From Bacteroidales bacterium (lineage in GTDB: Bacteria > Bacteroidota > Bacteroidia > Bacteroidales > UBA7960), in assembly GCA_003559735.1 (NCBI GenBank), contig PWKN01000117.1, positions 20,663 through 84,662 on the forward strand: a stretch of DNA of 64,000 bases, read 5' to 3'. The notes beneath the pieces are model-generated. The model ran no database searches and was not told where the DNA came from. It worked only from the letters and a program-made list of their open reading frames with translations. Both the position numbers and the translations under genes were made by a program. Numbering within the stretch: the first letter of the stretch is position 1; each line of letters starts with the position of its first letter. Positions 1-64,000 of this stretch are shown piece by piece.

Positions 1-242
1 GACTGTTATACTGCATGTTAAACAAAACACTGCAAGGGTTATCCCACCCTGACAACTAATCGTTTTCACATCAGCAAGTTAGTGATATTAGTTGATAACT
101 TTCGCCTTTTGTTAATAACATCTGGTGCCCCCCCATTGATTTGTTTCTTAACTTCGTGAGAAAATACCACCCATAGGAATCGCATATTTTTTTAGTTAAA
201 ACATTGTTTTACAAACAGTAAAGACTAAACACCTGTTCAAAT

Positions 243-2900
243 ATGGAGAATACAACCAGCAGCGGCAACAAAACGCAAAGCATGGACAGCAAGGAACACG
301 GCAATTTATACAAGGAGGTGCTCGATAAACGAACAGCGGACGAAACTATTCGGACTAATATAGAGTCACCGGGTCTGTCACTGGAAACATACGATTACGA
401 TCAGGTTTTGGCCCTTTCCACTGATTATTTTAAGGGCGACAGTCTTGCAGCCGGTGTATGGCTCAATAAATATGCCCTCAAAGACTCTGAAGGCAACCTG
501 TATGAACGCACGCCCGACGATATGCACCGACGCATAGCCAGCGAGATCTGCCGAATTGAAAAAAAATACCCCAACCCCGTGTCTGAAGACACCATTTTTT
601 CCCTGCTAAAGGACTTCAAATACATCGTCCCACAAGGGAGTCCCATGGCCGGAATTGGCAATCCTTTCCAGATTGGCTCTCTGTCCAATTGCTTTGTCAT
701 TGGCAATAAAAAGGATGCTGATTCTTATGGCGGGATCATGAAGCTTGATGAAGAACAGGTTCAGCTGATGAAACGCCGCGGTGGTGTCGGGCACGATCTC
801 TCACACATCCGCCCGAAAGGGAGTCCGGTTAAGAACAGCGCACTGACCTCTACCGGACTGGTACCCTTTATGGAGCGTTATTCAAACTCCACCAGGGAAG
901 TTGCCCAGGACGGACGGCGTGGGGCCCTGATGCTCACCGTCTCGATCAAACACCCCGATGCCGAAGGATTCATCGATGCAAAACTGGAGCAGGGAAAAGT
1001 CACTGGCGCCAATGTCTCTGTTAAGATCACGGATGAGTTTATGCATGCAGTTGCCAACAACACCGAATTTGTCCAGCAGTACCCCATCGACGCCAAAAAG
1101 CCGAAGTTTGTAAGGAAGATCAAAGCCAGGGACTTGTGGGAAAAGATCATACACAACGCATGGAAGTCGGCCGAACCGGGGATCCTCTTCTGGGATACCA
1201 TTACCAGGGAATCCGTACCCGACAACTATGCCGACCTGGGTTTTTACACCACCAGCACCAACCCCTGCGGCGAAATACCACTTTGTCCGTACGACAGTTG
1301 CCGGCTCCTGGCAATAAACCTGTTCAGATATGTAAATGAGCCATTTACAGAAGCTGCGCATTTCGACTTCCCGCTGTTCAAAAAACATGTCGCCTATGCA
1401 CAAAGGATCATGGATGACATTATTGACCTTGAGCTTGAAAAGATTGACAGCATCCTGAGCAAAGTTGGATCCGATCCTGAAGAGGATGAAGTAAAAAATG
1501 TTGAACGCAGGTTGTGGGAAAAAATCAGGGACAAATGCATAGAGGGACGGCGGACAGGGATCGGGATCACTGCCGAAGGCGATATGCTGGCTGCCCTGGG
1601 CTACCGCTATGGCAGTCCGGAGGCCACCGCTTTTTCAGTGAACATTCACAAAACACTTGCCATTGAGGCATACCGTTCGTCTGTTCATCTGGCCTCAGAA
1701 AGGGGAGCCTTCCCTGTTTACGACAGCCAGAGAGAAACAAACAACCCCTTTATCCTGCGGCTGAAAGAAAATGACCCCGGACTATTTGAGCAGATGCTAA
1801 CCAACGGTCGCCGGAACATTGCCTTGCTCACCATTGCCCCTACCGGAAGCGTTTCGCTGATGACACAAACAACCTCCGGCATCGAGCCGGTATTTATGGT
1901 GGCATATAAACGGCGCAGGAAAGTCAATCCCAACGACAAAAACGTTCGCGTCGACTTTATTGATGAGGTGGGTGACCACTGGGAAGAATACAATGTGTTC
2001 CACCATAAGTTCGTTCAGTGGCTTGAAGCGACAGGATATGATGTCGACGAGGTAAAAGGGATGAAAGAAGATGCCCTCCGGGATGTCATCAGGCGGTCTC
2101 CCTACTATAAAGCCACTGCGAACGATGTCGACTGGCTGGCCAAAGTACAAATGCAGGGTGCAGTACAACAGTGGGTTGATCATTCCATCAGTGTTACCGT
2201 TAACGTGCCGGGAAATGTAACTGAAGAACTTGTGGGCCGCATATATCAGACCGGATGGGAAAGTGGCTGCAAGGGTGTGACCGTGTACCGCGACGGATCA
2301 CGTTCTGGAGTCCTGGTGAAGGACAAGAAAAAAGAGAATAATGAGTTCAGGGAAACAGCAGCACCCAAACGTCCCAAAGTACTGGAAGCCGAAATTGTAC
2401 GGTTTAACAATGAATCTGAAAAATGGCTGGCTGTTGTGGGACTCCTGCACGACAGGCCATATGAAATATTTACCGGTAAAGCAGAGGGCTTTTACCTTCC
2501 CCCCGACATTAACAAAGGATGGGTCATTAAAAACCGTCTGGAAGGGAACGAAAAGCGGTACGACTTCCGTTTTTTGGATAAGGATGGCTATAAAGTGACC
2601 ATAGAAGGGCTGTCCAGGTCTTTTCATAAGGAATACTGGAACTATGCCAAGTTGATCTCAGGCATTCTGCGCCACGGAATGCCCCTGCCTTCGGTAATCG
2701 ACCTGATCGAAAACCTGAACCTGCACTCTGACCGCCTGCACACCTGGAAAAATGGAGTGGCACGGGCACTGAAGAAGTATATCCCTGACGGCACCAAGGC
2801 CAAAGGAAGGATTTGCAGCAATTGTCACCACGAAGACTCCGTCATATACCAGGAGGGGTGCCTTACCTGTACCCACTGCGGCGAAAGCAAGTGCGGGTGA
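243..2900 (+). CDS. nrdJ: Class II (adenosylcobalamin-dependent) ribonucleotide reductase
   Basis: 885-aa ORF with the RNR active-site loop STNPCGEIPL and the TIAPTGSVS motif. It has a C-terminal CxxC...CxxC tail. No class I beta-subunit gene is adjacent. Confidence 0.9.
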   Translation: MENTTSSGNKTQSMDSKEHGNLYKEVLDKRTADETIRTNIESPGLSLETYDYDQVLALSTDYFKGDSLAAGVWLNKYALKDSEGNLYERTPDDMHRRIASEICRIEKKYPNPVSEDTIFSLLKDFKYIVPQGSPMAGIGNPFQIGSLSNCFVIGNKKDADSYGGIMKLDEEQVQLMKRRGGVGHDLSHIRPKGSPVKNSALTSTGLVPFMERYSNSTREVAQDGRRGALMLTVSIKHPDAEGFIDAKLEQGKVTGANVSVKITDEFMHAVANNTEFVQQYPIDAKKPKFVRKIKARDLWEKIIHNAWKSAEPGILFWDTITRESVPDNYADLGFYTTSTNPCGEIPLCPYDSCRLLAINLFRYVNEPFTEAAHFDFPLFKKHVAYAQRIMDDIIDLELEKIDSILSKVGSDPEEDEVKNVERRLWEKIRDKCIEGRRTGIGITAEGDMLAALGYRYGSPEATAFSVNIHKTLAIEAYRSSVHLASERGAFPVYDSQRETNNPFILRLKENDPGLFEQMLTNGRRNIALLTIAPTGSVSLMTQTTSGIEPVFMVAYKRRRKVNPNDKNVRVDFIDEVGDHWEEYNVFHHKFVQWLEATGYDVDEVKGMKEDALRDVIRRSPYYKATANDVDWLAKVQMQGAVQQWVDHSISVTVNVPGNVTEELVGRIYQTGWESGCKGVTVYRDGSRSGVLVKDKKKENNEFRETAAPKRPKVLEAEIVRFNNESEKWLAVVGLLHDRPYEIFTGKAEGFYLPPDINKGWVIKNRLEGNEKRYDFRFLDKDGYKVTIEGLSRSFHKEYWNYAKLISGILRHGMPLPSVIDLIENLNLHSDRLHTWKNGVARALKKYIPDGTKAKGRICSNCHHEDSVIYQEGCLTCTHCGESKCG

Positions 2901-2913
2901 CCGATCAATATCC

Positions 2914-4509
2914 TTACTGCATATAAATGAACTCTCCCACGCCAATGGGCAGGTTCAGTGCAAACCATACAAACAACAGTACCATCCACATGATAAACAG
3001 TATTATTGCATAAGGTATCAACAATGATACGATGGTTCCGATGCCGATGTTCTTGTTGTATTTGTGAATCCATCCCAGCAACAAGGGAAAGTATACATAC
3101 AGGGGCGTGACACAGTTTGTGATGGAGTCGCCAACCCTGTACATCAGCTGTACGAACGCCGGACTATAGTTCAGTTGGGCGAGCATCGGGATGAAAATGG
3201 GGGCAAAAATGGCCCATTTTGCCGATCCGCTTCCCAGGAAAATATTGAGGAAAGCCACAAGTATCATAAAAAGAACAAACAAAACAGGTCCGGTAAGCCC
3301 TGTCCTCTGAAGGAAGTCCGCCCCGGTAATGGCCAGTATGGTATCGAGGTTTGACCAGCTGAAAAGGTTAATGAACTGGGCAACAATAAGCATCAGGACA
3401 ATGTATCCTGACAGTTCTTTCATGCCGTGTTCCATATGTTTCAGCAGATCGTTCGGCTCTTTAATGGTGCCGGTCACCTTTCCATAAAAATACCCTGGTA
3501 TGGCGAAGAAAAAGAACAGAATGGGGATCAGTCCCCTGAGAAACGGCGACGGCACCAGTCCGCCTGTCTCCTGGTCTCTCAGCGGAGCCCACGATGGAAC
3601 CACGAGCACAAGGATCAGCACCGTATATAGCAACAAAGCCAGTCCGGCCTTTTTCAATCCCTTCCGTTCCGCCTCACTTAGCCTTCCATCGGTTATTTGG
3701 TGGTCAAAATCCCCCAGAAGCTCAAACTTCTGGCACCGTGGAATGGTGTATCTCCTGGCAATGAATGCCCCTCCAAAGGCAAGAAGAAATGTGGAGGCGA
3801 TCATAAAATACCAGTTGGCCGTCGGACTCACTTCCTGGCCGCCAGGCATCCCCTGTGTTATCTCCGTGCTGATGCCGGCCAGCAATACATCTGTCCCGGC
3901 AATAAAGAAATTGGCCGTAAACCCCGCCGTTGCACCTGCATACCCCGCCACCAGTCCGGCAATGGGGTGAAGTCCCATCTGCGTAAATATCAGTGCCGCA
4001 ATGGGGGGCACGATCACAATTCCTGCGTCCGACCCGATGTTTCCACAAGCACCTATGATAAAAATGACAGGCAGTACCACTCTTTTTGGGACCGAGAAGG
4101 CTACCGTGCGAAGTGCTACTGCGAGCAGTCCGCTTCGCTCTGCAATGGATACACCCATCAGCATCACCAAAACCAACCCGAACGGTGCAAAATGGGCAAA
4201 GTTTGTTACCACTTCCTGCACAAAACGCCGCAGGCCTTCTCCCGAAATAAGGTTCTCTGCTTCAACAATGCTGCCATCATCAGGATGAACAGCACTGACC
4301 CCCAGATAGGCCGTTATGGCGCTTAAAACGACAATCAGTATGGTGATCCACACAAAAATCCAAAAAGGGTGTGGCAGCTTGTTCCCCATTCTTTCAATCC
4401 ACCGCAAAATGCCACTGGAGTTGTTATCCCCTCCTGCTGCTTTTTTGTTATTATCGAGAGACTGATCCGGCTCAGCCAAACCGTTTTTTTTCTCTGTCAT
4501 GGTTAACAA
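2914..4509 (-). CDS. AbgT-family (p-aminobenzoyl-glutamate type) transporter
   Basis: 531-aa polytopic membrane ORF. The N-terminal RWIERMGNKLPHPFWIF segment and overall length are typical of the AbgT family. Confidence 0.8.
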   Translation of the reverse strand: MLTMTEKKNGLAEPDQSLDNNKKAAGGDNNSSGILRWIERMGNKLPHPFWIFVWITILIVVLSAITAYLGVSAVHPDDGSIVEAENLISGEGLRRFVQEVVTNFAHFAPFGLVLVMLMGVSIAERSGLLAVALRTVAFSVPKRVVLPVIFIIGACGNIGSDAGIVIVPPIAALIFTQMGLHPIAGLVAGYAGATAGFTANFFIAGTDVLLAGISTEITQGMPGGQEVSPTANWYFMIASTFLLAFGGAFIARRYTIPRCQKFELLGDFDHQITDGRLSEAERKGLKKAGLALLLYTVLILVLVVPSWAPLRDQETGGLVPSPFLRGLIPILFFFFAIPGYFYGKVTGTIKEPNDLLKHMEHGMKELSGYIVLMLIVAQFINLFSWSNLDTILAITGADFLQRTGLTGPVLFVLFMILVAFLNIFLGSGSAKWAIFAPIFIPMLAQLNYSPAFVQLMYRVGDSITNCVTPLYVYFPLLLGWIHKYNKNIGIGTIVSLLIPYAIILFIMWMVLLFVWFALNLPIGVGEFIYMQ

Positions 4510-4528
4510 TGGTTGGCCTTGAAAATTA

Positions 4529-6664
4529 TTATTCGTCTTCTTTTTGTTCTTCTTCGTAGGCTTTCAACAGTTGATCCTGTATATCGGCGGGCACCTGCTG
4601 ATACTCGGCGAACCTCATCCCATAAGTCGCACGGCCGCTGGTGAGGGAACTCAGACTGGTTGAATAGCGGTTCATTTCTGCCAGCGGGACCTTTGCCTTG
4701 ATCTTCTGATAGTTCCCTTCACTTTCCATACCCATGATCAGTGCCCTGCGTCCCTGAAGGTCGGTCATCACATCTCCCATTTTTTCTTCCGGAACCATCA
4801 CCTCAACATCATAGATGGGCTCCATGATTTTCGGACCAGCATTTTTGAAGGCCTCTCTGAAGGCATTCCTGCCCGCCAGTTTAAAAGATATCTCGTTCGA
4901 GTCGACCGGGTGCATTTTCCCATCATAGATATTCACTACAATATCGCGTGCATAAGAGCCTGTGAGGGGTCCCTCTTCCATTTTCTCCATAACCCCTTTC
5001 AGTATGGCAGGCATAAAACGGGCATCAATTGAACCACCCACAATGCAACTGTTAAAGACCAGCCTTCCGCCCCAGCTCAGGTCGTGTACATCCTGTTTCC
5101 GTACGGGAAATTCTGTCTGGTTGGGTTTTCCCTCTTCGTATGGCTCGATCATCATATATACTTCACCAAACTGTCCGGCTCCCCCCGACTGTTTTTTGTG
5201 CCGGTAGGTTGATTTGGCAGACTTGGTAATGGTTTCCCTGTAAGGGATCCTTGGTGACAGATATTCCACTTCCACCTTATGGGCTTGTTCCAGCATCCAT
5301 TTCGCCACATTGAGATGCATCTCCCCTTGCCCCTGCAGGATCATTTGTTTAAGCTCCTTGGATTGTTCAAAAAGCAGGGTTGGGTCTATATTGTTCATTT
5401 CACGTAAAACCGTACCAAGTTTCTCCTCGTCACCGGTGTTTTTTGCCTTGACAGCCGTACGGTGTTTTGGTTCGGGAAATACGATCGGCGACACTTTTAC
5501 TCCCTGGTTTTTCGATCCGGTGAGCGTATTGTTGGTATGTGTGTCTTTCAACTTGATTGTTGCCGCAAGGTCGCCGGGCAGTACTTTTTCTACTTTTTGC
5601 CTGTTCTTCCCTGCCACCACGAAGATCTGCGACAGTCGCTCTTTTGTGTCAGTCGTTGAATTGATCAGGTCGGCCGACTCACTGATCTGTCCCTCATACA
5701 ACCTGAAGAACAGCAATTCTCCAAGGTGGGGCTCTACTGCGGTTTTGTATACAAAAGCCACAGGATCCTTTTTCTCGTCAAAGATCAAGGGGTTTCCTTC
5801 GGTATCATTTTCGGGTGTTACCATATCCGGACCGGGAAAGTTTTCGGTGATGCACTCCATGAAACGGGCTACTCCCTGGTTGTTTTTTGCAGATGCACAC
5901 ATGACAGGAAACATGGTACGTGTGGCTATTCCCTGGCTGATGCCTTTTGCCAGCTCTTCATCACTCAGCGTCCCATTTTCAAAAAATGCCTCCATCAACG
6001 CTTCTTCGCTTTCAGCAGCTGCTTCGATGATGGCATTGCGGTAGTCTTCGGCTTTATCCTTTTCTTCGCCAGGCACATCGAGCACCTCGGGTTTCCCTCC
6101 ATCAACGGGGAACTTGTACAGTTTCATCTTCAGCACATCCACCACACTGTCAAAACCATGTCCGGCATTAACAGGATACTGTGCAACAATGGCCTTATCG
6201 CCAAACTGTGCTTTCAGCTGGCGGACACTTTCCTCAAAATTGGCTTTTTCGTGCTCCAGCTGGTTGATCAAAAAAACCACAGGCTTATCCAGCCTGGTAA
6301 TCTGCCGCCATGTGATCTCTGTTCCCACTTCGACGCCATTTTGTGAATTGATCACCATTACAGCGGTATCAACTACCTTCAGTGCAGCGACCACCTCACC
6401 GATAAAATCGTCAAATCCCGGAGTATCAATGATATTAATTTTTTGTCCGCCAAACTCTGCATACATCACCGTAGATGAAACAGATGCCTGACGGTCCAGT
6501 TCTATATCACGATAGTCTGAAACAGTGTTTTTTTCATCTACCGAGCCCCTTCTTTTTATTACACCCCCTTCAAACAACATGGCTTCAGCAAGGGTTGTCT
6601 TCCCTGCTTTTGCCCCACCAACAAGGGCGATGTTTTTCAGTTCTTTTGTCTGATATACTTTCAT
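4529..6664 (-). CDS. Elongation factor G paralogue (translational GTPase)
   Basis: 711 aa. G1 motif GGAKAGKTT, G3 motif DTPGFDDF, and EF-G domain IV/V-like C-terminal half. Confidence 0.85.
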   Translation of the reverse strand: MKVYQTKELKNIALVGGAKAGKTTLAEAMLFEGGVIKRRGSVDEKNTVSDYRDIELDRQASVSSTVMYAEFGGQKINIIDTPGFDDFIGEVVAALKVVDTAVMVINSQNGVEVGTEITWRQITRLDKPVVFLINQLEHEKANFEESVRQLKAQFGDKAIVAQYPVNAGHGFDSVVDVLKMKLYKFPVDGGKPEVLDVPGEEKDKAEDYRNAIIEAAAESEEALMEAFFENGTLSDEELAKGISQGIATRTMFPVMCASAKNNQGVARFMECITENFPGPDMVTPENDTEGNPLIFDEKKDPVAFVYKTAVEPHLGELLFFRLYEGQISESADLINSTTDTKERLSQIFVVAGKNRQKVEKVLPGDLAATIKLKDTHTNNTLTGSKNQGVKVSPIVFPEPKHRTAVKAKNTGDEEKLGTVLREMNNIDPTLLFEQSKELKQMILQGQGEMHLNVAKWMLEQAHKVEVEYLSPRIPYRETITKSAKSTYRHKKQSGGAGQFGEVYMMIEPYEEGKPNQTEFPVRKQDVHDLSWGGRLVFNSCIVGGSIDARFMPAILKGVMEKMEEGPLTGSYARDIVVNIYDGKMHPVDSNEISFKLAGRNAFREAFKNAGPKIMEPIYDVEVMVPEEKMGDVMTDLQGRRALIMGMESEGNYQKIKAKVPLAEMNRYSTSLSSLTSGRATYGMRFAEYQQVPADIQDQLLKAYEEEQKEDE

Positions 6665-6876
6665 AACAACATACCATATTTAAGTGTACACAATGATTGA
6701 TTTTTCACATTCCGTCAGGCAACAAATCCAGCGTTCGGGGCAAATTGCCTGTTTTAACTGACAACCCCCTTTTATACAGATTGTTATCCCAAATGCCATC
6801 CAGAAAAAGTGGCTAAAGTTAAGAAAAAAAGCAAGAAGCGACCGCATAAAAACAAAATTATTGTTTTTCCTGTTGC

Positions 6877-7791
6877 TTATATGGCAAACCGTACGAGTCT
6901 GACAAAGTCACTGACCCTGTCAGCAACATCCTGTTTTGTGATATCCAACAACTTTCCGGTTCCGAATTCTTCTACGGAAAAGCTTGCCAGCGCGGCCCCG
7001 AATATCACTCCATTTTTGATGTTGTCAAAAGACAGATTATCTGTTTCCGCAAGGTACCCCATCAATCCACCGGCAAAAGAGTCGCCCGCTCCGGTCGGAT
7101 CAGCTACTTGCTCCAGGGGCATCGCAGGGGCATGGAACATCTGCTCCTGACAAAAGAGCAATGCACCATATTCCCCTCGTTTGATGATCACGTATTCCGG
7201 CCCCATCGCCTGTATCTTTCTGGCCGCAAGCACCAGCGAATGCTCGCCCGACAGCTGTCGCGCCTCTTCTTCATTTACGGTGAGCATATCTGTCATTGCC
7301 ACAACCGACAAAAGGTCTTCCCACGCAGTATCCATCCAGAAGTTCATGGTATCCATGCATATAAACTTTGGACGCGTTTTCATTTGTCCGATCACCGCAC
7401 GTTGTATGGATGGGGTCAGGTTGCCAAGCATAACGTACTTGCTGTCGCGATAACTTTCAGGCAATACCGGATTGAATCCTGCAAGCACATTCAGCTCTGT
7501 AGTCAGTGTTTCGCGCAGATTCATGTTGTCATGATACCGTCCCGACCAGAAAAATGATTGTTCATTTTCAACTATTTTAATCCCCGAAATATCTATTTTC
7601 CGTTTGGCAAACAACTCCAGATATTCTTCCGGAAAATCACCCCCCACTACTGCCGACATACGGATGTCGGATGTCAGCAAACTGGCTGCCAATGCAACAT
7701 ATGTTGCCGCACCTCCCAAAATCTTTCCTGTCTTGCCATAAGGGGTTTCAATCTGGTCAAAAGCAACGGTTCCAACTACCAATAAACTCAT
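6877..7791 (-). CDS. PfkB-family carbohydrate kinase
   Basis: 304 aa with the C-terminal PfkB signature DPTGAGDSFAGG. Confidence 0.85.
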   Translation of the reverse strand: MSLLVVGTVAFDQIETPYGKTGKILGGAATYVALAASLLTSDIRMSAVVGGDFPEEYLELFAKRKIDISGIKIVENEQSFFWSGRYHDNMNLRETLTTELNVLAGFNPVLPESYRDSKYVMLGNLTPSIQRAVIGQMKTRPKFICMDTMNFWMDTAWEDLLSVVAMTDMLTVNEEEARQLSGEHSLVLAARKIQAMGPEYVIIKRGEYGALLFCQEQMFHAPAMPLEQVADPTGAGDSFAGGLMGYLAETDNLSFDNIKNGVIFGAALASFSVEEFGTGKLLDITKQDVADRVSDFVRLVRFAI

Positions 7792-7897
7792 ATTAATACG
7801 ATTTGCAATGATTGTTTTTTTTGGAATAACTATTCCATCTCCTTGTGTTTGCTGCCCCCAGGTCCAGGCAGTGCGCCGTGCATCACGGGCAAGCTGA

Positions 7898-9736
7898 TTA
7901 TTCCACGGTTACAGACTTCGCAAGGTTTCTTGGCTGGTCCACATTGCACCCCCTCAAAACGGCAATATGATAAGACAATAGCTGGAGTGGAATGGTTGCC
8001 ACCAGCGGAACAAATATTTCATCGGTTTCAGGGATCTCAATAACATGATCGGCCAGCTTTCGCACTACCCTGTCCCCCTCGGTAACTACTGCAATAATCA
8101 CCCCTTTGCGTGCCTTCACCTCCTGAATGTTGCTTACCACCTTATCGTAGTTGCCATTGATGGTAGCGATTACCACTACGGGCATGTCTTCATCTATGAG
8201 GGCAATGGGACCATGTTTCATTTCGGCTGCAGGATAGCCCTCTGCATGGATATACGATATTTCCTTCAGTTTTAACGCCCCTTCGAGTGCCACTGGAAAG
8301 TTAAATCCCCGTCCGAGATACAAAAAATTCCTTACGTTGGTGAACTGTTCTGATATGGCAAGGATCTGTTTATTGGCTTCCAGCGCTTTTTCAACTTTCT
8401 GCGGGATAAGTTCCATTTCGCCCAGCAACTGATGGTAGCGTGACTTTGAGATGCTTCCTTTTTTTTCTGCGATCATAAGGGCCATCAGGCTCAGTATGGT
8501 AACCTGTGCAGTAAATGCTTTGGTTGATGCCACACCAATTTCCGGACCGGCGTGGGTATACGAACCGGCATGGGTTGCCCGTGCAATAGATGACCCCACC
8601 ACGTTGCATATGCCGATGATGGTGGCACCTTTAGACCGGGCCATCTCGACGGCTGCCAGCGTGTCGGCTGTCTCGCCCGACTGGCTAATGGCGATGACAA
8701 TGTCCTGTTCACTGATCACCGGATTCCTGTACCTGAACTCCGAGGCATATTCTACTTCAACGGGCACACGGGCCAGATCCTCAAAAAGATATTCCCCAAC
8801 CAGTCCGGCATGCCAGGATGTCCCGCAAGCCACAATTATGATCCGTTTGCAGTTCATCAGCCGCTGTTCATAGTCGGTGATTCCCCCAAGGGAGATCACC
8901 CCTTTTGCAGCATGCAACCTGCCCCGCATGCTGTCTTTGATGCTCTTTGGTTGTTCATAAATTTCCTTGAGCATAAAATGGGGAAAACCCCCTTTTTCAA
9001 TGGAAGTTAGCTGCATTTCCAAATGATGCACATAGGGGGTTTTTTCCTGGTTCCTGATGGTCTTCACAACCAGACTGCCCCTCCGTGGAATGATGGCCAT
9101 CTCTTCATCTTCGAGATAAACCACATCTTTGGTATATTCTACAATAGGTGAAGGGTCTGATGCGACAAAATATTCCTTATTGCCCACGCCAATAACCAGC
9201 GGACTGCCTTTTTTGGCTGCAATCAGCTGGTCAGGGTGGTCTTCTGAGATCACCACAATGGCATAAGCGCCTATAACCTGGTTCAGGGCAATGCGGACCG
9301 CCTCCTCAAGGGAGGTGTGTTCATTTTGCTGTATGTCCTCAATCAGGTGGACCAGCACTTCTGTGTCGGTGTCGCTGACAAACACGTAGCCCCGGTTGGC
9401 AAGTTCTTCCTTCAGTGCGCTGTAATTTTCAATGATTCCGTTGTGGATCAGCGCCAGTTTGCCCGACTGACTGTAGTGAGGATGGGCGTTTACATCATTG
9501 GGTTCGCCGTGTGTGGCCCACCTTGTATGGGCAATGCCTGTCGTGGAAGCCACATCGTGTTGCCTGACCATCCTGTCGAGGTCGGCTACCTTCCCATGGG
9601 TTTTATACAGTTTCAGCACCCCGTCTGCCAGTGCCACACCGGCACTGTCATATCCCCGGTATTCGAGTCTGTAAAGTCCTTTGATAAGTATCGGATACGC
9701 TTGCTTCGGACCGATATAAGCCACAATTCCACACAT
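7898..9736 (-). CDS. glmS: Glutamine--fructose-6-phosphate aminotransferase
   Basis: 612 aa. N-terminal MCGIVAYIG (Ntn catalytic Cys), two SIS domains, and a C-terminal KSVTVE. Confidence 0.97.
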   Translation of the reverse strand: MCGIVAYIGPKQAYPILIKGLYRLEYRGYDSAGVALADGVLKLYKTHGKVADLDRMVRQHDVASTTGIAHTRWATHGEPNDVNAHPHYSQSGKLALIHNGIIENYSALKEELANRGYVFVSDTDTEVLVHLIEDIQQNEHTSLEEAVRIALNQVIGAYAIVVISEDHPDQLIAAKKGSPLVIGVGNKEYFVASDPSPIVEYTKDVVYLEDEEMAIIPRRGSLVVKTIRNQEKTPYVHHLEMQLTSIEKGGFPHFMLKEIYEQPKSIKDSMRGRLHAAKGVISLGGITDYEQRLMNCKRIIIVACGTSWHAGLVGEYLFEDLARVPVEVEYASEFRYRNPVISEQDIVIAISQSGETADTLAAVEMARSKGATIIGICNVVGSSIARATHAGSYTHAGPEIGVASTKAFTAQVTILSLMALMIAEKKGSISKSRYHQLLGEMELIPQKVEKALEANKQILAISEQFTNVRNFLYLGRGFNFPVALEGALKLKEISYIHAEGYPAAEMKHGPIALIDEDMPVVVIATINGNYDKVVSNIQEVKARKGVIIAVVTEGDRVVRKLADHVIEIPETDEIFVPLVATIPLQLLSYHIAVLRGCNVDQPRNLAKSVTVE

Positions 9737-9855
9737 GCCTGTATTGTTTTAAGAAGACCTCCATTTGCTGCCAGAAAAGCCAATGCAAAGAAAGCAAAAT
9801 TAAAACAAAATGCCGAATACAGGTAAAAACAATTGTGAATAAAGAGAGTGGCTCG

Positions 9856-11226
9856 TTAATCAAATACCGAATAATAAATCTTGAGTCGCACGGGTTCTTT
9901 TGTCCTGCCCGGACCATGAAGGACAACCCGGCTCATGTCGACCGATGCCCCGGCAACCAGCAATGCCAGTCCGTCATTGGGATAGTCCCCCTGAAGTACA
10001 AACTGAAGATATTGTGAGATGTTGAATGTATACTGCATCTTTCCTTCATCGAATCTCCCCCCGAAATAGTCGCTCCCCATCATATAGTCTTCCAGGTAAC
10101 CAAGATTGCCATCGTCACGAATCCTTAGCAACAGCAGGTTTTCCGGAGCCGGAAATTCTTCTGTAATGAATTCTTCATCCACCGGCACCACCAATTCTGC
10201 TTTGTTTATCAACATCCTGGGAATATCAGAAACATCTTCCAGGTGGGGGATATGAATGTTGGCACGCAGGAGTCCGAGTGAGTGCACAAACAACAAGCTG
10301 TCGGTTGCCTCCTGGTCACCCTCTTTTACCTGTGAACGCAAAACTTCGTGGACATGGTCGTAACCGAAATGTTCCACCCGGGTTGACCGCTTGCAGAACT
10401 CATTGATCAGGAATCGTTGTATCCGCTGGTGTTCTTCCCCTTCGTTGTGGTAATAGAGTTCTATGGCAGACATATGTGCCAGCATGTTAATTCTGTATTT
10501 TGAACCCTTCCCGTCCAGTTCATCATCAACAGTGATGTACAAACCCTTGAACTTGTCCAGGTAGTTCGACACATTCTCAAATGTTTCTGTCCCGCTGGCA
10601 TCAACCAGCTTTTGCCCGAAAGCATCCGCGAGGGGGATGCGTATTTGCGGGGGCTGGATGATGGTATCGACCATCACACTGTCTTTTGGAGCGGGTCTGA
10701 AGTAATGACCTGCCGGGTTCCGGGTGATCCCCCCCGGGTGGTGCGGGATGACGAGGTTGCTGTACAATGTGTCCTTATCAGGAAAGTTTTCACTCAGCTC
10801 ATATACCCTGATGGTTTGAAACGTTTCCAGTTGGCCATAATTATGTCCTGTATAGGCAAGCACCAGGTGAACAGAATCGAGTACCGGTGATTCTCCCAGG
10901 GAGAGGTTGTTGGTTGACAACCTTGTTTCTGTATAGATGCTGGCACGGGTTTTCCCAAAAACAGGATCATCGATGATCCCGAGAATGTTTGATGAACCAA
11001 GGTTCATGCCAACACTGTCGTCAAAACTGGTGATCGCCTTAAGAGTCAGGGTGTCCAGCGACTCCATCCGAACCTCATACCGGCCATCCATTTTGTACAG
11101 ATCCATGCCCACTTCATCATGTTCGTCGCACGACTGTATCAGCAGCAACGCTGCAAATGCCAGAAAAAATATTGTTGCCGGGGCGTAAAAAACCCCGTAA
11201 TTACGGGGATTGCCTGTTGTTTTCAA
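9856..11226 (-). CDS. DUF4270-like secreted/lipoprotein of unknown function
   Basis: 456 aa with an N-terminal hydrophobic signal and a Cys (LLIQSC). It sits between glmS and a short glycogen synthase, as I recall for Bacteroidota. The family assignment comes from memory of synteny only. Confidence 0.55.
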   Translation of the reverse strand: MKTTGNPRNYGVFYAPATIFFLAFAALLLIQSCDEHDEVGMDLYKMDGRYEVRMESLDTLTLKAITSFDDSVGMNLGSSNILGIIDDPVFGKTRASIYTETRLSTNNLSLGESPVLDSVHLVLAYTGHNYGQLETFQTIRVYELSENFPDKDTLYSNLVIPHHPGGITRNPAGHYFRPAPKDSVMVDTIIQPPQIRIPLADAFGQKLVDASGTETFENVSNYLDKFKGLYITVDDELDGKGSKYRINMLAHMSAIELYYHNEGEEHQRIQRFLINEFCKRSTRVEHFGYDHVHEVLRSQVKEGDQEATDSLLFVHSLGLLRANIHIPHLEDVSDIPRMLINKAELVVPVDEEFITEEFPAPENLLLLRIRDDGNLGYLEDYMMGSDYFGGRFDEGKMQYTFNISQYLQFVLQGDYPNDGLALLVAGASVDMSRVVLHGPGRTKEPVRLKIYYSVFD

Positions 11227-11296
11227 AGCAATGTGGTTTTAAATGATACGATTATTGACCATCACGGCCAATATGAACGCAAAGTTATCCTGTTTA

Positions 11297-12124
11297 TTAT
11301 TGCTCCAATATCGACTCGCTTACCATTACCTCATCATAAAATTGGTTGTACGCATCAATATAGGTATCCTTGTCCTTATATTCCAACAACGGTTTTCCAC
11401 TGTTTCTGCTATATTTTTCGAGCTCAGCATCGATCTTTTCATCACCAAAAATGATGCCATCGGCATAATCAACAGCTACTTTGCTGATATTGACAAAAGT
11501 GGGGTCGGCATATTTTTCAAACACTTCATTCTTAACCCCTTTTGTCTTCATTTTTTTTGACATGTCCTCGTGGAGGGGGCCGGGAAACGCATCACCATAT
11601 ATGGAATAGATCACCTTCGTGTCAGAAAACATGGGGTTTTCCCTGAACACCTCTTTCAGGAAAAAGGGCATCAGGCTTGTAAACCAACCGTTACAATGTA
11701 CCAGATCGGGGGCCCACCCAAGTTTTTTCACCGTTTCAATCACTCCACGGGCAAAAAATATGGCCCGTTCATCATTGTCCTCAAAATAAGCTCCTGATTT
11801 GTTGGTAAGGGTAAACTTGCGCTGAAAGAAATCTTCGTTGTCAATAAAATAGATCTGCATCCTTGCAGACTGTATGGATGCTACTTTGATTATCAATGGG
11901 TGGTCTGTGTTGTTGATCACCAGATTCATCCCTGACAGACGAATAACTTCATGGAGCTGATTGCGGCGCTCGTTGATACATCCATAACGTGGCATGAAGG
12001 TGCGGATCTCCTTTTTCCTTTCCTGGATCCCCTGGGGGAGATGGCGGCCAATATGGCCCATATGGGATTCTTTCAAATAAGGGGTTATTTCCTGCTGTAC
12101 AAAAAGAACTTTGGGCTTTTCCAT
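11297..12124 (-). CDS. Short glycogen/starch synthase-like protein (GlgA N-terminal domain type)
   Basis: 275 aa. The N-terminal KVLFVQQEITPYL resembles the GlgA start. It is divergent from panC. Confidence 0.65.
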   Translation of the reverse strand: MEKPKVLFVQQEITPYLKESHMGHIGRHLPQGIQERKKEIRTFMPRYGCINERRNQLHEVIRLSGMNLVINNTDHPLIIKVASIQSARMQIYFIDNEDFFQRKFTLTNKSGAYFEDNDERAIFFARGVIETVKKLGWAPDLVHCNGWFTSLMPFFLKEVFRENPMFSDTKVIYSIYGDAFPGPLHEDMSKKMKTKGVKNEVFEKYADPTFVNISKVAVDYADGIIFGDEKIDAELEKYSRNSGKPLLEYKDKDTYIDAYNQFYDEVMVSESILEQ

Positions 12125-12203
12125 TATTTATAATATGATTAAATTGCGGTAAAAATTTGTTGCAAAATTACAGTTTTTTTTGCTATTATTCAAATAATCA
12201 TTA

Positions 12204-12211
12204 TAGCTTTG
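12204..12211 (+). promoter_or_regulatory. Candidate Bacteroidota -7 promoter box (TAGCTTTG) for panC
   Basis: Exact TAnnTTTG match 42 nt upstream of the panC ATG at 12253. Confidence 0.35.
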
Positions 12212-12252
12212 CGGATTTGTTTTTTGGGCAATGGACAGATTGCCGTTTACAT

Positions 12253-13098
12253 ATGCGTATATTCAAAGAAAGAAAATTGCTGACACAGTGGCTCCGGGGT
12301 GAAAGATCCGCCGGAAAAACCATTGGTTTTGTTCCAACCATGGGTGCCCTGCATGCAGGTCACCTTGCACTGGTGCACCGCGCCAGAAGAGAAAATGACC
12401 TGGGTGTCTGCAGCATATTCGTTAACCCCATCCAGTTTGACAAGGCCGATGATCTGGCCACATATCCCCGCATGCCCGCCAAAGACCTGGCGCTTCTTGA
12501 ATCGGCTGAATGTGATGCCGTATTTTGTCCGGATACCGAAGAGATGTACCCGGAAAAGGTACAAAAGAAGTTTGATTTTGGCCACCTCGACAAGGTGATG
12601 GAAGGGAAACACCGCAAAGGGCATTTTAACGGTGTGGCCATTGTTGTGGATAAACTGTTCAACATCGTTACTCCCCACCGGGCCTATTTTGGAGAAAAGG
12701 ATTTCCAGCAGCTGCAAATTATCCGGACCATGGTAAAAATGGAAGGGCATCAAACGGCAGTTGTGGGCTGTCCCACTGTGAGGGAGTCTGACGGACTGGC
12801 AATGAGCAGTCGCAATGCGCGCCTGACCAGTGAGCAAAGAAAGGAGGCGCCACGTATATACAAAGCACTGCTGAAAGCAAAACAACTATTTCCTGCACAA
12901 TCTGCAGAAGCCACGCAGTTGCAGGTGATCTCAGACATCAACGCTTCCCCTTTACTGGAAGTTGAATACTGTGAAATTGTATGTCCAGATACCCTTCTGC
13001 CCATTAAACAATTCCGCAATGGCAAGGTTGCAGTATGCTGTGTCGCTGTCTATGCGGGCACCGTCAGACTTATTGACAATCTGGCCATTAATTCGTAA
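12253..13098 (+). CDS. panC: Pantoate--beta-alanine ligase
   Basis: [17 protein letters not shown] motif. I moved the start to the internal ATG at 12253 because the first 32 codons of ORF 12157 are low-complexity non-homologous sequence. Confidence 0.93.
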
Positions 13099-13205
13099 TT
13101 TTGTCCAGGTTTTATTCAAACAAACAGGCATCATACAGCAAAAACCTGCCCATACCGGGGTTTCATACAACAGATCCTGGCGGCAACAATAAACTGAAAC
13201 GCACC

Positions 13206-13550
13206 ATGTTACTGGAAATGTTAAAGTCCAAAATTCACAGAGCCGTTGTTACAGGGGCAGAGCTGAATTATATTGGCAGCATCACCATTGACCAGGATCT
13301 GATGGATGCATCTGGCATTTTGGAGAATGAAAAGGTGCAGGTGGTCAACGTAAACAATGGCGAACGCCTGGAGACTTATGTCATTAAGGGGGAAAGGGGC
13401 AGTGGGGAGATCTGCATGAACGGACCGGCTGCACGAAAGGTACAACCCGGCGACGTGATCATTATTATTGCATACATGCATATTGAAGCGGAAAAGGCCG
13501 GAAGCTTTGTGCCGAAAATCATTTTCCCCGACGGGAACAACAAAATCTGA
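13206..13550 (+). CDS. panD: Aspartate 1-decarboxylase
   Basis: [25 protein letters not shown] contains the Gly-Ser self-processing site. The start is taken at ATG 13206 inside ORF 13101. Confidence 0.93.
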
Positions 13551-13561
13551 TCTAAAATATT

Positions 13562-14602
13562 TTGAAACCATATATCAGGAGGTATGCCAGGATATCGATA
13601 TCTCTCTTGCTTGGGTTCCTGCTTTTATGGCTGATCACCCGCGGACAGGATATCGAACAGATCATGGGGGAATTTCGCCAGGCACGATACGGGTGGGTCT
13701 TCCTGGCAATGGGATGTGCCATACTCAGCCACTTTGTAAGGGCCTTGCGATGGAACATGCTCATTGGCTCGATGGGCTACCAGACCAAAACCCTCCAGAC
13801 CTTTTATGCGGTAATGACAGGGTACCTCGCCAACCTGGCCATCCCCCGCATGGGCGAAATAACCCGCTGCATTACCCTTGGCAAGGCATCAAAAACTCCA
13901 TTCAGCGTTTTGGCAGGCACCGTACTGGCCGAACGGGTGTTCGACCTCTTAAGCATCATGGCCATTCTCTTTTTTACCATCGTTTTGCAGTTTGGCTTTC
14001 TCAGGAGCTTCCTTCGAAGGGTGTTCCTTGTCCCGCTGATCGAAAAAAGCAGTGCGCACTGGCTCCCGTTTATGATCGTGGCGCTGGCTCTCTTGTTTAT
14101 GGGGGGCGCATTGTTCTTTTATCTGAGGAAAAAAGCCAGGAGGTCTTCAGAAGGCGAATTTTTTTACAAGATGAAAAGGCAATACCGGGGTTTCCTCAAT
14201 GGATTTAAAACGATCATGACCATGCGCGGCAAGGGTTGGTTTGCCGCATACACGTTTGTTATCTGGGGGTTGTACTATATGACGGTATATTTATGCTTTT
14301 TTGCCATCGGCGCAACCGCCCATCTGGGACTGCTTTCCGCACTCACATTACTTGCCGTGGGGAGCCTGGGCATACTGGCACCTGTGCCTGGCGGGATCGG
14401 CACCTATCATTTCCTGACCATCATTACCCTCACTGAGCTTTACGGTATCTCATCCGAGCCTGCAACATCATATGCATACATTACCCATGCCACGCAAATC
14501 GTTGTGAACATCGTGGCCGGTACGGCATCCTGGTTTATATTGTCAATGAAGAAAAAAAGACCGGAAGGGAAAAGCGCGGGAGAGCCGGCCGGTACCCGGT
14601 AA
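13562..14602 (+). CDS. Flippase-like / lysylphosphatidylglycerol-synthase TM-region family membrane protein (UPF0104)
   Basis: 346 aa with about 8 predicted TM segments. The assignment rests on general resemblance only. Confidence 0.55.
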   Translation: MKPYIRRYARISISLLLGFLLLWLITRGQDIEQIMGEFRQARYGWVFLAMGCAILSHFVRALRWNMLIGSMGYQTKTLQTFYAVMTGYLANLAIPRMGEITRCITLGKASKTPFSVLAGTVLAERVFDLLSIMAILFFTIVLQFGFLRSFLRRVFLVPLIEKSSAHWLPFMIVALALLFMGGALFFYLRKKARRSSEGEFFYKMKRQYRGFLNGFKTIMTMRGKGWFAAYTFVIWGLYYMTVYLCFFAIGATAHLGLLSALTLLAVGSLGILAPVPGGIGTYHFLTIITLTELYGISSEPATSYAYITHATQIVVNIVAGTASWFILSMKKKRPEGKSAGEPAGTR

Positions 14603-14660
14603 ACTTGTGAAACCATGCCCATAGCGGGGTGTACCGTTACCAACCAGACAAGAAAAAGAC

Positions 14661-15191
14661 ATGACACACAGCAAACACCGCCACCTGGAAACAAAGATCT
14701 TTGCACCTGACAACCGCCAGGGGCTGAGGCGTATGATCAGGTATCACCAGTTTTTTGACCGGTCCATTGTTTTTACCAATGGGTGCTTCGACGTTCTTCA
14801 CGCCGGGCATGTCGATTTGCTCTCACATGCCGCAGATCTGGGTGATGTGCTGATCGTCGGACTGAACAGTGATGACTCTGTTAGAAGGCTAAAGGGCAGT
14901 CTGAGACCGCTGAATGACCAACACGCCCGGGCAACGATGCTTGCCGCACTGTCTTTTGTGCATGTCATTGCCTTGTTCGAAGATGACACCCCCGAAAACC
15001 TTATCCGGACAATTGTTCCGGATGTGCTGGTGAAAGGGGGAGATTACCGGTCCGACAACATCGTTGGTGCCGGGTTCGTCAGGCAGAATGGCGGACGGGT
15101 GGTTACGCTGCCTTTGCTCCAGGGGTATTCTACGACCGACCTGGTAAACAAAATAACAAACACCAGGAATACAGACGGTTTAAAAGAATGA
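14661..15191 (+). CDS. rfaE2: D-glycero-beta-D-manno-heptose 1-phosphate adenylyltransferase-like cytidylyltransferase (RfaE domain II type)
   Basis: 176 aa with the nucleotidyltransferase signature FTNGCFDVLHAGH. Confidence 0.85.
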   Translation: MTHSKHRHLETKIFAPDNRQGLRRMIRYHQFFDRSIVFTNGCFDVLHAGHVDLLSHAADLGDVLIVGLNSDDSVRRLKGSLRPLNDQHARATMLAALSFVHVIALFEDDTPENLIRTIVPDVLVKGGDYRSDNIVGAGFVRQNGGRVVTLPLLQGYSTTDLVNKITNTRNTDGLKE

Positions 15192-15272
15192 CATGGACGG
15201 GGCGGGACGCATTGCATAAGGCATGTGCAGGAAGCTGAAAAGTTAAGAAGAATGACATGGGGCGGGGCGGAC
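15184..15272 (+). repeat. Imperfect about 25-nt direct repeat duplicating the rfaE2 3' end/stop region
   Basis: AAGAATGACATGGACGGGGCGGGAC (15184-15208, spanning the TGA stop at 15189-15191) and AAGAATGACATGGGGCGGGGCGGAC (15248-15272). The offset is 64 nt. Confidence 0.7.
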
Positions 15273-15400
15273 TGTTTTATAAAAAAATAACACATAAAGC
15301 GGTTATTTATCCCTAATTTTGTAAGTGGTGCATGCAAACACCAAATAATGGCATACTTTTCGCCGCATAGAAACAATTATCCTGCATAGAACAAATAATT

Positions 15401-17059
15401 ATGAGCAAGCAACAAAAAAAACATATTTCACCGCGTGTCTATATGCCAATTTTACTGGCCCTGGTCTTGACGGCGGGCTTTTACCTGGGTTTGCATTTAA
15501 GGATGCCGGGTAAAGCTCCTTCAGAAAGAAGTTTTTTTTCGATCGGATTAGACAGGTACGACAAGATCAACGATGTGATCAACTACATTCATGATGCTTA
15601 TGTTGATAGCGTGTCGAGAGAGCATCTGACCGAGGAAAGCATTCGCAACCTGTTAAAAAACCTTGATCCCCACTCTTCCTACATTCCTGCCTCCGAATTC
15701 CGCCGGTTAAACGACCCGCTGATGGGTAGCTTTGAAGGAATTGGCATTGAGTTCAACATGATAAAAGACACCGTGGTCGTGGTACACCCCATTCCCGGCG
15801 GTCCGAGTGAAGGGGCCGGAATCATGCCTGGCGACAGGATCATTAAAGTGGAAGATTCGGTCATTGCAGGCGTCAACATGTCAACCGCCGATGTGGTGGA
15901 TATGCTGATGGGGAAAAAGGGCACTGTGGTGAATGTCTCCGTTTTGCGCAGTGGCGTCCCTGAAGTCCTTGCGTTCTCACTGACCAGAGACAAGATCCCG
16001 TCTTACAGTCTCGATATTTCCTATATGGTTGATGAGGCCATAGGCTACCTGCGCTTGAATAAATTTTCGGCCACCACGCACCAGGAGTTTGTAAATGGGT
16101 TACAACAGTTGCAGAATGAGGGCATGGAGCAGCTGATCCTGGATCTGCGTGGCAATGGCGGGGGATTCCTCGATGCAGCAATTCATGTGGCAGATGAGTT
16201 GCTCGAGCCCGGAAAGCTCATCGTATATACCGACGGCCGCCGACGGCCGCGGACATATGCGAGGGCACAGCGCGACGGACTGTTTCAGTCGCAGCAACTG
16301 GTAGTACTTATTGATGAATGGTCGGCTTCTGCAAGTGAAATCATCGCCGGTGCGGTCCAGGATAACGACAGGGGTCTGGTAATTGGCAGAAGGTCTTTCG
16401 GGAAAGGACTTGTCCAGGAACAGATCCGGCTGGGCGACGGGTCAGCCATGCGACTTACCGTGGCAAGGTATTACACCCCCACCGGCAGAAGCATACAAAC
16501 ACCTTATGATGATGGAGAAGAAGCCTATGTTGACCGTTTCATCCAGCGCTACCACAATGGAGAAATGATCAGTCCCGACAGCATCCCATTTGATGACAGT
16601 CTGCGCTTTGAAACCCCTGCCGGCAGGATCGTTTATGGTGGAGGGGGGATCATGCCCGACATATTCGTCCCCCTTGGAAACAATGACAACACCATTTTTT
16701 TCAACCGTGCATTCAACAGGGGGCACATCTATACCTTTTCATTCGACTATGCAGACAGAAACAGGGGTACCCTTGAACACTTTGAAGATGCGCGTTCATT
16801 CATTGACGGCTTTGTGATCACGGAAGCAGTTTATGTACAATTCCTGGATTATCTCCGCGACCGCGGAATGTCTGTGCCTCAGCATGTTGACAGAAAAACA
16901 AAAAACCTGATCAAAACCAATCTGAAGGCCTACATTGGCAGGAACATCATAGGGGCAGAGGCGTTTTTTCCCGTTTTGCATACCGAAGACCCGGTTTTCG
17001 ATCAGGCGGTCAAAGCCCTGAAAGAGAACGGCCAGCTCCTAACCGGACAGCCAGGTTAG
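15401..17059 (+). CDS. S41-family C-terminal processing peptidase
   Basis: 552 aa. N-terminal TM segment, PDZ region (GGPSEGAGIMPGDRI), and S41 catalytic-Ser region DEWSASASEIIAGA. Confidence 0.9.
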   Translation: MSKQQKKHISPRVYMPILLALVLTAGFYLGLHLRMPGKAPSERSFFSIGLDRYDKINDVINYIHDAYVDSVSREHLTEESIRNLLKNLDPHSSYIPASEFRRLNDPLMGSFEGIGIEFNMIKDTVVVVHPIPGGPSEGAGIMPGDRIIKVEDSVIAGVNMSTADVVDMLMGKKGTVVNVSVLRSGVPEVLAFSLTRDKIPSYSLDISYMVDEAIGYLRLNKFSATTHQEFVNGLQQLQNEGMEQLILDLRGNGGGFLDAAIHVADELLEPGKLIVYTDGRRRPRTYARAQRDGLFQSQQLVVLIDEWSASASEIIAGAVQDNDRGLVIGRRSFGKGLVQEQIRLGDGSAMRLTVARYYTPTGRSIQTPYDDGEEAYVDRFIQRYHNGEMISPDSIPFDDSLRFETPAGRIVYGGGGIMPDIFVPLGNNDNTIFFNRAFNRGHIYTFSFDYADRNRGTLEHFEDARSFIDGFVITEAVYVQFLDYLRDRGMSVPQHVDRKTKNLIKTNLKAYIGRNIIGAEAFFPVLHTEDPVFDQAVKALKENGQLLTGQPG

Positions 17060-17162
17060 TTTCGCAGTACCCCGAATGACACATCATATCCCTGTAATCA
17101 GAGTCTGTCTCTGAAGTAAAGTGTCTGAACGATAATGTTCGGGTTCAGGGCTTGCGCAGAAA

Positions 17163-17257
17163 CCGGACCGGTTTTCTTCATGGCAACGATGCAATGGCCA
17201 TCACATTTTTATGCGTCTGCGTTACAGTCCGATCTCCGGACCGATTTTCTTCATGGC
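17163..17257 (-). repeat. 22-nt direct repeat (21/22 identical) duplicating the 3' end of the HD-domain gene
   Basis: Plus-strand CCGGACCGGTTTTCTTCATGGC (17163-17184) versus CCGGACCGATTTTCTTCATGGC (17236-17257). The second lies inside the CDS and encodes AMKKIGP. Confidence 0.75.
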
Positions 17258-17779
17258 TCCCAGTGAAATTTCCACAAACTCCTGGAGATCAAGTCCGATT
17301 TTCTCACATTCCCTGATGGTATCCCTGTTTACAGATGCAGCAAACGCTTTTTCTTTCATTCGCTTGGTGATGGACTTTGGTTTTACGCTGGTTACTTTTT
17401 TATCGGGATAGACCAGTGCAGTAGCAGTGATCAGTCCTGTTATGGTTTCACCCGCTGCAAGGGCGTGATGCAACTTTTTGCCACGTTGTTGTCCGTGTGC
17501 TGCCATTTCGTTGTGCAGCTTCACGGCCTCAACAATTTCGGGGTCCACACCCTTTACCTCCAGTATTCTTGCCCCCTCCAGGGCATGCGTATGGGGATCG
17601 GCATTGGTCAGCTCAACATCAATGTCATGCAACAACCCCGTCAGTCCCCAGGTGTCAGGATCCTCCCCAAGGCGCACAGCAAGGTCCCTCAACACAGCTT
17701 CTGAAGCCAGGCAATGAGCAATGAGTCTTTCATTCTTAACATAACTCTTCAACAGTTCAAAGGCATCTTCTCTGTTCAT
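17222..17779 (-). CDS. HD/HDIG-domain phosphohydrolase
   Basis: 185 aa with an HD motif (GLLHDID) and further conserved His residues. Confidence 0.75.
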   Translation of the reverse strand: MNREDAFELLKSYVKNERLIAHCLASEAVLRDLAVRLGEDPDTWGLTGLLHDIDVELTNADPHTHALEGARILEVKGVDPEIVEAVKLHNEMAAHGQQRGKKLHHALAAGETITGLITATALVYPDKKVTSVKPKSITKRMKEKAFAASVNRDTIRECEKIGLDLQEFVEISLGAMKKIGPEIGL

Positions 17780-17860
17780 CCGTTGTTTGATTTTTTAATG
17801 GTTGGCATAGTGAGATGCAAAGTTAAAAGAAAATCCAAATGACCGTTGCCCCATGTCATT

Positions 17861-18892
17861 TTACACTTCATCGATCAGTACCAGTTTTTTCCTGAGTTGA
17901 ACGGTTTCGTTAACCTTCATGATACACCTGCGTGCTTCGGCAAAACTCAGCGACTGCTGTCCGTCAGATATGGCCCGTTCGGGCACCTGATGAATCTCCA
18001 TCAGCAGTCCGTCGGCCCCGGCCATCACCGATGCCAATGCCATCGCCTCCACATAGGACCGGAGTCCGACTCCATGCGACGGGTCAGAAAAAACAGGCAG
18101 GTGGCTTTTCTCTTTCAGATAAGGGATGGCATTCAGGTCCATCGTATTGCGATATGCATTCTCGAATGTCCGTATACCCCGCTCACAAAGAATGATCTTT
18201 TCATTTCCGTTGGAAAACACATATTCGGCTGATGCAAGCAACTCTTCCAGGGTAGACGACATGCCCCGCTTCAAAAGAACCGGTTTGTCTACCCTGCCCA
18301 GTTCATCGAGCAGGTTGTAGTTTTGTGCATTGCGTGTCCCCACCTGGAAAATATCCACAAAATCATGCATTACATCTACCTGCGACACCTGCATCACCTC
18401 ACTGATCACATATATTCCGTTTTCCCTGCAGTGCCTGTATAACATCTTCAACCCCTCAATACCCAGTCCGCGAAAGGAATAGGGAGAGCTGCGCGGCTTG
18501 AACACCCCTCCACGCATCACCCTTACCCCTTCCGCTTTCAGGAACTTCACCATTTCTGCCACCTGTTCTTCATTTTCCACGGAACAGGGTCCCATGATCA
18601 TTGTAAAATCATTCCTGGAAATTGCCAAATCGCCGTTCAGGGGTATTCTGGTTGTCTCCACCTTCCACTGGCGGCTTACCAGCTTGCTGCTGTCCTTAAC
18701 CACGTGTACATCACGTATGCCGGGGAGGTTGCCAATATGCCGTATGTCAAATGGTGCAGATCCCACACAAACAATATACGCACCGTACTGGGTTTTTACA
18801 GTGGCCGGGGCATAGCCCAGGGTTTTTACCTCTTCAAGAATTCTGTTCTTGTTATTGGCCGAACAATCTTTTGTTGTTTGAATGATCATCAT
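17861..18892 (-). CDS. 3-deoxy-7-phosphoheptulosonate (DAHP) synthase, type I-beta, with N-terminal ferredoxin-like regulatory domain
   Basis: 343 aa. KPRSSPYSFRGLG and SDPSHG motifs, plus an N-terminal extra domain of about 75 aa. Its ATG overlaps the trpA stop by 1 nt (TGATG). Confidence 0.9.
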   Translation of the reverse strand: MMIIQTTKDCSANNKNRILEEVKTLGYAPATVKTQYGAYIVCVGSAPFDIRHIGNLPGIRDVHVVKDSSKLVSRQWKVETTRIPLNGDLAISRNDFTMIMGPCSVENEEQVAEMVKFLKAEGVRVMRGGVFKPRSSPYSFRGLGIEGLKMLYRHCRENGIYVISEVMQVSQVDVMHDFVDIFQVGTRNAQNYNLLDELGRVDKPVLLKRGMSSTLEELLASAEYVFSNGNEKIILCERGIRTFENAYRNTMDLNAIPYLKEKSHLPVFSDPSHGVGLRSYVEAMALASVMAGADGLLMEIHQVPERAISDGQQSLSFAEARRCIMKVNETVQLRKKLVLIDEV

Positions 18893-19680
18893 CAGATGGT
18901 TTTTTCTGGTTGTATCCCTAGTTGCTGAAATAATTTATCCAGTGCCTTATGCGGATCATCGTGCATCATTCGCAGCCTGATATATGCTGTGCCTGTAATT
19001 GCTCCACTGGTGTATTTCCAGGCCTGTCCCAGGCTGCTCTGGTCATTGATGCCAAAACCCGTTATCAGTGGTGTTTTAAGCTTCATTTGATACAATCGCC
19101 GAAGAAACACCGCTCTTTCTTCGATGGCTGTCCGGGTACCGGTAGTAGATGACGCACCCACAGCATAAATAAATGCAGTACTGACCGCATCAATTTCCCT
19201 TATGCGGCTTTCGGGCGTTGTAGGGGTTACCAGGAAGACAAAATGCAACCCGTACCGCTGCATCAACTCTTTAAGCAGGCTGTTGTACTCTGAAAAAGGG
19301 ACATCCGGCAATATCAGTCCGGCTACACCCGCCTGCCTGGCATCCCGACAAAACTGTTCAGGTCCGTATTGCAAGACGGGATTCAGGTAGCCCATCAGCA
19401 AAACAGGCAGCGGGAGTGTTCCGTTGAATTGCTTTAATTGTTCAAACAGCCGCTTCAGCCCCATTCCGTTTGCAAGCGCCTGTGTGCTGGCCTGCTGGAT
19501 AACCGGACCATCGGCCAGCGGGTCGGAAAAGGGCATGCCAAGCTCAACAAAGTCTACCCCTTTATCTGCCATCGCTTGCATATCTGAAATGGTATCCTCC
19601 AGCTTTGGGAACCCGGCAGTATAATACACTGACAGGATTTTCCCGGAGGTCCTTTGTACTGTTTTTAATAGTGAATTCAT
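18892..19680 (-). CDS. trpA: Tryptophan synthase alpha chain
   Basis: 262 aa with ELGMPFSDPLADGPVIQ. Confidence 0.95.
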   Translation of the reverse strand: MNSLLKTVQRTSGKILSVYYTAGFPKLEDTISDMQAMADKGVDFVELGMPFSDPLADGPVIQQASTQALANGMGLKRLFEQLKQFNGTLPLPVLLMGYLNPVLQYGPEQFCRDARQAGVAGLILPDVPFSEYNSLLKELMQRYGLHFVFLVTPTTPESRIREIDAVSTAFIYAVGASSTTGTRTAIEERAVFLRRLYQMKLKTPLITGFGINDQSSLGQAWKYTSGAITGTAYIRLRMMHDDPHKALDKLFQQLGIQPEKTI

Positions 19681-20861
19681 AACCGGTCAGCATATTTTTG
19701 ATAGGTGTCCATATCTTTATCTCCCCTGCCAGAAAGGCATATAACCAAAACCTGCTGCTTGTCCGGCCTGATCTTTTCCAATATTGCCAGGGCGTGAGCT
19801 GATTCCAGTGCAGGGATGATCCCTTCCAGACGGGTAAGTCGCAGAGCTGCCTGTAACGCCTCCTTATCGGTAACGGCCATATAGTCAGCCTTCCCTGACT
19901 GGCTCAGCCACGCATGAAGGGGGCCAATCCCAGGATAATCGAGTCCGGCGGAAACAGAGTGTGCCTCACTGATCTGTCCGTCGTCATCCTGCATGATCAG
20001 TGTCCGCGTCCCGTGCAGCACTCCTTCGCTGCCCAATGTAATGGTGGCTGCCGTTTCACCGCTTTGTACACCTTTTCCGGCAGCTTCAGCACCAATGAGC
20101 CGGGTAACGCCATTGCCGATAAAATGGAAAAAAGCGCCGGCTGCATTGCTGCCCCCACCCACACACGCCACCACATAGTCGGGCACTTCTTTGTTTTCCT
20201 TTTCCTGCAGTTGTGTGGTGATCTCCCTGCTGATCACCGACTGCAGGCTTGCCACCAGGTCGGGATAGGGATGTGGCCCGATGGTTGAACCGATCAGGTA
20301 ATAGGTGTTCAGGGGGTGGTTTATCCAGTAACGGATCGCTTCATTGGTGGCATCCTTGAGTGTCTGGCTGCCCGAGGTTACTTCCTGCACCTCCGCTCCC
20401 AGCATCCGCATACGCAGCACGTTCAACTGCTGCCGTTCCATATCCTTCTTTCCCATAAACACTGTACAGGGCAAGCGGAGCAATGCACATACGGTGGCAG
20501 TGGCCACCCCATGCTGTCCGGCACCCGTTTCGGCCACTATATGCTCCTTCCCCATCCGCCTGGCCAGCAGTGCCTGGCCAACAACATTGTTGAGTTTATG
20601 GGCTCCGGTATGGCACAAATCTTCACGTTTCAGGTATATCCGTGTGCCGTAGTGTTCAGAGAGGTTGCCGGCAAAAAACAATGGAGTGGGACGTCCCACA
20701 TAGTCCTTCAGTAAATGCCGGAATTCCTCCTGGAACCCCTTGCTGGCAATAATGCTCCTGTATGACCCTTCCAGTTCTGATACGTTGGCCTGCAGCAACT
20801 CCGGAATCCACGCCCCTCCAAAGGCCCCGTAGTAGCCACGATCATCGGGATGTATGTTCAT
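19677..20861 (-). CDS. trpB: Tryptophan synthase beta chain
   Basis: 394 aa with the PLP-Lys motif HTGAHKLNN. It has ATGA overlaps with both trpF and trpA. Confidence 0.97.
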   Translation of the reverse strand: MNIHPDDRGYYGAFGGAWIPELLQANVSELEGSYRSIIASKGFQEEFRHLLKDYVGRPTPLFFAGNLSEHYGTRIYLKREDLCHTGAHKLNNVVGQALLARRMGKEHIVAETGAGQHGVATATVCALLRLPCTVFMGKKDMERQQLNVLRMRMLGAEVQEVTSGSQTLKDATNEAIRYWINHPLNTYYLIGSTIGPHPYPDLVASLQSVISREITTQLQEKENKEVPDYVVACVGGGSNAAGAFFHFIGNGVTRLIGAEAAGKGVQSGETAATITLGSEGVLHGTRTLIMQDDDGQISEAHSVSAGLDYPGIGPLHAWLSQSGKADYMAVTDKEALQAALRLTRLEGIIPALESAHALAILEKIRPDKQQVLVICLSGRGDKDMDTYQKYADRL

Positions 20862-21475
20862 GTTCTTAACTCCTCTATAAACCGTTGTAAAAGTTGAATG
20901 TTTTTGTAGCCAGGGTGGACTTCAAAACGGGAGTTCACATCTGCACCAGACAAATGCTTCAGCGGCATGTCCCTTATTTTTTCTGCATCTTCCGGTCCAA
21001 TGCCCCCGGCAATAAAAAATGGTGTCGGACCATTGTATGGATTCAGCAGCGAATGATCAAAAGAGATGCTGTTGCCGCCGGGTTTTTCACCGGCGGTGTC
21101 AAACAACAAATAATCGCATGCCCCACAGTAGTCCTCCAGCGAGCCGGGCAAGACACTTCCCACAGAGAATGTCTTTATGACCATGGCGTGTTTCCTGATC
21201 TCAAAACATTGCTCCGGACTTTCCTTGCCATGCAGTTGAATGGCGTCGAAGCCAAACTGCCTGACAAGGCGGATATTCCCTTCCGTCGACCTGTTTACGG
21301 TCAGCGCCACACTGATGACAGACGACGGAAGGTCCTTCAGCGGCAGATGATCCATCCGGCTGCTGACATCCCTTGGCGACGGACGGTAAAAGATAAACCC
21401 CATCATGTCTGGCAATAATTCTCCTACTGCCATCATGTTTTTCTGGTCGGTGATACCACAGACTTTGATTTGCAT
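20858..21475 (-). CDS. trpF: Phosphoribosylanthranilate isomerase
   Basis: MQIKVCGIT start. I chose ATG 21475, 4 nt after the trpC stop, instead of ORF start 21502. Confidence 0.9.
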   Translation of the reverse strand: MQIKVCGITDQKNMMAVGELLPDMMGFIFYRPSPRDVSSRMDHLPLKDLPSSVISVALTVNRSTEGNIRLVRQFGFDAIQLHGKESPEQCFEIRKHAMVIKTFSVGSVLPGSLEDYCGACDYLLFDTAGEKPGGNSISFDHSLLNPYNGPTPFFIAGGIGPEDAEKIRDMPLKHLSGADVNSRFEVHPGYKNIQLLQRFIEELRT

Positions 21476-21479
21476 GTGT

Positions 21480-22286
21480 TTATGATTTGTTTGCTGTTGC
21501 AAGGTTTTTTACCTGTTTGATAAAGCGCCGGCAGGCTTTCCCCGGATCCATTTCCCGCATAAACCGTTCTCCGATCAGGAATCCGTTATATCCGGCCGAC
21601 TTAAGTTCGGGGATTTTTTTCGCATCATCGATCCCGCTTTCAGCCACCCTGACAATATTTTCCGGCAGGAGTGCAGCCATCTCCAGGGTATGCGATTTGT
21701 TAAGGGTAAACGTCTTCAGGTTCCTGTTGTTGACGCCCACTATCGCTGTCTCCGGTGGCAGCTTGCCGATGCCTGCAGCATCGTGTACTTCAAAAAGAAC
21801 TTCCATTTGAAGGTTGTGCGCCAGGTCGCTGAGTTGTTTCATCTCCCCGGCCGACAGTATGGCGGCAATCAGCAATATGGCATCAGCACCAATGCTACGG
21901 GCCTCCAGCACCTGGTATTCATCGATGATAAAGTCTTTGCGCAGGATCGGACAGAAATTGTTTTGCCGCGCCGCCATCAGGTCGTCGTTGCTTCCCCCAA
22001 AATAATGACCATCGGTTATGATTGACAATGCCGATGCACCTGCCTGCATATAAGCCAGGGAAACCCGGGCAGGATCAGCGTATTCGTTGATCATGCCCTT
22101 TGAAGGCGACCTTCGCTTGAACTCGGCAATGATGCCGGTGAGGTCATCCCGCATCAGGTAATGCTTTAATGAAACCGGCCTTGCCCTGTTGTAAATGCTT
22201 TTCTCAAGTCGCCTGACCGGGTTTGTTGCTTTGTTTTCCGCTACTTCCTTTTTCTTGGTTTCGACGATCTGGTCCAATATATTCAT
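21480..22286 (-). CDS. trpC: Indole-3-glycerol phosphate synthase
   Basis: 268 aa with the IAEFKRRSPSKG motif. Confidence 0.95.
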   Translation of the reverse strand: MNILDQIVETKKKEVAENKATNPVRRLEKSIYNRARPVSLKHYLMRDDLTGIIAEFKRRSPSKGMINEYADPARVSLAYMQAGASALSIITDGHYFGGSNDDLMAARQNNFCPILRKDFIIDEYQVLEARSIGADAILLIAAILSAGEMKQLSDLAHNLQMEVLFEVHDAAGIGKLPPETAIVGVNNRNLKTFTLNKSHTLEMAALLPENIVRVAESGIDDAKKIPELKSAGYNGFLIGERFMREMDPGKACRRFIKQVKNLATANKS

Positions 22287-23278
22287 TATTGCAGAGCTAT
22301 TAATTGTTTAAACCGTTTGTGCGCATTTCCCGATCTGATCGATTCATCTGCCAGTGAAACCGCTTCCGGCAGTGTTTTCGCCTTACCGTAACAATATATG
22401 GCCATTGCTGCGTTGGCGATCACTGCGTTATGCTGTTGTATTGTTGCCTTGTTTTCCAGCACATCATGAAACACCCTGGCAGATGCATCCACACTTGTTC
22501 CGCCCACCAGGTCACCGGGGGTATTGCCCGGCAATCCAAAATCCCCGGGTTGCAACAGATCTTCACCCGAACGGCTGAATATTTTAAGAGGTGCTGTAAG
22601 CGATACCTCATCATAACCATCAAGCGAATACACCACCATGAACTGCTTCTTTTCCTGCTGGAGCAGGTAGCTGAAAATTCTGCCCGCCTCAATACTGAAA
22701 ACCCCGTTAAGCTGGTATTTTGGCCAGGCAGGATTTACCAGCGGACCCAGGATGTTAAAAAATGTTTTTACGCCCAGCTGTCTGCGTACTGGTCCGACCG
22801 CTTTTAATGCAGGATGAAACAGCGGGGCGTGCATAAAACATATTCCCGCCTTTTCGATCTCGCGATTCAGCTTGTCTGCATCTGTACTGAAGATATATCC
22901 CATATGTGCCATCAGGTTTGAAGAACCGGAGGACGAAGATATCCCGTAGTTTCCGTGTTTGGCTACAGGTATACCCGCACCTGCCACCACAAAGGCAGAA
23001 AGGGTGCTGATGTTAAACGTGTTTTTGTTATCCCCCCCGGTACCACAAACATCGATGGCATCGCCGCCATTGATCTTTACCTCGTGGGCAAGGTCAAGGA
23101 TGGCATCCCTGAACCCCAGCAACTCATCAATGCTTATGCTGCGCATTACGTACGCTGACAAAACCGCAGCAATGCGTGACTCATTCAATGCCCCCCCGGC
23201 GATGGCATGCATCATTTCCCTGGCCTCCGTACGGGTGAGCAATTGTGATTCAAGCAGTTTATTCAGTAATTGGTTCAT
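22286..23278 (-). CDS. trpD: Anthranilate phosphoribosyltransferase
   Basis: GTGGDNKNTFNIST motif. Homology begins at MNQLLNKLL (ATG 23278). The ORF stays open up to 23380, so the start is ambiguous. If 23278 is right, a 117-nt spacer follows trpG. Confidence 0.9.
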   Translation of the reverse strand: MNQLLNKLLESQLLTRTEAREMMHAIAGGALNESRIAAVLSAYVMRSISIDELLGFRDAILDLAHEVKINGGDAIDVCGTGGDNKNTFNISTLSAFVVAGAGIPVAKHGNYGISSSSGSSNLMAHMGYIFSTDADKLNREIEKAGICFMHAPLFHPALKAVGPVRRQLGVKTFFNILGPLVNPAWPKYQLNGVFSIEAGRIFSYLLQQEKKQFMVVYSLDGYDEVSLTAPLKIFSRSGEDLLQPGDFGLPGNTPGDLVGGTSVDASARVFHDVLENKATIQQHNAVIANAAMAIYCYGKAKTLPEAVSLADESIRSGNAHKRFKQLIALQ

Positions 23279-23395
23279 GTTCCTGTAATTTATCGTTATT
23301 ATTTCTGGTAACTCCAATCCGCCACCTGATGGCAACCATTCGCCTGTGTGGTGAAAGATCCCTGTCCGCCACCGGTTCATCCAAATGTATTGTCA

Positions 23396-24001
23396 TCAAA
23401 CCGTTTGCGTTTTGGCCTCTGTATTGGTAAATCCCGACAACCAGTTTTGAATGATGGTCTTTCCGTCAGGGGTAAGGATCGATTCGGGATGAAACTGTAC
23501 CCCGCAAACATCATATTCCCTGTGGCTTATGGCCATGATCCTTCCCTGCTGATCAACGGCATCTACACGCAACTGTCCGGGAAAACCATTGCTGTCGGCC
23601 ATCCATGAATTATAGCGTCCGGCCATAAAACCTGATGCCAGACCGTTGAACAGGTAGTGCCGTGGTGCGCAGATCTCCACCGGCGTAGCCACGCCATGAT
23701 AGACCTTTTCAATATTTACCAATTGTCCGCCAAACACCTGTGTGATGGCCTGCAATCCCAAACAGACACCAAACATGCGCTTCTTTTTATAATATTGTCC
23801 GATCATCTTCAGCAGCAAACCCGCCTCTTCAGGAATACCAGGTCCGGGCGACAGGATGATGCCATCATAAAGATCTATCGCTTCCAGTGCGATCTGGTCG
23901 TTGCGGGCCACATCCAGACTGTGTTCGCCTGTCTCGCGCACATAATGCACAAGGTTCCACGTAAAAGAATCATAATTGTCGAAAACCAGTATGTTTGCCA
24001 T
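23396..24001 (-). CDS. trpG: Anthranilate synthase component II (glutamine amidotransferase)
   Basis: 201 aa with catalytic GVCLGLQA and GVQFHPES. Confidence 0.95.
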   Translation of the reverse strand: MANILVFDNYDSFTWNLVHYVRETGEHSLDVARNDQIALEAIDLYDGIILSPGPGIPEEAGLLLKMIGQYYKKKRMFGVCLGLQAITQVFGGQLVNIEKVYHGVATPVEICAPRHYLFNGLASGFMAGRYNSWMADSNGFPGQLRVDAVDQQGRIMAISHREYDVCGVQFHPESILTPDGKTIIQNWLSGFTNTEAKTQTV

Positions 24002-24051
24002 AATTGATCATTTTATCTATTTGTCCCTTCCTTCCTGTACCCACAGTCTGT

Positions 24052-25467
24052 TCAAACGGTACCGAACCCTTCGGCCATCTGTATGGCTTTTCGCAGTGCG
24101 CTGATCTTCCCGTTCACTTCATTGAGTTCTCCCTGCGGACTGGATTCGATGACGACTCCGGCGCCGGCCTGATAGATCAGTCTGCCTCTCAGGCTAAGGA
24201 ATGACCGGATCATGATGGCATGGTTCAGTGTACCATTGAGTCCGATAAACCCGATTGCTCCCCCGTAAAAACCCCGTGCACGGTCTTCGTATTGATCTAT
24301 AAGCTGTATCGCTTTGTGCTTGGGGGCGCCCGACAATGTTCCGGCGGGGAAAGTATCTGCAAACAAACGGTATTTTTTCGCTTCCTTGTCCAGCCTGCCG
24401 CTAACCGTTGATACCAGGTGTATCACGTGAGAATAGGTTTGCACCTGGCGAAATGTTTCTACTTTTATTTCTGATGCATGTTTGCTCAGATCGTTGCGTG
24501 CCAGGTCGACGAGCATACAATGTTCGGAGTTTTCCTTTTGATTGGCCAGCAACTCCTCTACAAGCGCAGCATCTTTGAGGGGGTCTTCCTGGCGGATCAC
24601 GGTGCCTGCAATGGGATTGATCAGGGCCATGTTTTGGTTCACCTGCAGCTGTGCCTCAGGCGATGAGCCAAACAGCTTATAGGACAAGTAGTCAAAATAG
24701 AACAAATAGGGCGATGGGTTGATTGAGCGCAGCGCCCGGTACACATTGAACTCGTCGCCGGTAAAATCCTGCTCGAAACGCCGCGACAGTACGATCTGGA
24801 ACACATCGCCACGGGCACAGTGTCCGATGCCCTTGTTTACCATTTCCATATAGCTGTCGTCGGTGGTGGGAGATCTTTCTGTTCCTGTTCTGCAAAAAGG
24901 GAAGCAGGTGGCGTTCCGGTTGGCAAGCAATGAACGTATCGCAGGTACGATCGTTTGACGATCTTTGTCCAGCAACTCACAAATGACAAGGGTGTGGTTG
25001 AAATGGTTGAAAGCAATCACCACCTGGTACAGATCATAACGCAACAGGGGTATACGGTCATTGTCGTTATCCGGCCGGCGAATGTTTACGTTATCGAAGT
25101 AATTTACCGCATCATAGGCGGTATAGCCAAAAACACCCGGCATGTGCCGTTCATCAGGAGCGTTTTCAATGGCAAACGAGGCCAGAAAGTCCTCAACAAT
25201 ATCTGTTACCGGCATACTGCCGTCGATGGTACGGGTTTTTTCTTCTGAGTTGTTGTATCTGACTTTCAGATTGTTCCCCTCCATCTCCACCCCAGCCATT
25301 GGTTGCAGGCATATATATGAATACGCGTCCTGCCTGCTGCTGTAGTCGGCGCACTCCAGCAACTGACACTGAGGAAATGCGTCGCGCAACCGCAGATAGA
25401 TGCCTACCGGGGTGAAGGTATCGGCCTGCAGGAGATGAATGTCTGCTTTGAGTTGAATCTTTTGCAT
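24052..25467 (-). CDS. trpE: Anthranilate synthase component I
   Basis: 471 aa chorismate-binding enzyme with C-terminal GFYGGAIGFIG and AGAGVV motifs. Confidence 0.95.
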   Translation of the reverse strand: MQKIQLKADIHLLQADTFTPVGIYLRLRDAFPQCQLLECADYSSRQDAYSYICLQPMAGVEMEGNNLKVRYNNSEEKTRTIDGSMPVTDIVEDFLASFAIENAPDERHMPGVFGYTAYDAVNYFDNVNIRRPDNDNDRIPLLRYDLYQVVIAFNHFNHTLVICELLDKDRQTIVPAIRSLLANRNATCFPFCRTGTERSPTTDDSYMEMVNKGIGHCARGDVFQIVLSRRFEQDFTGDEFNVYRALRSINPSPYLFYFDYLSYKLFGSSPEAQLQVNQNMALINPIAGTVIRQEDPLKDAALVEELLANQKENSEHCMLVDLARNDLSKHASEIKVETFRQVQTYSHVIHLVSTVSGRLDKEAKKYRLFADTFPAGTLSGAPKHKAIQLIDQYEDRARGFYGGAIGFIGLNGTLNHAIMIRSFLSLRGRLIYQAGAGVVIESSPQGELNEVNGKISALRKAIQMAEGFGTV

Positions 25468-25622
25468 CTTTATTCCTGTTTAATATGGATTATATACTGT
25501 TCCGGGTCTTTGAACCCGCCTTTTACAAACTCGCCGAAGACTCCGTTGCCAGACGATCATCATCTGCCGTCGTCACCCTGAAGGGCATTGCCCCGGTTCA
25601 TGTCCTGAGCGATCAGGCACAC

Positions 25623-25651
25623 AAAAAAGCCCGCTTGCGTGTCAAGCGGGC
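25623..25651 (-). terminator. Intrinsic terminator (attenuator) between the trp leader ORF and trpE
   Basis: On the minus-strand RNA: GCCCGCUUG-ACACG-CAAGCGGGC (9-bp stem) followed by UUUUUU. It lies 40 nt after the leader stop and about 155 nt before the trpE ATG. Confidence 0.8.
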
Positions 25652-25691
25652 TTTTTCACAAAATGATGCCTTGAATAATATCTTAACATCC

Positions 25692-25772
25692 CTATGGCCT
25701 ATAGCACCTGACACAGCAACCGAGGCTGTTGTGCCACCACCAAAAGCAAAAGGTATGTTTCGATCTCTTCAT
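25692..25772 (-). CDS. trpL: trp operon leader peptide (26 aa, three consecutive Trp codons)
   Basis: MKRSKHTFCFWWWHNSLGCCVRCYRP*. TGG TGG TGG lies at 25734-25742 on the minus strand. This is the 3' part of track ORF 25692..25946. Confidence 0.75.
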   Translation of the reverse strand: MKRSKHTFCFWWWHNSLGCCVRCYRP

Positions 25773-25792
25773 CTCTGTTCTGATTTCGCCTG

Positions 25793-25800
25793 CAATATTA
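25793..25800 (-). promoter_or_regulatory. Candidate -7 promoter box TAATATTG for the trp leader
   Basis: Minus strand TAATATTGCAG sits 21 nt upstream of the leader ATG. The identical 11-mer occurs upstream of the Phe/Tyr leader at 29283-29293. Confidence 0.35.
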
Positions 25801-25870
25801 AGGATAATTTTTGAATAAACAACCGTATAAAAAAATTTTTTATATTTGCAATTCATAAAAAAATAATTCA

Positions 25871-25878
25871 TACTTTTG
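25871..25878 (+). promoter_or_regulatory. Candidate -7 promoter box TACTTTTG for the asn leader/asnA
   Basis: Exact TAnnTTTG match 34 nt upstream of the leader ATG at 25912. A TTTG lies at 25845-25848. Confidence 0.4.
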
Positions 25879-25911
25879 TCCAGATTATCATTCAAAAAGC
25901 ATACGGAAGAC

Positions 25912-25962
25912 ATGATTGCCTCATACATCATTAATAATAATAACAATAACTGCCCACCTTAG
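25912..25962 (+). CDS. asnA leader peptide (16 aa, six consecutive Asn codons)
   Basis: MIASYIINNNNNNCPP*. AAT AAT AAT AAC AAT AAC lies at 25933-25950. Confidence 0.7.
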   Translation: MIASYIINNNNNNCPP

Positions 25963-26000
25963 TCAAGGCGGTTGCTTTGTTATGCCTGAAAATCATATGA

Positions 26001-26026
26001 GCCCGCCAATTGGCGGGCTTTTTTTA
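26001..26026 (+). terminator. Intrinsic terminator (attenuator) upstream of asnA
   Basis: GCCCGCC-AATT-GGCGGGC followed by TTTTTTT. It lies 38 nt after the leader stop and 42 nt before the asnA ATG. Confidence 0.8.
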
Positions 26027-26055
26027 TTTATTCACTTTTTATTTATTCACTTTTT
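26026..26055 (+). repeat. Perfect 15-bp tandem duplication ATTTATTCACTTTTT x2
   Basis: 26026-26040 equals 26041-26055, read directly. It sits between the attenuator terminator and the asnA ATG. Confidence 0.9.
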
Positions 26056-26067
26056 AAATTAATTATC

Positions 26068-27078
26068 ATGTCAGCAACAACAGAGATCCTGAAAACCGAG
26101 CGAGCCATTGCTTTTGTCAAAGACCATTTTGAAAAGGCCTTGTCGAATCGTTTGAACCTGATCAAAGTGTCATCCCCCATAGCGGTAATGGAAAATACCG
26201 GGTTGAATGATGAGCTTAACGGGGTGGAGCGTCCGGTCAATTTCATGGTGAAGTCCGCCAACGGCAGTCCTGCCGTTATTGTCCATTCGCTGGCCAAATG
26301 GAAGCGCTTACGGTTGAAACAGCTTGATATAGCGCCGGGCATGGGTGTTCTGACAGATATGAGGGCACTCAGGCCAGAAGAAGACTATACCCCGCTGCAT
26401 TCAATATATGTAGACCAGTGGGACTGGGAGCAAAGCATGCTGCCTGAGGAACGCACACTTTCTTTCCTGAAAGCCACTGTTAAAAGAATCTATGAGGCCC
26501 TGAAAGAGACCGAGAAGCTGTTTTGCGAAGCCTTTACAGCATTTTCTCCAACCCTTGCCGACCAGATCACCTTCTTCCATGCCGAAGAACTGGCACAGCG
26601 CTATCCTGATCTTACTCCAAAACAAAGGGAAACTGAAATTACCAGGGAGTATGGTTCTGTTTTCATTATCGGTATTGGGGCCGAACTGTCCGACGGACTG
26701 GCGCATGATGGCCGTGCACCCGATTACGACGACTGGTCGTCAGAGAATGAAGAGGGGAGCATCGGACTCAATGGCGACATCATTGTGTGGAACCATGTAC
26801 TGGAGGATGCCTTTGAAATATCTTCAATGGGGATCCGTGTTGATCCCGAGGCCCTTCAGCGTCAGCTGGTGTTGCGTCGCTGCCCGGAAAAAGCAAGTTA
26901 TCCTTTTCATCAGATGCTGCTCAGGGGAGAGCTGCCACAGAGTATCGGGGGCGGTATCGGACAATCGAGGGTATGCATGTTCATGCTCAGAAAGTCGCAT
27001 ATAGGCGAAGTGCAGGTTGGCATTTGGCCGGAAGGAGAAAAAGAGCGCCTGGAAGCAGAGGGCATCCGGTTGCTATAG
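26068..27078 (+). CDS. asnA: Aspartate--ammonia ligase (asparagine synthetase A)
   Basis: 336 aa. VHSLAKWKR, YVDQWDWE, LNGDIIVWNHVLEDAFEISSMGIRVD and GGGIGQSR closely match E. coli AsnA as I recall it. Confidence 0.95.
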   Translation: MSATTEILKTERAIAFVKDHFEKALSNRLNLIKVSSPIAVMENTGLNDELNGVERPVNFMVKSANGSPAVIVHSLAKWKRLRLKQLDIAPGMGVLTDMRALRPEEDYTPLHSIYVDQWDWEQSMLPEERTLSFLKATVKRIYEALKETEKLFCEAFTAFSPTLADQITFFHAEELAQRYPDLTPKQRETEITREYGSVFIIGIGAELSDGLAHDGRAPDYDDWSSENEEGSIGLNGDIIVWNHVLEDAFEISSMGIRVDPEALQRQLVLRRCPEKASYPFHQMLLRGELPQSIGGGIGQSRVCMFMLRKSHIGEVQVGIWPEGEKERLEAEGIRLL

Positions 27079-27081
27079 CCA

Positions 27082-28851
27082 TCACAGGGGCCACACCATC
27101 ATGATCAACGGCACCCCGATCAGCACGATGATCACCTCAAGGGGTAGTCCCATTCTCCAATAGTCGGTAAACCTGTATCCTCCCGGACCCATCACCAGGG
27201 TATTCGACTGGTGTCCGACAGGTGTAAGGAAGGCACAGGAGCCTCCGACGGCGACAGCCATCAGAAAGGGGTCGGCAGACAATCCGAGACCGTTTGCCAC
27301 GCTGATGGCAATGGGTGCCATCAGCACCACCGTGGCGGCATTGTTTATAATGTCTGACAAGAACATGGTTACCACCAGAATCAGGGTAAGAATTGCCCAT
27401 GGAGGGAATATTTCTCCTGTAAGCAGTATCCGGGAGGCGATCCACGAGGCACCGCCGCTGGTTTCCAGTGCCGTTCCAACAGGGATCATTGCGGCAAGCA
27501 ATACGATCACAGGCCAGTCAATATTATGGTATACGTTTTTAAGCGGAAGGACCCCCGAGAGGACCATACCAAGGGCAGCCATGGAGAACGCCACCTGCAC
27601 GGGCAACAAGCCGGCCACCACAAGAATGATGGCACCCACAAAAACACCCAGTGCCAGCGGGATCTTTTGCTTGTAGCCAATCCGCAAACCGCGTTGCGCC
27701 AGGGGGAGACATCCGATGGTGGTAATGGCATCATCGAGTACATGCTCCCTGCCCTGCAAAAGCAATACATCGCCGGTACGAAAAACCACGTGGTCGAGCC
27801 GGCGGCGGATCCGCTGCTCCTTGCGTGCAACGGCCAGCAAGTTAATGCCAAAACGGCTGCGCATCCGCAAACCGGCCGCCGACTGTCCAACGACCGGAGA
27901 ATCAGGCATCACGATGGCCTCTGTAATACGGATGTTTTTCGAACCCTCCGCATCCTTCCTGAATTTCTTATCGCCTACAAGCTGCACCCCGGTATCATCA
28001 ATGAACGTTTTCAGCTCTTCTGTGTCTGTTTCGATGATGATGATATCGTTGTTTGCAAATGTTTCCTCCGGATTGGGAGCATGGATGCGTTTGCCGGCGC
28101 GGACAAAACCCAGGACCTGTACCCCGGCACCGGTTACTGTGTCGAGTGTGCCCACGGTAAGTCCCTTAATTTTGGATCTGGACGTTACTTTTACCTCCGT
28201 AATGTATTCATCAATACCAAACAGGTCTGTCTCCGATTTGGCACTGATCCGTTTTGGCAACAACCGCCATCCCAGCAGTGCAATAAAGAGAATTCCCGCT
28301 ATGGCCAGACTGATCCCCACAGGAGAAAAGTCAAACATTCCAAACGCCTGTCCGGCATAGTCTTTCCGAAAAGTGGCTATGATTATGTTTGGCGGAGTGC
28401 CTATCAGCGTTGTCATCCCTCCCAATAGCGAAGCAAAGGCAATAGGCATGAGGATATAGGAAGGCGGGTGTCCACTCTTTCTCGCCATGGCAATTGCCAC
28501 CGGCATCATTATGGCCAGGGCCCCTACGTTGTTCATAAAGGCTGATGCAACAGCAACGATCACAGACAAGGTTGTGATCTGCAGCAATAAGCCCTTCCCT
28601 GCCTTCATCACCCACTTCCCCAAAACATCAATCAGGCCCGAGTGTTCCAGTCCTTTCCCAATCACAAGTACCGCCGCAACAGTGATCACCGCCGGGTGTC
28701 CAAAGCCTTCAAAGGCTTCCTGGGGAGAAACAACACCGGCAACAACCATTATGAACAATGCGATCAGCGCCACCGCATCATGCCTGAACCATCCCCATGC
28801 AAACAAAATCAACACAAGCACCAACGTGCCAAAAACAATACCTTGTTCCAT
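27082..28851 (-). CDS. SLC13/DASS-type anion permease with central TrkA-C domains
   Basis: 589 aa. Two polytopic halves flank a soluble region of about 170 aa with a TrkA-C-like duplicated fold. Confidence 0.75.
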   Translation of the reverse strand: MEQGIVFGTLVLVLILFAWGWFRHDAVALIALFIMVVAGVVSPQEAFEGFGHPAVITVAAVLVIGKGLEHSGLIDVLGKWVMKAGKGLLLQITTLSVIVAVASAFMNNVGALAIMMPVAIAMARKSGHPPSYILMPIAFASLLGGMTTLIGTPPNIIIATFRKDYAGQAFGMFDFSPVGISLAIAGILFIALLGWRLLPKRISAKSETDLFGIDEYITEVKVTSRSKIKGLTVGTLDTVTGAGVQVLGFVRAGKRIHAPNPEETFANNDIIIIETDTEELKTFIDDTGVQLVGDKKFRKDAEGSKNIRITEAIVMPDSPVVGQSAAGLRMRSRFGINLLAVARKEQRIRRRLDHVVFRTGDVLLLQGREHVLDDAITTIGCLPLAQRGLRIGYKQKIPLALGVFVGAIILVVAGLLPVQVAFSMAALGMVLSGVLPLKNVYHNIDWPVIVLLAAMIPVGTALETSGGASWIASRILLTGEIFPPWAILTLILVVTMFLSDIINNAATVVLMAPIAISVANGLGLSADPFLMAVAVGGSCAFLTPVGHQSNTLVMGPGGYRFTDYWRMGLPLEVIIVLIGVPLIMMVWPL

Positions 28852-28908
28852 ACGACAAAAATAATTATTTTCGTAACCTGTATGTATTGTTCATAAACAT
28901 TCATAGCC

Positions 28909-29127
28909 ATGGAAAACATCCCTGAACTTTTTTCGGAACGCTTAACCCTGTTTTTGATCATCATCCTCTTTCTGGCGTTATGGGAAACCGCCTGGAAAAT
29001 GATCTCCATGTGGAAGTCGGCCAGAAGAAAGCAACTTGCGTGGTTTATCTGCCTGGGTATCTTCAACACCCTGGGCATCCTGCCCATCGTATACCTGTTG
29101 CTATACAGGAAGGAACCGGCAGCATAG
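28909..29127 (+). CDS. Small two-TM membrane protein (DUF5652-like)
   Basis: 72 aa. WKSARRKQLAWFICLGIFNTLGILPIVYLL resembles that family as I recall it. Confidence 0.5.
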   Translation: MENIPELFSERLTLFLIIILFLALWETAWKMISMWKSARRKQLAWFICLGIFNTLGILPIVYLLLYRKEPAA

Positions 29128-29259
29128 CCACAAAATCCGCCCTTAATCACATGCGCGTATAATTCCCGGCTGGGTCCACATGAAACAGGTCTGCCACAGG
29201 ATGGCCAGACACATTTTTCTGTTGTTTTTTTCGTTTTTAAGAAAAAAATATAAAAAAAT

Positions 29260-29290
29260 TTTGTTTTTATAAATAAAACACCTAATATTG
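29260..29290 (+). promoter_or_regulatory. Candidate promoter TTTG-N19-TAATATTG for the Phe/Tyr leaders
   Basis: TTTG at 29260-29263 and TAATATTG at 29283-29290. The spacing fits the Bacteroides -33/-7 consensus. It lies 27 nt upstream of the leader-1 ATG. Confidence 0.4.
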
Positions 29291-29316
29291 CAGTCGTCAA
29301 AAAGAAAGAAAAGATC

Positions 29317-29385
29317 ATGAACAGCACATTTGTCACCTATTTTTATTTTTACTTTTACTTCTTTAGCGATAAAGGGGTCTGGTGA
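29317..29385 (+). CDS. Phe/Tyr-rich leader peptide 1 (22 aa)
   Basis: MNSTFVTYFYFYFYFFSDKGVW*. Codons 8-16 comprise 5 Phe and 4 Tyr. Confidence 0.75.
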   Translation: MNSTFVTYFYFYFYFFSDKGVW

Positions 29386-29420
29386 TATTGTGTGCAGAAA
29401 ACCGAATAATTAAGTATCCA

Positions 29421-29447
29421 GACCCCGCAAAAGCGGGGTTTTTTTTT
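29421..29447 (+). terminator. Attenuator terminator 1
   Basis: ACCCCGC-AAAA-GCGGGGT followed by a 9-T run. CCAGACCCC (29418-29426) overlaps its 5' arm and is perfectly complementary to GGGGTCTGG (29374-29382) at the end of leader 1. Confidence 0.85.
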
Positions 29448-29464
29448 GTTACGAACTTAACGAT

Positions 29465-29572
29465 ATGATCCGACAAACATCAAATACAGCGTCTGCCCCG
29501 GCTTGTTTCTCAAGCTATTATTTCTTTTTTTATTTTATTCCCCGCTGGGGCCGGCAAATCTGTACCATTTAA
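29465..29572 (+). CDS. Phe/Tyr-rich leader peptide 2 (35 aa)
   Basis: MIRQTSNTASAPACFSSYYFFFYFIPRWGRQICTI*. The run YYFFFYF lies at 29516-29536. The ATG is 18 nt after the terminator-1 T-run. Confidence 0.6.
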   Translation: MIRQTSNTASAPACFSSYYFFFYFIPRWGRQICTI

Positions 29573-29585
29573 CGAACAGAGAAAA

Positions 29586-29614
29586 GGCCCCCGAAATGGA
29601 GGGCCTTTTTTTTT
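29586..29614 (+). terminator. Attenuator terminator 2
   Basis: GGCCCCC-GAAAT-GG(A)GGGCC (7 bp with one bulge) followed by TTTTTTTTT. It ends 15 nt before the pheA ATG. Confidence 0.8.
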
Positions 29615-29628
29615 AACAACATGCAAAT

Positions 29629-30591
29629 ATGAGTTACAACAGCAACATCCATTCAATAGCAATACAAGGAATAAACGGATCTTTTCACCACGAAGCGGCC
29701 ACGTTGTTTTTCCACGACAAACTGAACCTGATTGAGTGCATGACTTTCAGGGAGCTGGTAGGAAAGGTCACCTCCGGGAAGGCCGCCCACGGCATCATGG
29801 CTGTTGAGAATTCGCTTGCAGGAGGCATGCTCCCCAACCTGTCGCTGATCAGGGAGTCGGATCTTTTTGTGAGTGGTGAGCTGTATATGCGCATCAGCCA
29901 GAACCTGATGGCATTGCCTGGTCAGGATATATACAGCCTTACAGAGGTTCATTCACACCCGCTTGCCATCATGCAGTCGGAAGCCTTCTTTAGCTGCTTT
30001 CCGCACATCCGTCTGATAGAGTCGGCCGACACGGCGCTGAGTGCAAAAGACATTGCCGACAATCAGCGCTGGGGGGTGGGTGCCATTGGCAGTGATGTTG
30101 CGGCGAGGCTCTACGGCCTGGATATTCTGGCACCATCTATTGAGACAAACAAGGAAAACTATACCCGGTTCCTGGTTATTGGAAAACAGCCTTCTGTGGT
30201 GAGAGTCGAAGAGAAGGTCAAAGCCAGTGTGGCCTTTGTCATTCCGCACACTCCCGGAAGTCTGTATGAAGCGATGAAACCGCTTGCAGAAGCTGGCGTA
30301 AACCTGACCATGTTGCAGTCGTTGCCCCTGGTTGGTCAAAAATGGCAATATATTTTTCATGCCGACATGATCTTTCAGAATATGGCAGCGGCTACCTCAG
30401 TTATTGAAGCGTTCCGGACCGTTTTAAAACAATTATGGGTGATGGGCATCTATCCCTTGCAGAACCGCAGTGGCAGCAGTACTGCTCCGCGGCAGACAAG
30501 CTATGAGAAGATCCACGGAACCCGGCCGGCCGTTGCCGTCCACAATATACCGGAAACACAAAGCGTCAAAGAAGACAATACCAACAGGTAA
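29629..30591 (+). CDS. pheA: Prephenate dehydratase (PDT + ACT domains)
   Basis: 320 aa with the TRFLVIG motif and a C-terminal ACT-like region. There is no N-terminal chorismate mutase domain. Confidence 0.9.
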   Translation: MSYNSNIHSIAIQGINGSFHHEAATLFFHDKLNLIECMTFRELVGKVTSGKAAHGIMAVENSLAGGMLPNLSLIRESDLFVSGELYMRISQNLMALPGQDIYSLTEVHSHPLAIMQSEAFFSCFPHIRLIESADTALSAKDIADNQRWGVGAIGSDVAARLYGLDILAPSIETNKENYTRFLVIGKQPSVVRVEEKVKASVAFVIPHTPGSLYEAMKPLAEAGVNLTMLQSLPLVGQKWQYIFHADMIFQNMAAATSVIEAFRTVLKQLWVMGIYPLQNRSGSSTAPRQTSYEKIHGTRPAVAVHNIPETQSVKEDNTNR

Positions 30592-30603
30592 AGGATAACT
30601 GAT

Positions 30604-31461
30604 ATGAATATCTGTATCGCAGGATTAGGACTCATAGGCGGCTCTATGGCAACGGATCTGAAAAAGCGGGGTTTTGCCCGGCATATCACAGGTGTTGACA
30701 GCAATGAAAAACACTGTGATATAGCATTGAAAAAAGGATTTGTGGATGAGGTCGCTGGCTTGCGTCAAGGTGTGACAAAAGCAGACCTGGTCATTCTGGC
30801 CACACCAATTGATGTGATCCAGGACCTGTTGCCCGAAGTGCTCGACCTGGCCGGCAACACCCAAAAAGTCGTGACCGACACCGGTTCAACCAAAAAAGGG
30901 CTGACTGCAATCGCAGAAGGGCATCCCAATGGCAGGCATTACGTAGCCGGACACCCAATGGCAGGAACGGAATATTCCGGTCCATTGGCTGCCATCAGCG
31001 GTCTGTTTGACAAAAAGTGCGTGATCATATGCAACCGTCAGCAAAGCGACATTAACGCGCTCAGCCTGGTTGAAAAAATGTATGATGCATTGAACATGCA
31101 GATCATCCACATGCAGTCGGACGTACATGATGTCAGCGCCGCCTATGTTTCCCATATTTCGCACATCGTATCCTTTGCCTTGTCAAACTGCGTGCAGGAA
31201 AAGGAGCGCAACGAAAAACGCATCTTCAGCCTTGCAGGTGGGGGTTTCACATCCACAGTAAGACTTGCCGCCAGTGCCGCGAGTATGTGGACCCCCATTC
31301 TTCTGGAGAATGCAACGCCCGTACTGGAAGCCCTCGACGCATATATCGCCGGATTGTCAGATTTTCGCAAACACATCGCCAACCACGACAGCGACCGGCT
31401 CAATGAAATGATCACAGAGGCAAACAAGATTCAGCAAATTATCAACCTACCAATAAATTAA
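30604..31461 (+). CDS. tyrA: Prephenate dehydrogenase
   Basis: 285 aa with the Rossmann motif IAGLGLIGGSMA and HPMAGTE. Confidence 0.9.
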   Translation: MNICIAGLGLIGGSMATDLKKRGFARHITGVDSNEKHCDIALKKGFVDEVAGLRQGVTKADLVILATPIDVIQDLLPEVLDLAGNTQKVVTDTGSTKKGLTAIAEGHPNGRHYVAGHPMAGTEYSGPLAAISGLFDKKCVIICNRQQSDINALSLVEKMYDALNMQIIHMQSDVHDVSAAYVSHISHIVSFALSNCVQEKERNEKRIFSLAGGGFTSTVRLAASAASMWTPILLENATPVLEALDAYIAGLSDFRKHIANHDSDRLNEMITEANKIQQIINLPIN

Positions 31462-31468
31462 GTTTGTT

Positions 31469-32587
31469 ATGAAAACAACCCAGGCACGACAACAAAGCGC
31501 ACAAAAAAACGGGCATTCCCGTCCGGTATTGATCGCGGGTCCATGCAGTGCAGAATCGCCCCGGCAACTGATGGAAACGGCCAAAGCACTGGCCCTGACC
31601 AATCGTGTAGACTATTTCCGGGCCGGTGTGTGGAAGCCAAGAACGTCACCTGGTTCTTTTGAGGGAGTGGGAACCGAAGCGCTGAAGTGGCTCCAGGATG
31701 TGAAGGAAGCAACCGGACTGAAGGTTGCTACCGAAGCAGGTAATGTGCAGCATGCCCGTGAAGCCCTCAGGCACAATATCGACATGTTGTGGATCGGTGC
31801 ACGTACCGTAAGCAACCCTTTTGTTGTACAGGAAATTGCCGACACGCTGAAAGGGAGCGATGTCGTGGTAATGGTAAAAAATCCGATGGCTCCTGACGTA
31901 GATCTGTGGGCCGGCAGCATAAAACGTTTCCAAAAGGCAGGGATAAAAAATGTGTGTGCCATACACCGGGGTTTTTCCTATTGGACCCGTTCTGTGTTTC
32001 GCAACCATCCGTGGTGGCATCTTCCCATGGAACTCAAAAAACGTCTGCCCGACGTTCCGGTGATCTGTGATCCAAGTCATATCGCCGGCGACCGGAAACT
32101 GGTGCCAATGCTCTCACAAAGGGCAATGGAGATGGGGTTTAACGGACTCATGATAGAGGTGCATCCCAAACCTGAAAATGCACTCAGCGACGCCAACCAG
32201 CAGCTTACCCCTGCCAGCTTCCTGAAGCTGACCGAACAGCTTTTCGGGAACATACGCGACATAGATGGTCAGTACAATATGCTTGACGAACTCCGTGCAG
32301 AAGTGGATGTGATCGACCAGGTGCTGATCTGGGCACTCACCAACCGCATGAAGCTGGCTGGCGAAATTGCCGGGATAAAGAACAAGAACAACATGGAAAC
32401 GCTCCAGCCCCAACGTTGGAAGCAAGTCATTACAACAGCCGTTTCCCGCGCCAGGGAAAGCGGCCTCAGACCTGGCTTCATAGAAAAGCTTTTTGACGAC
32501 ATCCACCACGAATCATTATCGGTACAACGAAACGACGGAGCTGAAACCAAACAAATATCAGGAATTCGTCCTACCTTTGCAATTTGA
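31469..32587 (+). CDS. Bifunctional DAHP synthase (type I-beta) / chorismate mutase (C-terminal AroQ domain)
   Basis: 372 aa. KPRTSPGSFEGVG and CDPSHIAG motifs, plus a C-terminal helical CM domain of about 90 aa (LRAEVDVIDQVLIWALTNRMKLAGEIAGIK). Confidence 0.9.
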   Translation: MKTTQARQQSAQKNGHSRPVLIAGPCSAESPRQLMETAKALALTNRVDYFRAGVWKPRTSPGSFEGVGTEALKWLQDVKEATGLKVATEAGNVQHAREALRHNIDMLWIGARTVSNPFVVQEIADTLKGSDVVVMVKNPMAPDVDLWAGSIKRFQKAGIKNVCAIHRGFSYWTRSVFRNHPWWHLPMELKKRLPDVPVICDPSHIAGDRKLVPMLSQRAMEMGFNGLMIEVHPKPENALSDANQQLTPASFLKLTEQLFGNIRDIDGQYNMLDELRAEVDVIDQVLIWALTNRMKLAGEIAGIKNKNNMETLQPQRWKQVITTAVSRARESGLRPGFIEKLFDDIHHESLSVQRNDGAETKQISGIRPTFAI

Positions 32588-32803
32588 TACGCACCGGAAC
32601 CTGACCATTTACCGGCATAGTGGTGAATGATCATCGCGTACCCTGGTTGCCTCCGGCCTGCCTGCAAAAGTCTGCTTCAGCAGACCGGTATGTGGATGAT
32701 CCGGCATGAACCGGGCCATGCCAATATCCTGGCATACAATGGAATGATTATGACATGGCGGGTTCCATCTGCCGAAACATAAAAAACACAAACAGATGCT
32801 ACA

Positions 32804-33829
32804 ATGGATACGATCTTTGTAAAGGGGAGTTCGCGCAACAGCCGCATCCTTGTTGGCGAAACGATGGACAAACTGCCGGAATACATGCCCGGAAACCACG
32901 TGTTTATCATTACCGATAAGAACGTATATGACATATATGAAACATCATTCCCCCGCTTTCCCGTCTATACGCTGAAACCCGGAGAAGCGACAAAAACCCC
33001 CGATTCAGCGATCGACATTTGCCGCTGGCTAATGGATAATGGCGGCGGACGAGATGCTTTCATCCTGGGTATCGGCGGCGGCATGGTGTGTGATATGGCC
33101 GGCTTTGTCGCCTCAGTGTTTATGCGCGGAGTGGCATTCGGATTCGTTGCCACCTCACTCCTCGCCCAGGTGGATGCCAGTCTGGGGGGTAAAAACGGGG
33201 TAAACCTCGATGGATACAAAAACATCATTGGCACCTTCAACCAGCCACAATTTGTCCTGTGCGACACAACCATGCTGCACAGTCTGCCGGCTGATGAACT
33301 GAAAAACGGACTGGCAGAAGCAGTTAAGCACACGCTCATTGCCGATAAGCAGATGTTTCAACACATACTGAACCATGCAGGAGAGATCCTGGCCCTGGAT
33401 GAAGCACTGATAAACAAACTGGTGAGACATTCCATAGAGGTCAAATCGGCCATTGTTGGCAGAGATGAAACAGAAGCGGGTGAACGGCGCAAACTGAACC
33501 TCGGACATACCTGGGGACATGCAGTGGAAAAAACCGATGGCATTGCTCACGGACAGGCGGTAAGTATCGGACTCTCCTTTGCAGCAAAGCTTTCAGAAAA
33601 AAAACAAATGCTGAGTGCCGGCGACCGCATCACTATAAACGAACTGCTTCATTCACTCAACCTCCCGACAGAAACGGATACGGACCCAAGACAGATCTTC
33701 CGTGCCCTGGTCAGGGACAAAAAGAAGGAAGGCGATCACATCCATTTTGTGCTGATGAATGGCATTGGCCAGGTAACGGTTGAACCACTGTCCCTGTCCG
33801 AACTGGATGATTTTATTCAGACAATATAA
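32804..33829 (+). CDS. aroB: 3-dehydroquinate synthase
   Basis: 341 aa with GGGMVCDMAGFVA and LNLGHTWGHA. Confidence 0.95.
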   Translation: MDTIFVKGSSRNSRILVGETMDKLPEYMPGNHVFIITDKNVYDIYETSFPRFPVYTLKPGEATKTPDSAIDICRWLMDNGGGRDAFILGIGGGMVCDMAGFVASVFMRGVAFGFVATSLLAQVDASLGGKNGVNLDGYKNIIGTFNQPQFVLCDTTMLHSLPADELKNGLAEAVKHTLIADKQMFQHILNHAGEILALDEALINKLVRHSIEVKSAIVGRDETEAGERRKLNLGHTWGHAVEKTDGIAHGQAVSIGLSFAAKLSEKKQMLSAGDRITINELLHSLNLPTETDTDPRQIFRALVRDKKKEGDHIHFVLMNGIGQVTVEPLSLSELDDFIQTI

Positions 33830-33836
33830 AACAAAC

Positions 33837-34802
33837 ATGACACAGCGTTTCCCCGCTGACACATTAAATACAAACCAAACCCAAATGCACACGTTGTATG
33901 CTGTGTTTGGCAAGCCGGTATTGCACAGCAAAAGTCCGCAAATGTTCTCATCCATTTGGGGTGTGCAGGACAAGGTATGCTACACCCGGATCCTGCCCCG
34001 TTCAGCCGCCGATATCATCCATATCGTAAAAATCCTGAATATCCGCGGAGCAAGCATCACTGCTCCCTTCAAAGAGTCGGTGCTGCCATATGTCGATGAG
34101 GCAACCCCTGCCGTTAAGGCAATTGGCGCTGTCAACTGCCTGCACTACGCAGATGGCCTGGTAAAAGGGCACAATACGGACCATCACGGTGTTACCGGTG
34201 CCTTGAAAGAATCGGGCATCGCGCTCCGTAATGCAAAAATCCTGGTGCTTGGTGCCGGGGGAGCGGCCAGGGCTGCCGTATACGGACTGGTATCAGGGGG
34301 GGCGGAGGTAAGCATCAGCAACCGGACAGCATCAAAAGCAGCGGAACTCGCTGATCATTATGGTTGTGCGGTGGTTCCGTGGACCAGCAATGTGCGCATA
34401 CCCCGCTTTGATGCCATTGTGTCAACCCTGTTACCCGAAGCCCTGCCGCCCTTTATCGGCGTGGCAAAATACGATGTCCTGCTCGACGCCATCTATAAAC
34501 CTTCCAGGATGTCGGACCATGCCAGAAGGCAAGGCATCACTGTCATTGGCGGCGAACAGTGGCTGATCCACCAGGGAATAGAAGCAGCTGCCTTTTATGC
34601 CGGCACCAGGCCGGCACCCGGAACGATGGCCGAAAAGATCAATGCGGTCCCCGACAGGGACAAGCTGCAGATATGTGTGCTCCGGAAAAACAATGCAGGA
34701 CTCTGCGGACAACAATGTCCGGACCTTGTTGTTTCGGCCTTTGACCTCGACCAACATACAATCAATCAACTGATCAATGAAGAGAAAAGTTTGGCCTTCT
34801 GA
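33837..34802 (+). CDS. aroE: Shikimate dehydrogenase with a C-terminal extension of about 55 aa
   Basis: FGKPVLHSKSPQMF and VLGAGGAARA motifs. The start could be ATG 33837 or 33885, not ORF start 33780, which overlaps aroB. The tail overlaps aroA by 26 nt. Confidence 0.85.
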   Translation: MTQRFPADTLNTNQTQMHTLYAVFGKPVLHSKSPQMFSSIWGVQDKVCYTRILPRSAADIIHIVKILNIRGASITAPFKESVLPYVDEATPAVKAIGAVNCLHYADGLVKGHNTDHHGVTGALKESGIALRNAKILVLGAGGAARAAVYGLVSGGAEVSISNRTASKAAELADHYGCAVVPWTSNVRIPRFDAIVSTLLPEALPPFIGVAKYDVLLDAIYKPSRMSDHARRQGITVIGGEQWLIHQGIEAAAFYAGTRPAPGTMAEKINAVPDRDKLQICVLRKNNAGLCGQQCPDLVVSAFDLDQHTINQLINEEKSLAF

Positions 34803-36018
34803 AATTGACGGGGTGTTGCATGCACCCCCCTCAAAGAGCGCAGCCCAGCGAGCCATCCTGATTGCATCGCTGGCAAATGGTGTTTCTGAAATCTTGCGTA
34901 CAGGCACCTGCGATGATGTGATGGCAGCAACCGGTGTTTGCCAGACCCTTGGCGCAACAATAAGCCGGCAGGGAAACAGTCTGCATATTACAGGAGGCAT
35001 CCGCACACCCGGACAGCCGTTGCATTGTGGTGAAGCCGGACTGGCGATCAGGATGTTTTCAGGGGTGGCCGCCACACTTGACGGTAACGTAACCCTTACC
35101 GGTGAGGGGAGCCTGCTCAGGCGACCGATGGACACCATAGAGTCTTCGCTGAAAGCACTAGGGGTAAGCTGCCAGACAACAAACGGGTTTTTGCCCGTTC
35201 ATGTAAGGGGTCCGCTTAAAGGGGGCCATGCGGTCATAGACGGATCGCTGAGTTCGCAAATACTCACCGGGATACTGATCGCCGCCCCGTTTGCAGAAAA
35301 AGACACCCATCTGGCTGTTACCTCTTTAAAAAGCAAACCATATATCGACCTTACCCTGGAAATAATGGCTGCATTTGGTGTGGAAGCACATAACAACAAC
35401 CATACAGATTTCTTTGTGCGGGCTGGACAACGATATGGGGGCAGGCACTATGTGGTTGAAGGCGACTGGAGTGGAGCGGCGTTTTTGTTGGTGGCCGGGG
35501 CCGTTGCCGGACGGGTTATGGTGGGCAACCTGAACCTGAGCTCATTCCAGGCCGACAAGAAAATCCTGCATGCACTGCGAATGGCAGGTGCCCGGGTTAC
35601 AGAAGGAAACAACTGGGTTGAAGTGGCACACCAGCCATTGGGACCCTTTTCTTTTGACGCCACCCATTGTCCCGACCTGTTTCCTCCCCTTGCAGCACTC
35701 GCGTCAAATTGCCGGGGAGAAAGCCGTATTACAGGAGTGGAACGTTTACGGGCAAAAGAGAGCGACAGGGCCAGCACGTTAAAGGACATTTTTCAGCACA
35801 TGGGAATAGAGATCCGGCTGGAGGACAATACCATGTATATTTCAGGAGGCAAAAAACAAGGTGCAACAGTCAGCGCACACGGCGACCACCGCATTGCAAT
35901 GGCTGCTGCAATTGCCGCGCTTAATGCAGACGGACCGGTAACCATAGATGATGCACAGGCTGTTGATAAATCCTATCCTGATTTTTTTGACGACCTGAAA
36001 CACATCATGACAGAATGA
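34777..36018 (+). CDS. aroA: 3-phosphoshikimate 1-carboxyvinyltransferase (EPSP synthase)
   Basis: 413 aa with PPSKSAAQRA and GDHRIAMA. Confidence 0.95.
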   Translation: MKRKVWPSEIDGVLHAPPSKSAAQRAILIASLANGVSEILRTGTCDDVMAATGVCQTLGATISRQGNSLHITGGIRTPGQPLHCGEAGLAIRMFSGVAATLDGNVTLTGEGSLLRRPMDTIESSLKALGVSCQTTNGFLPVHVRGPLKGGHAVIDGSLSSQILTGILIAAPFAEKDTHLAVTSLKSKPYIDLTLEIMAAFGVEAHNNNHTDFFVRAGQRYGGRHYVVEGDWSGAAFLLVAGAVAGRVMVGNLNLSSFQADKKILHALRMAGARVTEGNNWVEVAHQPLGPFSFDATHCPDLFPPLAALASNCRGESRITGVERLRAKESDRASTLKDIFQHMGIEIRLEDNTMYISGGKKQGATVSAHGDHRIAMAAAIAALNADGPVTIDDAQAVDKSYPDFFDDLKHIMTE

Positions 36019-36192
36019 GAACCATACAACAACCTGTTTTTTGCATAACCTGCCCTATAGAAGCGTATCATCCGGGTCAGATGCAAGGCGGCAAAAGCCG
36101 CCGGCACAGGTTAAGCTGAAACCCAGGCAAACTGCTTCACCGGTTTTGCTGCTGCACAGCACCATCCGGGGTGAACAAATAATAATGTACAC

Positions 36193-37197
36193 ATGAATAC
36201 CTTTGGACGATTATTCAAAACACAAGTGTTTGGTGAGTCGCACGGACCATTTATTGGGGTTGTTGTTGACGGATGCTGTCCGGGCATTCCGCTCCTGGAG
36301 GAAGACTTCCTGGCAGACCTCGGCAGGCGCAGGGCGGGGGCAAAAGGGACTACCCCCCGTAAAGAGGAAGACATCCCGCAGATCACCTCAGGTGTATACC
36401 AGGGACATACCACCGGGGCCCCGCTGTGCATCGTGTTTGCAAACAAGAACGTACGTTCAGGGGATTATGCACACCTTGCCAGTACGCCCCGTCCCGGACA
36501 TGCAGACCTGGTAGCAAACAGACGGTTTGGCGGATTTAACGATCCGAGGGGTGGCGGTCATTTCTCCGGCAGACTTACACTGGCGCTGGTGGCCGCCGGG
36601 GTGGTGGCAAAAAAAATGCTCGGCAATGTCCACATCAGGGCACAACTGATCGAAGCCGGGGGGACCACAGATATTGAACGTGCCATTGATGATGCCCTGA
36701 AAGAGGGGGACAGCATCGGGGGGATTGTGGAATGCCGTGCCAATAATGTACCCGTCGGATGGGGAGAACCATTCTTCGATGCTGCAGAGTCGGTGATCAG
36801 CCATCTGGCCTTTGCCGTGCCAGCCATCAAAGGTGTTGAGTTTGGCTCAGGGTTCTCCGCAGCGTCAATGAAAGGCAGCCTGCATAACGATCCCATTGTC
36901 GACAAAACAGGAAAAACCGCTTCCAACAATGCAGGAGGGATAACCGGCGGACTAACCAATGGGAATGAGCTTGTGTTCCGGGTGGCCGTGAAGCCAACGT
37001 CGAGCATCGCCAAAAAACAACGATCCATCAACACGAAAACAAACACCATGGAAACCCTCGAAATAAAAGGCCGACACGATGCCTGTATCGCACTCAGGGT
37101 TCCGGTGGTCATAGAGGCCATCACCGCCATGGCACTGGCCGACCTGATGCTTCTGTTCAATGCACCCAAAGGGACGCACACTCGCCCACGAGGCTGA
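36193..37197 (+). CDS. aroC: Chorismate synthase
   Basis: 334 aa with FGESHGP and GRHDAC motifs. The C-terminus is affected by the 37-bp direct repeat at 37129/37199. Confidence 0.93.
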   Translation: MNTFGRLFKTQVFGESHGPFIGVVVDGCCPGIPLLEEDFLADLGRRRAGAKGTTPRKEEDIPQITSGVYQGHTTGAPLCIVFANKNVRSGDYAHLASTPRPGHADLVANRRFGGFNDPRGGGHFSGRLTLALVAAGVVAKKMLGNVHIRAQLIEAGGTTDIERAIDDALKEGDSIGGIVECRANNVPVGWGEPFFDAAESVISHLAFAVPAIKGVEFGSGFSAASMKGSLHNDPIVDKTGKTASNNAGGITGGLTNGNELVFRVAVKPTSSIAKKQRSINTKTNTMETLEIKGRHDACIALRVPVVIEAITAMALADLMLLFNAPKGTHTRPRG

Positions 37198-37235
37198 AAT
37201 GGCACTGGCCGACCTGATGCTTCTGTTCAATGCAC
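37129..37235 (+). repeat. Perfect 37-bp direct repeat duplicating the aroC 3' end
   Basis: ATGGCACTGGCCGACCTGATGCTTCTGTTCAATGCAC occurs at 37129-37165 and again at 37199-37235. A 33-bp unique spacer between them contains the aroC stop. Confidence 0.9.
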
Positions 37236-37340
37236 ATCGCCTGCGGCAGGAAAAAAAGCACACAACCACCAGGTAAAAAATATTTTTTTGTTGTGAATGA
37301 AAAAAAACCATTACTTTTACACCCGGAAAAAAACCACATC

Positions 37341-37400
37341 ATGAACCCTTTTGTCAACCATCATCAGCATCATCGTCATACAACCCCAACGGGGTGTTGA
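37341..37400 (+). CDS. hisL: his operon leader peptide (19 aa)
   Basis: MNPFVNHHQHHRHTTPTGC*. Five His fall within seven codons (37359-37379). Confidence 0.75.
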   Translation: MNPFVNHHQHHRHTTPTGC

Positions 37401-37435
37401 ACCGAGCTGCTTTTGATAGTATAATACATACCAGG

Positions 37436-37461
37436 CCCCGGGAAACACCCGGGGTTTTTTT
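37436..37461 (+). terminator. his attenuator terminator
   Basis: CCCCGGG-AAACA-CCCGGGG followed by TTTTTTT. It lies 35 nt after the leader stop and 24 nt before the hisG ATG. Confidence 0.85.
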
Positions 37462-37484
37462 ATGCAGGAAACACCAACAAGAAT

Positions 37485-38348
37485 ATGAAAAATGACACAC
37501 TAACACTGGCTGTTCAGAAGAGCGGACGACTAAGCGAAGGATCGATAAATCTTTTAAAGCAATGCGGCATAAGGATACAAAACGGACGAAACCATCTGAA
37601 AGCCAAAGCCACGGGATTCCCCCTCGAGCTTATCTTCCTGAGCGACGATGACATACCACAATATGTTGAAGACGGCGTGGCTGCAGCGGGCATCCTGGGC
37701 CTGAATGAGGTGCTGGAAAAACAACGGAACGTGACTGTCATCAGGAAACTTGGTTTTTCCCGGTGCCGTTTGTCTGTCGCAGTGCCACGCAACACAGACT
37801 ATCCGGGACATGCATACCTTAACAACAAACGCATTGCCACTTCATACCCGGCAATACTGAAACAGTTTCTCGACGACAACAAACTCAGTGCAGAGATACA
37901 CCCCATCAATGGTTCGGTGGAGGTAACACCAGGACTCGGACTGGCAGACGCCATTTTTGAGATCGTGAGCTCCGGGGGTACCCTGCTGAGCAACGGGTTA
38001 AAAGAGGTCGAAACCGTAATGAAAAGCGAAGCGGTGCTGATCGCAAAACCTGATCTGCCCGAAACGATCAGTGCACTGCTCGAAAAACTCCTGTTTCGCA
38101 TCCAGGCGGTACAAAAAGCCGCCAACAATAAATATATTCTGCTCAACGCCCCTGAAGACAAGCTGGACAGGATCTCTGCCCTGATCCCCGGAATAAAAAG
38201 TCCGACAAAAATGCCACTGGCAGAAAAAGGATGGTATTCTCTCCATTCGGTGATCAGTGAAGATGATTTCTGGGAAGTGATCGATAATCTAAAGGAAGCC
38301 GGAGCAGAAGGCATTCTCGTTGTTCCCATCGAAAAGATGGTTACCTGA
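37485..38348 (+). CDS. hisG: ATP phosphoribosyltransferase (long form)
   Basis: 287 aa including the C-terminal regulatory domain. It is the first gene after the His leader. Confidence 0.92.
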   Translation: MKNDTLTLAVQKSGRLSEGSINLLKQCGIRIQNGRNHLKAKATGFPLELIFLSDDDIPQYVEDGVAAAGILGLNEVLEKQRNVTVIRKLGFSRCRLSVAVPRNTDYPGHAYLNNKRIATSYPAILKQFLDDNKLSAEIHPINGSVEVTPGLGLADAIFEIVSSGGTLLSNGLKEVETVMKSEAVLIAKPDLPETISALLEKLLFRIQAVQKAANNKYILLNAPEDKLDRISALIPGIKSPTKMPLAEKGWYSLHSVISEDDFWEVIDNLKEAGAEGILVVPIEKMVT

Positions 38349-38359
38349 CGTGCCATAAT

Positions 38360-39679
38360 ATGAACCAGAAAACCCCATCAATCATGAAAGTAATCAGCCG
38401 GATTGAGCCTGATGAATACCAAACTGTGTTGCGCCGGCCACCCGGATCCCATAGTGACATACAGGAAAAAGTCAGCGAAATCATTTCACGTGTTGATCGT
38501 GATGGCGATGAAGGTCTGCGGGCCTTATGCCTGGAGATCGACAAACAGGTGCCGGAGGCTTTTGAAATACCGCGCAGGCAGTTGCTGCAGGCAGCCAGTG
38601 ATGTGGACGATCATCTGAAAGCAGCACTGCAGCAGGCGGCAGACAACATCCGCACCTTCCATAAAGCCCAGATACCCGCAGATGTCACCACGGAAACCAT
38701 GCCCGGGATACGATGCACCATTAAGTATACCCCCATTGAACGGGTAGGGATATATGTTCCGGGGGGAACCGCTCCACTGTTGTCGACTGTTATGATGACC
38801 GCCATTCCGGCATCCCTGGCCGGTTGCCGTGAGGTCATTGCATGTACCCCGCCGGGGTCGCCGCCTGAGCTGTTATACACCTTCAGCCTGTTTGACATCC
38901 GCGTGTTTTCTGTTGGTGGTGCACAAGCCATTGCTGCAATGGCACTTGGTACCGAAAGCATTCCCAGGGCAGATAAAATATTCGGACCCGGCAATGCATG
39001 GGTTACCGAGGCAAAGATGCAAATGGCCGGTCGCGGTACTGCCATCGACATGCCTGCCGGCCCTTCTGAAGTGATGGTGATCGCCGATAAAACCGCACAA
39101 CCTGCCTTTGTGGCTGCCGACCTGTTGTCGCAAGCCGAACACGGCCCCGACAGTCAGGTGATACTGGTGGCAGACTCAATGGAGTTTATCCGGCAATGCA
39201 TGCGTGAAACACACCAACAGATGGCGTTGCTCCCACGGAAAGAAACCGCTGCCAAAGCCTTGCAGCACGGACTGGCAATTTGTGTACGCAATGTCGGTGA
39301 AGCCATCGGCATAAGCAACTTTTATGGTCCTGAACACCTCATCCTTGCCGTGAAAGATCCAGCCAAAGCGGCCGAACGGATCAGCAATGCAGGTTCTGTG
39401 TTCCTTGGCAACCACACCCCGGAAACAGCCGGCGATTATGCCAGTGGCACCAACCACACCCTTCCCACCGGTGGTGCAACAAAAGCCTGGAGCGGCATTA
39501 CCACGGCCTCTTTCATGAAAAGCATCACCATACAGGAAATATCGAGAGACGGGTTGATGCAACTTGCCCCCACCCTGCTTCAGCTTGCCAGGGCCGAACA
39601 GCTGGAAGCACACGCCAATGCCGTTCTTCAAAGAATACAACAAGATAAACAGCAACACCCGACAACTTCTATGCCATGA
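38360..39679 (+). CDS. hisD: Histidinol dehydrogenase
   Basis: 439 aa with QAEHGPDSQ and the Zn-ligand region. An alternative start exists at 38384 (MKVISR). Confidence 0.95.
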   Translation: MNQKTPSIMKVISRIEPDEYQTVLRRPPGSHSDIQEKVSEIISRVDRDGDEGLRALCLEIDKQVPEAFEIPRRQLLQAASDVDDHLKAALQQAADNIRTFHKAQIPADVTTETMPGIRCTIKYTPIERVGIYVPGGTAPLLSTVMMTAIPASLAGCREVIACTPPGSPPELLYTFSLFDIRVFSVGGAQAIAAMALGTESIPRADKIFGPGNAWVTEAKMQMAGRGTAIDMPAGPSEVMVIADKTAQPAFVAADLLSQAEHGPDSQVILVADSMEFIRQCMRETHQQMALLPRKETAAKALQHGLAICVRNVGEAIGISNFYGPEHLILAVKDPAKAAERISNAGSVFLGNHTPETAGDYASGTNHTLPTGGATKAWSGITTASFMKSITIQEISRDGLMQLAPTLLQLARAEQLEAHANAVLQRIQQDKQQHPTTSMP

Positions 39680-41364
39680 CATTTAATCTTCAATCGCTCG
39701 TTCCCCGGCATATTGCCAGGATGAAGCCATATACTTCTGCACGCGACGACTTTGGTGGCAGCCGTGAAAACAGGGTTTTTCTGGACGCCAATGAACTGCC
39801 TGACCCGCTTGTCGGCATGCCTCCAAACATCAACAGGTATCCGGGCAATGAGCCAGCCATGCTGAAAGAAAAGCTGGCGGCTGTAAAAAACACAGACCCT
39901 GCACAAATCTTCCTGGGCAACGGCAGTGATGAGATCATCGACCTGGTGATGCGCTGTTTTGCCCGGCCCGGGAAAGACCAGGTCATGATCTTTCCACCTA
40001 CCTTTGGCATGTATGCCGTAAGGGCTGAAGCGAATAATCTGGAGGTGCAGGCAGTCGGACTGGATGAGGGGTTTTTCGTCAGCCACGAAAAAACCATGCA
40101 GGCCATCACCCCAAAAACCAGACTGATGTTCATATGTCATCCCAACAACCCAACTGCCAATACACAGCCGGCCGAAGTGATCACCCGGATCCTCGAATCG
40201 TTCAATGGCATCGTGGTGGCAGATGAAGCCTACATCGACTTCTCACCAGAAAAGAGTCTGTTGCCGTTGCTTGCCAGGCATCCGAACCTGATGGTGGTAC
40301 AAACCTTTTCCAAGGCCTTCGGACTGGCGGGTGCCAGGATCGGGGTCGCTTATGCTTCTGAGGAAATCATCGCCACGATGGACAAAATGCGTTGTCCGTA
40401 TAACCTTGGAACACCTTCCATTGAACTGGCAGTAAAAGCCCTTGACAACCATGCAAGCTACCGGCTGTCTGCCTTGCGTATTACCCGAATGCGTGATAAG
40501 ATGGCGCAAGAAATAGCAGATATGCCACTGGTTGAAAAAGTATATCCCTCTGACGCCAACTTTTTGCTCGTCAAAACCAGTGACGCCAACTCCCTGTATC
40601 ACTACCTGGCAAACAAGGGGGTGATCGTTCGAAACCGTAATCATGAGCCGGGTTGTGCGGGTTGTTTGCGAATTACTGTCGGGACAGCCAGTGAGAACCG
40701 GCGCCTGCTTGATGCCTGGAAAAAGTATGGCAGCAGTGGTGGTGAACAGGACAAAACCTGTGATGCTGCGGGTGAAGAACAGCTGAAGGAGCGCAGGGTG
40801 ATGAAAAGGCGCAGCACGAGTGAAACCGACATCTCACTGGAGCTCAACCTTGATGGCACAGGCGATGTCCATATTGAATCAGGCATTGGCTTTTTTGACC
40901 ATATGTTGCATCAGATCGCCAAACATGGCATGATCGATCTTGACATCATTGTGAAGGGCGACCTGGAGACCGACCCCCATCACAGCATAGAAGATACGGC
41001 CATTACATTGGGTATGGCGGTTCTTGAAGCCCTTGGCAACAAAAAGGGAATTGAGCGTTACGGGTTTGCGCTTCCGATGGACGAAAGCAGTGCCCATGTG
41101 TTGCTCGACCTGGGCGGACGTTCATACCTGAAGTGGGATGTGGTATTTGATTCAAGCCATATTGGTGACATCCCTGCTTCCCTGTTCGGCCATTTCTTCC
41201 GGTCTTTTACCGAAGCGGCAAAATGCAACCTCCATGTCACTGCTACCGGCGAGGACGACCATCATAAGGTTGAAGCGATCTTTAAGGCTTTTGCGCGGAC
41301 ATTGAGGATGGCCGCTTCACGAAACAGATCGGGCATCATGCCTTCAACCAAAGGGGTGCTGTAA
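39676..41364 (+). CDS. hisC/hisB: Fusion protein: histidinol-phosphate aminotransferase (N) + imidazoleglycerol-phosphate dehydratase (C)
   Basis: Single uninterrupted 562-codon ORF. The N-terminal part carries FSKAFGLAGARIG (PLP-Lys). The linker is GSSGGEQDKTCDAAGEEQLKERRV. The C-terminal 187 aa carry the IGPD motifs DPHHSIEDTAI and GEDDHHKVEA. An internal ATG lies at 40801. Confidence 0.88.
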   Translation: MTFNLQSLVPRHIARMKPYTSARDDFGGSRENRVFLDANELPDPLVGMPPNINRYPGNEPAMLKEKLAAVKNTDPAQIFLGNGSDEIIDLVMRCFARPGKDQVMIFPPTFGMYAVRAEANNLEVQAVGLDEGFFVSHEKTMQAITPKTRLMFICHPNNPTANTQPAEVITRILESFNGIVVADEAYIDFSPEKSLLPLLARHPNLMVVQTFSKAFGLAGARIGVAYASEEIIATMDKMRCPYNLGTPSIELAVKALDNHASYRLSALRITRMRDKMAQEIADMPLVEKVYPSDANFLLVKTSDANSLYHYLANKGVIVRNRNHEPGCAGCLRITVGTASENRRLLDAWKKYGSSGGEQDKTCDAAGEEQLKERRVMKRRSTSETDISLELNLDGTGDVHIESGIGFFDHMLHQIAKHGMIDLDIIVKGDLETDPHHSIEDTAITLGMAVLEALGNKKGIERYGFALPMDESSAHVLLDLGGRSYLKWDVVFDSSHIGDIPASLFGHFFRSFTEAAKCNLHVTATGEDDHHKVEAIFKAFARTLRMAASRNRSGIMPSTKGVL

Positions 41365-41503
41365 AAAATCCTGCCGCGACGGATCTTGCTGATCACTGGG
41401 AGCGCTGCAAGGAGAGAAAGTTGCCGGAGGTTCGCAGGCGGATAAAAAACAAAGAAAGACCACTGGTTGTGCGCAACCAGTGTAAACGATTAAAAGGAAA
41501 AAG

Positions 41504-42091
41504 ATGAACCAAAACATATACATCGTGCATTACAAGGCAGGCAACATCGCTTCGGTAATGAATGCCTTTGCCCGTTTGGGTGTGCATGCCCGGCTTGCTG
41601 CCCGTCCCACTGAATTGAAAAATGCAGATAAGCTGATCTTTCCGGGAGTAGGTCACGCCAGGCCAGCGATGGAAGTACTGAGGGCCTCAGGGATGGACGA
41701 AGCCATTGCGAACTTTAAGGGTCCGGTATTAGGGATCTGCCTGGGCATGCAACTTATGGCAGCCCGCTCAGAAGAAGGGAACATGGAGGGACTGGGGATC
41801 TTTCCGGCGGCCATCAGGCGGTTCAATGGTCAGCCAAAAATACCACACATGGGGTGGAACAGCCTCCACGACCTCTGCGGACCATTGTTCGGGGGTGTTC
41901 CTGAAGGCAGCCACGCATATTTTGTGCACAGCTACTACATGCCCGATCGCGCAGATGCCATCGCCCGATGCAACTACGACGAGGTATTCACTGCGGCTGT
42001 TGCGCACGACCGGTTTTTCGGACTACAGTTTCATCCGGAGAAAAGCGGACAAACAGGAATGACCATACTTAAAAACTTTATCGCGCTATGA
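41504..42091 (+). CDS. hisH: Imidazole glycerol phosphate synthase, glutamine amidotransferase subunit
   Basis: 195 aa with GICLGMQL and GLQFHPEKS. Confidence 0.95.
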   Translation: MNQNIYIVHYKAGNIASVMNAFARLGVHARLAARPTELKNADKLIFPGVGHARPAMEVLRASGMDEAIANFKGPVLGICLGMQLMAARSEEGNMEGLGIFPAAIRRFNGQPKIPHMGWNSLHDLCGPLFGGVPEGSHAYFVHSYYMPDRADAIARCNYDEVFTAAVAHDRFFGLQFHPEKSGQTGMTILKNFIAL

Positions 42092-42813
42092 TTGCAATCC
42101 CAGCTATTGACATTATGAACGGCACATGCGTACGGCTGGTCAAAGGCCGTTTTGCCGAAAAAACGTCTTACGACGCCAAACCGCTTCTTCTTGCCCGGGA
42201 CATTGAGGCTGCCGGACTTACCCATCTGCACCTGATCGATCTTGACGGAGCACACAAAGGGGAGCCTGCAAACCTCCCGGTACTGGAACAGCTGGCCAAA
42301 GAGACCACACTGACCATCGATTTTGGAGGGGGTATACGTGCCATGGAGACCATCCGGAAGGTACTTGACGCCGGTGCCGCGAAGGCCAACCTGGGCACCT
42401 TCCTCTTCTCTTCGCCCGATATCCCTCTTCAATGCATAGAGTCATTCGGTGCCGATGCCCTCATAGCGGCCGTTGACATAAAGGACGGCCAGGTGGCCGT
42501 AAACGGATGGCAGCAAAACTCCGGAATACGGTCTGCCGACGCCATAGAAAGCTTGCTGGACATCGGATGGAAGTTCTTTTCGGTGACAGACATCAGCCGT
42601 GACGGCACCATGGAGGGTCCTGACCCGGAGTTTTACATGCCACTGGTCGATGCATACCCATCGGCAAAGTTCATAGGTGGAGGGGGTGTTGCAACTGTGG
42701 AACACCTCTATATGCTCAAGTCGTGCGGATTGTATGCGGCGGTGACCGGCAAAGCCATCTTTGAGGGGCAGATCACCCTCGACCAACTCGCCACCCTGAA
42801 TGCCAGAACCTGA
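42088..42813 (+). CDS. hisA: ProFAR isomerase
   Basis: 241 aa. IPAIDIMNGTCVRLVKG at the N-terminus. ATGA overlap with hisH. Confidence 0.95.
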   Translation: MIAIPAIDIMNGTCVRLVKGRFAEKTSYDAKPLLLARDIEAAGLTHLHLIDLDGAHKGEPANLPVLEQLAKETTLTIDFGGGIRAMETIRKVLDAGAAKANLGTFLFSSPDIPLQCIESFGADALIAAVDIKDGQVAVNGWQQNSGIRSADAIESLLDIGWKFFSVTDISRDGTMEGPDPEFYMPLVDAYPSAKFIGGGGVATVEHLYMLKSCGLYAAVTGKAIFEGQITLDQLATLNART

Positions 42814-42854
42814 AAAACCATATGAACTGATAATACGTAAACCCAAAAACAATC

Positions 42855-43613
42855 GTGCACATGCTGACAAAACGGATCATCCCATGTTTGGACATCAAGA
42901 ACGGACGCACCGTAAAAGGGGTAACTTTTGGCAACCTGCAGGATGCCGGCGATCCCGTTGAACTTGCTTCCCGCTACTCTGAAGAAGGTGCCGACGAGCT
43001 GTGCCTGCTTGACATAACAGCAACACTTGAAGGCCGGTCTACATTCCTCAAGGTGGTTGAAGACGTAGCCACAGCTGTATCGATCCCTTTTACCGTAGGG
43101 GGTGGCATATCGAACGAAAAACAGGTCGAGACGCTGCTGTCAAAGGGGGCCGACAAAGTGTCGGTGAACACTTCGGCATTGCTCGATCCCGGATTGATAA
43201 CCAGACTGTCCAACGCATTCGGAAACCAGTGTGTGGTGGTAGCCATAGATGCACGTTATGATGAAGGCAAATGGCAGGTTGTCAGCCATGCCGGTACAAA
43301 ACCAACAGGAATAATGGCGACAAAGTGGGCCATTGAAGCCAGTGACAGGGGTGCCGGGGAGATTTTGCTGACCTCCTTCACGGCCGACGGTACACGAAAT
43401 GGCTTCTCTCTCGACATCACCAGGGAGGTTACGCAAAACATCCCTATTCCCGTCATTGCTTCGGGAGGTGCGGGAAATCCGCAACATTTTCTTGATGTGT
43501 TTACCCAGGCACAAGCCGACGCCGCCCTCGCTGCCGGTATCTTCCATTATGGCATTGTGCGCATTGAAGAAGTAAAAACGTTTTTAAAGGAACATGGCGT
43601 GGCAATAAGGTGA
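42855..43613 (+). CDS. hisF: Imidazole glycerol phosphate synthase, cyclase subunit
   Basis: 252 aa with KRIIPCLDIKNGRTVKG. Confidence 0.97.
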   Translation: MHMLTKRIIPCLDIKNGRTVKGVTFGNLQDAGDPVELASRYSEEGADELCLLDITATLEGRSTFLKVVEDVATAVSIPFTVGGGISNEKQVETLLSKGADKVSVNTSALLDPGLITRLSNAFGNQCVVVAIDARYDEGKWQVVSHAGTKPTGIMATKWAIEASDRGAGEILLTSFTADGTRNGFSLDITREVTQNIPIPVIASGGAGNPQHFLDVFTQAQADAALAAGIFHYGIVRIEEVKTFLKEHGVAIR

Positions 43614-43703
43614 CCAAGTGCACGGACGAAGATGAACAACAATACCATCTGGCGAAGTCGTTCCAAAATACAGTCAACAAACACAAATAAGAGATAACAG
43701 ACA

Positions 43704-44354
43704 ATGAATCCGGACAAATTGAATTTTGCAAAGGGAAACGGCTTGTTGCCCGTGATTGCCCAGGATGCTGAAACAGGCCGTGTGCTGATGCAGGCCTTTA
43801 TGAACAAAGAGGCGCTCGAAAAAACCCAGGCTCTTGGAAAGCTGACGCTGTTCAGCCGGACAAAAAAGAGGTTGTGGACAAAAGGAGAAACGTCGGGGAA
43901 TGTTTTGCGGGTGAAGGAACTGATGGCTGATTGCGACGGGGACTGTCTGCTGGCCAAGGTTGAGTCAGCCGGACCCGCTTGTCATACCGGACAGGATACC
44001 TGTTTCGGAGAAGAAAACCGGTGGACAGTGACGGACAAACAACAGTCGCCCGAAGGTGACCAGGAAGCCACGGTGTCGTTTTTGGCCTCGCTGGAAACAT
44101 TCCTGCGCAAACGGCAGACAGCAGATCCTGCAGAAAGCTATACCGCCAGGTTATTTGCCAAAGGAATCAAACACATTGCAAAAAAATTAGGGGAAGAAGC
44201 GGTTGAACTGGTCCTGGAGTCAGAAACAGGCGAGCGTCAAAGGTTTGTTGAAGAGGCGGCCGATCTTTTGTATCACCTTGATGTATTGCTGATCGCAAAA
44301 GGCCTGGGACTGTCAGACATTGTTGACGAACTCAAATCGAGGCACCGGCAATGA
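43704..44354 (+). CDS. hisIE: Bifunctional phosphoribosyl-AMP cyclohydrolase / phosphoribosyl-ATP pyrophosphatase
   Basis: 216 aa. The N-terminal HisI part has a CxxGxxSCF-like CHTGQDTCF. The C-terminal HisE part is helical (EEAADLLYHL). Confidence 0.9.
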   Translation: MNPDKLNFAKGNGLLPVIAQDAETGRVLMQAFMNKEALEKTQALGKLTLFSRTKKRLWTKGETSGNVLRVKELMADCDGDCLLAKVESAGPACHTGQDTCFGEENRWTVTDKQQSPEGDQEATVSFLASLETFLRKRQTADPAESYTARLFAKGIKHIAKKLGEEAVELVLESETGERQRFVEEAADLLYHLDVLLIAKGLGLSDIVDELKSRHRQ

Positions 44355-44421
44355 AACCCCGGATGTCAGCAATAAGGAACCACGAGGCGTACGAGGACAG
44401 ATTGCCGGTGATGCATTGGCG

Positions 44422-45255
44422 CTACAAACCGCAATAGGTTTTGCTCAGCTCCCAGAGTCTTTCTGCCACCTCCATGTTTTTTGAACGGCGACTTGTTGAG
44501 GCAATGTTCTTTCTGGCAAAATATTCACCACTGACATTGCGCACCTCCGGCGATGTGGCAAGGTAAACGGTTGTTTGGGCTCCATTTTTCGGGGTTATCA
44601 TGAACGGGGCGGCAATGTTCCGGATAAAGGAGGGCATCCTGTCAAACAAATGTGATGCCACCACCCCCGGATGCAAACAGTTTACCGTTACCCCAGTGCC
44701 TTTAAGATCAGCTGCCAGCTTACGCGTAAACAATACGTTTGCCAGTTTGCTCTGGGCGTAAGCGCGCAAACTGCCCCACCCTTTTTTCATTTCCACATCG
44801 TGCAGTTTCATGAATGCCTGTTTGTGCACAGTACTGGCTACATTGATGATTCTCGCCGGGGCACTGGCTTTGATGGTGTCGAGCAACAGGTTGGTCAGAA
44901 GAAAAGGGGCGAGGTGGTTAACAGCAAAGGTAAGCTCAACACCATCTTCCGAAAGCTTTCTTTTTACCTCCCAGATCCCGGCATTGTTGATCAGCAGGTG
45001 AAGCCGGTCATATTTCTTATTAAACTGTTCTGCAAATGCACGTATTGATCGAAAAGAACCAAGATCGGCCTCCATCACATCAACCTGTCCGTTCCCGGTC
45101 TTTTCCTTTATTTCCTCTTTCAGAATTTTTCCTTTCTCCATGCTGCGAACCGGCAACACCAGGTGTATACCCTCCCCGGCCAATGCTATGGCCGTTTCCC
45201 GGCCAATGCCTGAAGTGGCTCCGGTAATAATGGCTACAGTTTTATTTTTGTCCAT
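44422..45255 (-). CDS. SDR-family oxidoreductase
   Basis: TGATSGIGRE cofactor motif and YAQSK catalytic motif. The start is taken at MDKNKTVAIITG (45255) rather than ORF start 45366. Confidence 0.88.
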   Translation of the reverse strand: MDKNKTVAIITGATSGIGRETAIALAGEGIHLVLPVRSMEKGKILKEEIKEKTGNGQVDVMEADLGSFRSIRAFAEQFNKKYDRLHLLINNAGIWEVKRKLSEDGVELTFAVNHLAPFLLTNLLLDTIKASAPARIINVASTVHKQAFMKLHDVEMKKGWGSLRAYAQSKLANVLFTRKLAADLKGTGVTVNCLHPGVVASHLFDRMPSFIRNIAAPFMITPKNGAQTTVYLATSPEVRNVSGEYFARKNIASTSRRSKNMEVAERLWELSKTYCGL

Positions 45256-45445
45256 CGTTCGACTATTTGCACCAAAGTTAACGTTCTTTTTCAGATCTTG
45301 CTCCGGCAGAAAGATTCCTTTGCAACCGTTTTCCGGCATAAAGGCCACAACAGAGATGACCTGCACGCCGTGGTCGGTTCACAACCACTATCACAAAACA
45401 TTTTTCGGCAAAGATTGTTTAACCCATACATCGTTTATAACCGTT

Positions 45446-46612
45446 ATGAAGTCCGCCATGGCCTTTTTCTTGTTTTTCAGCATTGTTCTGCTTGTTTATT
45501 TTTCAGCCAACTACTATGTTTTTTGGCGGGGGTGGCAGGCAATTCCACCTGGAAGCGGCTGGAGGCCTTTATTCGGGATGGTGTTCTGGTTCCTGGCATC
45601 GACCTATATTGCCGGCAGGATACTCGAAAGGGCCTATATAAGCACATTCAGCGATGTGCTTATCTGGACGGGCTCTTTCTGGCTTGGTGCCCTGCTGTAT
45701 TTATTTTTGCTGGTATTGTTTTTTGACCTGTTGCGACTTGTCAATCATTATGTCCCATTTTTTCCCGGCTTTGTTACAGGGAATGCTACGAAGGTGCGCC
45801 TTATTGCATTTGCAGGATCTGTTGTGCTGGTAACGCTCGCGCTGACCGCAGGTTATATCAATGCCCGGCATCCCGTTGTAAGGCAATTTGACGTCGGCAT
45901 TGAAAAAAAGCACAACGGAAAACACACATCGATTCGTGCTGTGTTGTTGTCGGACATCCACCTGGGCACATTGATCGGAAATGGTCATTTGCGAAGAATA
46001 ACAGAAAGAGTGATGATGCTTGAGCCCGACATTGTTTTTCTTGCCGGCGACATTCTTGATGAGGACCTGGAGCCGGTAATCCGTCAGAACAGTGGCAAGG
46101 TGCTGGGTAAATTACAGGCACCGCTGGGTGTTTACGGTGTTATGGGCAACCACGAACACATAGGTGGTTCGGCAGATGCCTTTCGCTACCTGGAAGAGCA
46201 TGGCATTCAAATGATCCGCGACAGTGTGGTAATGGTTGACCAAAGCTTCTGGCTTGTTGGTCGCGATGACCGTGACAAGCGCAGGTTCAGCGGTCGCGAC
46301 CGCAAGTCTTTAGAGTCACTGATGGCCACGACAGACAAAAGGTATCCGGTTATACTGCTTGATCACCAGCCGTTCGACCTGGACAAGGCAGCCGCATTGG
46401 GGGTAGACTTACAGTTATCCGGTCATACCCATCACGGACAGTTATGGCCGCTGAATTATATCACTCAGGCCATCTACACCATCAGCCATGGACCTGGCAA
46501 CATTAACGGTATGCACGTATATGTGTCGAACGGGGTAGGCACGTGGGGCCCGCCTGTCCGCACAGGTAACCGACCGGAGATCGTACTGCTGAACATCCGC
46601 TTCGGACAATGA
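45446..46612 (+). CDS. Membrane-anchored metallophosphoesterase
   Basis: N-terminal TM segments followed by SDIHLG, GDILD, GNHE and GHTH motifs. The start is taken at ATG 45446 inside ORF 45140. Confidence 0.85.
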   Translation: MKSAMAFFLFFSIVLLVYFSANYYVFWRGWQAIPPGSGWRPLFGMVFWFLASTYIAGRILERAYISTFSDVLIWTGSFWLGALLYLFLLVLFFDLLRLVNHYVPFFPGFVTGNATKVRLIAFAGSVVLVTLALTAGYINARHPVVRQFDVGIEKKHNGKHTSIRAVLLSDIHLGTLIGNGHLRRITERVMMLEPDIVFLAGDILDEDLEPVIRQNSGKVLGKLQAPLGVYGVMGNHEHIGGSADAFRYLEEHGIQMIRDSVVMVDQSFWLVGRDDRDKRRFSGRDRKSLESLMATTDKRYPVILLDHQPFDLDKAAALGVDLQLSGHTHHGQLWPLNYITQAIYTISHGPGNINGMHVYVSNGVGTWGPPVRTGNRPEIVLLNIRFGQ

Positions 46613-46703
46613 CCAAATGGAATTCTGTTTAACCATCGGGCATCACGCAGGGATGTCCACCGGACTGCAAACCATTTGCAAGATCAAACCACCACCCACC
46701 AGG

Positions 46704-46994
46704 CTATTCCGTATAAACGGTAGTGTCTTCTCCGGCCGGTGGTTCTTTTTTGGATCTGCCAAACAGCCGGCGGAAAAAATCAGTGATTTTGGTCGCCACT
46801 GCATATGCCTGGTGGAAGCCGGCTGAGAACCGGCGAACAGATGTGACGAGTGAAACAGCCTGCTCCACTGCCCTGAAACTCTCCATCATTTTATTCTCGG
46901 CCAGCAGTGCTTCATAATGCAAACGCGCTTTCTCCACCCTGATGTCGTGGTAACTCCTGATGTGCTTTAACGATTCAAACATATGCTTCATCAA
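46704..46994 (-). CDS. Hypothetical protein (last gene of a YtxH / membrane protein / small protein trio)
   Basis: 96-aa ORF co-directional and tightly spaced with the two upstream genes. I recognised no motif. Confidence 0.4.
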   Translation of the reverse strand: MMKHMFESLKHIRSYHDIRVEKARLHYEALLAENKMMESFRAVEQAVSLVTSVRRFSAGFHQAYAVATKITDFFRRLFGRSKKEPPAGEDTTVYTE

Positions 46995-47037
46995 TGCTAA
47001 TTCCTGAATTGTTTATTGACAACGGCACTGTTTCATG

Positions 47038-47409
47038 TCAGTGCTTTGCCTTGCTTTCTGAATCAGAAAAAAAGATGTTCACCAAGATCCGGATGGCCAG
47101 TCGTCCAAAAATCCTTTTCCGTCCGACAAAAAAGATCAACATCAGAAACAGGTAGAATCCACCCGTAAGGAGCATTCCGAGCCAGTAGGATTCAAGCAAA
47201 ATGCCCAGATAAATGGCTGCAGCACCCGACACAAACAACAACGCCAGGAAACCAACCATCATCAGTAAGGCATTGGCCATAAATAAGCTGAGCACTTTTA
47301 CCGCCTTTTCAAACGCCACAATGCCATAATAGGAGGCACTCGTTTCAAGATATTTTTGCAGGTTATCTTTCAATGCAGCGATACGTGCCAGTAACTCTTT
47401 GGCTTCCAT
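47038..47409 (-). CDS. Small membrane protein (holin-X/phage-holin-like family annotation type)
   Basis: 123 aa with an N-terminal amphipathic helix and two TM segments. Confidence 0.5.
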   Translation of the reverse strand: MEAKELLARIAALKDNLQKYLETSASYYGIVAFEKAVKVLSLFMANALLMMVGFLALLFVSGAAAIYLGILLESYWLGMLLTGGFYLFLMLIFFVGRKRIFGRLAIRILVNIFFSDSESKAKH

Positions 47410-47426
47410 ACAATGGAGGATTGTTA

Positions 47427-47681
47427 TTATTGTTTTTCCTCCGGCATTGCCTTCTTGATCCTCGACTTGGCATCTTCTGTCCGGTCTGAGACATAGTGCT
47501 TAAGCTCGTCGATCTTGGCATCTACCTGTTTGGCCAATTCATCAGAGTATTCTTTCCCTTTTTCATGCAGCCTTTTCCTGGTCTCTTCCCCAGTGGTGGG
47601 GGCAAAAAGCAATCCTGCTGCAACACCAACGGCCGCACCCAATAAGAAACCAAAAAATACTTTTCCGTTTGAACTACTCAT
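47427..47681 (-). CDS. YtxH-domain protein
   Basis: GFLLGAAVGVAAGLLFAPTTGEETRKRL is a typical YtxH N-terminus. The start is taken at ATG 47681. Confidence 0.7.
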   Translation of the reverse strand: MSSSNGKVFFGFLLGAAVGVAAGLLFAPTTGEETRKRLHEKGKEYSDELAKQVDAKIDELKHYVSDRTEDAKSRIKKAMPEEKQ

Positions 47682-47934
47682 GTCACACAAATATTTTAAG
47701 TTAAACAATCGATTAATTTAAGCAAATAACAAAATATCTTTTGTCTTTTAACTACATAACAAAGATAAGAAAAAAATGATCAAACCACAACATTATCCTG
47801 ATTTTGGCAGTCCTGTCCAACATTTTTGGTTGTTTTACGTATGAATAAATACAGACAGGCGACGACCATTCTCTGCTTTTCCCCTTTTTAATGGAAAAAT
47901 CAGATGTACACATAATGAATTAACATATACACTT

Positions 47935-48450
47935 ATGACGAAAAAAGAAGTATCCATGCATTACCGCGAAATTGATGACATTTCCCTTCTGCCGGCCAAT
48001 GAACAGCAGTTGGTTGTCCATGCGCGGGAGATGTGTGACCAGGCCTATGCCCCATATTCTGATTTTTATGTCGGATCAGCCATCTTGCTGGACAACGGAA
48101 CGGTTGTTAAAGGGTCAAACCAGGAAAATGCAGCCTATCCCAGTGGCTTATGTGCAGAACGGGTTGCGGCATTTGCTGCTTCATCCAATTATCCCGAAAC
48201 TGGCATCAAGGCCATTGCCATCAGTGCACGATCAAACCAGGTGGGTGGGGACAGACCCATATCGCCTTGCGGGGCCTGCCGCCAGGTGCTTCTCGAATAC
48301 GAATTGTCGCAGGGAAATCCCATAAAGATTTTGCTCAGTAAGGAAAAGGGAGCAGTCATCATAATAGAAAAAGCAGCAGACCTTTTGCCCTTGTCTTTTT
48401 CCGGCAGCGACATAAAAAAGGGGTGTGCCGGGGGTGAACTGAACAAATGA
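47935..48450 (+). CDS. cdd: Cytidine deaminase
   Basis: 171 aa with the Zn-ligand motifs CAERVA and PCGACRQ. Confidence 0.85.
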   Translation: MTKKEVSMHYREIDDISLLPANEQQLVVHAREMCDQAYAPYSDFYVGSAILLDNGTVVKGSNQENAAYPSGLCAERVAAFAASSNYPETGIKAIAISARSNQVGGDRPISPCGACRQVLLEYELSQGNPIKILLSKEKGAVIIIEKAADLLPLSFSGSDIKKGCAGGELNK

Positions 48451-48588
48451 CACAAACAGGGTGTTTTTTTAATAGTTACACAACAAATTGTGCCCCCCGG
48501 CTGATCATCACTACCATTTCATTCGCAATAAGCGTGTGCACAAAGCCGGAAATACATTCAACCTGGTTCATTATAAAACAAGTAAATT

Positions 48589-49470
48589 ATGATGTATTTG
48601 CGAATTATCACAGCAGCCGTGCTGATGGGCGTCCTTTCTCCTTGTTTGCTTGTTGGACAGGAGAAGCATGCCTACCGGATCTTCGACCGCACCGGTGAAT
48701 TGTCATCCTATCATGAGATGCTGGCAGAGAGTATGTGGACAGACATAGTGCTGTTCGGAGAATTACACAACAATCCGATCGCACACTGGCTGCAGTATGA
48801 ACTCGGCAGGGACCTCTATGCCCTCAAAGGGGACCAATTGGTTCTGGGTGCCGAAATGTTTGAAGCAGATGACCAGATCATCCTGGATGAGTATTTTTCT
48901 GGACAGATCCTTGAGCGGCATTTTAAGGCGGAAGCCAAATTGTGGAACAATTATGATACAGATTACAGGCCGTTGGTTGAGTTTGCAAGGGAAAACGGAC
49001 TGCGTTTTGTTGCCACAAACATTCCGCGCCGGTATGCTGCGCTGGTCCACCGGAAGGGTTTTGAAGCCCTTAAGGAGCTCAGCGAACAGGGAAAGTCTGC
49101 CATAGCACCATTGCCGGTCCCTTACGATGCAGAACTGCCAGGATACAGGGCCATGCTTGAAATGGAAGGCATGCCTGCACACGGCACGGAAAACTTTCCC
49201 AAGGCGCAGGCCATTAAAGACGCAACCATGGCGCACTTCATCATCAGGAACCTTGTTGGGGGTGGCTTGTTTCTTCATCTCAACGGTGCATACCACTCAA
49301 ACAATGACGAGGGAATTGTATGGTACCTGCACCAGTACACAGAAAAACCTTTGTCTGTAATGACAATCAGTACGGTTGAACAGGACAGCGTCAAACAACT
49401 GGATGAGGAGCACGGCGGACTGGCAGATTTCATTATTGTTGTCCCCGCCACCATGACAAAGACCTATTGA
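48589..49470 (+). CDS. ChaN-like (DUF399/haem-binding uptake, Tiki superfamily) secreted protein
   Basis: 293 aa with a signal peptide. DIVLFGELHNNPIAHW is typical of the family as I recall it. Confidence 0.6.
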   Translation: MMYLRIITAAVLMGVLSPCLLVGQEKHAYRIFDRTGELSSYHEMLAESMWTDIVLFGELHNNPIAHWLQYELGRDLYALKGDQLVLGAEMFEADDQIILDEYFSGQILERHFKAEAKLWNNYDTDYRPLVEFARENGLRFVATNIPRRYAALVHRKGFEALKELSEQGKSAIAPLPVPYDAELPGYRAMLEMEGMPAHGTENFPKAQAIKDATMAHFIIRNLVGGGLFLHLNGAYHSNNDEGIVWYLHQYTEKPLSVMTISTVEQDSVKQLDEEHGGLADFIIVVPATMTKTY

Positions 49471-49581
49471 CCGTCCGCCAAAAAGTCCGGCTCACCCGGA
49501 CGCCGGCGGGTCAACCCTGTTACCTGGCACCACCACCGCCCGACGAAACACCCCCACCGCCACCCATCGTACCACCGCTAG

Positions 49582-50691
49582 TCATTGATCCTTATGGCGA
49601 AGTATAAACTTTTTCCCTGGCAATGGTTTCACCACCCCTTTCAGTTCAAGGTTCAGCAGCAGCGATGATGTCTTTGAAAGGTTAAACCCTGTGGATCCCA
49701 CGATCTGGTCGATGCCCGTTCCCGGATGATCCCTTAAAAAGTTTGCCATTTGTTGTTCTTCGTCTGTAAGGGAAACAAACAATGCCGTTTGTCTCCCCGC
49801 CAGTTTCTCCCCCGGCTCCCAGTTCATGATATACTGCAAGTCGGCAACGGTTTCCAGCAGGTGTGCCTTATGGATCCTTATCAGCTTATTGCAACCCTGG
49901 CTGTACTTGTCGGTAACTTTCCCTGGCAATGCAAACACATCGCGGTTATAGGTATTGGCAATATTCGCTGTGATCAGGGCGCCACCCGTAACGGCTGCTT
50001 CTACCACAACAATGGCATCACATAGTCCGGCGATGATGCGGTTCCGTTTGGGAAAATTATCACGGTCGGGCCTGGTGCCGGACATGAAATCGGTTACCAG
50101 TGCACCTGTATCAAGGATTTTTCGTGCCAGCTTATGGTGCATCGGCGGATATATCCGGTCCATCCCATGACCGAGCACCGCTGCGGTCAGCAAATGGTTA
50201 TTCAATGCCGCCTGATGGGCACAACCATCCACCCCATATGCCAGTCCGCTTACGATCAATGGTTCCAACACCGCCATATCATGCACCAACTGTTCACATT
50301 GTTCCCGTCCGTAAGGCGTCATGCTCCGGGTGCCGACAATGGCAACCACCCTGGGGTGGTTCAGGCAGATATTTCCCCTGACATACAGCAATACAGGTCC
50401 ATCCTCGCATTGCCTTAAACGATGCGGATATTCCTTGTCGAGATAGAACAATGCCCTGATGCGGTGTTTTTGTAAAAAGCTGATCTCCTGTTCGGCCCTG
50501 TTTAAAAGATTATGATTCCGGACCGACCGGGCAATATGTTCTCCAATGCCGGGAATTTTTTTCAATGCCTGCATCTTTTCCCTGAACACCTGTTCTGCCC
50601 CGCCACACGAGGATATTAAACGCTTGGCAGTTACACCACCCACGCCGGGGATGTGCACAAGGGCAATTTGATAGATCAATTCATTTTGCAT
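49582..50691 (-). CDS. dprA: DNA-processing protein DprA
   Basis: 369 aa with a Rossmann-like DprA core (VAIVGTRSMTPYG ... ALVTDF) and a C-terminal winged-helix region. Confidence 0.9.
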   Translation of the reverse strand: MQNELIYQIALVHIPGVGGVTAKRLISSCGGAEQVFREKMQALKKIPGIGEHIARSVRNHNLLNRAEQEISFLQKHRIRALFYLDKEYPHRLRQCEDGPVLLYVRGNICLNHPRVVAIVGTRSMTPYGREQCEQLVHDMAVLEPLIVSGLAYGVDGCAHQAALNNHLLTAAVLGHGMDRIYPPMHHKLARKILDTGALVTDFMSGTRPDRDNFPKRNRIIAGLCDAIVVVEAAVTGGALITANIANTYNRDVFALPGKVTDKYSQGCNKLIRIHKAHLLETVADLQYIMNWEPGEKLAGRQTALFVSLTDEEQQMANFLRDHPGTGIDQIVGSTGFNLSKTSSLLLNLELKGVVKPLPGKKFILRHKDQ

Positions 50692-50859
50692 CTGACTTGA
50701 ATGTTTTGTCTTTAATTTTTACAAAATTAACATATTTTATTGTTGTTACAAATAAATTTCAATGTATGGAAGCTGTTTTTTGCATTACCGGAAAGCTGAT
50801 TGACAGGGTGTCCTTTATCCATTTTTTATTAATTTCGCGAAACAATTCAATCTGCAATT

Positions 50860-51741
50860 ATGGCCAGGCAAGAAGACAGGATCATTGGCAGAAGGTTAAG
50901 GTCTTCCTACGTGTCGACAGTGGTGAGCATTACATTGGTGTTGTTTGTTATGGGACTCCTGGGACTGATCATTCTTCATGCCAGCAAGCTTTCCGGGCAC
51001 GTCAGGGAAAGCATTGCGGTATCCGTTTTTCTCGATGACCGGGCCGGTTCTACCGAAATAAGGCGTTTGCAATCGGCCCTCAACAATATGCCTGCAGTGA
51101 ACGAAACCATTTATATTTCGCGTGAAGAAGCGGCAGAGGACCTGATGCAGGAGCTGGGTGAGGATTTTATCTCGTTTCTCGGGTACAATCCGCTACCTCC
51201 CTCTATTGTGATACACCTGAGGTCCGGATATGCAAACCCTGACAGCATAACGGTTTTTGAACAACAGATCAGGCAATATCCGCTGATCACAGATGTCGAC
51301 TACCAGCAATCACTGGTACACCTGGTGCACGAGAACGTTCAGCGCATCGGGATTGGCTTGTTCATTTTCAGCATTTTGCTTCTTACCGTTTCGGTTGCGC
51401 TGATCAACAATACCATTCGCTTAAGTGTGTTTTCAAAACGGTTCCTGATCAAAAGCATGCAACTGGTTGGGGCAACCCAGGGCTTTATCCGCAAACCTTT
51501 TATCAAAAAGGGCATTGTGCAGGGGGTGACTGGCGCACTGATTGCCATTTCGCTACTGGTTGCCGCCCTTTATGCCGGCCAGCGACAAATTCCCGGGCTG
51601 GTTGTCCTGTACGACTTACATATGCTGGTGTTGCTGTTTAGCATGGTCTTGTTTCTTGGGATCATCATCAGCTGGATCTCCACTTATTTTGCGGTAAAGA
51701 AATACCTGAAGATAAAAACAGATTTTTTGTACTACTATTAA
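50860..51741 (+). CDS. ftsX: Cell-division protein FtsX-like permease
   Basis: 293 aa. One N-terminal TM, a periplasmic domain, then three C-terminal TM segments. Confidence 0.8.
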   Translation: MARQEDRIIGRRLRSSYVSTVVSITLVLFVMGLLGLIILHASKLSGHVRESIAVSVFLDDRAGSTEIRRLQSALNNMPAVNETIYISREEAAEDLMQELGEDFISFLGYNPLPPSIVIHLRSGYANPDSITVFEQQIRQYPLITDVDYQQSLVHLVHENVQRIGIGLFIFSILLLTVSVALINNTIRLSVFSKRFLIKSMQLVGATQGFIRKPFIKKGIVQGVTGALIAISLLVAALYAGQRQIPGLVVLYDLHMLVLLFSMVLFLGIIISWISTYFAVKKYLKIKTDFLYYY

Positions 51742-51750
51742 CGAATCCAC

Positions 51751-52014
51751 ATGAAAAAACAACAAGGCAGTGTGCTCCTGTTTGACAGGCACAAATACCA
51801 GTGGCTTATTATCGGATTGATTGTAACCGCTGTGGGTTTTATTCTGATGATCGGTGGCGGCAGTGACGACCCGCAGGTGTTCAGCGAGGACATTTTCAGT
51901 TTCCGGAGGATAACCCTTGCTCCTGTCCTGGTGCTGGCGGGATATGGCATCCAAATATATGCCATTATGAAAAAGCCAACCCACAAGGGTGACAAGGCAC
52001 CGGACAAAAAATAA
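51751..52014 (+). CDS. DUF3098-like small membrane protein
   Basis: 87 aa with two TM segments. It is conserved next to ftsX/uppP in Bacteroidota as I recall. Confidence 0.55.
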   Translation: MKKQQGSVLLFDRHKYQWLIIGLIVTAVGFILMIGGGSDDPQVFSEDIFSFRRITLAPVLVLAGYGIQIYAIMKKPTHKGDKAPDKK

Positions 52015-52034
52015 CAACCAAACAGCTATATGGT

Positions 52035-52829
52035 ATGAGTTGGTTGGAAGCATTGATCCTTGGACTGCTGCAAGGACTTACAGAATTTTTGCCTGTCAGC
52101 AGCAGCGGTCACTTGGAGTTGGGTGGTGCCCTTTTTGGACTGGAAGATCCGCACGACTTTTTCACATTCAACATCATCGTTCATGGGGCAACCTTTTTGA
52201 GTGTTGTGGTGGTGTTCTGGCGCGACATTGTATTGCTGGTATCTAATTTTTTCCGGTTCCGGTGGAACCAGGAAATGAGGTTTGCCGTCCTGCTGCTTGT
52301 TTCGGCAATCCCTACCGCTGTTGTGGGACTACTTTTTGAGGAGCAGATCGAACATGTTTTTGAGGGACGGATTGTTTTTGTGGGATCCATGTTGCTGATA
52401 ACGGCCACCCTGTTGTTCATTACCCGTTTTGTTCCAAAGAACCACAAAGATGTGACTTTAAAAAGTGCGCTGGTTATCGGTATTGCACAGACACTGGCCA
52501 TATTGCCGGGCATCAGCCGAAGTGGTGCCACCATCAGCACAGCGTTGTTTTTTGGCATTGAACGCTCCAGGGCCATCCGTTTTTCCTTTTTGATGGTGCT
52601 GATACCCATATTTGGTGCCAACTTTCTGAAGATTATCAGCGTATCAGAACAGGCCACTGCCGGTTCCATGGATGTCGCACCAATGGTCATTGGCGCTGTA
52701 ACCGCTTTTCTGGCGGGTGTCGTAGCCTGTCGATGGATGCTCAACATTGTCAGAAGAGGGAAAATAGAGTACTTTTCCATATATTGTGTTATTGTGGGCA
52801 TTACGGCCATTATTGCGGGCAGTATGTAA
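52035..52829 (+). CDS. uppP: Undecaprenyl-diphosphate phosphatase
   Basis: 264 aa with GLLQGLTEFLPVSSSGHL and PGISRSGATI. Confidence 0.95.
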   Translation: MSWLEALILGLLQGLTEFLPVSSSGHLELGGALFGLEDPHDFFTFNIIVHGATFLSVVVVFWRDIVLLVSNFFRFRWNQEMRFAVLLLVSAIPTAVVGLLFEEQIEHVFEGRIVFVGSMLLITATLLFITRFVPKNHKDVTLKSALVIGIAQTLAILPGISRSGATISTALFFGIERSRAIRFSFLMVLIPIFGANFLKIISVSEQATAGSMDVAPMVIGAVTAFLAGVVACRWMLNIVRRGKIEYFSIYCVIVGITAIIAGSM

Positions 52830-52834
52830 AAAAC

Positions 52835-53548
52835 ATGGACAAAAGCAACGAAGTTAGGGAGTCGTTCATTTCAGGAAGGGTATTGCTGATAGACAAACCC
52901 GTTTTGTGGACTTCCTTTGATGTGGTAAACAAAGTCAAATCGTTGCTTCGCTACCGTCTGGACATAAAAAAGATCAGGGTGGGCCATGCCGGCACGCTCG
53001 ACCCCCTTGCCTCCGGATTACTTATCGTCTGTACCGGTAAAGCCACAAAACAAATTGAGCAATACCAGGGACTGGAAAAAAGGTATACGGGTACGATCGT
53101 TCTTGGAAAAACCACTCCATCCTGCGACCTTGAAACCATTCCCGAAAACCAAAGGTCCATTGACCACATCACCCCTGAACTCCTCCAAGCGACGGTGAAA
53201 GAGTTTACCGGGGTACAGGAACAGATCCCGCCCTTATATTCAGCAAAAAAAATTGAAGGGGAGCGGGCTTATACTCATGCCCGCCAGGGGATGCAAATCC
53301 GGCTGAAACCAAACCGGGTCACCATACATTCTTTTGAGGTTACCGGAATCCAATTGCCTGAGGTGATGTTTGCCGTAACATGCAGCAAGGGGACTTATAT
53401 TCGGGCCCTTGCCAGAGATTTCGGTGAACGCCTGGGCACCGGCGCTTACCTGGGTGCCCTGAGGAGAACCCATATCGGCAACCATTCTGTCGCCGATGCC
53501 ATGGAGCCCCATGAGCTGGAAGCAACATGGCAGCGTCCTGATAATTAG
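52835..53548 (+). CDS. truB: tRNA pseudouridine(55) synthase
   Basis: LIDKPVLWTSFDVV and GHAGTLDPLASG motifs. The start is taken at ATG 52835 rather than 52733, which overlaps uppP. Confidence 0.93.
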   Translation: MDKSNEVRESFISGRVLLIDKPVLWTSFDVVNKVKSLLRYRLDIKKIRVGHAGTLDPLASGLLIVCTGKATKQIEQYQGLEKRYTGTIVLGKTTPSCDLETIPENQRSIDHITPELLQATVKEFTGVQEQIPPLYSAKKIEGERAYTHARQGMQIRLKPNRVTIHSFEVTGIQLPEVMFAVTCSKGTYIRALARDFGERLGTGAYLGALRRTHIGNHSVADAMEPHELEATWQRPDN

Positions 53549-53665
53549 GGGGCCGGGGACGGTTTGTCTGTGGTCAGCATTGCTTTCCCACACTCTTTCC
53601 GGTCAAAATGCTGAAAAACACGAATAAAATTCAGCAAAAGTATTGACAAGGCCTTCATAATGTAT

Positions 53666-53673
53666 TATCTTTG
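53666..53673 (+). promoter_or_regulatory. Candidate -7 promoter box TATCTTTG for queA
   Basis: Exact TAnnTTTG match 63 nt upstream of the queA ATG. Confidence 0.3.
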
Positions 53674-53735
53674 CATCCCTTTCCCAGGGTTGAGAACAGA
53701 GAAACCGCATCTTCTTTTTTCCTAAAGCATAATAA

Positions 53736-54791
53736 ATGAAACTGTCGCATTTCAAATTTAACCTGCCAGTAGACCTGATCGCAGAAAGGCCGCCGCACAA
53801 CAGGGATGAATCACGGCTGATGGTCGTTAACAAAAAAACCGGAAAGATTGAACATAAGGTGTTCAAGGACATTTTGGGGTATTTCGATGATGGTGATGTG
53901 ATGGTGGTTAACAACACCAAGGTGTTTCCTGCCCGATTATACGGGACCAAGGAGAAAACCGGTGCCCGCATAGAGGTGTTCCTGCTGCGCGAGCTGAACA
54001 GGGAGGCCCGTTTGTGGGACGTACTTGTTGATCCGGCCCGTAAGATCCGCATTGGCAACAAACTGTATTTTGGAGATGATGAAACCCTTGTTGCAGAAGT
54101 AATTGACAATACCACCTCACGCGGACGAACCCTTCGTTTTTTGTTTGACGGCACCTACGACGAATTCAAAAAAACCATTGAGTTACTTGGCGAAACCCCG
54201 CTGCCAAAGCTGATCAAAAGGCCTGTAGACCATGAAGACAAGGAGCGGTATCAAACCGTATTTGCCAAGCGCGAAGGGGCTGTGGCGGCTCCGACCGCAG
54301 GCATGCACTTCAGCAGGGAACTTGTGAAGCGACTGGAGATCAAGGGTATTGATTTTACTGAAATCACCCTGCACGCGGGATTGGGCAACTTCCGGAACGT
54401 TGATGTGGAAGACCTCAGCAAACACAAAATGGACAGCGAAGAGTTCATCATTGAAGAAAAAACCGCCTCCACCGTTAACAAAGCCAAAGAAAACAACAAG
54501 CGGGTGTGTGCCGTCGGCACCACGGTAATGCGGGCACTGGAGTCGTCGGTCTCCATTACCGGTCAACTGAAACCATTTGAGGGCTGGACCAACAGGTTTA
54601 TTTACCCACCCTTTCGGTTCAATGTAGCCAACAGCATGGTTTCAAACTTTCACCTTCCCCAGTCCACATTGATGATGATGGTTGCCGCATATACGGGGTT
54701 TGACCTCCTGATGAAAGCTTACAAGGTAGCCGTAACCGAGAAATACAAATTTTTTACATACGGCGACGCCATGCTGATTGTAGACGAATGA
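53736..54791 (+). CDS. queA: S-adenosylmethionine:tRNA ribosyltransferase-isomerase
   Basis: 351 aa. [19 protein letters not shown] at the N-terminus and [10 protein letters not shown]. Confidence 0.95.
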
Positions 54792-54839
54792 TTGTACCAT
54801 CGTGCGTCGTGTGTCACCCTGCTTCAACCTTATCCGGAC

Positions 54840-55514
54840 ATGAAAAAACATGTATTGATCACCGCCGGTGGTTCAGGTTCCCGTATTGTATCGGCTGTAC
54901 CCAAACAGTTTTTGCCCCTTGGCAACCGGCCGGTGTTAATGCATGTCTTTGATGCATTCATGCGGTTTTCGCCCGACCTGCATTTCGTGCTTGTCCTGCA
55001 GGAACCGTTTCACAGCGAATGGAAGGCTTTGTGCAGGAACCATCAATTCAGGCTTCAGCACACATTGGTAAGTGCGGGTCCGACCCGTTTTCATTCGGTG
55101 AAGAACGGACTCCACCACATACCCGACAATGCCCTGGTTGCCGTGCATGATGGGGTGCGGCCCCTGCTGTCGCCAGCACTCATTGCCAGGGTGTTTTATT
55201 TTGCTGAAAAATTCGGCAGTGCCATTCCCGTTGTTCACGCAGCCGAGTCGGTCCGTTTGACCGACAAAGCGCTCAACACCTCTTTGCCCCGCGACCGCAT
55301 CCGGCTGGTGCAAACACCCCAGTGTTTCCAGTCAACCGCCATCAGAAAGGCCTATAACAAAAACTACCACGAAAGCTTTACCGACGAAGCCACTGTGTTT
55401 GAAGCTGAGGGACACAGGCTGTTCCTTGTTGACGGAGAGAAGACCAACATCAAGATCACCACCGGCAGCGACCTGGTTGTTGCAGAAGCACTGCTGAACC
55501 GCAGTGAGTATTAA
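54840..55514 (+). CDS. ispD: 2-C-methyl-D-erythritol 4-phosphate cytidylyltransferase
   Basis: ITAGGSGSRI motif. The start is taken at ATG 54840 inside ORF 54792. Confidence 0.9.
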   Translation: MKKHVLITAGGSGSRIVSAVPKQFLPLGNRPVLMHVFDAFMRFSPDLHFVLVLQEPFHSEWKALCRNHQFRLQHTLVSAGPTRFHSVKNGLHHIPDNALVAVHDGVRPLLSPALIARVFYFAEKFGSAIPVVHAAESVRLTDKALNTSLPRDRIRLVQTPQCFQSTAIRKAYNKNYHESFTDEATVFEAEGHRLFLVDGEKTNIKITTGSDLVVAEALLNRSEY

Positions 55515-56866
55515 GGTTGGTCAACGATCGTACCCATAAGCGTGGCAGACGTGCACCCGGTGATCTTCACCCACACATAGTCGCCAGGTTTGCTGTCCTT
55601 TCCCTGAAACACAACAACCTTATTCCGCGAATTCCGTCCCATCATCTTGTCTTCAGAGCGTTTTGACCTGCCCTCAACCAACACCTCACAGGTGCTGCCT
55701 TCATCACGCCTGTTGCTCAGGAGCGAAATTTCCTGCTGAAGGTCTATGATCTCCTTAAGACGTCTTGTTTTTACATCATCAGGCACATCATCATCGAACA
55801 ATTTTGCCGCAATGGTGCCCGGACGTTCCGAATACTTGAACATATAGGCAAAATCGAAGGCCACTTCTTTCATGAGTGAACGTGTTTCCCTGTGTTCGTC
55901 TTCCGTTTCACCACAGTAGCCGGCAATCACATCGGTCGACAAAGCACAGTCAGGCAACAGCTTTTTCACAGCCTGTATCCTGCTGAGATACTGTGCGCGT
56001 GTATACTTTCTTTTCATCCTTTTTAGGACTTCCGTACTGCCCGACTGGACCGGAAGGTGGATCGAGCGGCATATGTTCGGGTGTTTTGCGATCGTGTGGA
56101 TCAGCTTGTCAGAAATGTCTTTGGGGTGAGACGTGGCAAAACGTACGCGCAAACGGCTGTTTATCCCGGCAACCATCTCCAGCAGGTCGCTGAAATCGAG
56201 TATGCTCCCCGCATGCTCATCCTGCCAGCGATAAGAATTCACATTTTGTCCGAGCAGGGTAACCTCCCTGTACCCTTCGTCAAACAACTGCCTGGCTTCA
56301 GAAAGTACAGAATCCGGATTACGGCTTCTTTCCTTTCCCCTTGTAAAGGGCACCACACAGTAGGCACAGAAATTTTCGCAACCCCGCATGATGGAAATGA
56401 ATGCCGAGACCCCGCCGGCCCCGTATCGTACAGGTCCGATATCGGCATATGTCTCCTCGGCCGACAGGATGACATCGATGGCCTTTCCCCCGGTTTCGGC
56501 ATCTTTCAGCAACCGGGGCAATTGACGGTAGGCATCGGGTCCGACCACCATGTCAATGCGCATACCCAGTTTCTCATCTTCAAGCAGGGCCTCTTTAAGA
56601 CGACCCGCCATACACCCAAGCACACCCATCAGCAAACCCGGCTTTTTCGCACGCAAATGCTGCAGTTCGCGCAACCTGTTGATGACCCGTTTTTCGGCGT
56701 GTTCACGAATGGAACAGGTGTTCAGGAAAATTACATCGGCCTCCTGCGGACTGCCGGCAATGGTAAAGTTGTTTGACGTCACGACCGAAGCCACAATTTC
56801 GCTGTCAGAAAAATTCATCTGACAACCATAGGTTTCGATGTATACCTTCTTATTTTTTTTGTCCAA
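55511..56866 (-). CDS. miaB: tRNA-2-methylthio-N6-dimethylallyladenosine synthase
   Basis: 451 aa. UPF0004 N-terminal domain (ETYGCQMN), radical-SAM motif CENFCAYCVVP, and a TRAM C-terminus. Confidence 0.95.
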   Translation of the reverse strand: MDKKNKKVYIETYGCQMNFSDSEIVASVVTSNNFTIAGSPQEADVIFLNTCSIREHAEKRVINRLRELQHLRAKKPGLLMGVLGCMAGRLKEALLEDEKLGMRIDMVVGPDAYRQLPRLLKDAETGGKAIDVILSAEETYADIGPVRYGAGGVSAFISIMRGCENFCAYCVVPFTRGKERSRNPDSVLSEARQLFDEGYREVTLLGQNVNSYRWQDEHAGSILDFSDLLEMVAGINSRLRVRFATSHPKDISDKLIHTIAKHPNICRSIHLPVQSGSTEVLKRMKRKYTRAQYLSRIQAVKKLLPDCALSTDVIAGYCGETEDEHRETRSLMKEVAFDFAYMFKYSERPGTIAAKLFDDDVPDDVKTRRLKEIIDLQQEISLLSNRRDEGSTCEVLVEGRSKRSEDKMMGRNSRNKVVVFQGKDSKPGDYVWVKITGCTSATLMGTIVDQP

Positions 56867-56994
56867 TCTCTTATGCTGTTTATTATCAGCTGTTTATGTT
56901 GTTTTAACACCTGTTATTACCTGGTGGTAAATTTGGTGACAATTGCTGTTTTTTTTTGATGTCCCCGGTATTTTGTTTCATGCATAATGCGTCC

Positions 56995-59766
56995 TTAACC
57001 CAGTTCAATCTCAAGAACATTACTGTCCCCGAATACAGAACCGAACTGCTCCATGCTGAAAAAAGCCGATTTCCGGTCGACGGAAACAACCCCGGAGACT
57101 TCCTGGTTGTTGAGTCTCACCCCAATTATGGTGTACGCTCCGTACTCTTTCTGCTGGCCATTATGATACACCACCCTGAGTTTTTTATTCCTGAAGTTAC
57201 AATTCATCACCGCTTTGCTGCCGTTCTTAAATTGTTCCTTTACGAGTTTGGGTTCAATGAACAGGTTTCCGTATTCGCCCCTTATGCCAAACATTTGCGT
57301 TACCAATACCAGCATCAGCCAGGTAGCCGCACCGGTAAGGTAATGATAGGCTCCATGTCCGTCCAGCTCAAAATAACTGGGAATGCCCGGAAAGATCCGG
57401 GCAGTGGCCGAATCATTGCATAATTTGAATACGTCACTGTATACTTCGTAACCCTCCTTTACAAATCCCCTCTTATACAGGCCATACATGTACATCACGT
57501 TTTGCTGCATCCATTTGCCGCCGTGTTCCTTGTGTCCATAAATAAAACCTGTAAGACGGCCAAAATAGAGTTTGTTTTCATTGAAGTTGCTGCACAGCCG
57601 CAATCCACCGGTGTGTTCATCCCTGAGGTAACGGCGCACGGATCTGTATATTTCGGGTATTTGTTCATCGGCAGCTGTTCCAAAAATAGTGGGGAGCACC
57701 TGTGATGTAAGATCCATTCTTACTCCCTTCTGATGATCGCCATGCACGCGGTTTTCCTGATTGTCATAATGTCCGTTGTAAAAAGAGTATCCCTCCTTTG
57801 TTGTAAGCCACTCTTTTTCACGAATGTGTTGAACCACCTCTTCTGCCTTTACAGTAAGATCCCGAATAACATCATCAACATCCACCTGAACTTTTTCGCC
57901 GCTTACAGTGTGTTTTACTTTTTCGTAATAGCTGAGAAGGTGATCTTTTCGCTTCTGCGGTGAACCATAGTCAACTTTTTCGTTCCCGGGCAGGGTATCC
58001 ATCAACACCAGCATTTCTTTGAGCAGGGGTATGGATTGTAACCCTTTTTCCTTAAGATGGCCAAGCAGGGAAGCCAGCGTTTTCATATTGCTGCCATACC
58101 AATTGTAAAAACACACCGATTCTCCCTTTTCGCCGGCCATATCATAGGTGTCGTTCCAGTCGGCTCCTTCGAGAAGAATGTTGTTGTGTTTGCCCACATT
58201 GAAAAACGAACACAAATGCTGCAGCAGGATGTGTTCAAGAATGGACCCTTTGTAAACAGTACCATTTACCGTTTTTTGCTTAAACCCATATGCTTCATTC
58301 CAATCTTCATCCTTTTTTTTGCTGCGGAATACGTGCATGTCTTTCCAGAAAGAAACCTCCTGAAACAGCACATCGAAATCGCCCGTTTGGTGCATGTAAA
58401 AGTTCAGCACAAAAAAAGGCCAGGTACCATGGTCGCTCCAGGTGCGGGGCACATTGTTCCGGTCGGCAACGAATTCGCCGGGTTTTGTGCCCACAATGGT
58501 AGCATTTGTGCCATCAACGCGTATGCCATTGAAATTGTTGATGATCTCCTGTTTTGCGTTTTCAGGGTCGATCAGGAAGATGGACAACAAATCTGAGAAC
58601 AGATCCCGCCAACCTCGTCCACCCCTGCCATAACCAAAGTCGGGCAGGTATGAATTTCCGTAAACCTGCCGGCAAATTAACTGGTAATTTACCCATTTGG
58701 TCCAGTTGTCAAATCCTGGATCGCCGGTTTCAAAGCTGACCTCATTTACTATTTTCTGCCAGTATTTGCGGGTTTGGTCAGCATCGGCTTCTGCCTTTTC
58801 AAGGGTTCCAAACTCAGTTTTCCACTCATTTTGGTCATTGGCATTATCGGTTATCCCGTTAATGACAATAAACGCCTGCTCCTCGCCGGACTGAAGGTTG
58901 GTGTCACTGAACCTCAATCCCCCTAAGGCTTCAAATCCATCAATTTGCCGGTTTTTGAACTCTTTTTCCGGTAAGTTTTCAATCACGGCCAATGGTTTAT
59001 CCAGACTGCCCCCTTCACCGGCAAAATCACGTACCGTCCTGAAAATATCGGTCGGTGCATTGCCCTGTTCATCGTATCCCAGTACCAGGTAGCTGGTGTT
59101 GTTGTCCGAATGTCCAAATTCATTGAAATTGATCCTTGGTCTTATGCTCACCCCATGCTCCTGGCGGAAGTTTTCAATAAACATGGTGGTAACATTCCTA
59201 TGGTCACGCAGATTGTCGGCCGAACGGCCATATAGCGGTACCGCTGCCCAGGGGGTAAACCTGATGGGATCAGACCCATTGTTTTTAACCTTTACAACCA
59301 TGATTTCAACAAAAGCATCCACCGGCGGCACAAAAATGCTGATGGTTGATTCGAGCTTTAAATCGTGGTTGGTTTTTTTAAGATGAAAAACACCTATTTC
59401 ACCTTTTGCAAGGGTGTCGATATTGTAATGCGCGGTTTTATCCCAGGCACTTACACCGGTCAGTGACCAGGGGACTTGCCCTTCTGTTCTTAGCCAGAAA
59501 TTCCGGCTGTTCACGATATGGTGAAAGTCTTCTGTAACCGCGGGGATGGAATGATAGTTGTGAAAAGAACTGCATATGTCTCCCTTTAATTGCGGGGTAA
59601 CCGAACATTTCATCCCATACCGGTTCATTACAGGGAAAAACAAACGGGATATTTCCTGTGGCTCCGGACAAACAAATGAACCGTCTGTTTGCCCTGTAAA
59701 CGCCCACAATTTCCCTTTGCCTGCTTTTACCGCCTTGCCTCCGGTTGAAGATTTATCGACCTGCAT
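56995..59766 (-). CDS. GH94-superfamily (cellobiose/chitobiose/beta-glucan phosphorylase-like) protein
   Basis: 923 aa. GRGGRGWRD, EGADWNDTYD and GEKGESV motifs resemble the GH94/COG3459 catalytic region. The substrate is unknown. Confidence 0.7.
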   Translation of the reverse strand: MQVDKSSTGGKAVKAGKGKLWAFTGQTDGSFVCPEPQEISRLFFPVMNRYGMKCSVTPQLKGDICSSFHNYHSIPAVTEDFHHIVNSRNFWLRTEGQVPWSLTGVSAWDKTAHYNIDTLAKGEIGVFHLKKTNHDLKLESTISIFVPPVDAFVEIMVVKVKNNGSDPIRFTPWAAVPLYGRSADNLRDHRNVTTMFIENFRQEHGVSIRPRINFNEFGHSDNNTSYLVLGYDEQGNAPTDIFRTVRDFAGEGGSLDKPLAVIENLPEKEFKNRQIDGFEALGGLRFSDTNLQSGEEQAFIVINGITDNANDQNEWKTEFGTLEKAEADADQTRKYWQKIVNEVSFETGDPGFDNWTKWVNYQLICRQVYGNSYLPDFGYGRGGRGWRDLFSDLLSIFLIDPENAKQEIINNFNGIRVDGTNATIVGTKPGEFVADRNNVPRTWSDHGTWPFFVLNFYMHQTGDFDVLFQEVSFWKDMHVFRSKKKDEDWNEAYGFKQKTVNGTVYKGSILEHILLQHLCSFFNVGKHNNILLEGADWNDTYDMAGEKGESVCFYNWYGSNMKTLASLLGHLKEKGLQSIPLLKEMLVLMDTLPGNEKVDYGSPQKRKDHLLSYYEKVKHTVSGEKVQVDVDDVIRDLTVKAEEVVQHIREKEWLTTKEGYSFYNGHYDNQENRVHGDHQKGVRMDLTSQVLPTIFGTAADEQIPEIYRSVRRYLRDEHTGGLRLCSNFNENKLYFGRLTGFIYGHKEHGGKWMQQNVMYMYGLYKRGFVKEGYEVYSDVFKLCNDSATARIFPGIPSYFELDGHGAYHYLTGAATWLMLVLVTQMFGIRGEYGNLFIEPKLVKEQFKNGSKAVMNCNFRNKKLRVVYHNGQQKEYGAYTIIGVRLNNQEVSGVVSVDRKSAFFSMEQFGSVFGDSNVLEIELG

Positions 59767-59780
59767 TTTACGATCCCGTT

Positions 59781-61319
59781 TTATAATTTAACAATTGATT
59801 TTTCGATCTCTTCCAGGGACTTTCCTTTGGTTTCGGGGATGAAAAGTTTCACAAATACAAATGTGCCGATCATGAACCCCGAGAACATAAAGAACGTATT
59901 TGCCTCTCCGATGGAGTCGAGCAGCCAGGGAAAGAGAAATGTTACCAGGAAACTGATGCTTCCGTTGAAAAAGCCTGCCAGTGAAATGGCCATACCCCTG
60001 ACATGGTTGGGAAAAATTTCTGAAAGCAGCACCCACATCACCGGTCCTATTGAAACAGCGAAAGATGCTACAAAGATGATGATGGCGATCAGTACGATCA
60101 GTCCGGGCAGGACTACTGATTTTTTAAGGATGTCCAGTTTGTACGATTGGAGCTCTTCCTGGGTTAACGCACCCTCCAATCCGGCAATGAACTCTTTTCT
60201 TGATTCATAAACCGTTCCCTTCAATGAAGATAGTTTTTGTGCAGAACCCGGGTCAAAGCTTTCTTCAAAGAAAACCATTGTTTCATCAGATATTGTGTAT
60301 TCGGCTGTTTTAAACGTAGTGCCAATGGTAAGATGGGCCAGGGCCATCCCTATGGCACCCACCAGGAGCAGCTTGCGACGGCCGAACTTATCGATCATGT
60401 TCATGGCCACGATTGTAAAGACCAGGTTTGTCAATCCGATAATAATGGCCTGCATCAATGCTGAATCACGCGCACTACCTGCTTTCTCAAATATTTCGGG
60501 CGAATAGTAAAAAATGGAGTTTATTCCCGTAAACTGCTGCAGCATACCCAATGTGATCCCGATAAGGAGAAAGTACTTAATTTTTCCTGCAAAGAGCGAA
60601 CCAATGACTTTTGTAAGGGGCATTCTTTCCTTGTCCTTTAACGACTCCCTGATTTCATCCATCCCAACACGGGCAAACTCTTCTCCTCCCACTTTCCGCA
60701 TAATTGCCTCAGCCTCCGGGATGCGTCCTTGTTGTACAAGCCATCGCGGACTCTCTGGGATGATCCAGAGTAAAATAAAATACATTAATGCGGGGAGGGT
60801 TTCAACACCAAGCATCCAGCGCCATACTGTATCGGTATCAATCAGTTCATAAAGCAGTCTGTTGGAGAAAAAAGAGAGGCTGATCCCAATGACAATGTTC
60901 AGCTGGTTGATAGACACCAGCCTGCCCCTTTTGGCTGGTGGTGCAATCTCTGCAATATAAACGGGGGCCACAAGAATGGCAATGCCAATTCCAAAACCTC
61001 CGAGCATCCTTGCGATAATAAAGAACCAGAATTCCTGGGCTGTTGCCGATGTTAATGCTGAGATGGCAAAAAGAACCGCTGTGATCAGTAGTGATTTTTT
61101 CCGGCCAATCTGGTTGCTTAAGGGTCCGGCCAACAGGTTTCCAATCATCGCGCCCAGCAGCACAGCACTTACCGACCACCCCAGGGCAATTTCGGTCAGC
61201 TGGAAATAATCGCGGATAAAGGGGATAACCCCTGAAATAAGGGCGCTGTCGAAACCCAGGAGAAAACCACCCAGGGCCACAATCGCAGAGATCATCAACG
61301 TGTAGGAACTTTTTTGCAT
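59781..61319 (-). CDS. MFS sugar-porter family transporter with an insertion of about 60 aa
   Basis: 512 aa with GRKKSLL, PESPRWL and PETKGKSLEEIE signatures. An extra soluble segment (TAEYTISDETMVFF...LDILKKSV) sits between late TM helices. Confidence 0.88.
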   Translation of the reverse strand: MQKSSYTLMISAIVALGGFLLGFDSALISGVIPFIRDYFQLTEIALGWSVSAVLLGAMIGNLLAGPLSNQIGRKKSLLITAVLFAISALTSATAQEFWFFIIARMLGGFGIGIAILVAPVYIAEIAPPAKRGRLVSINQLNIVIGISLSFFSNRLLYELIDTDTVWRWMLGVETLPALMYFILLWIIPESPRWLVQQGRIPEAEAIMRKVGGEEFARVGMDEIRESLKDKERMPLTKVIGSLFAGKIKYFLLIGITLGMLQQFTGINSIFYYSPEIFEKAGSARDSALMQAIIIGLTNLVFTIVAMNMIDKFGRRKLLLVGAIGMALAHLTIGTTFKTAEYTISDETMVFFEESFDPGSAQKLSSLKGTVYESRKEFIAGLEGALTQEELQSYKLDILKKSVVLPGLIVLIAIIIFVASFAVSIGPVMWVLLSEIFPNHVRGMAISLAGFFNGSISFLVTFLFPWLLDSIGEANTFFMFSGFMIGTFVFVKLFIPETKGKSLEEIEKSIVKL

Positions 61320-61501
61320 GGTCGAGTAGTGTTTGGTGAAACTTGAATTTTGAGAAAGACCTTATTAGATATGAGCGTCAGCACAACACATGCTAAACAA
61401 CAACCTGCTTTGTGGCACCGCTGTATTGCCTTTCGCACGTACAAAATTACACAAAAAAAAAGCAGCCCTTTTCAAAGTGGAATCATTCATTTGTTTTTTG
61501 T

Positions 61502-61509
61502 TACTTTTG
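61502..61509 (+). promoter_or_regulatory. Candidate -7 promoter box TACTTTTG for topA
   Basis: Exact TAnnTTTG match 20 nt upstream of ATG 61530. Confidence 0.35.
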
Positions 61510-61529
61510 CCCTTCCAAAAAAATGTCAT

Positions 61530-63854
61530 ATGACAAAGAACCTTGTAATAGTAGAGTCGCCCGCAAAAGCAAAAACCATCGAGGGTTTCCTGGGAAAAGA
61601 CTACACGGTGAAATCGAGTTTCGGTCATGTTCGTGATCTTCCTACCAACACGCTGGGCGTTCAGATAGAAAAAGGCTTTATGCCAGAATACGAGATTCCT
61701 GGCGACAAAAAGGCTGTGGTCAGGGATTTGAAAAAAATGGCAAAAAAGGTCGAAACGGTTTGGCTGGCAACGGATGAAGACAGGGAGGGAGAGGCCATTT
61801 CCTGGCATCTTGCAGAGAGCCTGCAGTTAAAGGAGGCTGATTACAAACGGATTGTCTTTCATGAGATCACCAAAAAAGCCATCACAGAGGCCATAAAAAA
61901 GCCCCGCGTAATTGACCGCAACCTGGTTGATGCACAGCAAGCCCGGCGTGTGCTGGACCGGCTGGTGGGGTTCGAGTTGTCTCCTTTGTTATGGAAAAAG
62001 GTCAAGCCCGCTTTATCGGCCGGCAGGGTTCAGTCGGTCGCTGTTCGTTTAATTGTTGAAAGAGAGAAAGAGATCCAGGGGTTCAAATCGGCCGGCAGTT
62101 ACCGGGTTACTGCTGTTTTTGAGACAGATCAGAAAGGCAGTAAAGTCAATATCCAGGCAGACCTGTCGGAGCGATTCAAAAAAAAGGAAGACGCGATGGC
62201 ATTTCTGGAAAAATGCAAAGATGCTGTCTTCACCATTAAAAAAGTGGAAACCAAACCTGCAAAGAAGTCGCCATCTCCACCCTTTACCACCTCCACCCTT
62301 CAGCAGGAAGCCGCCAGAAAACTGGGATTCTCCGTGTCGCGAACCATGTTGCTGGCCCAGAAGCTTTACGAAGCAGGGAAGATCACCTACATGCGTACCG
62401 ACTCTGTAAACTTGTCGGGCGCTGCCATGGCCATGGCCCGGGAAGAAGTGGAAGCCGCTTATGGAGAAGAATATGTCAGGCTGCGCAAATATGCCACCCG
62501 GAGCAAGGGGGCGCAGGAAGCACACGAGGCCATCAGGCCAACATATATGAATGCCAGAAAAGCAAGTGGGAACGCTTCCGAGCAGAAACTTTATGAGCTG
62601 ATCCGGAAGCGGACCCTGGCTTCCCAGATGAGTGATGCAAAGCTGGAAAAAACCACCATCACCATCGACATTTCGGGTGTCAGTCATTATTTCATTGCCA
62701 CTGGCGAAGTATTGAAGTTCGACGGTTTTTTAAAGGTTTACTTTGAGTCGACAGACGAAGAAGAGGAAGAAACACCGGCAGGGATACTGCCCCCCGTAAA
62801 AGAGAAACAGCAATTAACACTGAATGAGATCAACGCCACAGAGCGGTTTACGAAGCACCCACCAAGATATACCGAAGCGAGCCTGGTAAAAAAGCTCGAA
62901 GATCTTGGCATTGGCCGGCCCTCTACATATGCACCCACAATCAGCACCATACAAAAACGTACCTATGTCGTCAAGGAAAACCGTGAAGGGGTAAAGCGCA
63001 ATTACCAGGTGCTGACCCTGAAAAAAGGGAAGATATCCGCTGCGACCAAAGAAGAAATGACCGGTGCGGAAAAAAACAAATTGTTCCCCACCGATATCGG
63101 CATCGTTGTCAACAATTTTTTGATGCAGTATTTCGGCGAGATCATGGATTACCATTTCACTGCACGCGTGGAGCAGGAGTTTGATGAGGTTGCGGAAGGG
63201 AAAAAGCAGTGGAACAAGGTGATCAACGAGTTTTACCACCCTTTTCACAAGCAGGTTGAAGACACCCTGAAGAATTCTACCAGGCAAAAGGGACAACGTC
63301 TGCTGGGTCAGGACCCGAAGAGCGGTCAGAATGTATACGCAAGGATTGGACGTTTTGGTTCCATGATACAGATCGGAGAAGCAGGTGAGGAGGAAAAACC
63401 CCGTTTTGCAAGTCTGCGCAAGGACCAGGGACTGGAAACCATCACCCTGGAAGAAGCGCTCGAATTGTTCAAGCTGCCCCGCAAAACCGGCGAATATGAA
63501 GGCAAGGAAATGGTGGCGGCGGTGGGACGATACGGACCATATATCAGGCACGACGGACAGTTTTACTCAATTCCCGCCGATGAAGATCCGTTGACCATCT
63601 CTTCAGAAAAAGCCATTGAGGTCATTGAACAAAAAAGAGCGTATATGCGCAAGCGGATCATCAAATCTTTTGATGAAGCCCCGGATATTCGCATCATGAC
63701 CGGACGTTATGGTCCGTATGTGGCCGACGGCAAAAAAAATTACAAACTCCCCAAAACAAAGTCGCCCGAAGAGTTTACGCTCGAAGATGTAAAAAAAATC
63801 ATCAGCGACGGAACATCCGGTAAAAAAATCCGTAAAACAAAAAAACCGGATTGA
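61530..63854 (+). CDS. topA: DNA topoisomerase I
   Basis: MTKNLVIVESPAKAKTIEGFLG (TOPRIM) and WLATDEDREGE motifs. The start is taken at ATG 61530 inside ORF 61350. Confidence 0.96.
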   Translation: MTKNLVIVESPAKAKTIEGFLGKDYTVKSSFGHVRDLPTNTLGVQIEKGFMPEYEIPGDKKAVVRDLKKMAKKVETVWLATDEDREGEAISWHLAESLQLKEADYKRIVFHEITKKAITEAIKKPRVIDRNLVDAQQARRVLDRLVGFELSPLLWKKVKPALSAGRVQSVAVRLIVEREKEIQGFKSAGSYRVTAVFETDQKGSKVNIQADLSERFKKKEDAMAFLEKCKDAVFTIKKVETKPAKKSPSPPFTTSTLQQEAARKLGFSVSRTMLLAQKLYEAGKITYMRTDSVNLSGAAMAMAREEVEAAYGEEYVRLRKYATRSKGAQEAHEAIRPTYMNARKASGNASEQKLYELIRKRTLASQMSDAKLEKTTITIDISGVSHYFIATGEVLKFDGFLKVYFESTDEEEEETPAGILPPVKEKQQLTLNEINATERFTKHPPRYTEASLVKKLEDLGIGRPSTYAPTISTIQKRTYVVKENREGVKRNYQVLTLKKGKISAATKEEMTGAEKNKLFPTDIGIVVNNFLMQYFGEIMDYHFTARVEQEFDEVAEGKKQWNKVINEFYHPFHKQVEDTLKNSTRQKGQRLLGQDPKSGQNVYARIGRFGSMIQIGEAGEEEKPRFASLRKDQGLETITLEEALELFKLPRKTGEYEGKEMVAAVGRYGPYIRHDGQFYSIPADEDPLTISSEKAIEVIEQKRAYMRKRIIKSFDEAPDIRIMTGRYGPYVADGKKNYKLPKTKSPEEFTLEDVKKIISDGTSGKKIRKTKKPD

Positions 63855-63862
63855 CATACCAG

Positions 63863-64000
63863 ATGAATATCGCTGATTTTTTTGAGCCAGTTGACCAGAA
63901 CAAGCTGCACCTTGCACAGCAAAACCATCCCCTGCTGCTGGGGAGGTGCATCAGGGCGTTCACTGAAAGGAACAGTTTTCCCGAGCTTGCAGATATTGAC
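63863..64000 (+). CDS. 5' end of an unidentified CDS running off the window
   Basis: An open frame from ATG 63863 (MNIADFFEPVDQNKLHLAQQNHPLLLGRC...) has no stop before the window end. The product is not assignable from 46 codons. Confidence 0.4.
   Translation, partial: MNIADFFEPVDQNKLHLAQQNHPLLLGRCIRAFTERNSFPELADID

Follow-up and report, generated by a model that had tools for sequence, protein, structure and literature searches.

Five cognate-codon leader ORFs with putative transcription attenuators before trpE, asnA, pheA-tyrA and hisG in an uncultured Bacteroidales lineage

Leader ORFs and terminators in the window

The stretch analyzed here (the window, 64 kb of contig PWKN01000117.1, from an uncultured Bacteroidales lineage) carries five short ORFs (sORFs) with runs of cognate codons before trpE, asnA, pheA-tyrA-DAHPS/CM (two of them) and hisG, all present as the initial annotation had described them. 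By NCBIfam and Pfam identity, each leader precedes genes for synthesis of its cognate amino acid. The GC-rich stem and U-run reported after each sORF were also found, 9 to 38 nt past the stop codon and 5' of the first structural gene (5/5), with stem energies of -15.8 to -24.4 kcal/mol and U-runs of 6 to 9. The leaders are ca. 110 to 150 nt long, and codon run, terminator and alternative pairing occur together in all five. The assignment to the Bacteroidota was borne out by the closest homologues, which are Bacteroidales MAGs, and by TAnnTTTG-like motifs 5' of the leaders, with the second Phe/Tyr leader (Phe2) lying behind the first (Phe1) without a motif of its own. Bacteroidota promoters have TAnnTTTG as the -7 consensus motif, and translation initiation in this phylum proceeds without Shine-Dalgarno pairing.

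The Trp leader sORF, on the minus strand, runs from an ATG at 25772 to a TAG at 25692 and would encode MKRSKHTFCFWWWHNSLGCCVRCYRP, with three Trp codons (WWW) at 25742-25734. A promoter-like TAATATTG (25793-25800, minus strand), 21 nt 5' of this ATG, has one mismatch to TAnnTTTG, and its putative function is suggested by that consensus. Folding and comparison place the predicted antiterminator strand, GUGUCAGGUG (25705-25714, minus strand), at codons 20 to 23, its partner being the 5' arm and loop of the terminator. The intrinsic terminator, AAGCCCGCUUG-ACACG-CAAGCGGGCUU followed by U6 (25623-25653, minus strand; -24.4 kcal/mol), leaves 155 nt between its end and the trpE ATG (25467). The operon presumably regulated is trpE-trpG-trpD-trpC-trpF-trpB-trpA plus an extra DAHP synthase (17861-25467, minus strand; NCBIfam/Pfam).

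Divergently from it, the Asn leader sORF (25912-25962, plus strand) would encode MIASYIINNNNNNCPP with six consecutive Asn codons at 25933-25950. The promoter-like TACTTTTG (25871-25878, plus strand), of putative function, corresponds in alignments to TAATTTTG or TATCTTTG of relatives. Directly past the stop codon lies the predicted antiterminator strand AAGGCGGUUGCU (25965-25976, plus strand), for which folding gives two alternative partners, CCCACCU (25953-25959) or the terminator 5' arm. The terminator, GAGCCCGCC-AAUU-GGCGGGCUU plus U-run (25999-26026, plus strand; -18.4 kcal/mol), ends 42 nt 5' of the ATG of asnA (26068-27078, plus strand), an aspartate--ammonia ligase gene (TIGR00669, 391.7 bits, above cut-off) that would be under its control. 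As the Trp and Asn terminators lie between the divergent genes trpE and asnA and each faces its own gene, neither can be the 3' end of any gene.

Two Phe/Tyr leaders follow each other on the plus strand. The Phe1 sORF (29317-29385), encoding MNSTFVTYFYFYFYFFSDKGVW with the run YFYFYFYFF at 29338-29364, is preceded by the same promoter-like TAATATTG (29283-29290, plus strand), again of putative function, which is also found 5' of leaders in L165 and L167. Its last codons form the predicted antiterminator strand GGGGUCUGG (29374-29382, plus strand), which in folds pairs with CCAGACCCC of the terminator (29418-29447, plus strand), identified by the hairpin plus T-run scan and by folding. The Phe2 sORF (29465-29572), encoding MIRQTSNTASAPACFSSYYFFFYFIPRWGRQICTI with YYFFFYF at 29516-29536, starts 17 nt past terminator 1, and no promoter motif was found between the two, which indicates that they act in series. 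Its predicted antiterminator strand, GGGGCC (29547-29552, plus strand), has two alternative partners in folds, GGCCCC in terminator 2 and GCCCCGGC (codons 11 to 13). Terminator 2, a bulged stem with U9 (29582-29614, plus strand), ends 14 nt 5' of the pheA ATG. The genes presumably regulated are pheA, tyrA and a DAHP synthase/chorismate mutase fusion (29629-32587, plus strand; NCBIfam/Pfam), followed on the same strand by aroB-aroE-aroA-aroC.

The His leader sORF (37341-37400, plus strand) would encode MNPFVNHHQHHRHTTPTGC, including HHQHHRH with five His codons within 37359-37379. The promoter-like TACTTTTA (37312-37319, plus strand), of putative function, is identical in L161. For the predicted antiterminator strand CGGGGUG (37390-37396, plus strand), folding offers two options. 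One is the CCCC run of AACCCCAA (37382-37389), just 5' of it, giving a hairpin with a loop of three nucleotides (AAC); the other is CCCCG in the 5' arm of the terminator. The terminator, AGGCCCCGGG-AAACA-CCCGGGGUUU plus U-run (37433-37461, plus strand), ends 23 nt 5' of the ATG of hisG, the first gene of the probable target operon hisG-hisD-hisC/B fusion-hisH-hisA-hisF-hisIE (37485-44354, plus strand; NCBIfam/Pfam).

The codon runs go beyond chance. In the six-frame translation of the whole window, WWW occurs once, and at least seven F/Y in eight residues occurs twice, at the two Phe leaders. Runs of at least five N in six appear twice (the non-leader one at 47437, minus strand) and of at least five H in seven three times, two of them outside the His leader. 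A scan for sORF, run and perfect-stem terminator together returned four of the five leaders and nothing else, with Phe2 missed because its stem is bulged.

Conservation in related genomes

Across relatives with 65 to 89% asnA identity the leader elements were kept, while flanking noncoding DNA diverged; what the divergent sequences have in common is an ATG-initiated frame with cognate codons. Trp and His leaders were found among L001, L004, L161 and L167. Homologous WWWH leaders lie 5' of trpE in L001, L004 and L167, and His leaders occur in L001 and L161, the latter with tandem leaders before hisG.

The Asn leader was present in 8/8 of the closer asnA loci, including those of Hymenobacter aquaticus and of Rikenellaceae and Bacteroidales MAGs. 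The motif NNNNNN(C/S)PP is kept in L161, L163, L165 and L166, reading NNNNCPP in L167 and NNNFPP in L081. The segment that begins with the Asn codons and reaches the terminator is nearly invariant among relatives, the promoter side and the peptide N terminus diverge, and AAT and AAC are exchanged synonymously within the run. In seven relatives 95% of the cells of the antiterminator pairing were paired, by conservation alone, with no covariation in this family. A second sequence family of Asn leaders, NN[LF][LF]NNNSNNN...GRL, was found in Hymenobacter, Rikenellaceae and Bacteroidales, and tandem leaders precede asnA in L111 and L143.

At pheA, an F/Y sORF lies within 400 nt 5' of the gene in 75/80 Bacteroidota loci; no control window has one. 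Orthologues of Phe1, ending in ...KGVW or ...RGLV, were found in L167 and L165. Tandem modules recur in 11 to 14 of the 80 loci, and the second F/Y sORF of L165 ends 17 nt 5' of pheA without a terminator. Over the 75 loci, the F/Y composition of the leader did not follow the presence of tyrA. L161 is a natural variant that lacks pheA and has two almost Tyr-only leaders before tyrA.

Alternative pairing and modelled ribosome position

A segment complementary to the terminator had been claimed for the Trp, Asn, Phe1 and His leaders. All four have it, and so does Phe2, which the initial annotation had left out (the GGGGCC given above). To relate this pairing to the ribosome, the RNA was truncated ahead of the terminator 3' arm, and folding was limited to what lies 3' of the ribosome footprint; the model assumes a footprint of A-site +12 nt and no forward pairing by RNA behind the ribosome. 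The readout, how probably the 5' arm of the terminator is sequestered, was compared between a ribosome positioned at the regulatory codons (stalled) and one at the stop codon, with dinucleotide shuffles of the spacer (200 trials per leader) as a control.

Sequestration was 0.98 stalled versus 0.42 at the stop for Asn (difference reached by 5/200 shuffles), 0.80 versus 0.03 for Phe1 (0/200), 0.99 versus 0.12 for Phe2 (3/200) and 0.74 versus 0.23 for His (5/200). The Trp leader, with 0.79 stalled, 0.56 at the stop and 0.28 at codons 18 to 22, was not above shuffles on the chosen statistic (44/200 dinucleotide shuffles reached the observed difference). What supports its predicted antiterminator is a compensatory change, GUGUCAGG:CGCUUGACAC in the window versus GUUAAGCG:CGCUUAAC in L001, L004 and L167. 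Among relatives, sequestration was higher stalled than at the stop in 14/14 Asn leaders tested, and 72 F/Y leaders at Bacteroidota pheA loci gave a mean difference of 0.53 versus 0.15 shuffled (Mann-Whitney p ~2e-31). The second His leader of L161 showed no stall/stop difference in this test.

Full-length equilibrium folds favored the terminator at every ribosome position, so that the argument rests on the truncated folds as a kinetic proxy. Within that model, the supported reading is an antiterminator that depends on ribosome position as classical attenuation requires, ahead of shuffles in four of five leaders, which agrees with the logic originally proposed. In truncated Trp and Phe folds the antiterminator was present even without a ribosome.

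Probable attenuation, rival explanations and known systems

Given this anatomy, its conservation and an alternative pairing that changes with the modelled position of the ribosome, the five leaders are very probably transcription attenuators of the classical, ribosome-mediated leader-peptide type, one each for Trp, Asn and His and two for Phe/Tyr. Each would be transcribed from its own Bacteroidota-type promoter, save Phe2, in series behind Phe1, and a ribosome would translate the leader ORF with RNA polymerase still in the leader, coupling being presumed. A shortage of the cognate charged tRNA (Trp, Asn, Phe/Tyr or His) would stall the ribosome on the codon run, leaving region 2, at or near the leader stop, free to pair with the terminator 5' arm; no terminator would form and the biosynthetic genes would be transcribed. 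With plentiful charged tRNA, the ribosome would move over region 2, the hairpin and U-run would form, and transcription would end before trpE, asnA, pheA or hisG. The Phe2 stop codon lies ca. 20 nt past region 2, so termination there would require that the ribosome is in transit or that region 2 pairs again with codons 11 to 13. The effects of the two Phe/Tyr leaders would be expected to multiply. We infer that the sORFs are translated, that transcription ends at the U-runs and that the amino acids evoke a response; the pointers to translation are the conserved ATG frame and the synonymous changes of Asn codons, and higher read-through on limitation is suggested by analogy with the RNA-seq data of Flavobacterium psychrophilum (PMC9723704).

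An improbable alternative is that the sORFs act mainly by translational coupling or re-initiation, mRNA stability or Rho-dependent polarity from uncoupling, with the hairpins and U-runs not being the decision point. The short distance between terminator 2 and pheA and the terminator-less second sORF of L165 would fit, and a re-initiation role has been suggested for closely spaced leader genes, including those of Bacteroidetes (PMC4833913). However, all five leaders have canonical intrinsic terminators and an antiterminator strand dependent on modelled ribosome position, and the Trp terminator, 155 nt from the trpE start, is too distant for translational coupling. Still less likely is termination controlled by a trans factor (a TRAP-like protein, uncharged tRNA/T-box or a small-molecule riboswitch), with the codon runs as binding sites or incidental. 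Firmicutes use control of this kind on the same operons, but T-box and riboswitch families gave no match in the window or relatives at E up to 10, the leaders are short, the conserved feature is an ATG frame with cognate codons and AAT/AAC exchange, and the antiterminator is positioned relative to the stop codon. That AT-rich DNA yields run-bearing sORFs by coincidence, next to ordinary or bidirectional terminators of neighbor genes, has almost nothing left to recommend it: the extra N-run and two H-runs do lack regulatory context, but every run at a leader is of the amino acid that the following gene serves to make, two terminators lie between divergent genes, and the comparative data (F/Y leaders at pheA, elements kept across relatives) effectively refute it.

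Turning to attenuators already known, E. coli trpL, pheL and hisL share with the window leaders a cognate-codon sORF followed by an intrinsic terminator 5' of the matching biosynthetic operon, and a mutually exclusive antiterminator set by lead-ribosome position. Unlike them, the leaders described here sit in a phylum whose translation starts without Shine-Dalgarno pairing and whose promoters are of the TAnnTTTG type; the Phe leader, in contrast to enterobacterial pheL, would sense Phe and Tyr jointly and is duplicated in series; and the Trp and Phe antiterminators form without a ribosome in truncated folds, whereas E. coli trpL has 1:2/3:4 pairing as its default. In Rfam no family reached its gathering threshold on any of the five leaders. 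The top subthreshold matches were the cognate enterobacterial families, RF00513 (Trp_leader; 27.0 bits at 25621-25724, minus strand, gathering 41), RF01859 (Phe_leader; 28.6 bits on Phe2 and 25.8 on Phe1, gathering 55) and RF00514 (His_leader; 21.8 bits, gathering 49), and with all scores below the cut-offs homology to enterobacterial leaders is not demonstrable.

Within the phylum, the initial view of this battery as undescribed did not hold, since Trp, Phe and His leader attenuation is already published for Bacteroidota (PMC2864571, PMC9723704). The Bacteroid-trp motif (RF01692), classed as cis-regulatory, is likewise a Trp-codon leader 5' of trpE in Bacteroidetes (Weinberg et al. 2010, PMC2864571). 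The Trp leader of the window went unmatched by RF01692 even at E up to 10 (25400-37600), as did L001, L004 and L167 at the gathering threshold; the Bacteroidales WWWH leaders are outside its current model. In Flavobacterium psychrophilum, leader-peptide elements occur at the ilvE, hisG, pheA and trpE operons (Guerin et al. 2021, PMC9723704, SI D9, Table S7), with RNA-seq evidence of conditional read-through in the supplement. The phylum and operons are the same and the peptides very similar (hisG MSLNQLHHHHFHICSQAKC, pheA MNTNNTFYSNNSFYFYWNIGRDCYMVI), but F. psychrophilum belongs to the Flavobacteriales, and neither an Asn/asnA element nor tandem leaders were reported there (SI D9, Table S7).

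The Asn leader before asnA and the tandem layout are the only parts of the set that look unreported, and we found no published description of either an Asn leader before asnA or recurrent tandem leaders. We would give even chances to the broader proposal that Asn-sensing attenuators before asnA are an undescribed class, widespread in Bacteroidota, with at least two unrelated sequence families and sometimes in tandem. Together with F/Y leaders that are near-universal before pheA (75/80 loci), such a class would mean that a phylum without Shine-Dalgarno initiation still routinely uses tight coupling between lead ribosome and RNA polymerase, for which the leaders would be a tractable natural reporter. 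In E. coli, asnA is also under asparagine feedback, through AsnC, a DNA-binding protein that senses free Asn at the asnA promoter, whereas the sensor here would be the ribosome on six Asn codons, that is, tRNA-Asn charging. Serial sensing designs include tandem T-boxes, tandem riboswitches and the two-sORF mgtCBR leader of Salmonella, which likewise place two sensing and termination modules on one leader, with a sharper response expected. Unlike in tandem T-boxes or mgtCBR, each module of the Phe/Tyr pair would be a complete leader-peptide attenuator that has an sORF and a terminator to itself.

Leader peptides and the operons they precede

All five short ORFs reported in the initial annotation were present when re-read from the sequence, each with its cognate codon run. 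The Trp leader (25772-25692, minus strand) encodes MKRSKHTFCFWWWHNSLGCCVRCYRP up to its stop codon and precedes trpE-G-D-C-F-B-A plus an extra DAHP synthase, while the Asn leader (25912-25962, plus strand; MIASYIINNNNNNCPP) precedes asnA. The two Phe/Tyr leaders, Phe1 (29317-29385, plus strand; MNSTFVTYFYFYFYFFSDKGVW) and Phe2 (29465-29572, plus strand; ending in SSYYFFFYFIPRWGRQICTI), are followed by pheA-tyrA-DAHPS/chorismate mutase and then aroB-E-A-C, and the His leader (37341-37400, plus strand; MNPFVNHHQHHRHTTPTGC) by hisG-D-C/B-H-A-F-IE, all genes being assigned with NCBIfam and Pfam. The GC-rich hairpin and U-run described 3′ of every ORF were likewise found, within 9-38 nt and ahead of the first structural gene. 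TAnnTTTG is the consensus of the Bacteroidota promoter -7 element, and similar motifs, putative promoters judging from sequence, lie 5′ of the Trp, Asn, Phe1, and His leaders. Phe2 has no such motif and starts only 17 nt past the first terminator, which places it in series with Phe1. In the gaps 32588-32803 and 36019-36192 within the aro cluster, neither a leader nor a terminator was seen.

The second DAHP synthase (DAHP_synth_1; 17861-18892, minus strand) comes last in the trpEGDCFBA operon, so the Trp attenuator may also govern entry to the common aromatic pathway. In the his operon, hisC and hisB are fused in one 562-aa ORF (39676-41364, plus strand) with histidinol-phosphate aminotransferase and imidazoleglycerol-phosphate dehydratase domains, a fusion also found in the related locus L161.

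That such an arrangement is unlikely to be due to chance was borne out by two counts. Across the 64-kb window translated in all six frames, WWW is found once, seven F/Y in eight residues twice (both being the Phe leaders), five N in six twice, and five H in seven three times; a window scan for short ORFs with a run and a perfect-stem terminator gave no matches besides the leaders under study. The second N-run, NNNNNPP (47423-47437, minus strand), looks like an Asn leader and was rejected as a chance occurrence: it is off-frame, at the tail of a 93-aa ORF (47427-47708), and neither a terminator nor an Asn gene is close by. The Trp and Asn hairpins are not ordinary gene-end terminators either, because they lie between divergent genes, each facing its own gene.

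Ribosome position and terminator folding

The interpretation of the five leaders as ribosome-mediated attenuators, originally made from sequence alone, is well supported in silico by a fold test and by the relatives, and we regard it as very probable on these models. Choice between terminator and antiterminator in attenuators is kinetic, so it was expected that full-length equilibrium folds, unconstrained or ribosome-masked, would favor the terminator at every ribosome position. Full-length folding with a ribosome mask was dropped as uninformative for this dominance, and a mask permitting pairing across the ribosome was dropped because it produced artefactual helices enclosing it. Instead, the leader was cut just 5′ of the terminator 3′ arm and only RNA 3′ of the ribosome was allowed to fold, with the modelled ribosome covering up to 12 nt beyond the A-site codon and the fraction of the terminator 5′ arm already paired as the readout.

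With the ribosome on the regulatory codons versus the stop codon, the paired fraction was 0.98 versus 0.42 for Asn (competing strand AAGGCGGUUGCU, 25965-25976; region 2, near the leader stop codon, pairs with the 5′ arm as GGCGG/CCGCC), 0.80 versus 0.03 for Phe1 (GGGGUCUGG, 29374-29382; pair GGGGUCUGG/CCAGACCCC), 0.99 versus 0.12 for Phe2 (GGGGCC, 29547-29552), and 0.74 versus 0.23 for His (CGGGGUG, 37390-37396). Dinucleotide shuffles of the spacer equalled the observed difference in 5/200 cases for Asn, 0/200 for Phe1, 3/200 for Phe2, and 5/200 for His. For Trp (competing strand GUGUCAGGUG, 25714-25705), the values were 0.79 and 0.56, falling to 0.28 at codons 18-22, and the leader was not above shuffles on the stall-minus-stop statistic (44/200 reached the observed difference). 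We kept the statistic unchanged and used a comparison of four leaders (window and the related loci L001, L004, and L167), all of which have the Trp antiterminator in common. Here a compensatory difference, of the kind proposed as a check on attenuation, was found: the window pairs GUGUCAGG with CGCUUGACAC, and the other three pair GUUAAGCG with CGCUUAAC.

Leaders in related genomes

The source organism is an uncultured Bacteroidales lineage. It matches one Logan contig at 98% identity and the best GTDB representative at 59-60% pheA identity, and the named matches are Bacteroidales, Tenuifilaceae, and Williamwhitmania MAGs.

Conservation of the codon runs, another proposed check, was seen at pheA. 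A short ORF with at least five F/Y in eight residues, at most 400 nt upstream of pheA, was present in 75/80 Bacteroidota loci (spanning Bacteroidales, Flavobacteriales, Saprospiraceae, Chitinophagales, and Marinilabiliales) and absent from all control windows 3 kb downstream; 55 of the 75 have a terminator by a strict rule. Two complete tandem leaders were found at 11 pheA loci (14 within 700 nt). Across 72 of these F/Y leaders, the mean difference in the ribosome-position test was 0.53, versus 0.15 for shuffles (p about 2e-31). Trp codons occur inside many F/Y runs (e.g., FWFSFYFY and FWYFFYFYFF; L007, L008, L011, L013, L022, and L058), a hint that some leaders may sense all three aromatic amino acids. 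We also noted a second F/Y ORF ending 17 nt ahead of pheA without a terminator (L165, 14101-14190) and a second terminator-like hairpin without an ORF (L167, 14075-14120).

L161, whose asnA is 89% identical, has no pheA between asnA and tyrA (11038-11506), and its tandem leaders before tyrA, MGTKKTYYSRHYYFSV and MTNHSTHCSTYYYYAGV, are nearly Tyr-only (YY..YYF, YYYY); both pass the fold test. A natural switch of specificity is possible, but this is a single anecdote, because over the 75 loci Y/(F+Y) in the leader does not differ between those with and those without tyrA beside pheA (0.42 versus 0.40, p = 0.69).

Homologues of the Trp and His leaders lie upstream of trpE and hisG in L001, L004, L161, and L167 (for example, MNVYKHIVWLWWWHAALIAAVKRYGP, MHISIHTASFWWWHGNIGWCVKRYWHS, MTVRIHTHHHHFYLQ, and MNCTIHHQHHSTSYPKGC). 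Two tandem His-rich short ORFs head the his operon of L161 (17708-17966), and a hairpin with a U-run comes after each of them; for the second, the stalled and stop positions did not differ in the fold test.

An Asn leader with a terminator was found at 8/8 of the closer asnA loci, which were obtained by exact-protein look-ups. In L161, L163, L165, L166, and L167 (asnA 65-89% identical) the peptide carries NNNNNN(C/S)PP or NNNNCPP, and Hymenobacter aquaticus, one Bacteroidales MAG, and one Rikenellaceae MAG carry a different Asn-leader family (e.g., MALYNNSNNLFNNNSNNNQIRAGRLL). Members of the close family hardly vary from the Asn codons through the terminator, with synonymous AAT/AAC exchange, while the promoter side and the peptide N terminus diverge; the antiterminator is 95% paired. 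A compensatory change, as found for Trp, was not seen in the Asn family, where the stems are invariant and covariation thus neither supports nor contradicts the model. The stall-versus-stop test was passed by 14/14 Asn leaders. The metagenome scan gave mostly distant loci (51-63% identity), and only 7-10/76 distant asnA loci had an N-run leader, including one with nine Asn codons (L100) and one with two tandem Asn leaders (L143). N-run ORFs lie at 83-218 in L100 and 3809-3904 in L140, and GGAG-like Shine-Dalgarno sequences precede the asnA starts of both, suggesting that Asn leaders may exist beyond Bacteroidota.

Gene order 5′ of asnA looks conserved between the window (about 9856-17779) and L161, L163, L165, and L166, with pantoate ligase, Asp decarboxylase, an S41 peptidase (Pfam-checked in the window), and a 185-aa HD-like ORF. 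In those four loci the gene abutting asnA is either the HD one or an Oxidored_FMN gene, and in the window they are separated by the entire trp operon.

Described attenuators and annotation of the 5′ regions

The Rfam search suggested for these regions returned no match at the gathering threshold in the window or seven related loci, nor any T-box or riboswitch match in either. Relaxing the cut-off to E values of up to 10 added nothing but matches below threshold, all to leader families of Proteobacteria and mainly attributable to the codon run and the terminator: the best family was trpL-type for Trp (27.0 versus a gathering threshold of 41), pheL-type for Phe2 and Phe1 (28.6 and 25.8 versus 55), and hisL-type for His (21.8 versus 49). 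The leaders functionally match the classical enterobacterial trpL/pheL/hisL design but, with all scores below gathering, are not demonstrable members of those families. The Bacteroidetes-specific Bacteroid-trp model, defined by Weinberg et al. 2010 (PMC2864571), matched neither the window Trp leader (E up to 10) nor the relatives (gathering threshold).

The initial view of an undescribed battery stands only in part. For Flavobacterium psychrophilum, Guerin et al. 2021 (PMC9723704) list leader-peptide attenuation elements of ilvE, hisG, pheA, and trpE that show conditional read-through in RNA-seq data. With Bacteroid-trp also known, the Trp, Phe/Tyr, and His leaders are fresh instances of an already described kind. 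Two features appear to be unreported so far and are the parts worth writing up: the Asn leader upstream of asnA, and the recurring tandem arrangement. An Asn-specific leader peptide is absent from Rfam, and no description of an Asn leader or asnA attenuator was found in the literature searched, the scope of which lay outside the tables of Vitreschak 2004 and Lopatovskaya 2010, both said to predict attenuators in Bacteroidetes/Chlorobi.

An Asn-specific leader would add to the short list of amino acids sensed by leader peptide, and the recurrence of serial attenuators in the phylum offers a natural test of how two switches combine. Bacteroidota ribosomes do not use Shine-Dalgarno pairing, and the near-ubiquity of such leaders is relevant to how ribosome and polymerase are coupled in a phylum that initiates without it. 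The abundance of the leaders implies close tracking of RNA polymerase by the lead ribosome in Bacteroidota, a coupling directly testable with these leaders; Firmicutes, to our knowledge, lack coupling of such a kind and use T-boxes instead.

The five elements fill 5′ regions that were otherwise left unannotated, account for the predicted control of Trp, Asn, Phe/Tyr, and His synthesis in this lineage, and flag spurious antisense ORF calls. Two long ORFs without a Pfam match, one antisense to the trp leader (25485-25814, plus strand; 5856-6185 in the near-identical public contig L168) and one antisense to the Phe1 promoter and leader (28809-29336, minus strand; L168 9181-9699), are called as genes in L168; both calls are probably spurious and mask the leaders. 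The interval separating the DASS symporter gene from the Phe leader holds a 72-aa ORF (28909-29127, plus strand), which falls under the 100-aa cut-off of the gene map; with a Pfam score of 89 bits, its product is a small membrane protein of the DUF5652 family.

Follow-up and report, generated by a model that had tools for sequence, protein, structure and literature searches.

The trp operon and its leader

The window, by which we mean the whole 64-kb stretch of Bacteroidales DNA analyzed here, carries a tryptophan operon on its minus strand. Its genes, identified by Pfam matches, are ordered trpE-G-D-C-F-B-A followed by a DAHP synthase gene (17861 to 25467), and they lie on a single strand, abutting or overlapping throughout. 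Reading in the direction of transcription, trpE (Pfam Anth_synt_I_N and Chorismate_bind) occupies 24052-25467, with its ATG at 25467, and is followed by trpG (23396-24001), trpD (22286-23380), trpC (21480-22286), trpF (20858-21502), trpB (19677-20861), trpA (18892-19680) and the DAHP synthase gene (17861-18892). The best matches to the TrpE of the window are from Bacteroidales and other Bacteroidota MAGs, and DNA of the same species is present in salt-lake and soda-lake metagenomes, the sole source from which the organism is known.

Upstream of trpE we identified a trpL-like open reading frame of 26 codons plus a TAG stop, predicted from sequence, on the minus strand at 25692-25772. It begins with an ATG at 25772, ends with the stop at 25694-25692 and would encode the peptide MKRSKHTFCFWWWHNSLGCCVRCYRP. 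Codons 11-13 of this leader read UGG UGG UGG (25734-25742) and are the proposed sensing site. A sequence-only reading of this DNA had placed a minus-strand leader with a triple-Trp run here, and both the frame (25772-25692) and the run (25742-25734) lie where it put them. Counted along the leader ORF, the Trp codons fall at nt 31-39, the stop at nt 79-81 and a downstream terminator at nt 122-144.

The Trp triplet is the sole copy of TGGTGGTGG in the window, against about 1.1 copies expected by chance in 64 kb. The triplet alone is thus not improbable, and since its frequency is near that of chance, the case must rest on context and conservation. What is above chance, as judged by sequence comparison, is that the triplet lies in frame within an upstream ORF (uORF) ahead of trpE and that relatives conserve it.

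A putative Bacteroidetes-type promoter box, TAATATTG, can be read from the minus strand at 25793-25800. It differs at one position from TAnnTTTG, the -7 promoter consensus of the Bacteroidetes. A box of the form (T/G)TAATATTGCA stands at an equal distance before the leader ORF in loci L087, L088, L090-L096, L006 and L177. We infer that transcription starts a few bases past the TAATATTG box.

Three mutually exclusive helices

Between the leader ORF and trpE lies a G+C-rich terminator with a 9-bp stem, GCCCGCUUG-ACACG-CAAGCGGGC at 25651-25629, which begins 40 nt past the leader stop and runs into six uridines at 25628-25623. A terminator with this U-tract and at this distance from the stop had already been described from the letters alone, and it is present at 25651-25623 as described. 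Together with flanking A/U pairs the hairpin has a predicted energy of -23.8 kcal/mol (z = -6.6 versus dinucleotide shuffles). Its 5' arm GCCCGCUUG and the first loop bases, ACAC, make up what we call segment 3 (25639-25651, minus strand), which can pair with either segment 2 or segment 4. Segment 4 (25623-25637, minus strand) comprises the 3' arm CAAGCGGGC (25637-25629) and UUUUUU (25628-25623), the putative release site.

Segment 2, GUUG.UGUGUCAGGUG (25705-25720, minus strand), has two potential partners: its 5' part pairs with segment 1, and its 3' part, GUGUCAGGUG (25714-25705), pairs with segment 3 to form an antiterminator. The antiterminator had been proposed as 8 bp between GUGUCAGG (25714-25707) and CUUGACAC (25646-25639); these strands do pair, and the helix proves to be longer, 10 bp between GUGUCAGGUG and CGCUUGACAC. 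A GGC/GCC contact adds three further pairs and ties up the whole 5' arm of the terminator. The 2:3 duplex has a predicted energy of -18.5 kcal/mol, compared with -10.7 +/- 2.4 kcal/mol for shuffled partners (p ~0.007), and when the leader is folded without segment 1 and without the 3' arm of the terminator, the antiterminator is the minimum-free-energy structure.

The position of the antiterminator strand within the reading frame is consistent with control by a translating ribosome. GUGUCAGGUG corresponds to ORF nt 59-68, 20 nt past the last Trp codon and 11 nt before the stop, and this spacing fits the earlier suggestion that a ribosome at the stop codon would mask segment 2.

Segment 1, UGGCACA.CAGC (25725-25736, minus strand), consists of the third Trp codon and the next three codons, and in minimum-free-energy folds it forms the 5' strand of a 1:2 hairpin. 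A hairpin of this kind had been anticipated as a simple pairing of ACAGC with GCUGU. The hairpin does form, in a different register, with UGGCACA.CAGC opposite GUUG.UGUGUCA (-13.5 kcal/mol), so that the third Trp codon is itself included in the stem. The terminator begins 53 nt downstream of this hairpin. Since segment 2 is common to the 1:2 and 2:3 helices, and segment 3 to the 2:3 and 3:4 helices, the three structures are mutually exclusive.

Conservation and covariation

We compared 96 loci, made up of 85 Bacteroidota trpE loci and extra relatives. Tandem TGG codons occur upstream of trpE in 79 of the 96, and in 71 of these 79 there are exactly three; the codon that follows the run encodes His in 46 loci (CAT in 25, CAC in 21). 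In about 70 of the 85 Bacteroidota loci, the DNA just before trpE contains a short W-rich ORF and then a terminator. The conservation of the triple-Trp ORF that the sequence-only reading named as a check is borne out by the 79 of 96 trpE loci with tandem TGG. In an alignment-free test, the duplex between the segment following the Trp codons and the 5' arm of the terminator was stronger than 95% of shuffles in 49 of 78 loci.

The layout of the window recurs in its nearest relatives. All 15 of those read (L001, L004, L006, L007, L087-L096 and L177; 55-71% TrpE identity) share four features: a promoter box of the TAATATTGCA type, (F/N)WWW(H/R/C) in a leader 24-27 codons long, the conserved block GUUAAGCG, and CCCGCUUAAC as the 5' arm of the terminator. 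In a 15-sequence MAFFT alignment of this clade (A2) the three UGG codons vary little or not at all.

Pairing was scored on A2, with partner columns slid out of register as controls; these counts ignore kinship and are therefore supportive rather than probabilistic. The terminator is 94.7% paired, compared with 31-56% when its 3' partner is slid by one to three columns, and the 10-bp antiterminator is 88.8% paired, compared with 30-43% when slid. Covariation in the proposed helices, also put forward earlier as a check, is present in both: four pairs of the terminator and four of the antiterminator are changed on both sides, again with kinship ignored.

One set of changes involves three strands at once. 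Most of the clade carries GUUAAGCG, CGCUUAAC and (G)UUAAGYG at segments 2, 3 and 4, respectively, and the window and L004 share a U-to-C change in segment 2, an A-to-G change in segment 3 and a U-to-C change in segment 4. The clade consensus CGCUUAAC pairs with GUUAAGCG, and the equivalent CGCUUGAC of the window pairs with GUCAGGUG.

The 1:2 helix is 83.7% paired on A2, compared with 4-55% when slid. No double-sided changes were found in this helix on the MAFFT columns of A2, and for this reason its support there is one of pairing potential only. The hairpin forms in 15 of 15 clade members folded singly, with differing inner sequences, and in L091, L094 and L092, which have CGC or UGC in place of the His codon CAC, the partner in the stem has changed as well.

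Relation to described leaders

A leader of this general kind has been predicted before. Weinberg et al. (2010, Genome Biol 11:R31, PMC2864571, Additional file 1) described the Bacteroid-trp leader motif (Rfam RF01692), which in Bacteroidetes precedes trpB and trpE. According to that additional file it has at least two conserved UGG codons and is presumed to be a peptide leader for Trp attenuation, and it includes "a loosely conserved hairpin", its alignment marking a His codon, CAY (PMC2864571). A literature search for descriptions beyond that of 2010 returned only a mention of the motif for Flavobacterium psychrophilum (PMC6414381).

The element in the window resembles this motif in several respects: its position before trpE of a Bacteroidota genome, a short ORF in which conserved tandem UGG codons are followed by a His codon, Trp codons that fall within a hairpin region (1:2) with a terminator next, and a presumed mechanism of attenuation by a peptide leader. 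Searches with the RF01692 model itself left the window unmatched at E <= 10, both with 1401 nt and with 201 nt as the target, and at E <= 1 they found nothing in L087, L093, L001 and L004, four relatives from the clade. Its gathering score of 49 bits was reached, in this sample, only in the Flavobacteriales-type loci L057 (67.5 bits), L062 (59.4) and L052 (51.6), with L045 (45.9) and L031 (43.7) just below it. We also built a covariance model, R1, solely from 15 sequences of the window's clade. R1 gave full-length matches just upstream of trpE in about 44 loci on which it had not been trained (E <= 0.01) and detected the RF01692-linked loci L057 (31.8 bits), L062 (28.6 bits) and L031 (37.1 bits).

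Several features set the window and its clade apart from the RF01692 loci. The antiterminator core of the clade is GUUAAGCG with CGCUUAAC, represented in the window by GUCAGGUG with CGCUUGAC; the clade peptide is longer (24-27 residues), and Cys, Arg and Lys abound towards its C terminus; and a 128-nt insertion follows the terminator in the window only. We nevertheless file the element with the RF01692 kind, because it fits the descriptive definition and because R1 finds RF01692-positive loci, even though the RF01692 score is not reached. That the window holds a divergent member of the Bacteroid-trp leader kind, a kind already predicted in 2010, is well supported by these sequence comparisons.

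The best Rfam match to the window in the 201-nt search was another family, RF00513 (Trp_leader), at 27 bits and E = 0.0009. This is below its gathering score of 41, and the alignment covers mostly the terminator, with the Trp codons outside it; the sub-threshold alignments to the Rfam Trp_leader and Thr_leader families both rest on the terminator hairpin. The likeness to Escherichia coli trpL (RF00513) is one of organization: both leaders follow the four-segment logic of 1:2, 2:3 and 3:4 pairing, both encode a short peptide with tandem Trp codons, and both place an intrinsic terminator ahead of trpE, with GCCCGC...GCGGGC-U as its core. In the E. coli trp leader the stop codon lies between segments 1 and 2. 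In the window, by contrast, segment 2 falls within the ORF, 11 nt before its stop; the Trp run has three codons rather than the two of trpL; and the putative promoter is of Bacteroidetes type, with no TrpR operator evident.

The same window contains other candidate leader-peptide attenuators: an Asn leader before asnA, a Phe/Tyr leader before pheA-tyrA and a His leader before hisG. Like the trp leader, each combines a uORF rich in cognate codons with a terminator, and they differ from it in codon specificity and target genes. The candidate Asn leader is divergently oriented, only about 140 nt from the start of the trp leader, and the candidate Phe/Tyr leader gives a weak match to R1 (18.5 bits).

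The region between the terminator and trpE

The U-tract and the trpE ATG (25467) are separated by 155 nt. The nearest clade suggests how this distance arose, as the spacer measures just 26-53 nt in relatives whose TrpE is 55-71% identical. Pairwise alignment to L087, made with cheap gap extension (MAFFT gave no internal gap), places one 128-nt gap, window positions 25491-25618 on the minus strand, between the U-tract and a linker. Past the gap the two sequences align as AUCCAUAUUAAACAGG...AUG in the window and ATCCATAGTAAAAACA...ATG in L087, and the L087 linker ATCCATAGTAAAAACAACACAA, just before its ATG, aligns with AUCCAUAUUAAACAGGAAUAAAG of the window (25468-25490, minus strand), an A-rich stretch that appears to be the ancestral linker and the translation initiation region of trpE. 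As judged from these alignments, about 27 of the 155 nt represent the ancestral linker, and the other 128 nt or so were inserted recently and in this species alone.

The insertion was seen only within the same species, in L086 (a 99% relative) and in strains from runs X4 and X9, with single substitutions; DNA contigs of four metagenome runs yielded strain variants only, and a search for RNA runs containing the stretch returned none. Blastn of the spacer against the window and all fetched loci returned chance-level matches and no copy, and pieces of the insertion, used as exact patterns, gave no match in JGI metagenome contigs. Within the spacer, a scan for sigma-70-type promoters found none on the minus strand, and no TTTG...TAnnTTTG pair was seen by eye. 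The spacer also contains small ORFs, namely MNRGNALQGDDGR and one of 27 codons that stops 12 nt short of trpE. They were considered as leaders and rejected: they have no Trp run and, the insertion being species-specific, they are not conserved.

The sequence-only reading had described these nucleotides as about 155 nt of further structured RNA. The length is correct, but the structure is not borne out: folded alone, the 155 nt shows no excess structure over shuffles (z = -1.1). This bears on the alternative that the spacer is a second, independent regulatory RNA (riboswitch-like, protein-binding, or concerned with processing or stability), which would make trp control a two-stage affair. The G+C content of the spacer, 49%, equals the genome average, compared with 44% for the leader region and 28% for the upstream intergenic sequence; the leader taken whole, at 326 nt, is more stable than its shuffles (z = -4.5); and several other Bacteroidota loci have 134-270 nt after the terminator. 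Yet the z-score of the 326-nt leader is attributable to the attenuator hairpins, and the roughly 128 nt are missing from every relative at 55-71% TrpE identity. Three of the four strain substitutions in the spacer fall at predicted pairs, where two break the pair and none is compensated, and a spacer search of Rfam found no match at E <= 10, just as no copy was found in the window or the searched collections. As for the long spacers elsewhere, that of L089 is different in sequence and contains a 59-nt repeat in three copies at that locus, which suggests repeat insertion there, not regulation, and indicates that such gaps in this lineage can come from insertions. We therefore regard a second regulatory RNA as very unlikely.

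With no excess structure, conservation or Rfam match, the insertion is probably neutral, and on this sequence evidence we consider it most likely that it lengthens the 5' UTR of read-through RNA without functional consequence. There is a slim chance that it is a recently acquired second layer of control acting on read-through, such as a protein or sRNA site or an element of stability or translation; if it were functional, this would be a two-stage trp leader.

Model and alternatives

Based on the recurrence of the uORF and terminator, the paired helices and their geometry, which together back the ribosome-mediated reading first offered from the letters of this DNA, we are highly confident that the element before trpE is a classical transcription attenuator in which a ribosome would sense charged tRNA-Trp. 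By means of this leader and its hairpins the trp operon is very probably switched on when tryptophan is scarce. In the following account, where transcription starts, what the ribosome covers and when, and how the switch responds to Trp are as the sequence would predict, and we know of no demonstration of transcription-translation coupling for Bacteroidota leaders.

Once transcription has started a few bases past the TAATATTG box, a ribosome would begin the 26-codon leader. With ample Trp it would cross the three UGG codons, melt and cover segment 2 (ORF nt 53-68) and reach the stop at nt 79-81, where it would cover the 3' half of the antiterminator strand and leave segment 3 for segment 4. The 3:4 hairpin and its U6 tract would then end transcription near 25623, ahead of trpE, and release an RNA of about 165 nt. 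When Trp is scarce, the ribosome would stall at UGG codons 11-13 and mask segment 1 (the third UGG and CACAACAGC), and the freed segment 2, GUGUCAGGUG, would capture CGCUUGACAC, in the 5' arm and loop of the terminator, once this was transcribed. The terminator would thereby be blocked and the polymerase would continue into trpEGDCFBA and the DAHP synthase gene. Were the leader not translated, the 1:2 hairpin would form and segment 3 would stay free, making termination the default.

A real conditional terminator might also be governed by a trans-acting factor (a TRAP-like protein, contact with uncharged tRNA, or an sRNA), the uORF being incidental. Other phyla do regulate in this way: trp operon control is exerted by TRAP in Bacillus and by the T-box in many Firmicutes. 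Translation of the uORF here is, moreover, a prediction from sequence. Against such a factor, the in-frame tandem UGG in a short ORF is the most conserved feature of these loci (79 of 96) while its flanks vary, and the distances from the Trp codons to segment 2 and on to the stop fit masking by a ribosome. The Rfam search of the window leader found no T-box or other cis-regulator, and no array of (G/U)AG repeats was seen in the sequence. We consider a deciding trans-acting factor still less probable than a regulatory spacer.

Least credible of all is the notion that a plus-strand ORF at 25485-25814, an open frame of 109 codons that spans leader and insertion and is called by the gene caller in the 99% relative, is a real gene of which leader and terminator are mere by-products, since its only homologue among 5.8 billion clustered proteins searched is the 99% identical same-species copy, relatives that conserve the leader are without the insertion that forms much of the frame, and the pattern of conservation tracks the minus-strand uORF and helices. 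With no homologue outside the species, we rejected this ORF as a gene.

Implications

For the annotation of this genome, the ribosome-mediated attenuator favored here means that a previously unannotated 26-codon leader gene is identified, and that the 109-aa plus-strand ORF over the leader is almost certainly spurious. Understanding of attenuation itself is unchanged by the element. The three-way compensatory change, which joins segment 2 to both arms of the terminator, can be viewed as a neat comparative example of selection acting on both alternative helices. At the level of the family, the element represents a well-documented divergent subgroup of a leader that Rfam detects almost only in Flavobacteriales-type sequences, and because R1 recovers about 44 Bacteroidota loci on which it was not trained, the RF01692 family model could be broadened.

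A putative asparagine leader divergent from the trp leader

About 140 nt from the start of the trp leader, and in divergent orientation to it, we identified an Asn-rich upstream open reading frame (uORF) followed by a terminator (window 25913-26027, plus strand), placed ahead of asnA, whose ATG lies at 26068. The uORF reads ATG ATT GCC TCA TAC ATC ATT AAT AAT AAT AAC AAT AAC TGC CCA CCT TAG and encodes MIASYIINNNNNNCPP, with six consecutive Asn codons. A perfect -7 box, TATATTTG, is found 5' of it on the same strand (25841-25848), and the terminator on its 3' side, also on the plus strand, comprises GAGCCCGCCAAUUGGCGGGCUU and a U run (25999-26027). Asn runs in a uORF before asnA recur in 8 of 80 related loci, and in 6 of the 11 most similar. 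The arrangement resembles a leader-peptide attenuator that would sense Asn and control asparagine synthetase A; our literature search found no description of such an attenuator at asnA.

Candidate Phe/Tyr leaders

A comparable back-to-back layout is suggested in relatives, where putative Phe/Tyr leader peptides would face away from the trp leader. This reading draws on three features of the sampled Bacteroidota trpE loci (L-numbers): a divergent prephenate dehydratase gene (PF00800) on the opposite strand upstream of the trp leader, a terminator in the DNA separating the two (e.g., AAAAAAAACCCCGCATCGCGGGGCC), and sub-threshold matches to the Rfam Phe_leader model (34-39 bits) on the opposite strand upstream of trpE. 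The divergent gene was read in L089 and L092-L096, while the Phe_leader matches come from L001 (2036-2157, minus strand) and L015 (264-540, minus strand). Within the window, the covariance model built only from trp leaders of its own clade gave a weak match at the site of a candidate Phe/Tyr leader, 29311-29446 on the plus strand (18.5 bits, E = 0.13); the match is consistent with a leader-plus-terminator architecture being common to the window's attenuators.

Sequence features of trp leaders

A His codon directly follows the Trp run in 46 of 79 leaders from loci L001-L096 (CAT in 25, CAC in 21), and any CAN codon does so in 53 of the 79; the corresponding position in the window's own leader is 25731-25733 (minus strand). 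Within the window's clade, replacement of CAC by CGC or UGC is accompanied by an altered pairing partner, which points to constraint at the RNA level. With both His codons in use across the phylum, a role at the level of the peptide or of tRNA-His may also exist. This codon was also flagged in the Weinberg alignment of the Bacteroid-trp motif (PMC2864571 supplement).

The long post-terminator spacer of L089 contains a unit of ~59 nt (…ATGAAATACCCATGACAAACGCTTTGACACACAGACGCATGATTAT), with two further copies in the trpE-trpG intergenic region of that locus (88-91% identity) and one in L091 (78% identity). Repeat-related stretches span L089 786-1000, 2429-2486 and 2533-2587, and L091 528-572, and together the copies appear to form a small family of intergenic repeats. 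Immediately 5' of trpE, L089 also carries a tandem CTTCAGAC-type repeat.

Apparent reach of the Trp leader

A DAHP synthase gene (PF00793; window 17861-18892, minus strand) lies 3' of trpA, its ATG overlapping the trpA stop. Given this placement, the Trp leader appears to control the enzyme catalysing the initial step of the common aromatic pathway.

Follow-up and report, generated by a model that had tools for sequence, protein, structure and literature searches.

Textbook cases of leader-peptide attenuation concern Trp, His, Phe, Leu, Thr and Ile/Val, and the mycobacterial poly-Cys leaders are uORF attenuators outside Proteobacteria. For asnA, the known paradigms of control are AsnC in Proteobacteria and the T-box in Firmicutes. 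In the Firmicutes Asn T-boxes (asnS/asnA), the charging of tRNA-Asn sets the choice between terminator and antiterminator: uncharged tRNA binds directly to a structured leader of ~200 nt that carries a single specifier codon and involves no translation. Further attenuators with an upstream ORF have been described for Corynebacterium ilvB (Narunsky et al., as cited in PMC11109978) and as His leaders of Bacillus hisS/hisZ (Naville & Gautheret 2010, PMC2965389), and in Bacteroidota the Bacteroid-trp motif (RF01692; Weinberg et al. 2010, PMC2864571) is a leader element located before amino-acid biosynthesis genes. Here, we analyse an element of ~115 nt, from an ATG at 25912 to the end of a U-tract at 26025, that precedes asnA in the window, by which we mean the whole 64-kb stretch of Bacteroidales DNA under study, and propose that it attenuates asnA transcription in response to the supply of asparagine.

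Results

Leader ORF, promoter and neighbouring genes

The leader ORF, for which we propose the name asnL, extends over 16 codons on the forward strand (25912–25962) from the ATG at 25912 to the TAG at 25960–25962 and encodes MIASYIINNNNNNCPP*. It contains six tandem Asn codons (AAT AAT AAT AAC AAT AAC, 25933–25950), the proposed sensing codons on which a ribosome would stall, and closes with Pro-Pro-stop (CCA CCT TAG, 25954–25962), the conserved end of the leader peptide. Six consecutive AAY triplets occur once in the window, both strands considered, and in 0 of 100 dinucleotide shuffles. The gene that the leader would regulate, asnA (aspartate-ammonia ligase; Pfam AsnA, PF03590, E = 2.9e-96), is the ORF at 26068–27078 on the same strand. 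It is flanked by trpE and by a gene for a CitMHS transporter (Pfam) at 27082–28851 on the reverse strand; as this next gene is convergent, asnA is monocistronic.

The octamer TACTTTTG (25871–25878, forward strand), read from the sequence, is a candidate Bacteroidota −7 promoter box (TAnnTTTG). The leader ATG begins 34 nt past the G of this box, whose position suggests a transcription start at about 25883–25886. An earlier note on this DNA had described the Asn-run ORF with its six Asn codons, the 34-nt spacing and the position of asnA, and all of these stand as read. In the close relatives L161, L162 and L164, the distance from TAnnTTTG to ATG is 32–33 nt, similar to the window locus. At 12 of 23 loci, the 90 nt before the first leader ATG contain an exact TAnnTTTG, compared to 1.25 loci expected from shuffles. 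The TAnnTTTG scan further returned TATATTTG (25841–25848, forward strand), which we take to be a promoter element in line with the general features of Bacteroidota sigma-A promoters, either as a −33 TTTG element (25845–25848) or as a second −7-like box. A sigma-70 promoter scan gave nothing meaningful, the expected outcome in Bacteroidota.

Two further leaders are located nearby, a WWW (Trp) leader with terminator before trpE (25772–25692, reverse strand) and a FYFYFYFF (Phe/Tyr) leader with terminator before pheA-tyrA-aroG-aroB (29317–29385). Both have the same layout of ORF, antiterminator and terminator as the Asn leader. The three leaders lie within 4 kb, and the presence of the Trp and Phe/Tyr leaders indicates that the organism uses leader-type control repeatedly.

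Alternative RNA helices

The terminator hairpin (3:4) is formed by region 3, its 5′ arm GAGCCCGCC (25999–26007, forward strand), and region 4 (26012–26025, forward strand), which according to the terminator scan consists of the 3′ arm GGCGGGCUU (26012–26020) and a U7 tract (26019–26025). The earlier note had placed this hairpin at 26001–26026; it is present, but that end lies one base too far, and the stem extends outward to 25999. Its core, GCCCGCC-AATT-GGCGGGC (26001–26018), is thereby lengthened to a GC-rich stem of 9 bp (25999–26007/26012–26020) with a predicted energy of −18.4 kcal/mol.

Region 3 is common to terminator and antiterminator. In the antiterminator (2:3), it pairs with the 5′ strand (25967–25977) of region 2, GGCGGUUGCUUUGUUAU (25967–25983, forward strand), a near-invariant block in the close-family alignment A1. 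The pairing GGCGG:CCGCC had been noticed before and considered weak at five pairs. It exists, but it is joined by GCUU (25974–25977) with GAGC (25999–26002) to form a helix of 9 bp with a 2-nt bulge, for which we computed −11.5 kcal/mol (25967–25977 with 25999–26007), or −12.8 kcal/mol including the inner hairpin. At 9 bp and about −12 kcal/mol, the worry about its weakness is resolved.

In the terminated state, the entire region 2 is predicted to pair with region 1 (25940–25958, forward strand; RNAfold minimum free energy (MFE) structure and RNAalifold), the 5′ strand of the anti-antiterminator, which comprises Asn codons 3–6 from the second base of codon 3, UGC and CCACC. The outer part of this 1:2 helix (25940–25954/58 with 25967–25983), also recovered by RNAalifold, pairs the Asn codons (AUAACAA, 25940–25946) with UUGUUAU (25977–25983). 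The inner register is ambiguous in the folding models. In the single-sequence MFE structure it is UAACUGCC:GGCGGUUG, giving a helix of 15 bp and −13.9 kcal/mol in total; in the RNAalifold consensus of 11 relatives it is CC.CC:GG.GG. The latter is the register that the earlier note had proposed as CCACCUU:AAGGCGG, a pairing that contains an A·C mismatch (−5.7 kcal/mol) but holds as one of two inner registers of the larger helix. Both registers sequester GGCGG.

All three helices are maintained in relatives. The terminator has 97% of cells paired, some G-C pairs being replaced by G-U and some C-G pairs by U-A; the 9-bp antiterminator helix has 93.9% of cells paired in the close family; and the 1:2 helix has 92.7% in 11 relatives, compared to 31–54% in slid controls. 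True covariation is sparse in the close family because the helices are conserved in sequence, and in A1 the covariation shuffle controls were not significant for the terminator, the 2:3 or the 1:2 helix. As the sequences in A1 are too similar, we placed weight on a permutation test of diverged units and on a second alignment, A2. In A2, two-sided changes are found in 7 pairs of the 24-pair terminated-state structure, 4 of them within 1:2, and 0 of 500 shuffles match this number, a significant result to be read with the caveat that A2 is based on a covariance model (CM) and fitted to the structural model.

Own-arm pairing and ribosome geometry

The permutation test scored the segment following the Asn codons against the terminator 5′ arm of its own unit and against permuted arms. 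Three loop bases were added to the arms, which otherwise under-score antiterminators that reach into the loop. For 22 non-redundant units, the mean is −13.7 kcal/mol with the own arm and −9.7 ± 0.5 kcal/mol with permuted arms, and the observed mean was reached by 0 of 20,000 permutations. Six of the 22 units rank fifth or worse, clearly L113 (both) and L172 (both) and marginally L001 and L011-2. The antiterminator register of L124-2 is shifted by one base.

At the window locus, the distance to GGCGG is 19 nt from the last Asn codon and 7 nt from the stop codon. An unconstrained search over 31 units placed the start of the antiterminator strand 13–40 nt past the last Asn codon, counted from its first base. 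In 31 of 31 units, the stop codon lies at most 8 nt upstream of this strand; in long-type leaders, the ORF continues through it. Given a ribosome footprint of ~12–13 nt 3′ of the A-site codon, the spacing fits a stalled ribosome that frees region 2 and a ribosome at the stop codon that occludes it. In L164, the stop codon is lost and the ORF passes GGCGG to stop directly after it, an arrangement that the attenuation model still fits. The alternative 1:2, 2:3 and 3:4 pairings suggested earlier for this locus are thus present, conserved and correctly placed relative to Asn codons and stop.

Conservation and distribution

Leader ORF, Asn run and terminator precede asnA in 10 of 10 distinct closest AsnA relatives fetched (AsnA identities of 96, 89, 76, 75, 71, 69, 68, 65, 65 and 63%). 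The loci with an orthologous ORF, defined by in-frame ATG, Asn run and stop, are L161, L162, L164, L166, L167, L170, L171, L172, L173 and L081, and the leader peptides of the ten relatives are MIALYIINNNNNNCPP, MLKGFFINNNNNNCPP, MKAFFFNNNNNNCPPFKRR, MMAFFFNNNNNNCPP, MNATVYFFSNNNNNNSPP, MAYIFVLNNNNNNFPP, MTMTQFFINNNNNNCPP, MHMKSLFVNNNNCPP, MQFQIINNNKNNNKSPP and MTQFFDNNNFPP. L082, with an AsnA of 62% identity, has a terminator and no Asn ORF. The genes next to the unit on its upstream side vary (trpE, an HD-domain gene, an FMN oxidoreductase, a DEAD helicase, hisIE, an OMP gene), so that the leader travels with asnA through four or, by another count, at least six different gene neighbourhoods. 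Within the Asn codons, many first and second positions (AA) are invariant in A1 and third positions vary between T and C. The peptide N-terminus diverges freely, to the point that the stretch from ATG to Asn run is unalignable among close relatives. The Asn run is followed by [C/F/S]PP in 11 of 11 family members and by PP-stop in 10, L164 ending in PPFKRR*.

Diverged forms are found in other Bacteroidota orders: Asn-rich leader ORFs with terminators precede asnA in Hymenobacter, Flavobacteriales and environmental Bacteroidales, often two in tandem. A terminator is present in the 500 nt upstream of asnA at 20 of 155 loci, and 12 of these 20 pass a strict leader test (short ORF with ATG and a stretch of 8 residues containing 4 or more Asn, followed by a terminator); inspection added further Asn leaders beyond the 12, and the loci among the 155 that lack a terminator have no Asn-rich leader ORF. 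Units of short ORF and terminator are Asn-rich in 27 of 46 cases upstream of asnA versus 0 of 92 in the background, 1.57 Mb of control DNA taken from these loci, and no other amino acid is comparably enriched in the 46 units relative to this background. The Asn leader element is absent in many Bacteroidota, including Prevotella, Muribaculaceae and Cyclobacterium. A CM match of 34.9 bits at L147:5238–5327, inside a 92-aa ORF with FNNNNIN and a terminator, was set aside as unproven (the ORFs downstream have no Pfam match), and reverse-strand CM matches were rejected as merely palindromic terminators.

Searches for described leaders

Rfam 15 at gathering thresholds gave no match to a leader family or T-box in the whole window; Trp_leader, Phe_leader, Leu_leader, Thr_leader, His_leader and Bacteroid-trp all stay below threshold. 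A permissive scan of 25400–26150 returned only sub-threshold, terminator-driven matches to unrelated leaders and sRNAs, the best (bits/threshold) being Trp_leader (23.3/41), Phe_leader (21.4/55), Thr_leader (18.6/55) and Leu_leader (18.3/50). In this interval, neither the T-box model (RF00230: stem I, specifier loop, T-box sequence) nor RF01692, which has no match in the window either, was matched even at E ≤ 10. NCBIfam and Pfam HMMs, run on peptides of at least 20 aa (the Asn leader of the window has 16), matched neither the long-type Asn leaders of relatives, nor the 20-aa short-type leader of L074, nor the Trp and Phe/Tyr leaders of the window. In agreement with the earlier note, which knew of no such leader, we found no Asn leader described in Rfam 15, Pfam, NCBIfam or the full-text literature searched; an attenuator survey by Lopatovskaya et al. 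in Mol Biol in 2010, which reportedly includes Bacteroidetes, might mention one.

Discussion

With these parts in place, conserved, able to pair and spaced compatibly with the model, the element is very probably a transcription attenuator of the ribosome-mediated, leader-peptide kind, through which asnA transcription would follow the availability of charged tRNA-Asn. The sequence-level predictions of this reading of the earlier note that lent themselves to testing were all borne out, namely orthologous leaders, specificity for asnA and the alternative pairings. We infer that the leader is translated, that ribosomes stall on the Asn codons and that termination is conditional. Transcription would begin ~25–30 nt upstream of the leader, and a ribosome would translate the leader as RNA polymerase moves on. 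(i) If Asn is scarce, the ribosome would stall on one of the six Asn codons (25933–25950), its footprint masking region 1 and stopping short of GGCGG (25967). With region 1 masked and GGCGG uncovered, region 2 would therefore be free to pair with the newly made terminator 5′ arm, so that the 2:3 antiterminator would form and the polymerase would read into asnA. (ii) If Asn is plentiful, the ribosome would reach Pro-Pro-UAG and, its A site now at the stop codon, cover GGCGG; once it is released, region 1 (Asn codons and UGCCCACC) would pair with region 2. With GGCGG either covered or paired in 1:2, the 3:4 terminator (25999–26020 plus U7) would form and transcription would end before asnA. Since the terminator outweighs the antiterminator thermodynamically, antitermination must be kinetic.

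The Pro-Pro end of the peptide allows a different reading, in which N6-x-PP acts as a nascent arrest peptide of the TnaC, SpeFL or SecM kind that stalls the ribosome at Pro-Pro-stop. The signal would then be a small molecule, be it free Asn or some other metabolite, or the status of EF-P or of release factors, and not tRNA-Asn charging at the Asn codons. Pro-Pro and C-terminal Pro are slow contexts for elongation and termination, and Pro-Pro directly before the stop in 10 of 11 family members, together with PP after the Asn run in most distant short-type leaders at varying third codon positions, speaks for such a role. However, GGCGG would be hidden under a ribosome arrested at the stop and termination would be favoured, so that arrest would have to be relieved, not induced, for asnA to be on. 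In long-type leaders, such as those of Hymenobacter, the Asn runs come without PP, the N-terminus is not conserved, and CCACC is also explicable as the RNA strand that pairs with GGCGG. We consider arrest very unlikely to be the basis of the switch.

The Asn codons themselves sit in a conserved helix with a GUU-rich strand, and AAY can base-pair with GUU, the anticodon of tRNA-Asn. The element could accordingly be a translation-independent RNA switch with an incidental ORF, in which the (AAY)n, (RUU)n and GGCGG alternatives are set by a trans factor, be it an RNA-binding protein or, in a T-box-like manner, uncharged tRNA-Asn on the AAY repeats; a Shine-Dalgarno sequence, which would prove translation, is lacking in Bacteroidota leaders. 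What makes this most improbable is that every relative has preserved an ATG, an Asn run and a stop in one frame despite the unalignable stretch between ATG and run, that distant leaders scatter their Asn codons among others in a single frame (e.g. NNLQNNNSNNN), and that neither a T-box nor another Rfam family is matched. The position of the stop relative to the antiterminator strand is moreover constrained in all 31 units, and only translation explains this constraint.

That there is no regulation, the element merely insulating the divergent trp and asnA promoters from each other or terminating transcription partially and constitutively, with an AT-rich ORF that arose by chance, or being a stand-alone gene for a small RNA or small protein, is scarcely credible: AT-rich intergenic DNA favours AAT repeats and terminated attenuator RNAs such as Sinorhizobium rnTrpL are reported to act in trans, but the leader follows asnA from one neighbourhood to another, Asn-rich units are confined to asnA upstream regions when compared to the background, the complementarity to the own terminator arm is significant, and the mixture of AAC and AAT argues against a simple repeat. 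A trans-acting role of the leader RNA would be an addition to attenuation, not an alternative to it.

Within the attenuator model, it is conceivable, though we rate it as unlikely, that the short-type Asn leader represents a distinct sub-class, in which slow decoding or termination at Pro-Pro-stop belongs to the switch. The expression of asnA would then respond jointly to tRNA-Asn charging and to the status of EF-P or of release factors, and in many Bacteroidota the unit would work in series with another Asn leader of different structure. A ribosome parked at Pro-Pro would sit over the antiterminator strand during the transcription of the ~50 nt that complete the terminator, and tandem leaders acting in series would give a steeper response.

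The attenuator would add Asn to the amino-acid specificities of this class and points to extensive use of classical attenuation in environmental Bacteroidota. Its natural variants, namely tandem arrangements of two types, the stop loss in L164 and terminators weakened by G-U pairs, can be informative on attenuator evolution, and in metagenome-assembled genomes both intergenic regions and small ORFs should become better annotated.

Compared with AsnC control in E. coli, target gene and signal, asnA and asparagine, are the same; AsnC, however, is a protein transcription factor whose gene is divergent from asnA, whereas no asnC is adjacent to asnA here. The physiological logic is that of the Firmicutes Asn T-box, here carried by a ~115-nt leader with a presumably translated ORF. 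Bacteroid-trp and the Trp and Phe/Tyr leaders of the window likewise precede Bacteroidota amino-acid biosynthesis genes, but differ in amino acid and regulated operon. With the Corynebacterium, Bacillus and mycobacterial uORF leaders, the element has in common that it is a lineage-specific, cognate-rich ORF with terminator and antiterminator found by comparative genomics; none of these leaders senses Asn or precedes asnA, and the words 'asparagine' and 'asnA' are absent from the main text of PMC11109978 and PMC2965389.

There is also a likeness to the trp, his, phe, leu, thr and ilv attenuators of E. coli and other enterobacteria (Rfam Trp_leader, RF00513; Phe_leader, RF01859; Leu_leader, RF00512; Thr_leader, RF00506). 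Both have a short ORF with tandem cognate codons, four segments able to form alternative 1:2, 2:3 and 3:4 helices, and an intrinsic terminator that directly precedes the structural gene, and in both the stop codon is so placed that a terminating ribosome would cover region 2. Helix energies are similar, with −13.9, −12.8 and −18.4 kcal/mol for 1:2, 2:3 and 3:4 here and about −11, −12 and −20 in the E. coli trp leader. Unlike in the enterobacterial attenuators, the amino acid proposed to be sensed is Asn, the host belongs to Bacteroidota, the promoter is of the TAnnTTTG type and a Shine-Dalgarno sequence is missing; the regulatory codons have a GUU-rich strand as predicted pairing partner, Pro-Pro-stop closes the peptide, and sequence and covariance-model similarity stay below threshold. 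The mechanism of leader-peptide attenuation is already known; what would be new is its specificity for Asn.

Asparagine-coding leader upstream of asnA

Reading of positions 25600–26300 confirmed the layout given in the earlier note, namely a promoter box, a short ORF with an Asn run and a terminator in front of asnA. The leader ORF (plus strand, 25912–25962; ATG ATT GCC TCA TAC ATC ATT AAT AAT AAT AAC AAT AAC TGC CCA CCT TAG) encodes the peptide MIASYIINNNNNNCPP and is followed by the terminator stem GAGCCCGCC-AAUU-GGCGGGCUU (25999–26020), whose U7 tract ends at 26025, one base short of the end first assigned (26026). asnA follows on the same strand (26068–27078; product against Pfam AsnA, E=2.9e-96), flanked by minus-strand neighbours: trpE, divergent and upstream of the leader, and a convergent CitMHS transporter gene downstream of asnA. 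With a promoter on one side and asnA on the other, the terminator cannot belong to the end of a different gene. A run of six AAY codons occurs once in the 64 kb on both strands, and in 0 of 100 dinucleotide-preserving shuffles.

Two TAnnTTTG boxes, 30 nt apart, were read upstream of the leader on the plus strand: the candidate Bacteroidota-type −7 box TACTTTTG (25871–25878) and a second TAnnTTTG/TTTG box TATATTTG (25841–25848). The latter could serve the TACTTTTG promoter as its −33 TTTG element or be an alternative promoter.

Conservation in close relatives

Using AsnA as query, we collected 80 loci from GTDB species genomes and 80 from metagenomes, all at ≤65% identity, and obtained nearer relatives (96–65% identity) by protein search, fetching their contigs. 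The earlier note had proposed looking for the N-run ORF and terminator in orthologous asnA leaders; the unit lies directly upstream of asnA in 10/10 distinct closest relatives fetched, with the leader peptides MIALYIINNNNNNCPP (L161), MLKGFFINNNNNNCPP (L162), MKAFFFNNNNNNCPPFKRR (L164), MMAFFFNNNNNNCPP (L166), MNATVYFFSNNNNNNSPP (L167), MAYIFVLNNNNNNFPP (L173), MTMTQFFINNNNNNCPP (L171), MHMKSLFVNNNNCPP (L170), MQFQIINNNKNNNKSPP (L172) and MTQFFDNNNFPP (L081). The gene upstream of the unit varies (trpE, HD-domain gene, FMN oxidoreductase, DEAD helicase, hisIE, OMP gene), which links the leader to asnA and not to its neighbourhood. Sample names such as SL_3KL_010_SED suggest soda-lake sediment as the source of several of these contigs.

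In the alignment of the 11-member close family (A1), the N-terminus of the leader peptide is unalignable. Many first and second positions (AA) of the Asn codons are invariant with T or C in third position, and CCACC-U-stop, GGCGGUUGC-UUUGUUAU and the terminator form near-invariant blocks. The conserved Pro-Pro-stop is a candidate for variant behaviour; alternatively, what is conserved could be the RNA strand CCACC, predicted to pair with GGCGG.

At a more distant locus (L082:2040–2125, AsnA 62% identity), asnA is preceded by a TAnnTTTG box, by the GUU-rich sequence GTTATTGTTATT, which can be read in one frame as five Leu codons, and by a terminator. We found no Asn-rich ORF before this asnA; the element may be a leader of another kind or one that has decayed.

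Alternative RNA structures

RNAfold predicts three helices. Helix 1:2 (−13.9 kcal/mol as a whole) consists of an outer part, AUAACAA (25940–46) with UUGUUAU (25977–83), and an inner part, UAACUGCC (25947–54) with GGCGGUUG (25967–74). The antiterminator helix 2:3 pairs GGCGG (25967–71) with CCGCC (26003–07) and GCUU (25974–77) with GAGC (25999–26002), with an energy of −11.5 kcal/mol, or −12.8 kcal/mol with its inner hairpin. Helix 3:4, the terminator, has −18.4 kcal/mol. These values are close to those of the E. coli trp leader helices (approximately −11, −12 and −20). The GGCGG:CCGCC pairing proposed earlier is thus retained, now as part of a 9-bp helix in place of an isolated 5-bp one. The helix 1:2 proposed there, CCACCUU:AAGGCGG, contains an A.C mismatch and reaches −5.7 kcal/mol; its CC.CC:GG.GG register is nevertheless the one chosen by RNAalifold on A1, which combines it with the outer Asn-codon helix that RNAfold also gives. 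Since the two programs disagree, the inner register is ambiguous; GGCGG is sequestered in either predicted register.

Across the 11-member family, 97.0% of cells are paired in the terminator, 93.9% in the main antiterminator helix and 92.7% in helix 1:2, compared with 26–64% for slid-partner controls. No significant covariation was found in this family, whose sequences are too similar. A covariance model (R1) retrieved L124-2, L172-2 and L011-2 at 50–65 bits and other units more weakly. In the resulting 13-sequence alignment (A2), seven pairs of the terminated-state structure show two-sided changes, a number matched by 0/500 shuffles; because A2 was fitted to the model, this result is biased towards the structure. 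The changes include U-A to C-G, in which the third position of an Asn codon co-varies with the GUU-rich strand. R1 also matched L147:5173–5330 (34.9 bits), approximately 1.7 kb downstream of asnA, where a 92-aa ORF beginning MKKGGLLSFNNNNINLL precedes a terminator. This may be another Asn leader; ORFs downstream of it had no Pfam matches.

Antiterminator pairing and ribosome position

For 22 non-redundant units we determined, independently of any alignment, the best duplex that the terminator 5′ arm can form with the segment following the Asn run. Own-arm duplexes average −13.7 kcal/mol, compared with −9.7 ± 0.5 kcal/mol when arms are permuted among units, and 0 of 20,000 permutations reach the observed value. 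The own arm ranked first to third of 22 arms in 16/22 units and fourth in L001 and L011-2; both units of L113 and both of L172 failed clearly.

For each unit, the best complement to the terminator arm was also sought along the entire leader, beginning at its ATG. The result is uniform across 31/31 units. From the first base of the main run's last Asn codon to the start of the antiterminator strand there are 13–40 nt (19 nt in the window), and the ORF either reads through this strand or ends in a stop codon that begins at most 8 nt before it (7 nt in the window). Ribosomes protect approximately 12–13 nt 3′ of the A-site codon. With this spacing, ribosome stalling at any of the Asn codons would leave GGCGG free, and a ribosome at the leader stop codon would cover it.

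L164:2362–2421 represents a natural test: the Pro-Pro-stop is lost (TAA/TAG to TTC) and the ORF continues as PPFKRR through GGCGG, with UAG directly after. The antiterminator strand would still be covered by a ribosome translating this ORF, which preserves the logic. In L170, L171 and L173, the terminator 3′ arm reads GGUGGGC and not GGCGGGC, and region 2 GGCGG is kept; the resulting G.U pair lowers the strength of the terminator compared with that of the antiterminator. This 3′ arm is perfectly complementary to the leader GCCCACC (Cys-Pro-Pro codons).

Distribution and specificity

Intrinsic terminators and ATG-initiated short ORFs were sought in the 500 nt preceding asnA at 155 loci. A terminator is present in 20/155 loci, and 12 passed a strict test (≥4 Asn in 8 residues, terminator within 120 nt); L081, L063, L074-2 and L151-2 were added on inspection. 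No terminator-less locus passed. The element occurs in Hymenobacter species, in Mesonia and one other Flavobacteriales genome, and in several environmental Bacteroidales/Bacteroidota MAGs; among the loci scanned, it is absent from Prevotella, Muribaculaceae, Cyclobacterium and non-Bacteroidota (Treponema, Planctomycetota).

Two leader types occur. The short type, as in the window, has the N-run, one residue, PP and then a stop or a few more codons; in the long type (24–29 residues, for example MRHFRNNLQNNNSNNNLIRDWKAIAPLEN and MTFLRNNNNLFNNSNNNHIRTGRLLLLNK), the ORF extends across the antiterminator strand. Both occur in tandem in L009, L011, L047, L063, L074, L113, L124, L151 and L172, the long type first and the short type always nearest asnA; each has a terminator and an antiterminator of its own. 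This arrangement, not present in the window, is a candidate for variant behaviour.

With one pipeline applied to 87 kb upstream of asnA and to the remaining 1.57 Mb of these loci on both strands, 27/46 short-ORF–terminator units upstream of asnA are Asn-rich, compared with 0/92 control units. No other amino acid is comparably enriched upstream of asnA. The element is specific to asnA.

Neighbouring leaders and relation to known attenuators

A candidate Trp leader ORF, MKRSKHTFCFWWWHNSLGCCVRCYRP (minus strand, 25772–25692), diverges from the Asn leader within a shared 600-nt intergenic region and has a strong terminator (25655–25623) before trpE-trpG-trpD. Its region has a fold z-score of −5.5; it scores 27 bits against Rfam Trp_leader (gathering 41) and does not match Bacteroid-trp. 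Approximately 3 kb downstream of the Asn leader, a candidate Phe/Tyr leader ORF, MNSTFVTYFYFYFYFFSDKGVW (plus strand, 29317–29385; element to 29450), with a terminator at 29420–29441 plus U9, precedes the aromatic operon pheA-tyrA-DAHP synthase/CM-aroB (29629–33829; prephenate dehydratase, prephenate dehydrogenase, DAHP synthase/chorismate mutase, DHQ synthase). The strand complementary to the terminator 5′ arm CCAGACCCC is GGGGUCUGG, which overlaps the stop codon; the leader has no Rfam match at gathering. Judged from these leaders, the organism evidently uses classical attenuation repeatedly.

No Rfam 15 family matches anywhere in the window at the gathering threshold; sub-threshold matches in 25400–26150 were terminator-driven. 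No Pfam/NCBIfam model matches the relatives' long-type Asn leaders, the 20-aa short-type L074 leader, or the window's Trp and Phe/Tyr leaders. Searchable full text, outside which most subscription literature lies, yielded no account of an asnA attenuator or Asn leader peptide, in agreement with the earlier note, which knew of none. Neither asparagine nor asnA is mentioned in the surveys of Naville & Gautheret 2010 (PMC2965389), Weinberg et al. 2010 (PMC2864571), Korolev et al. 2016 and Narunsky et al. 2024.

The Asn element displays every property of a ribosome-mediated transcription attenuator that sequence can probe, and asnA is very probably controlled in this way. What appears new is the specificity for Asn and the family in Bacteroidota; the mechanism itself is of a known kind.
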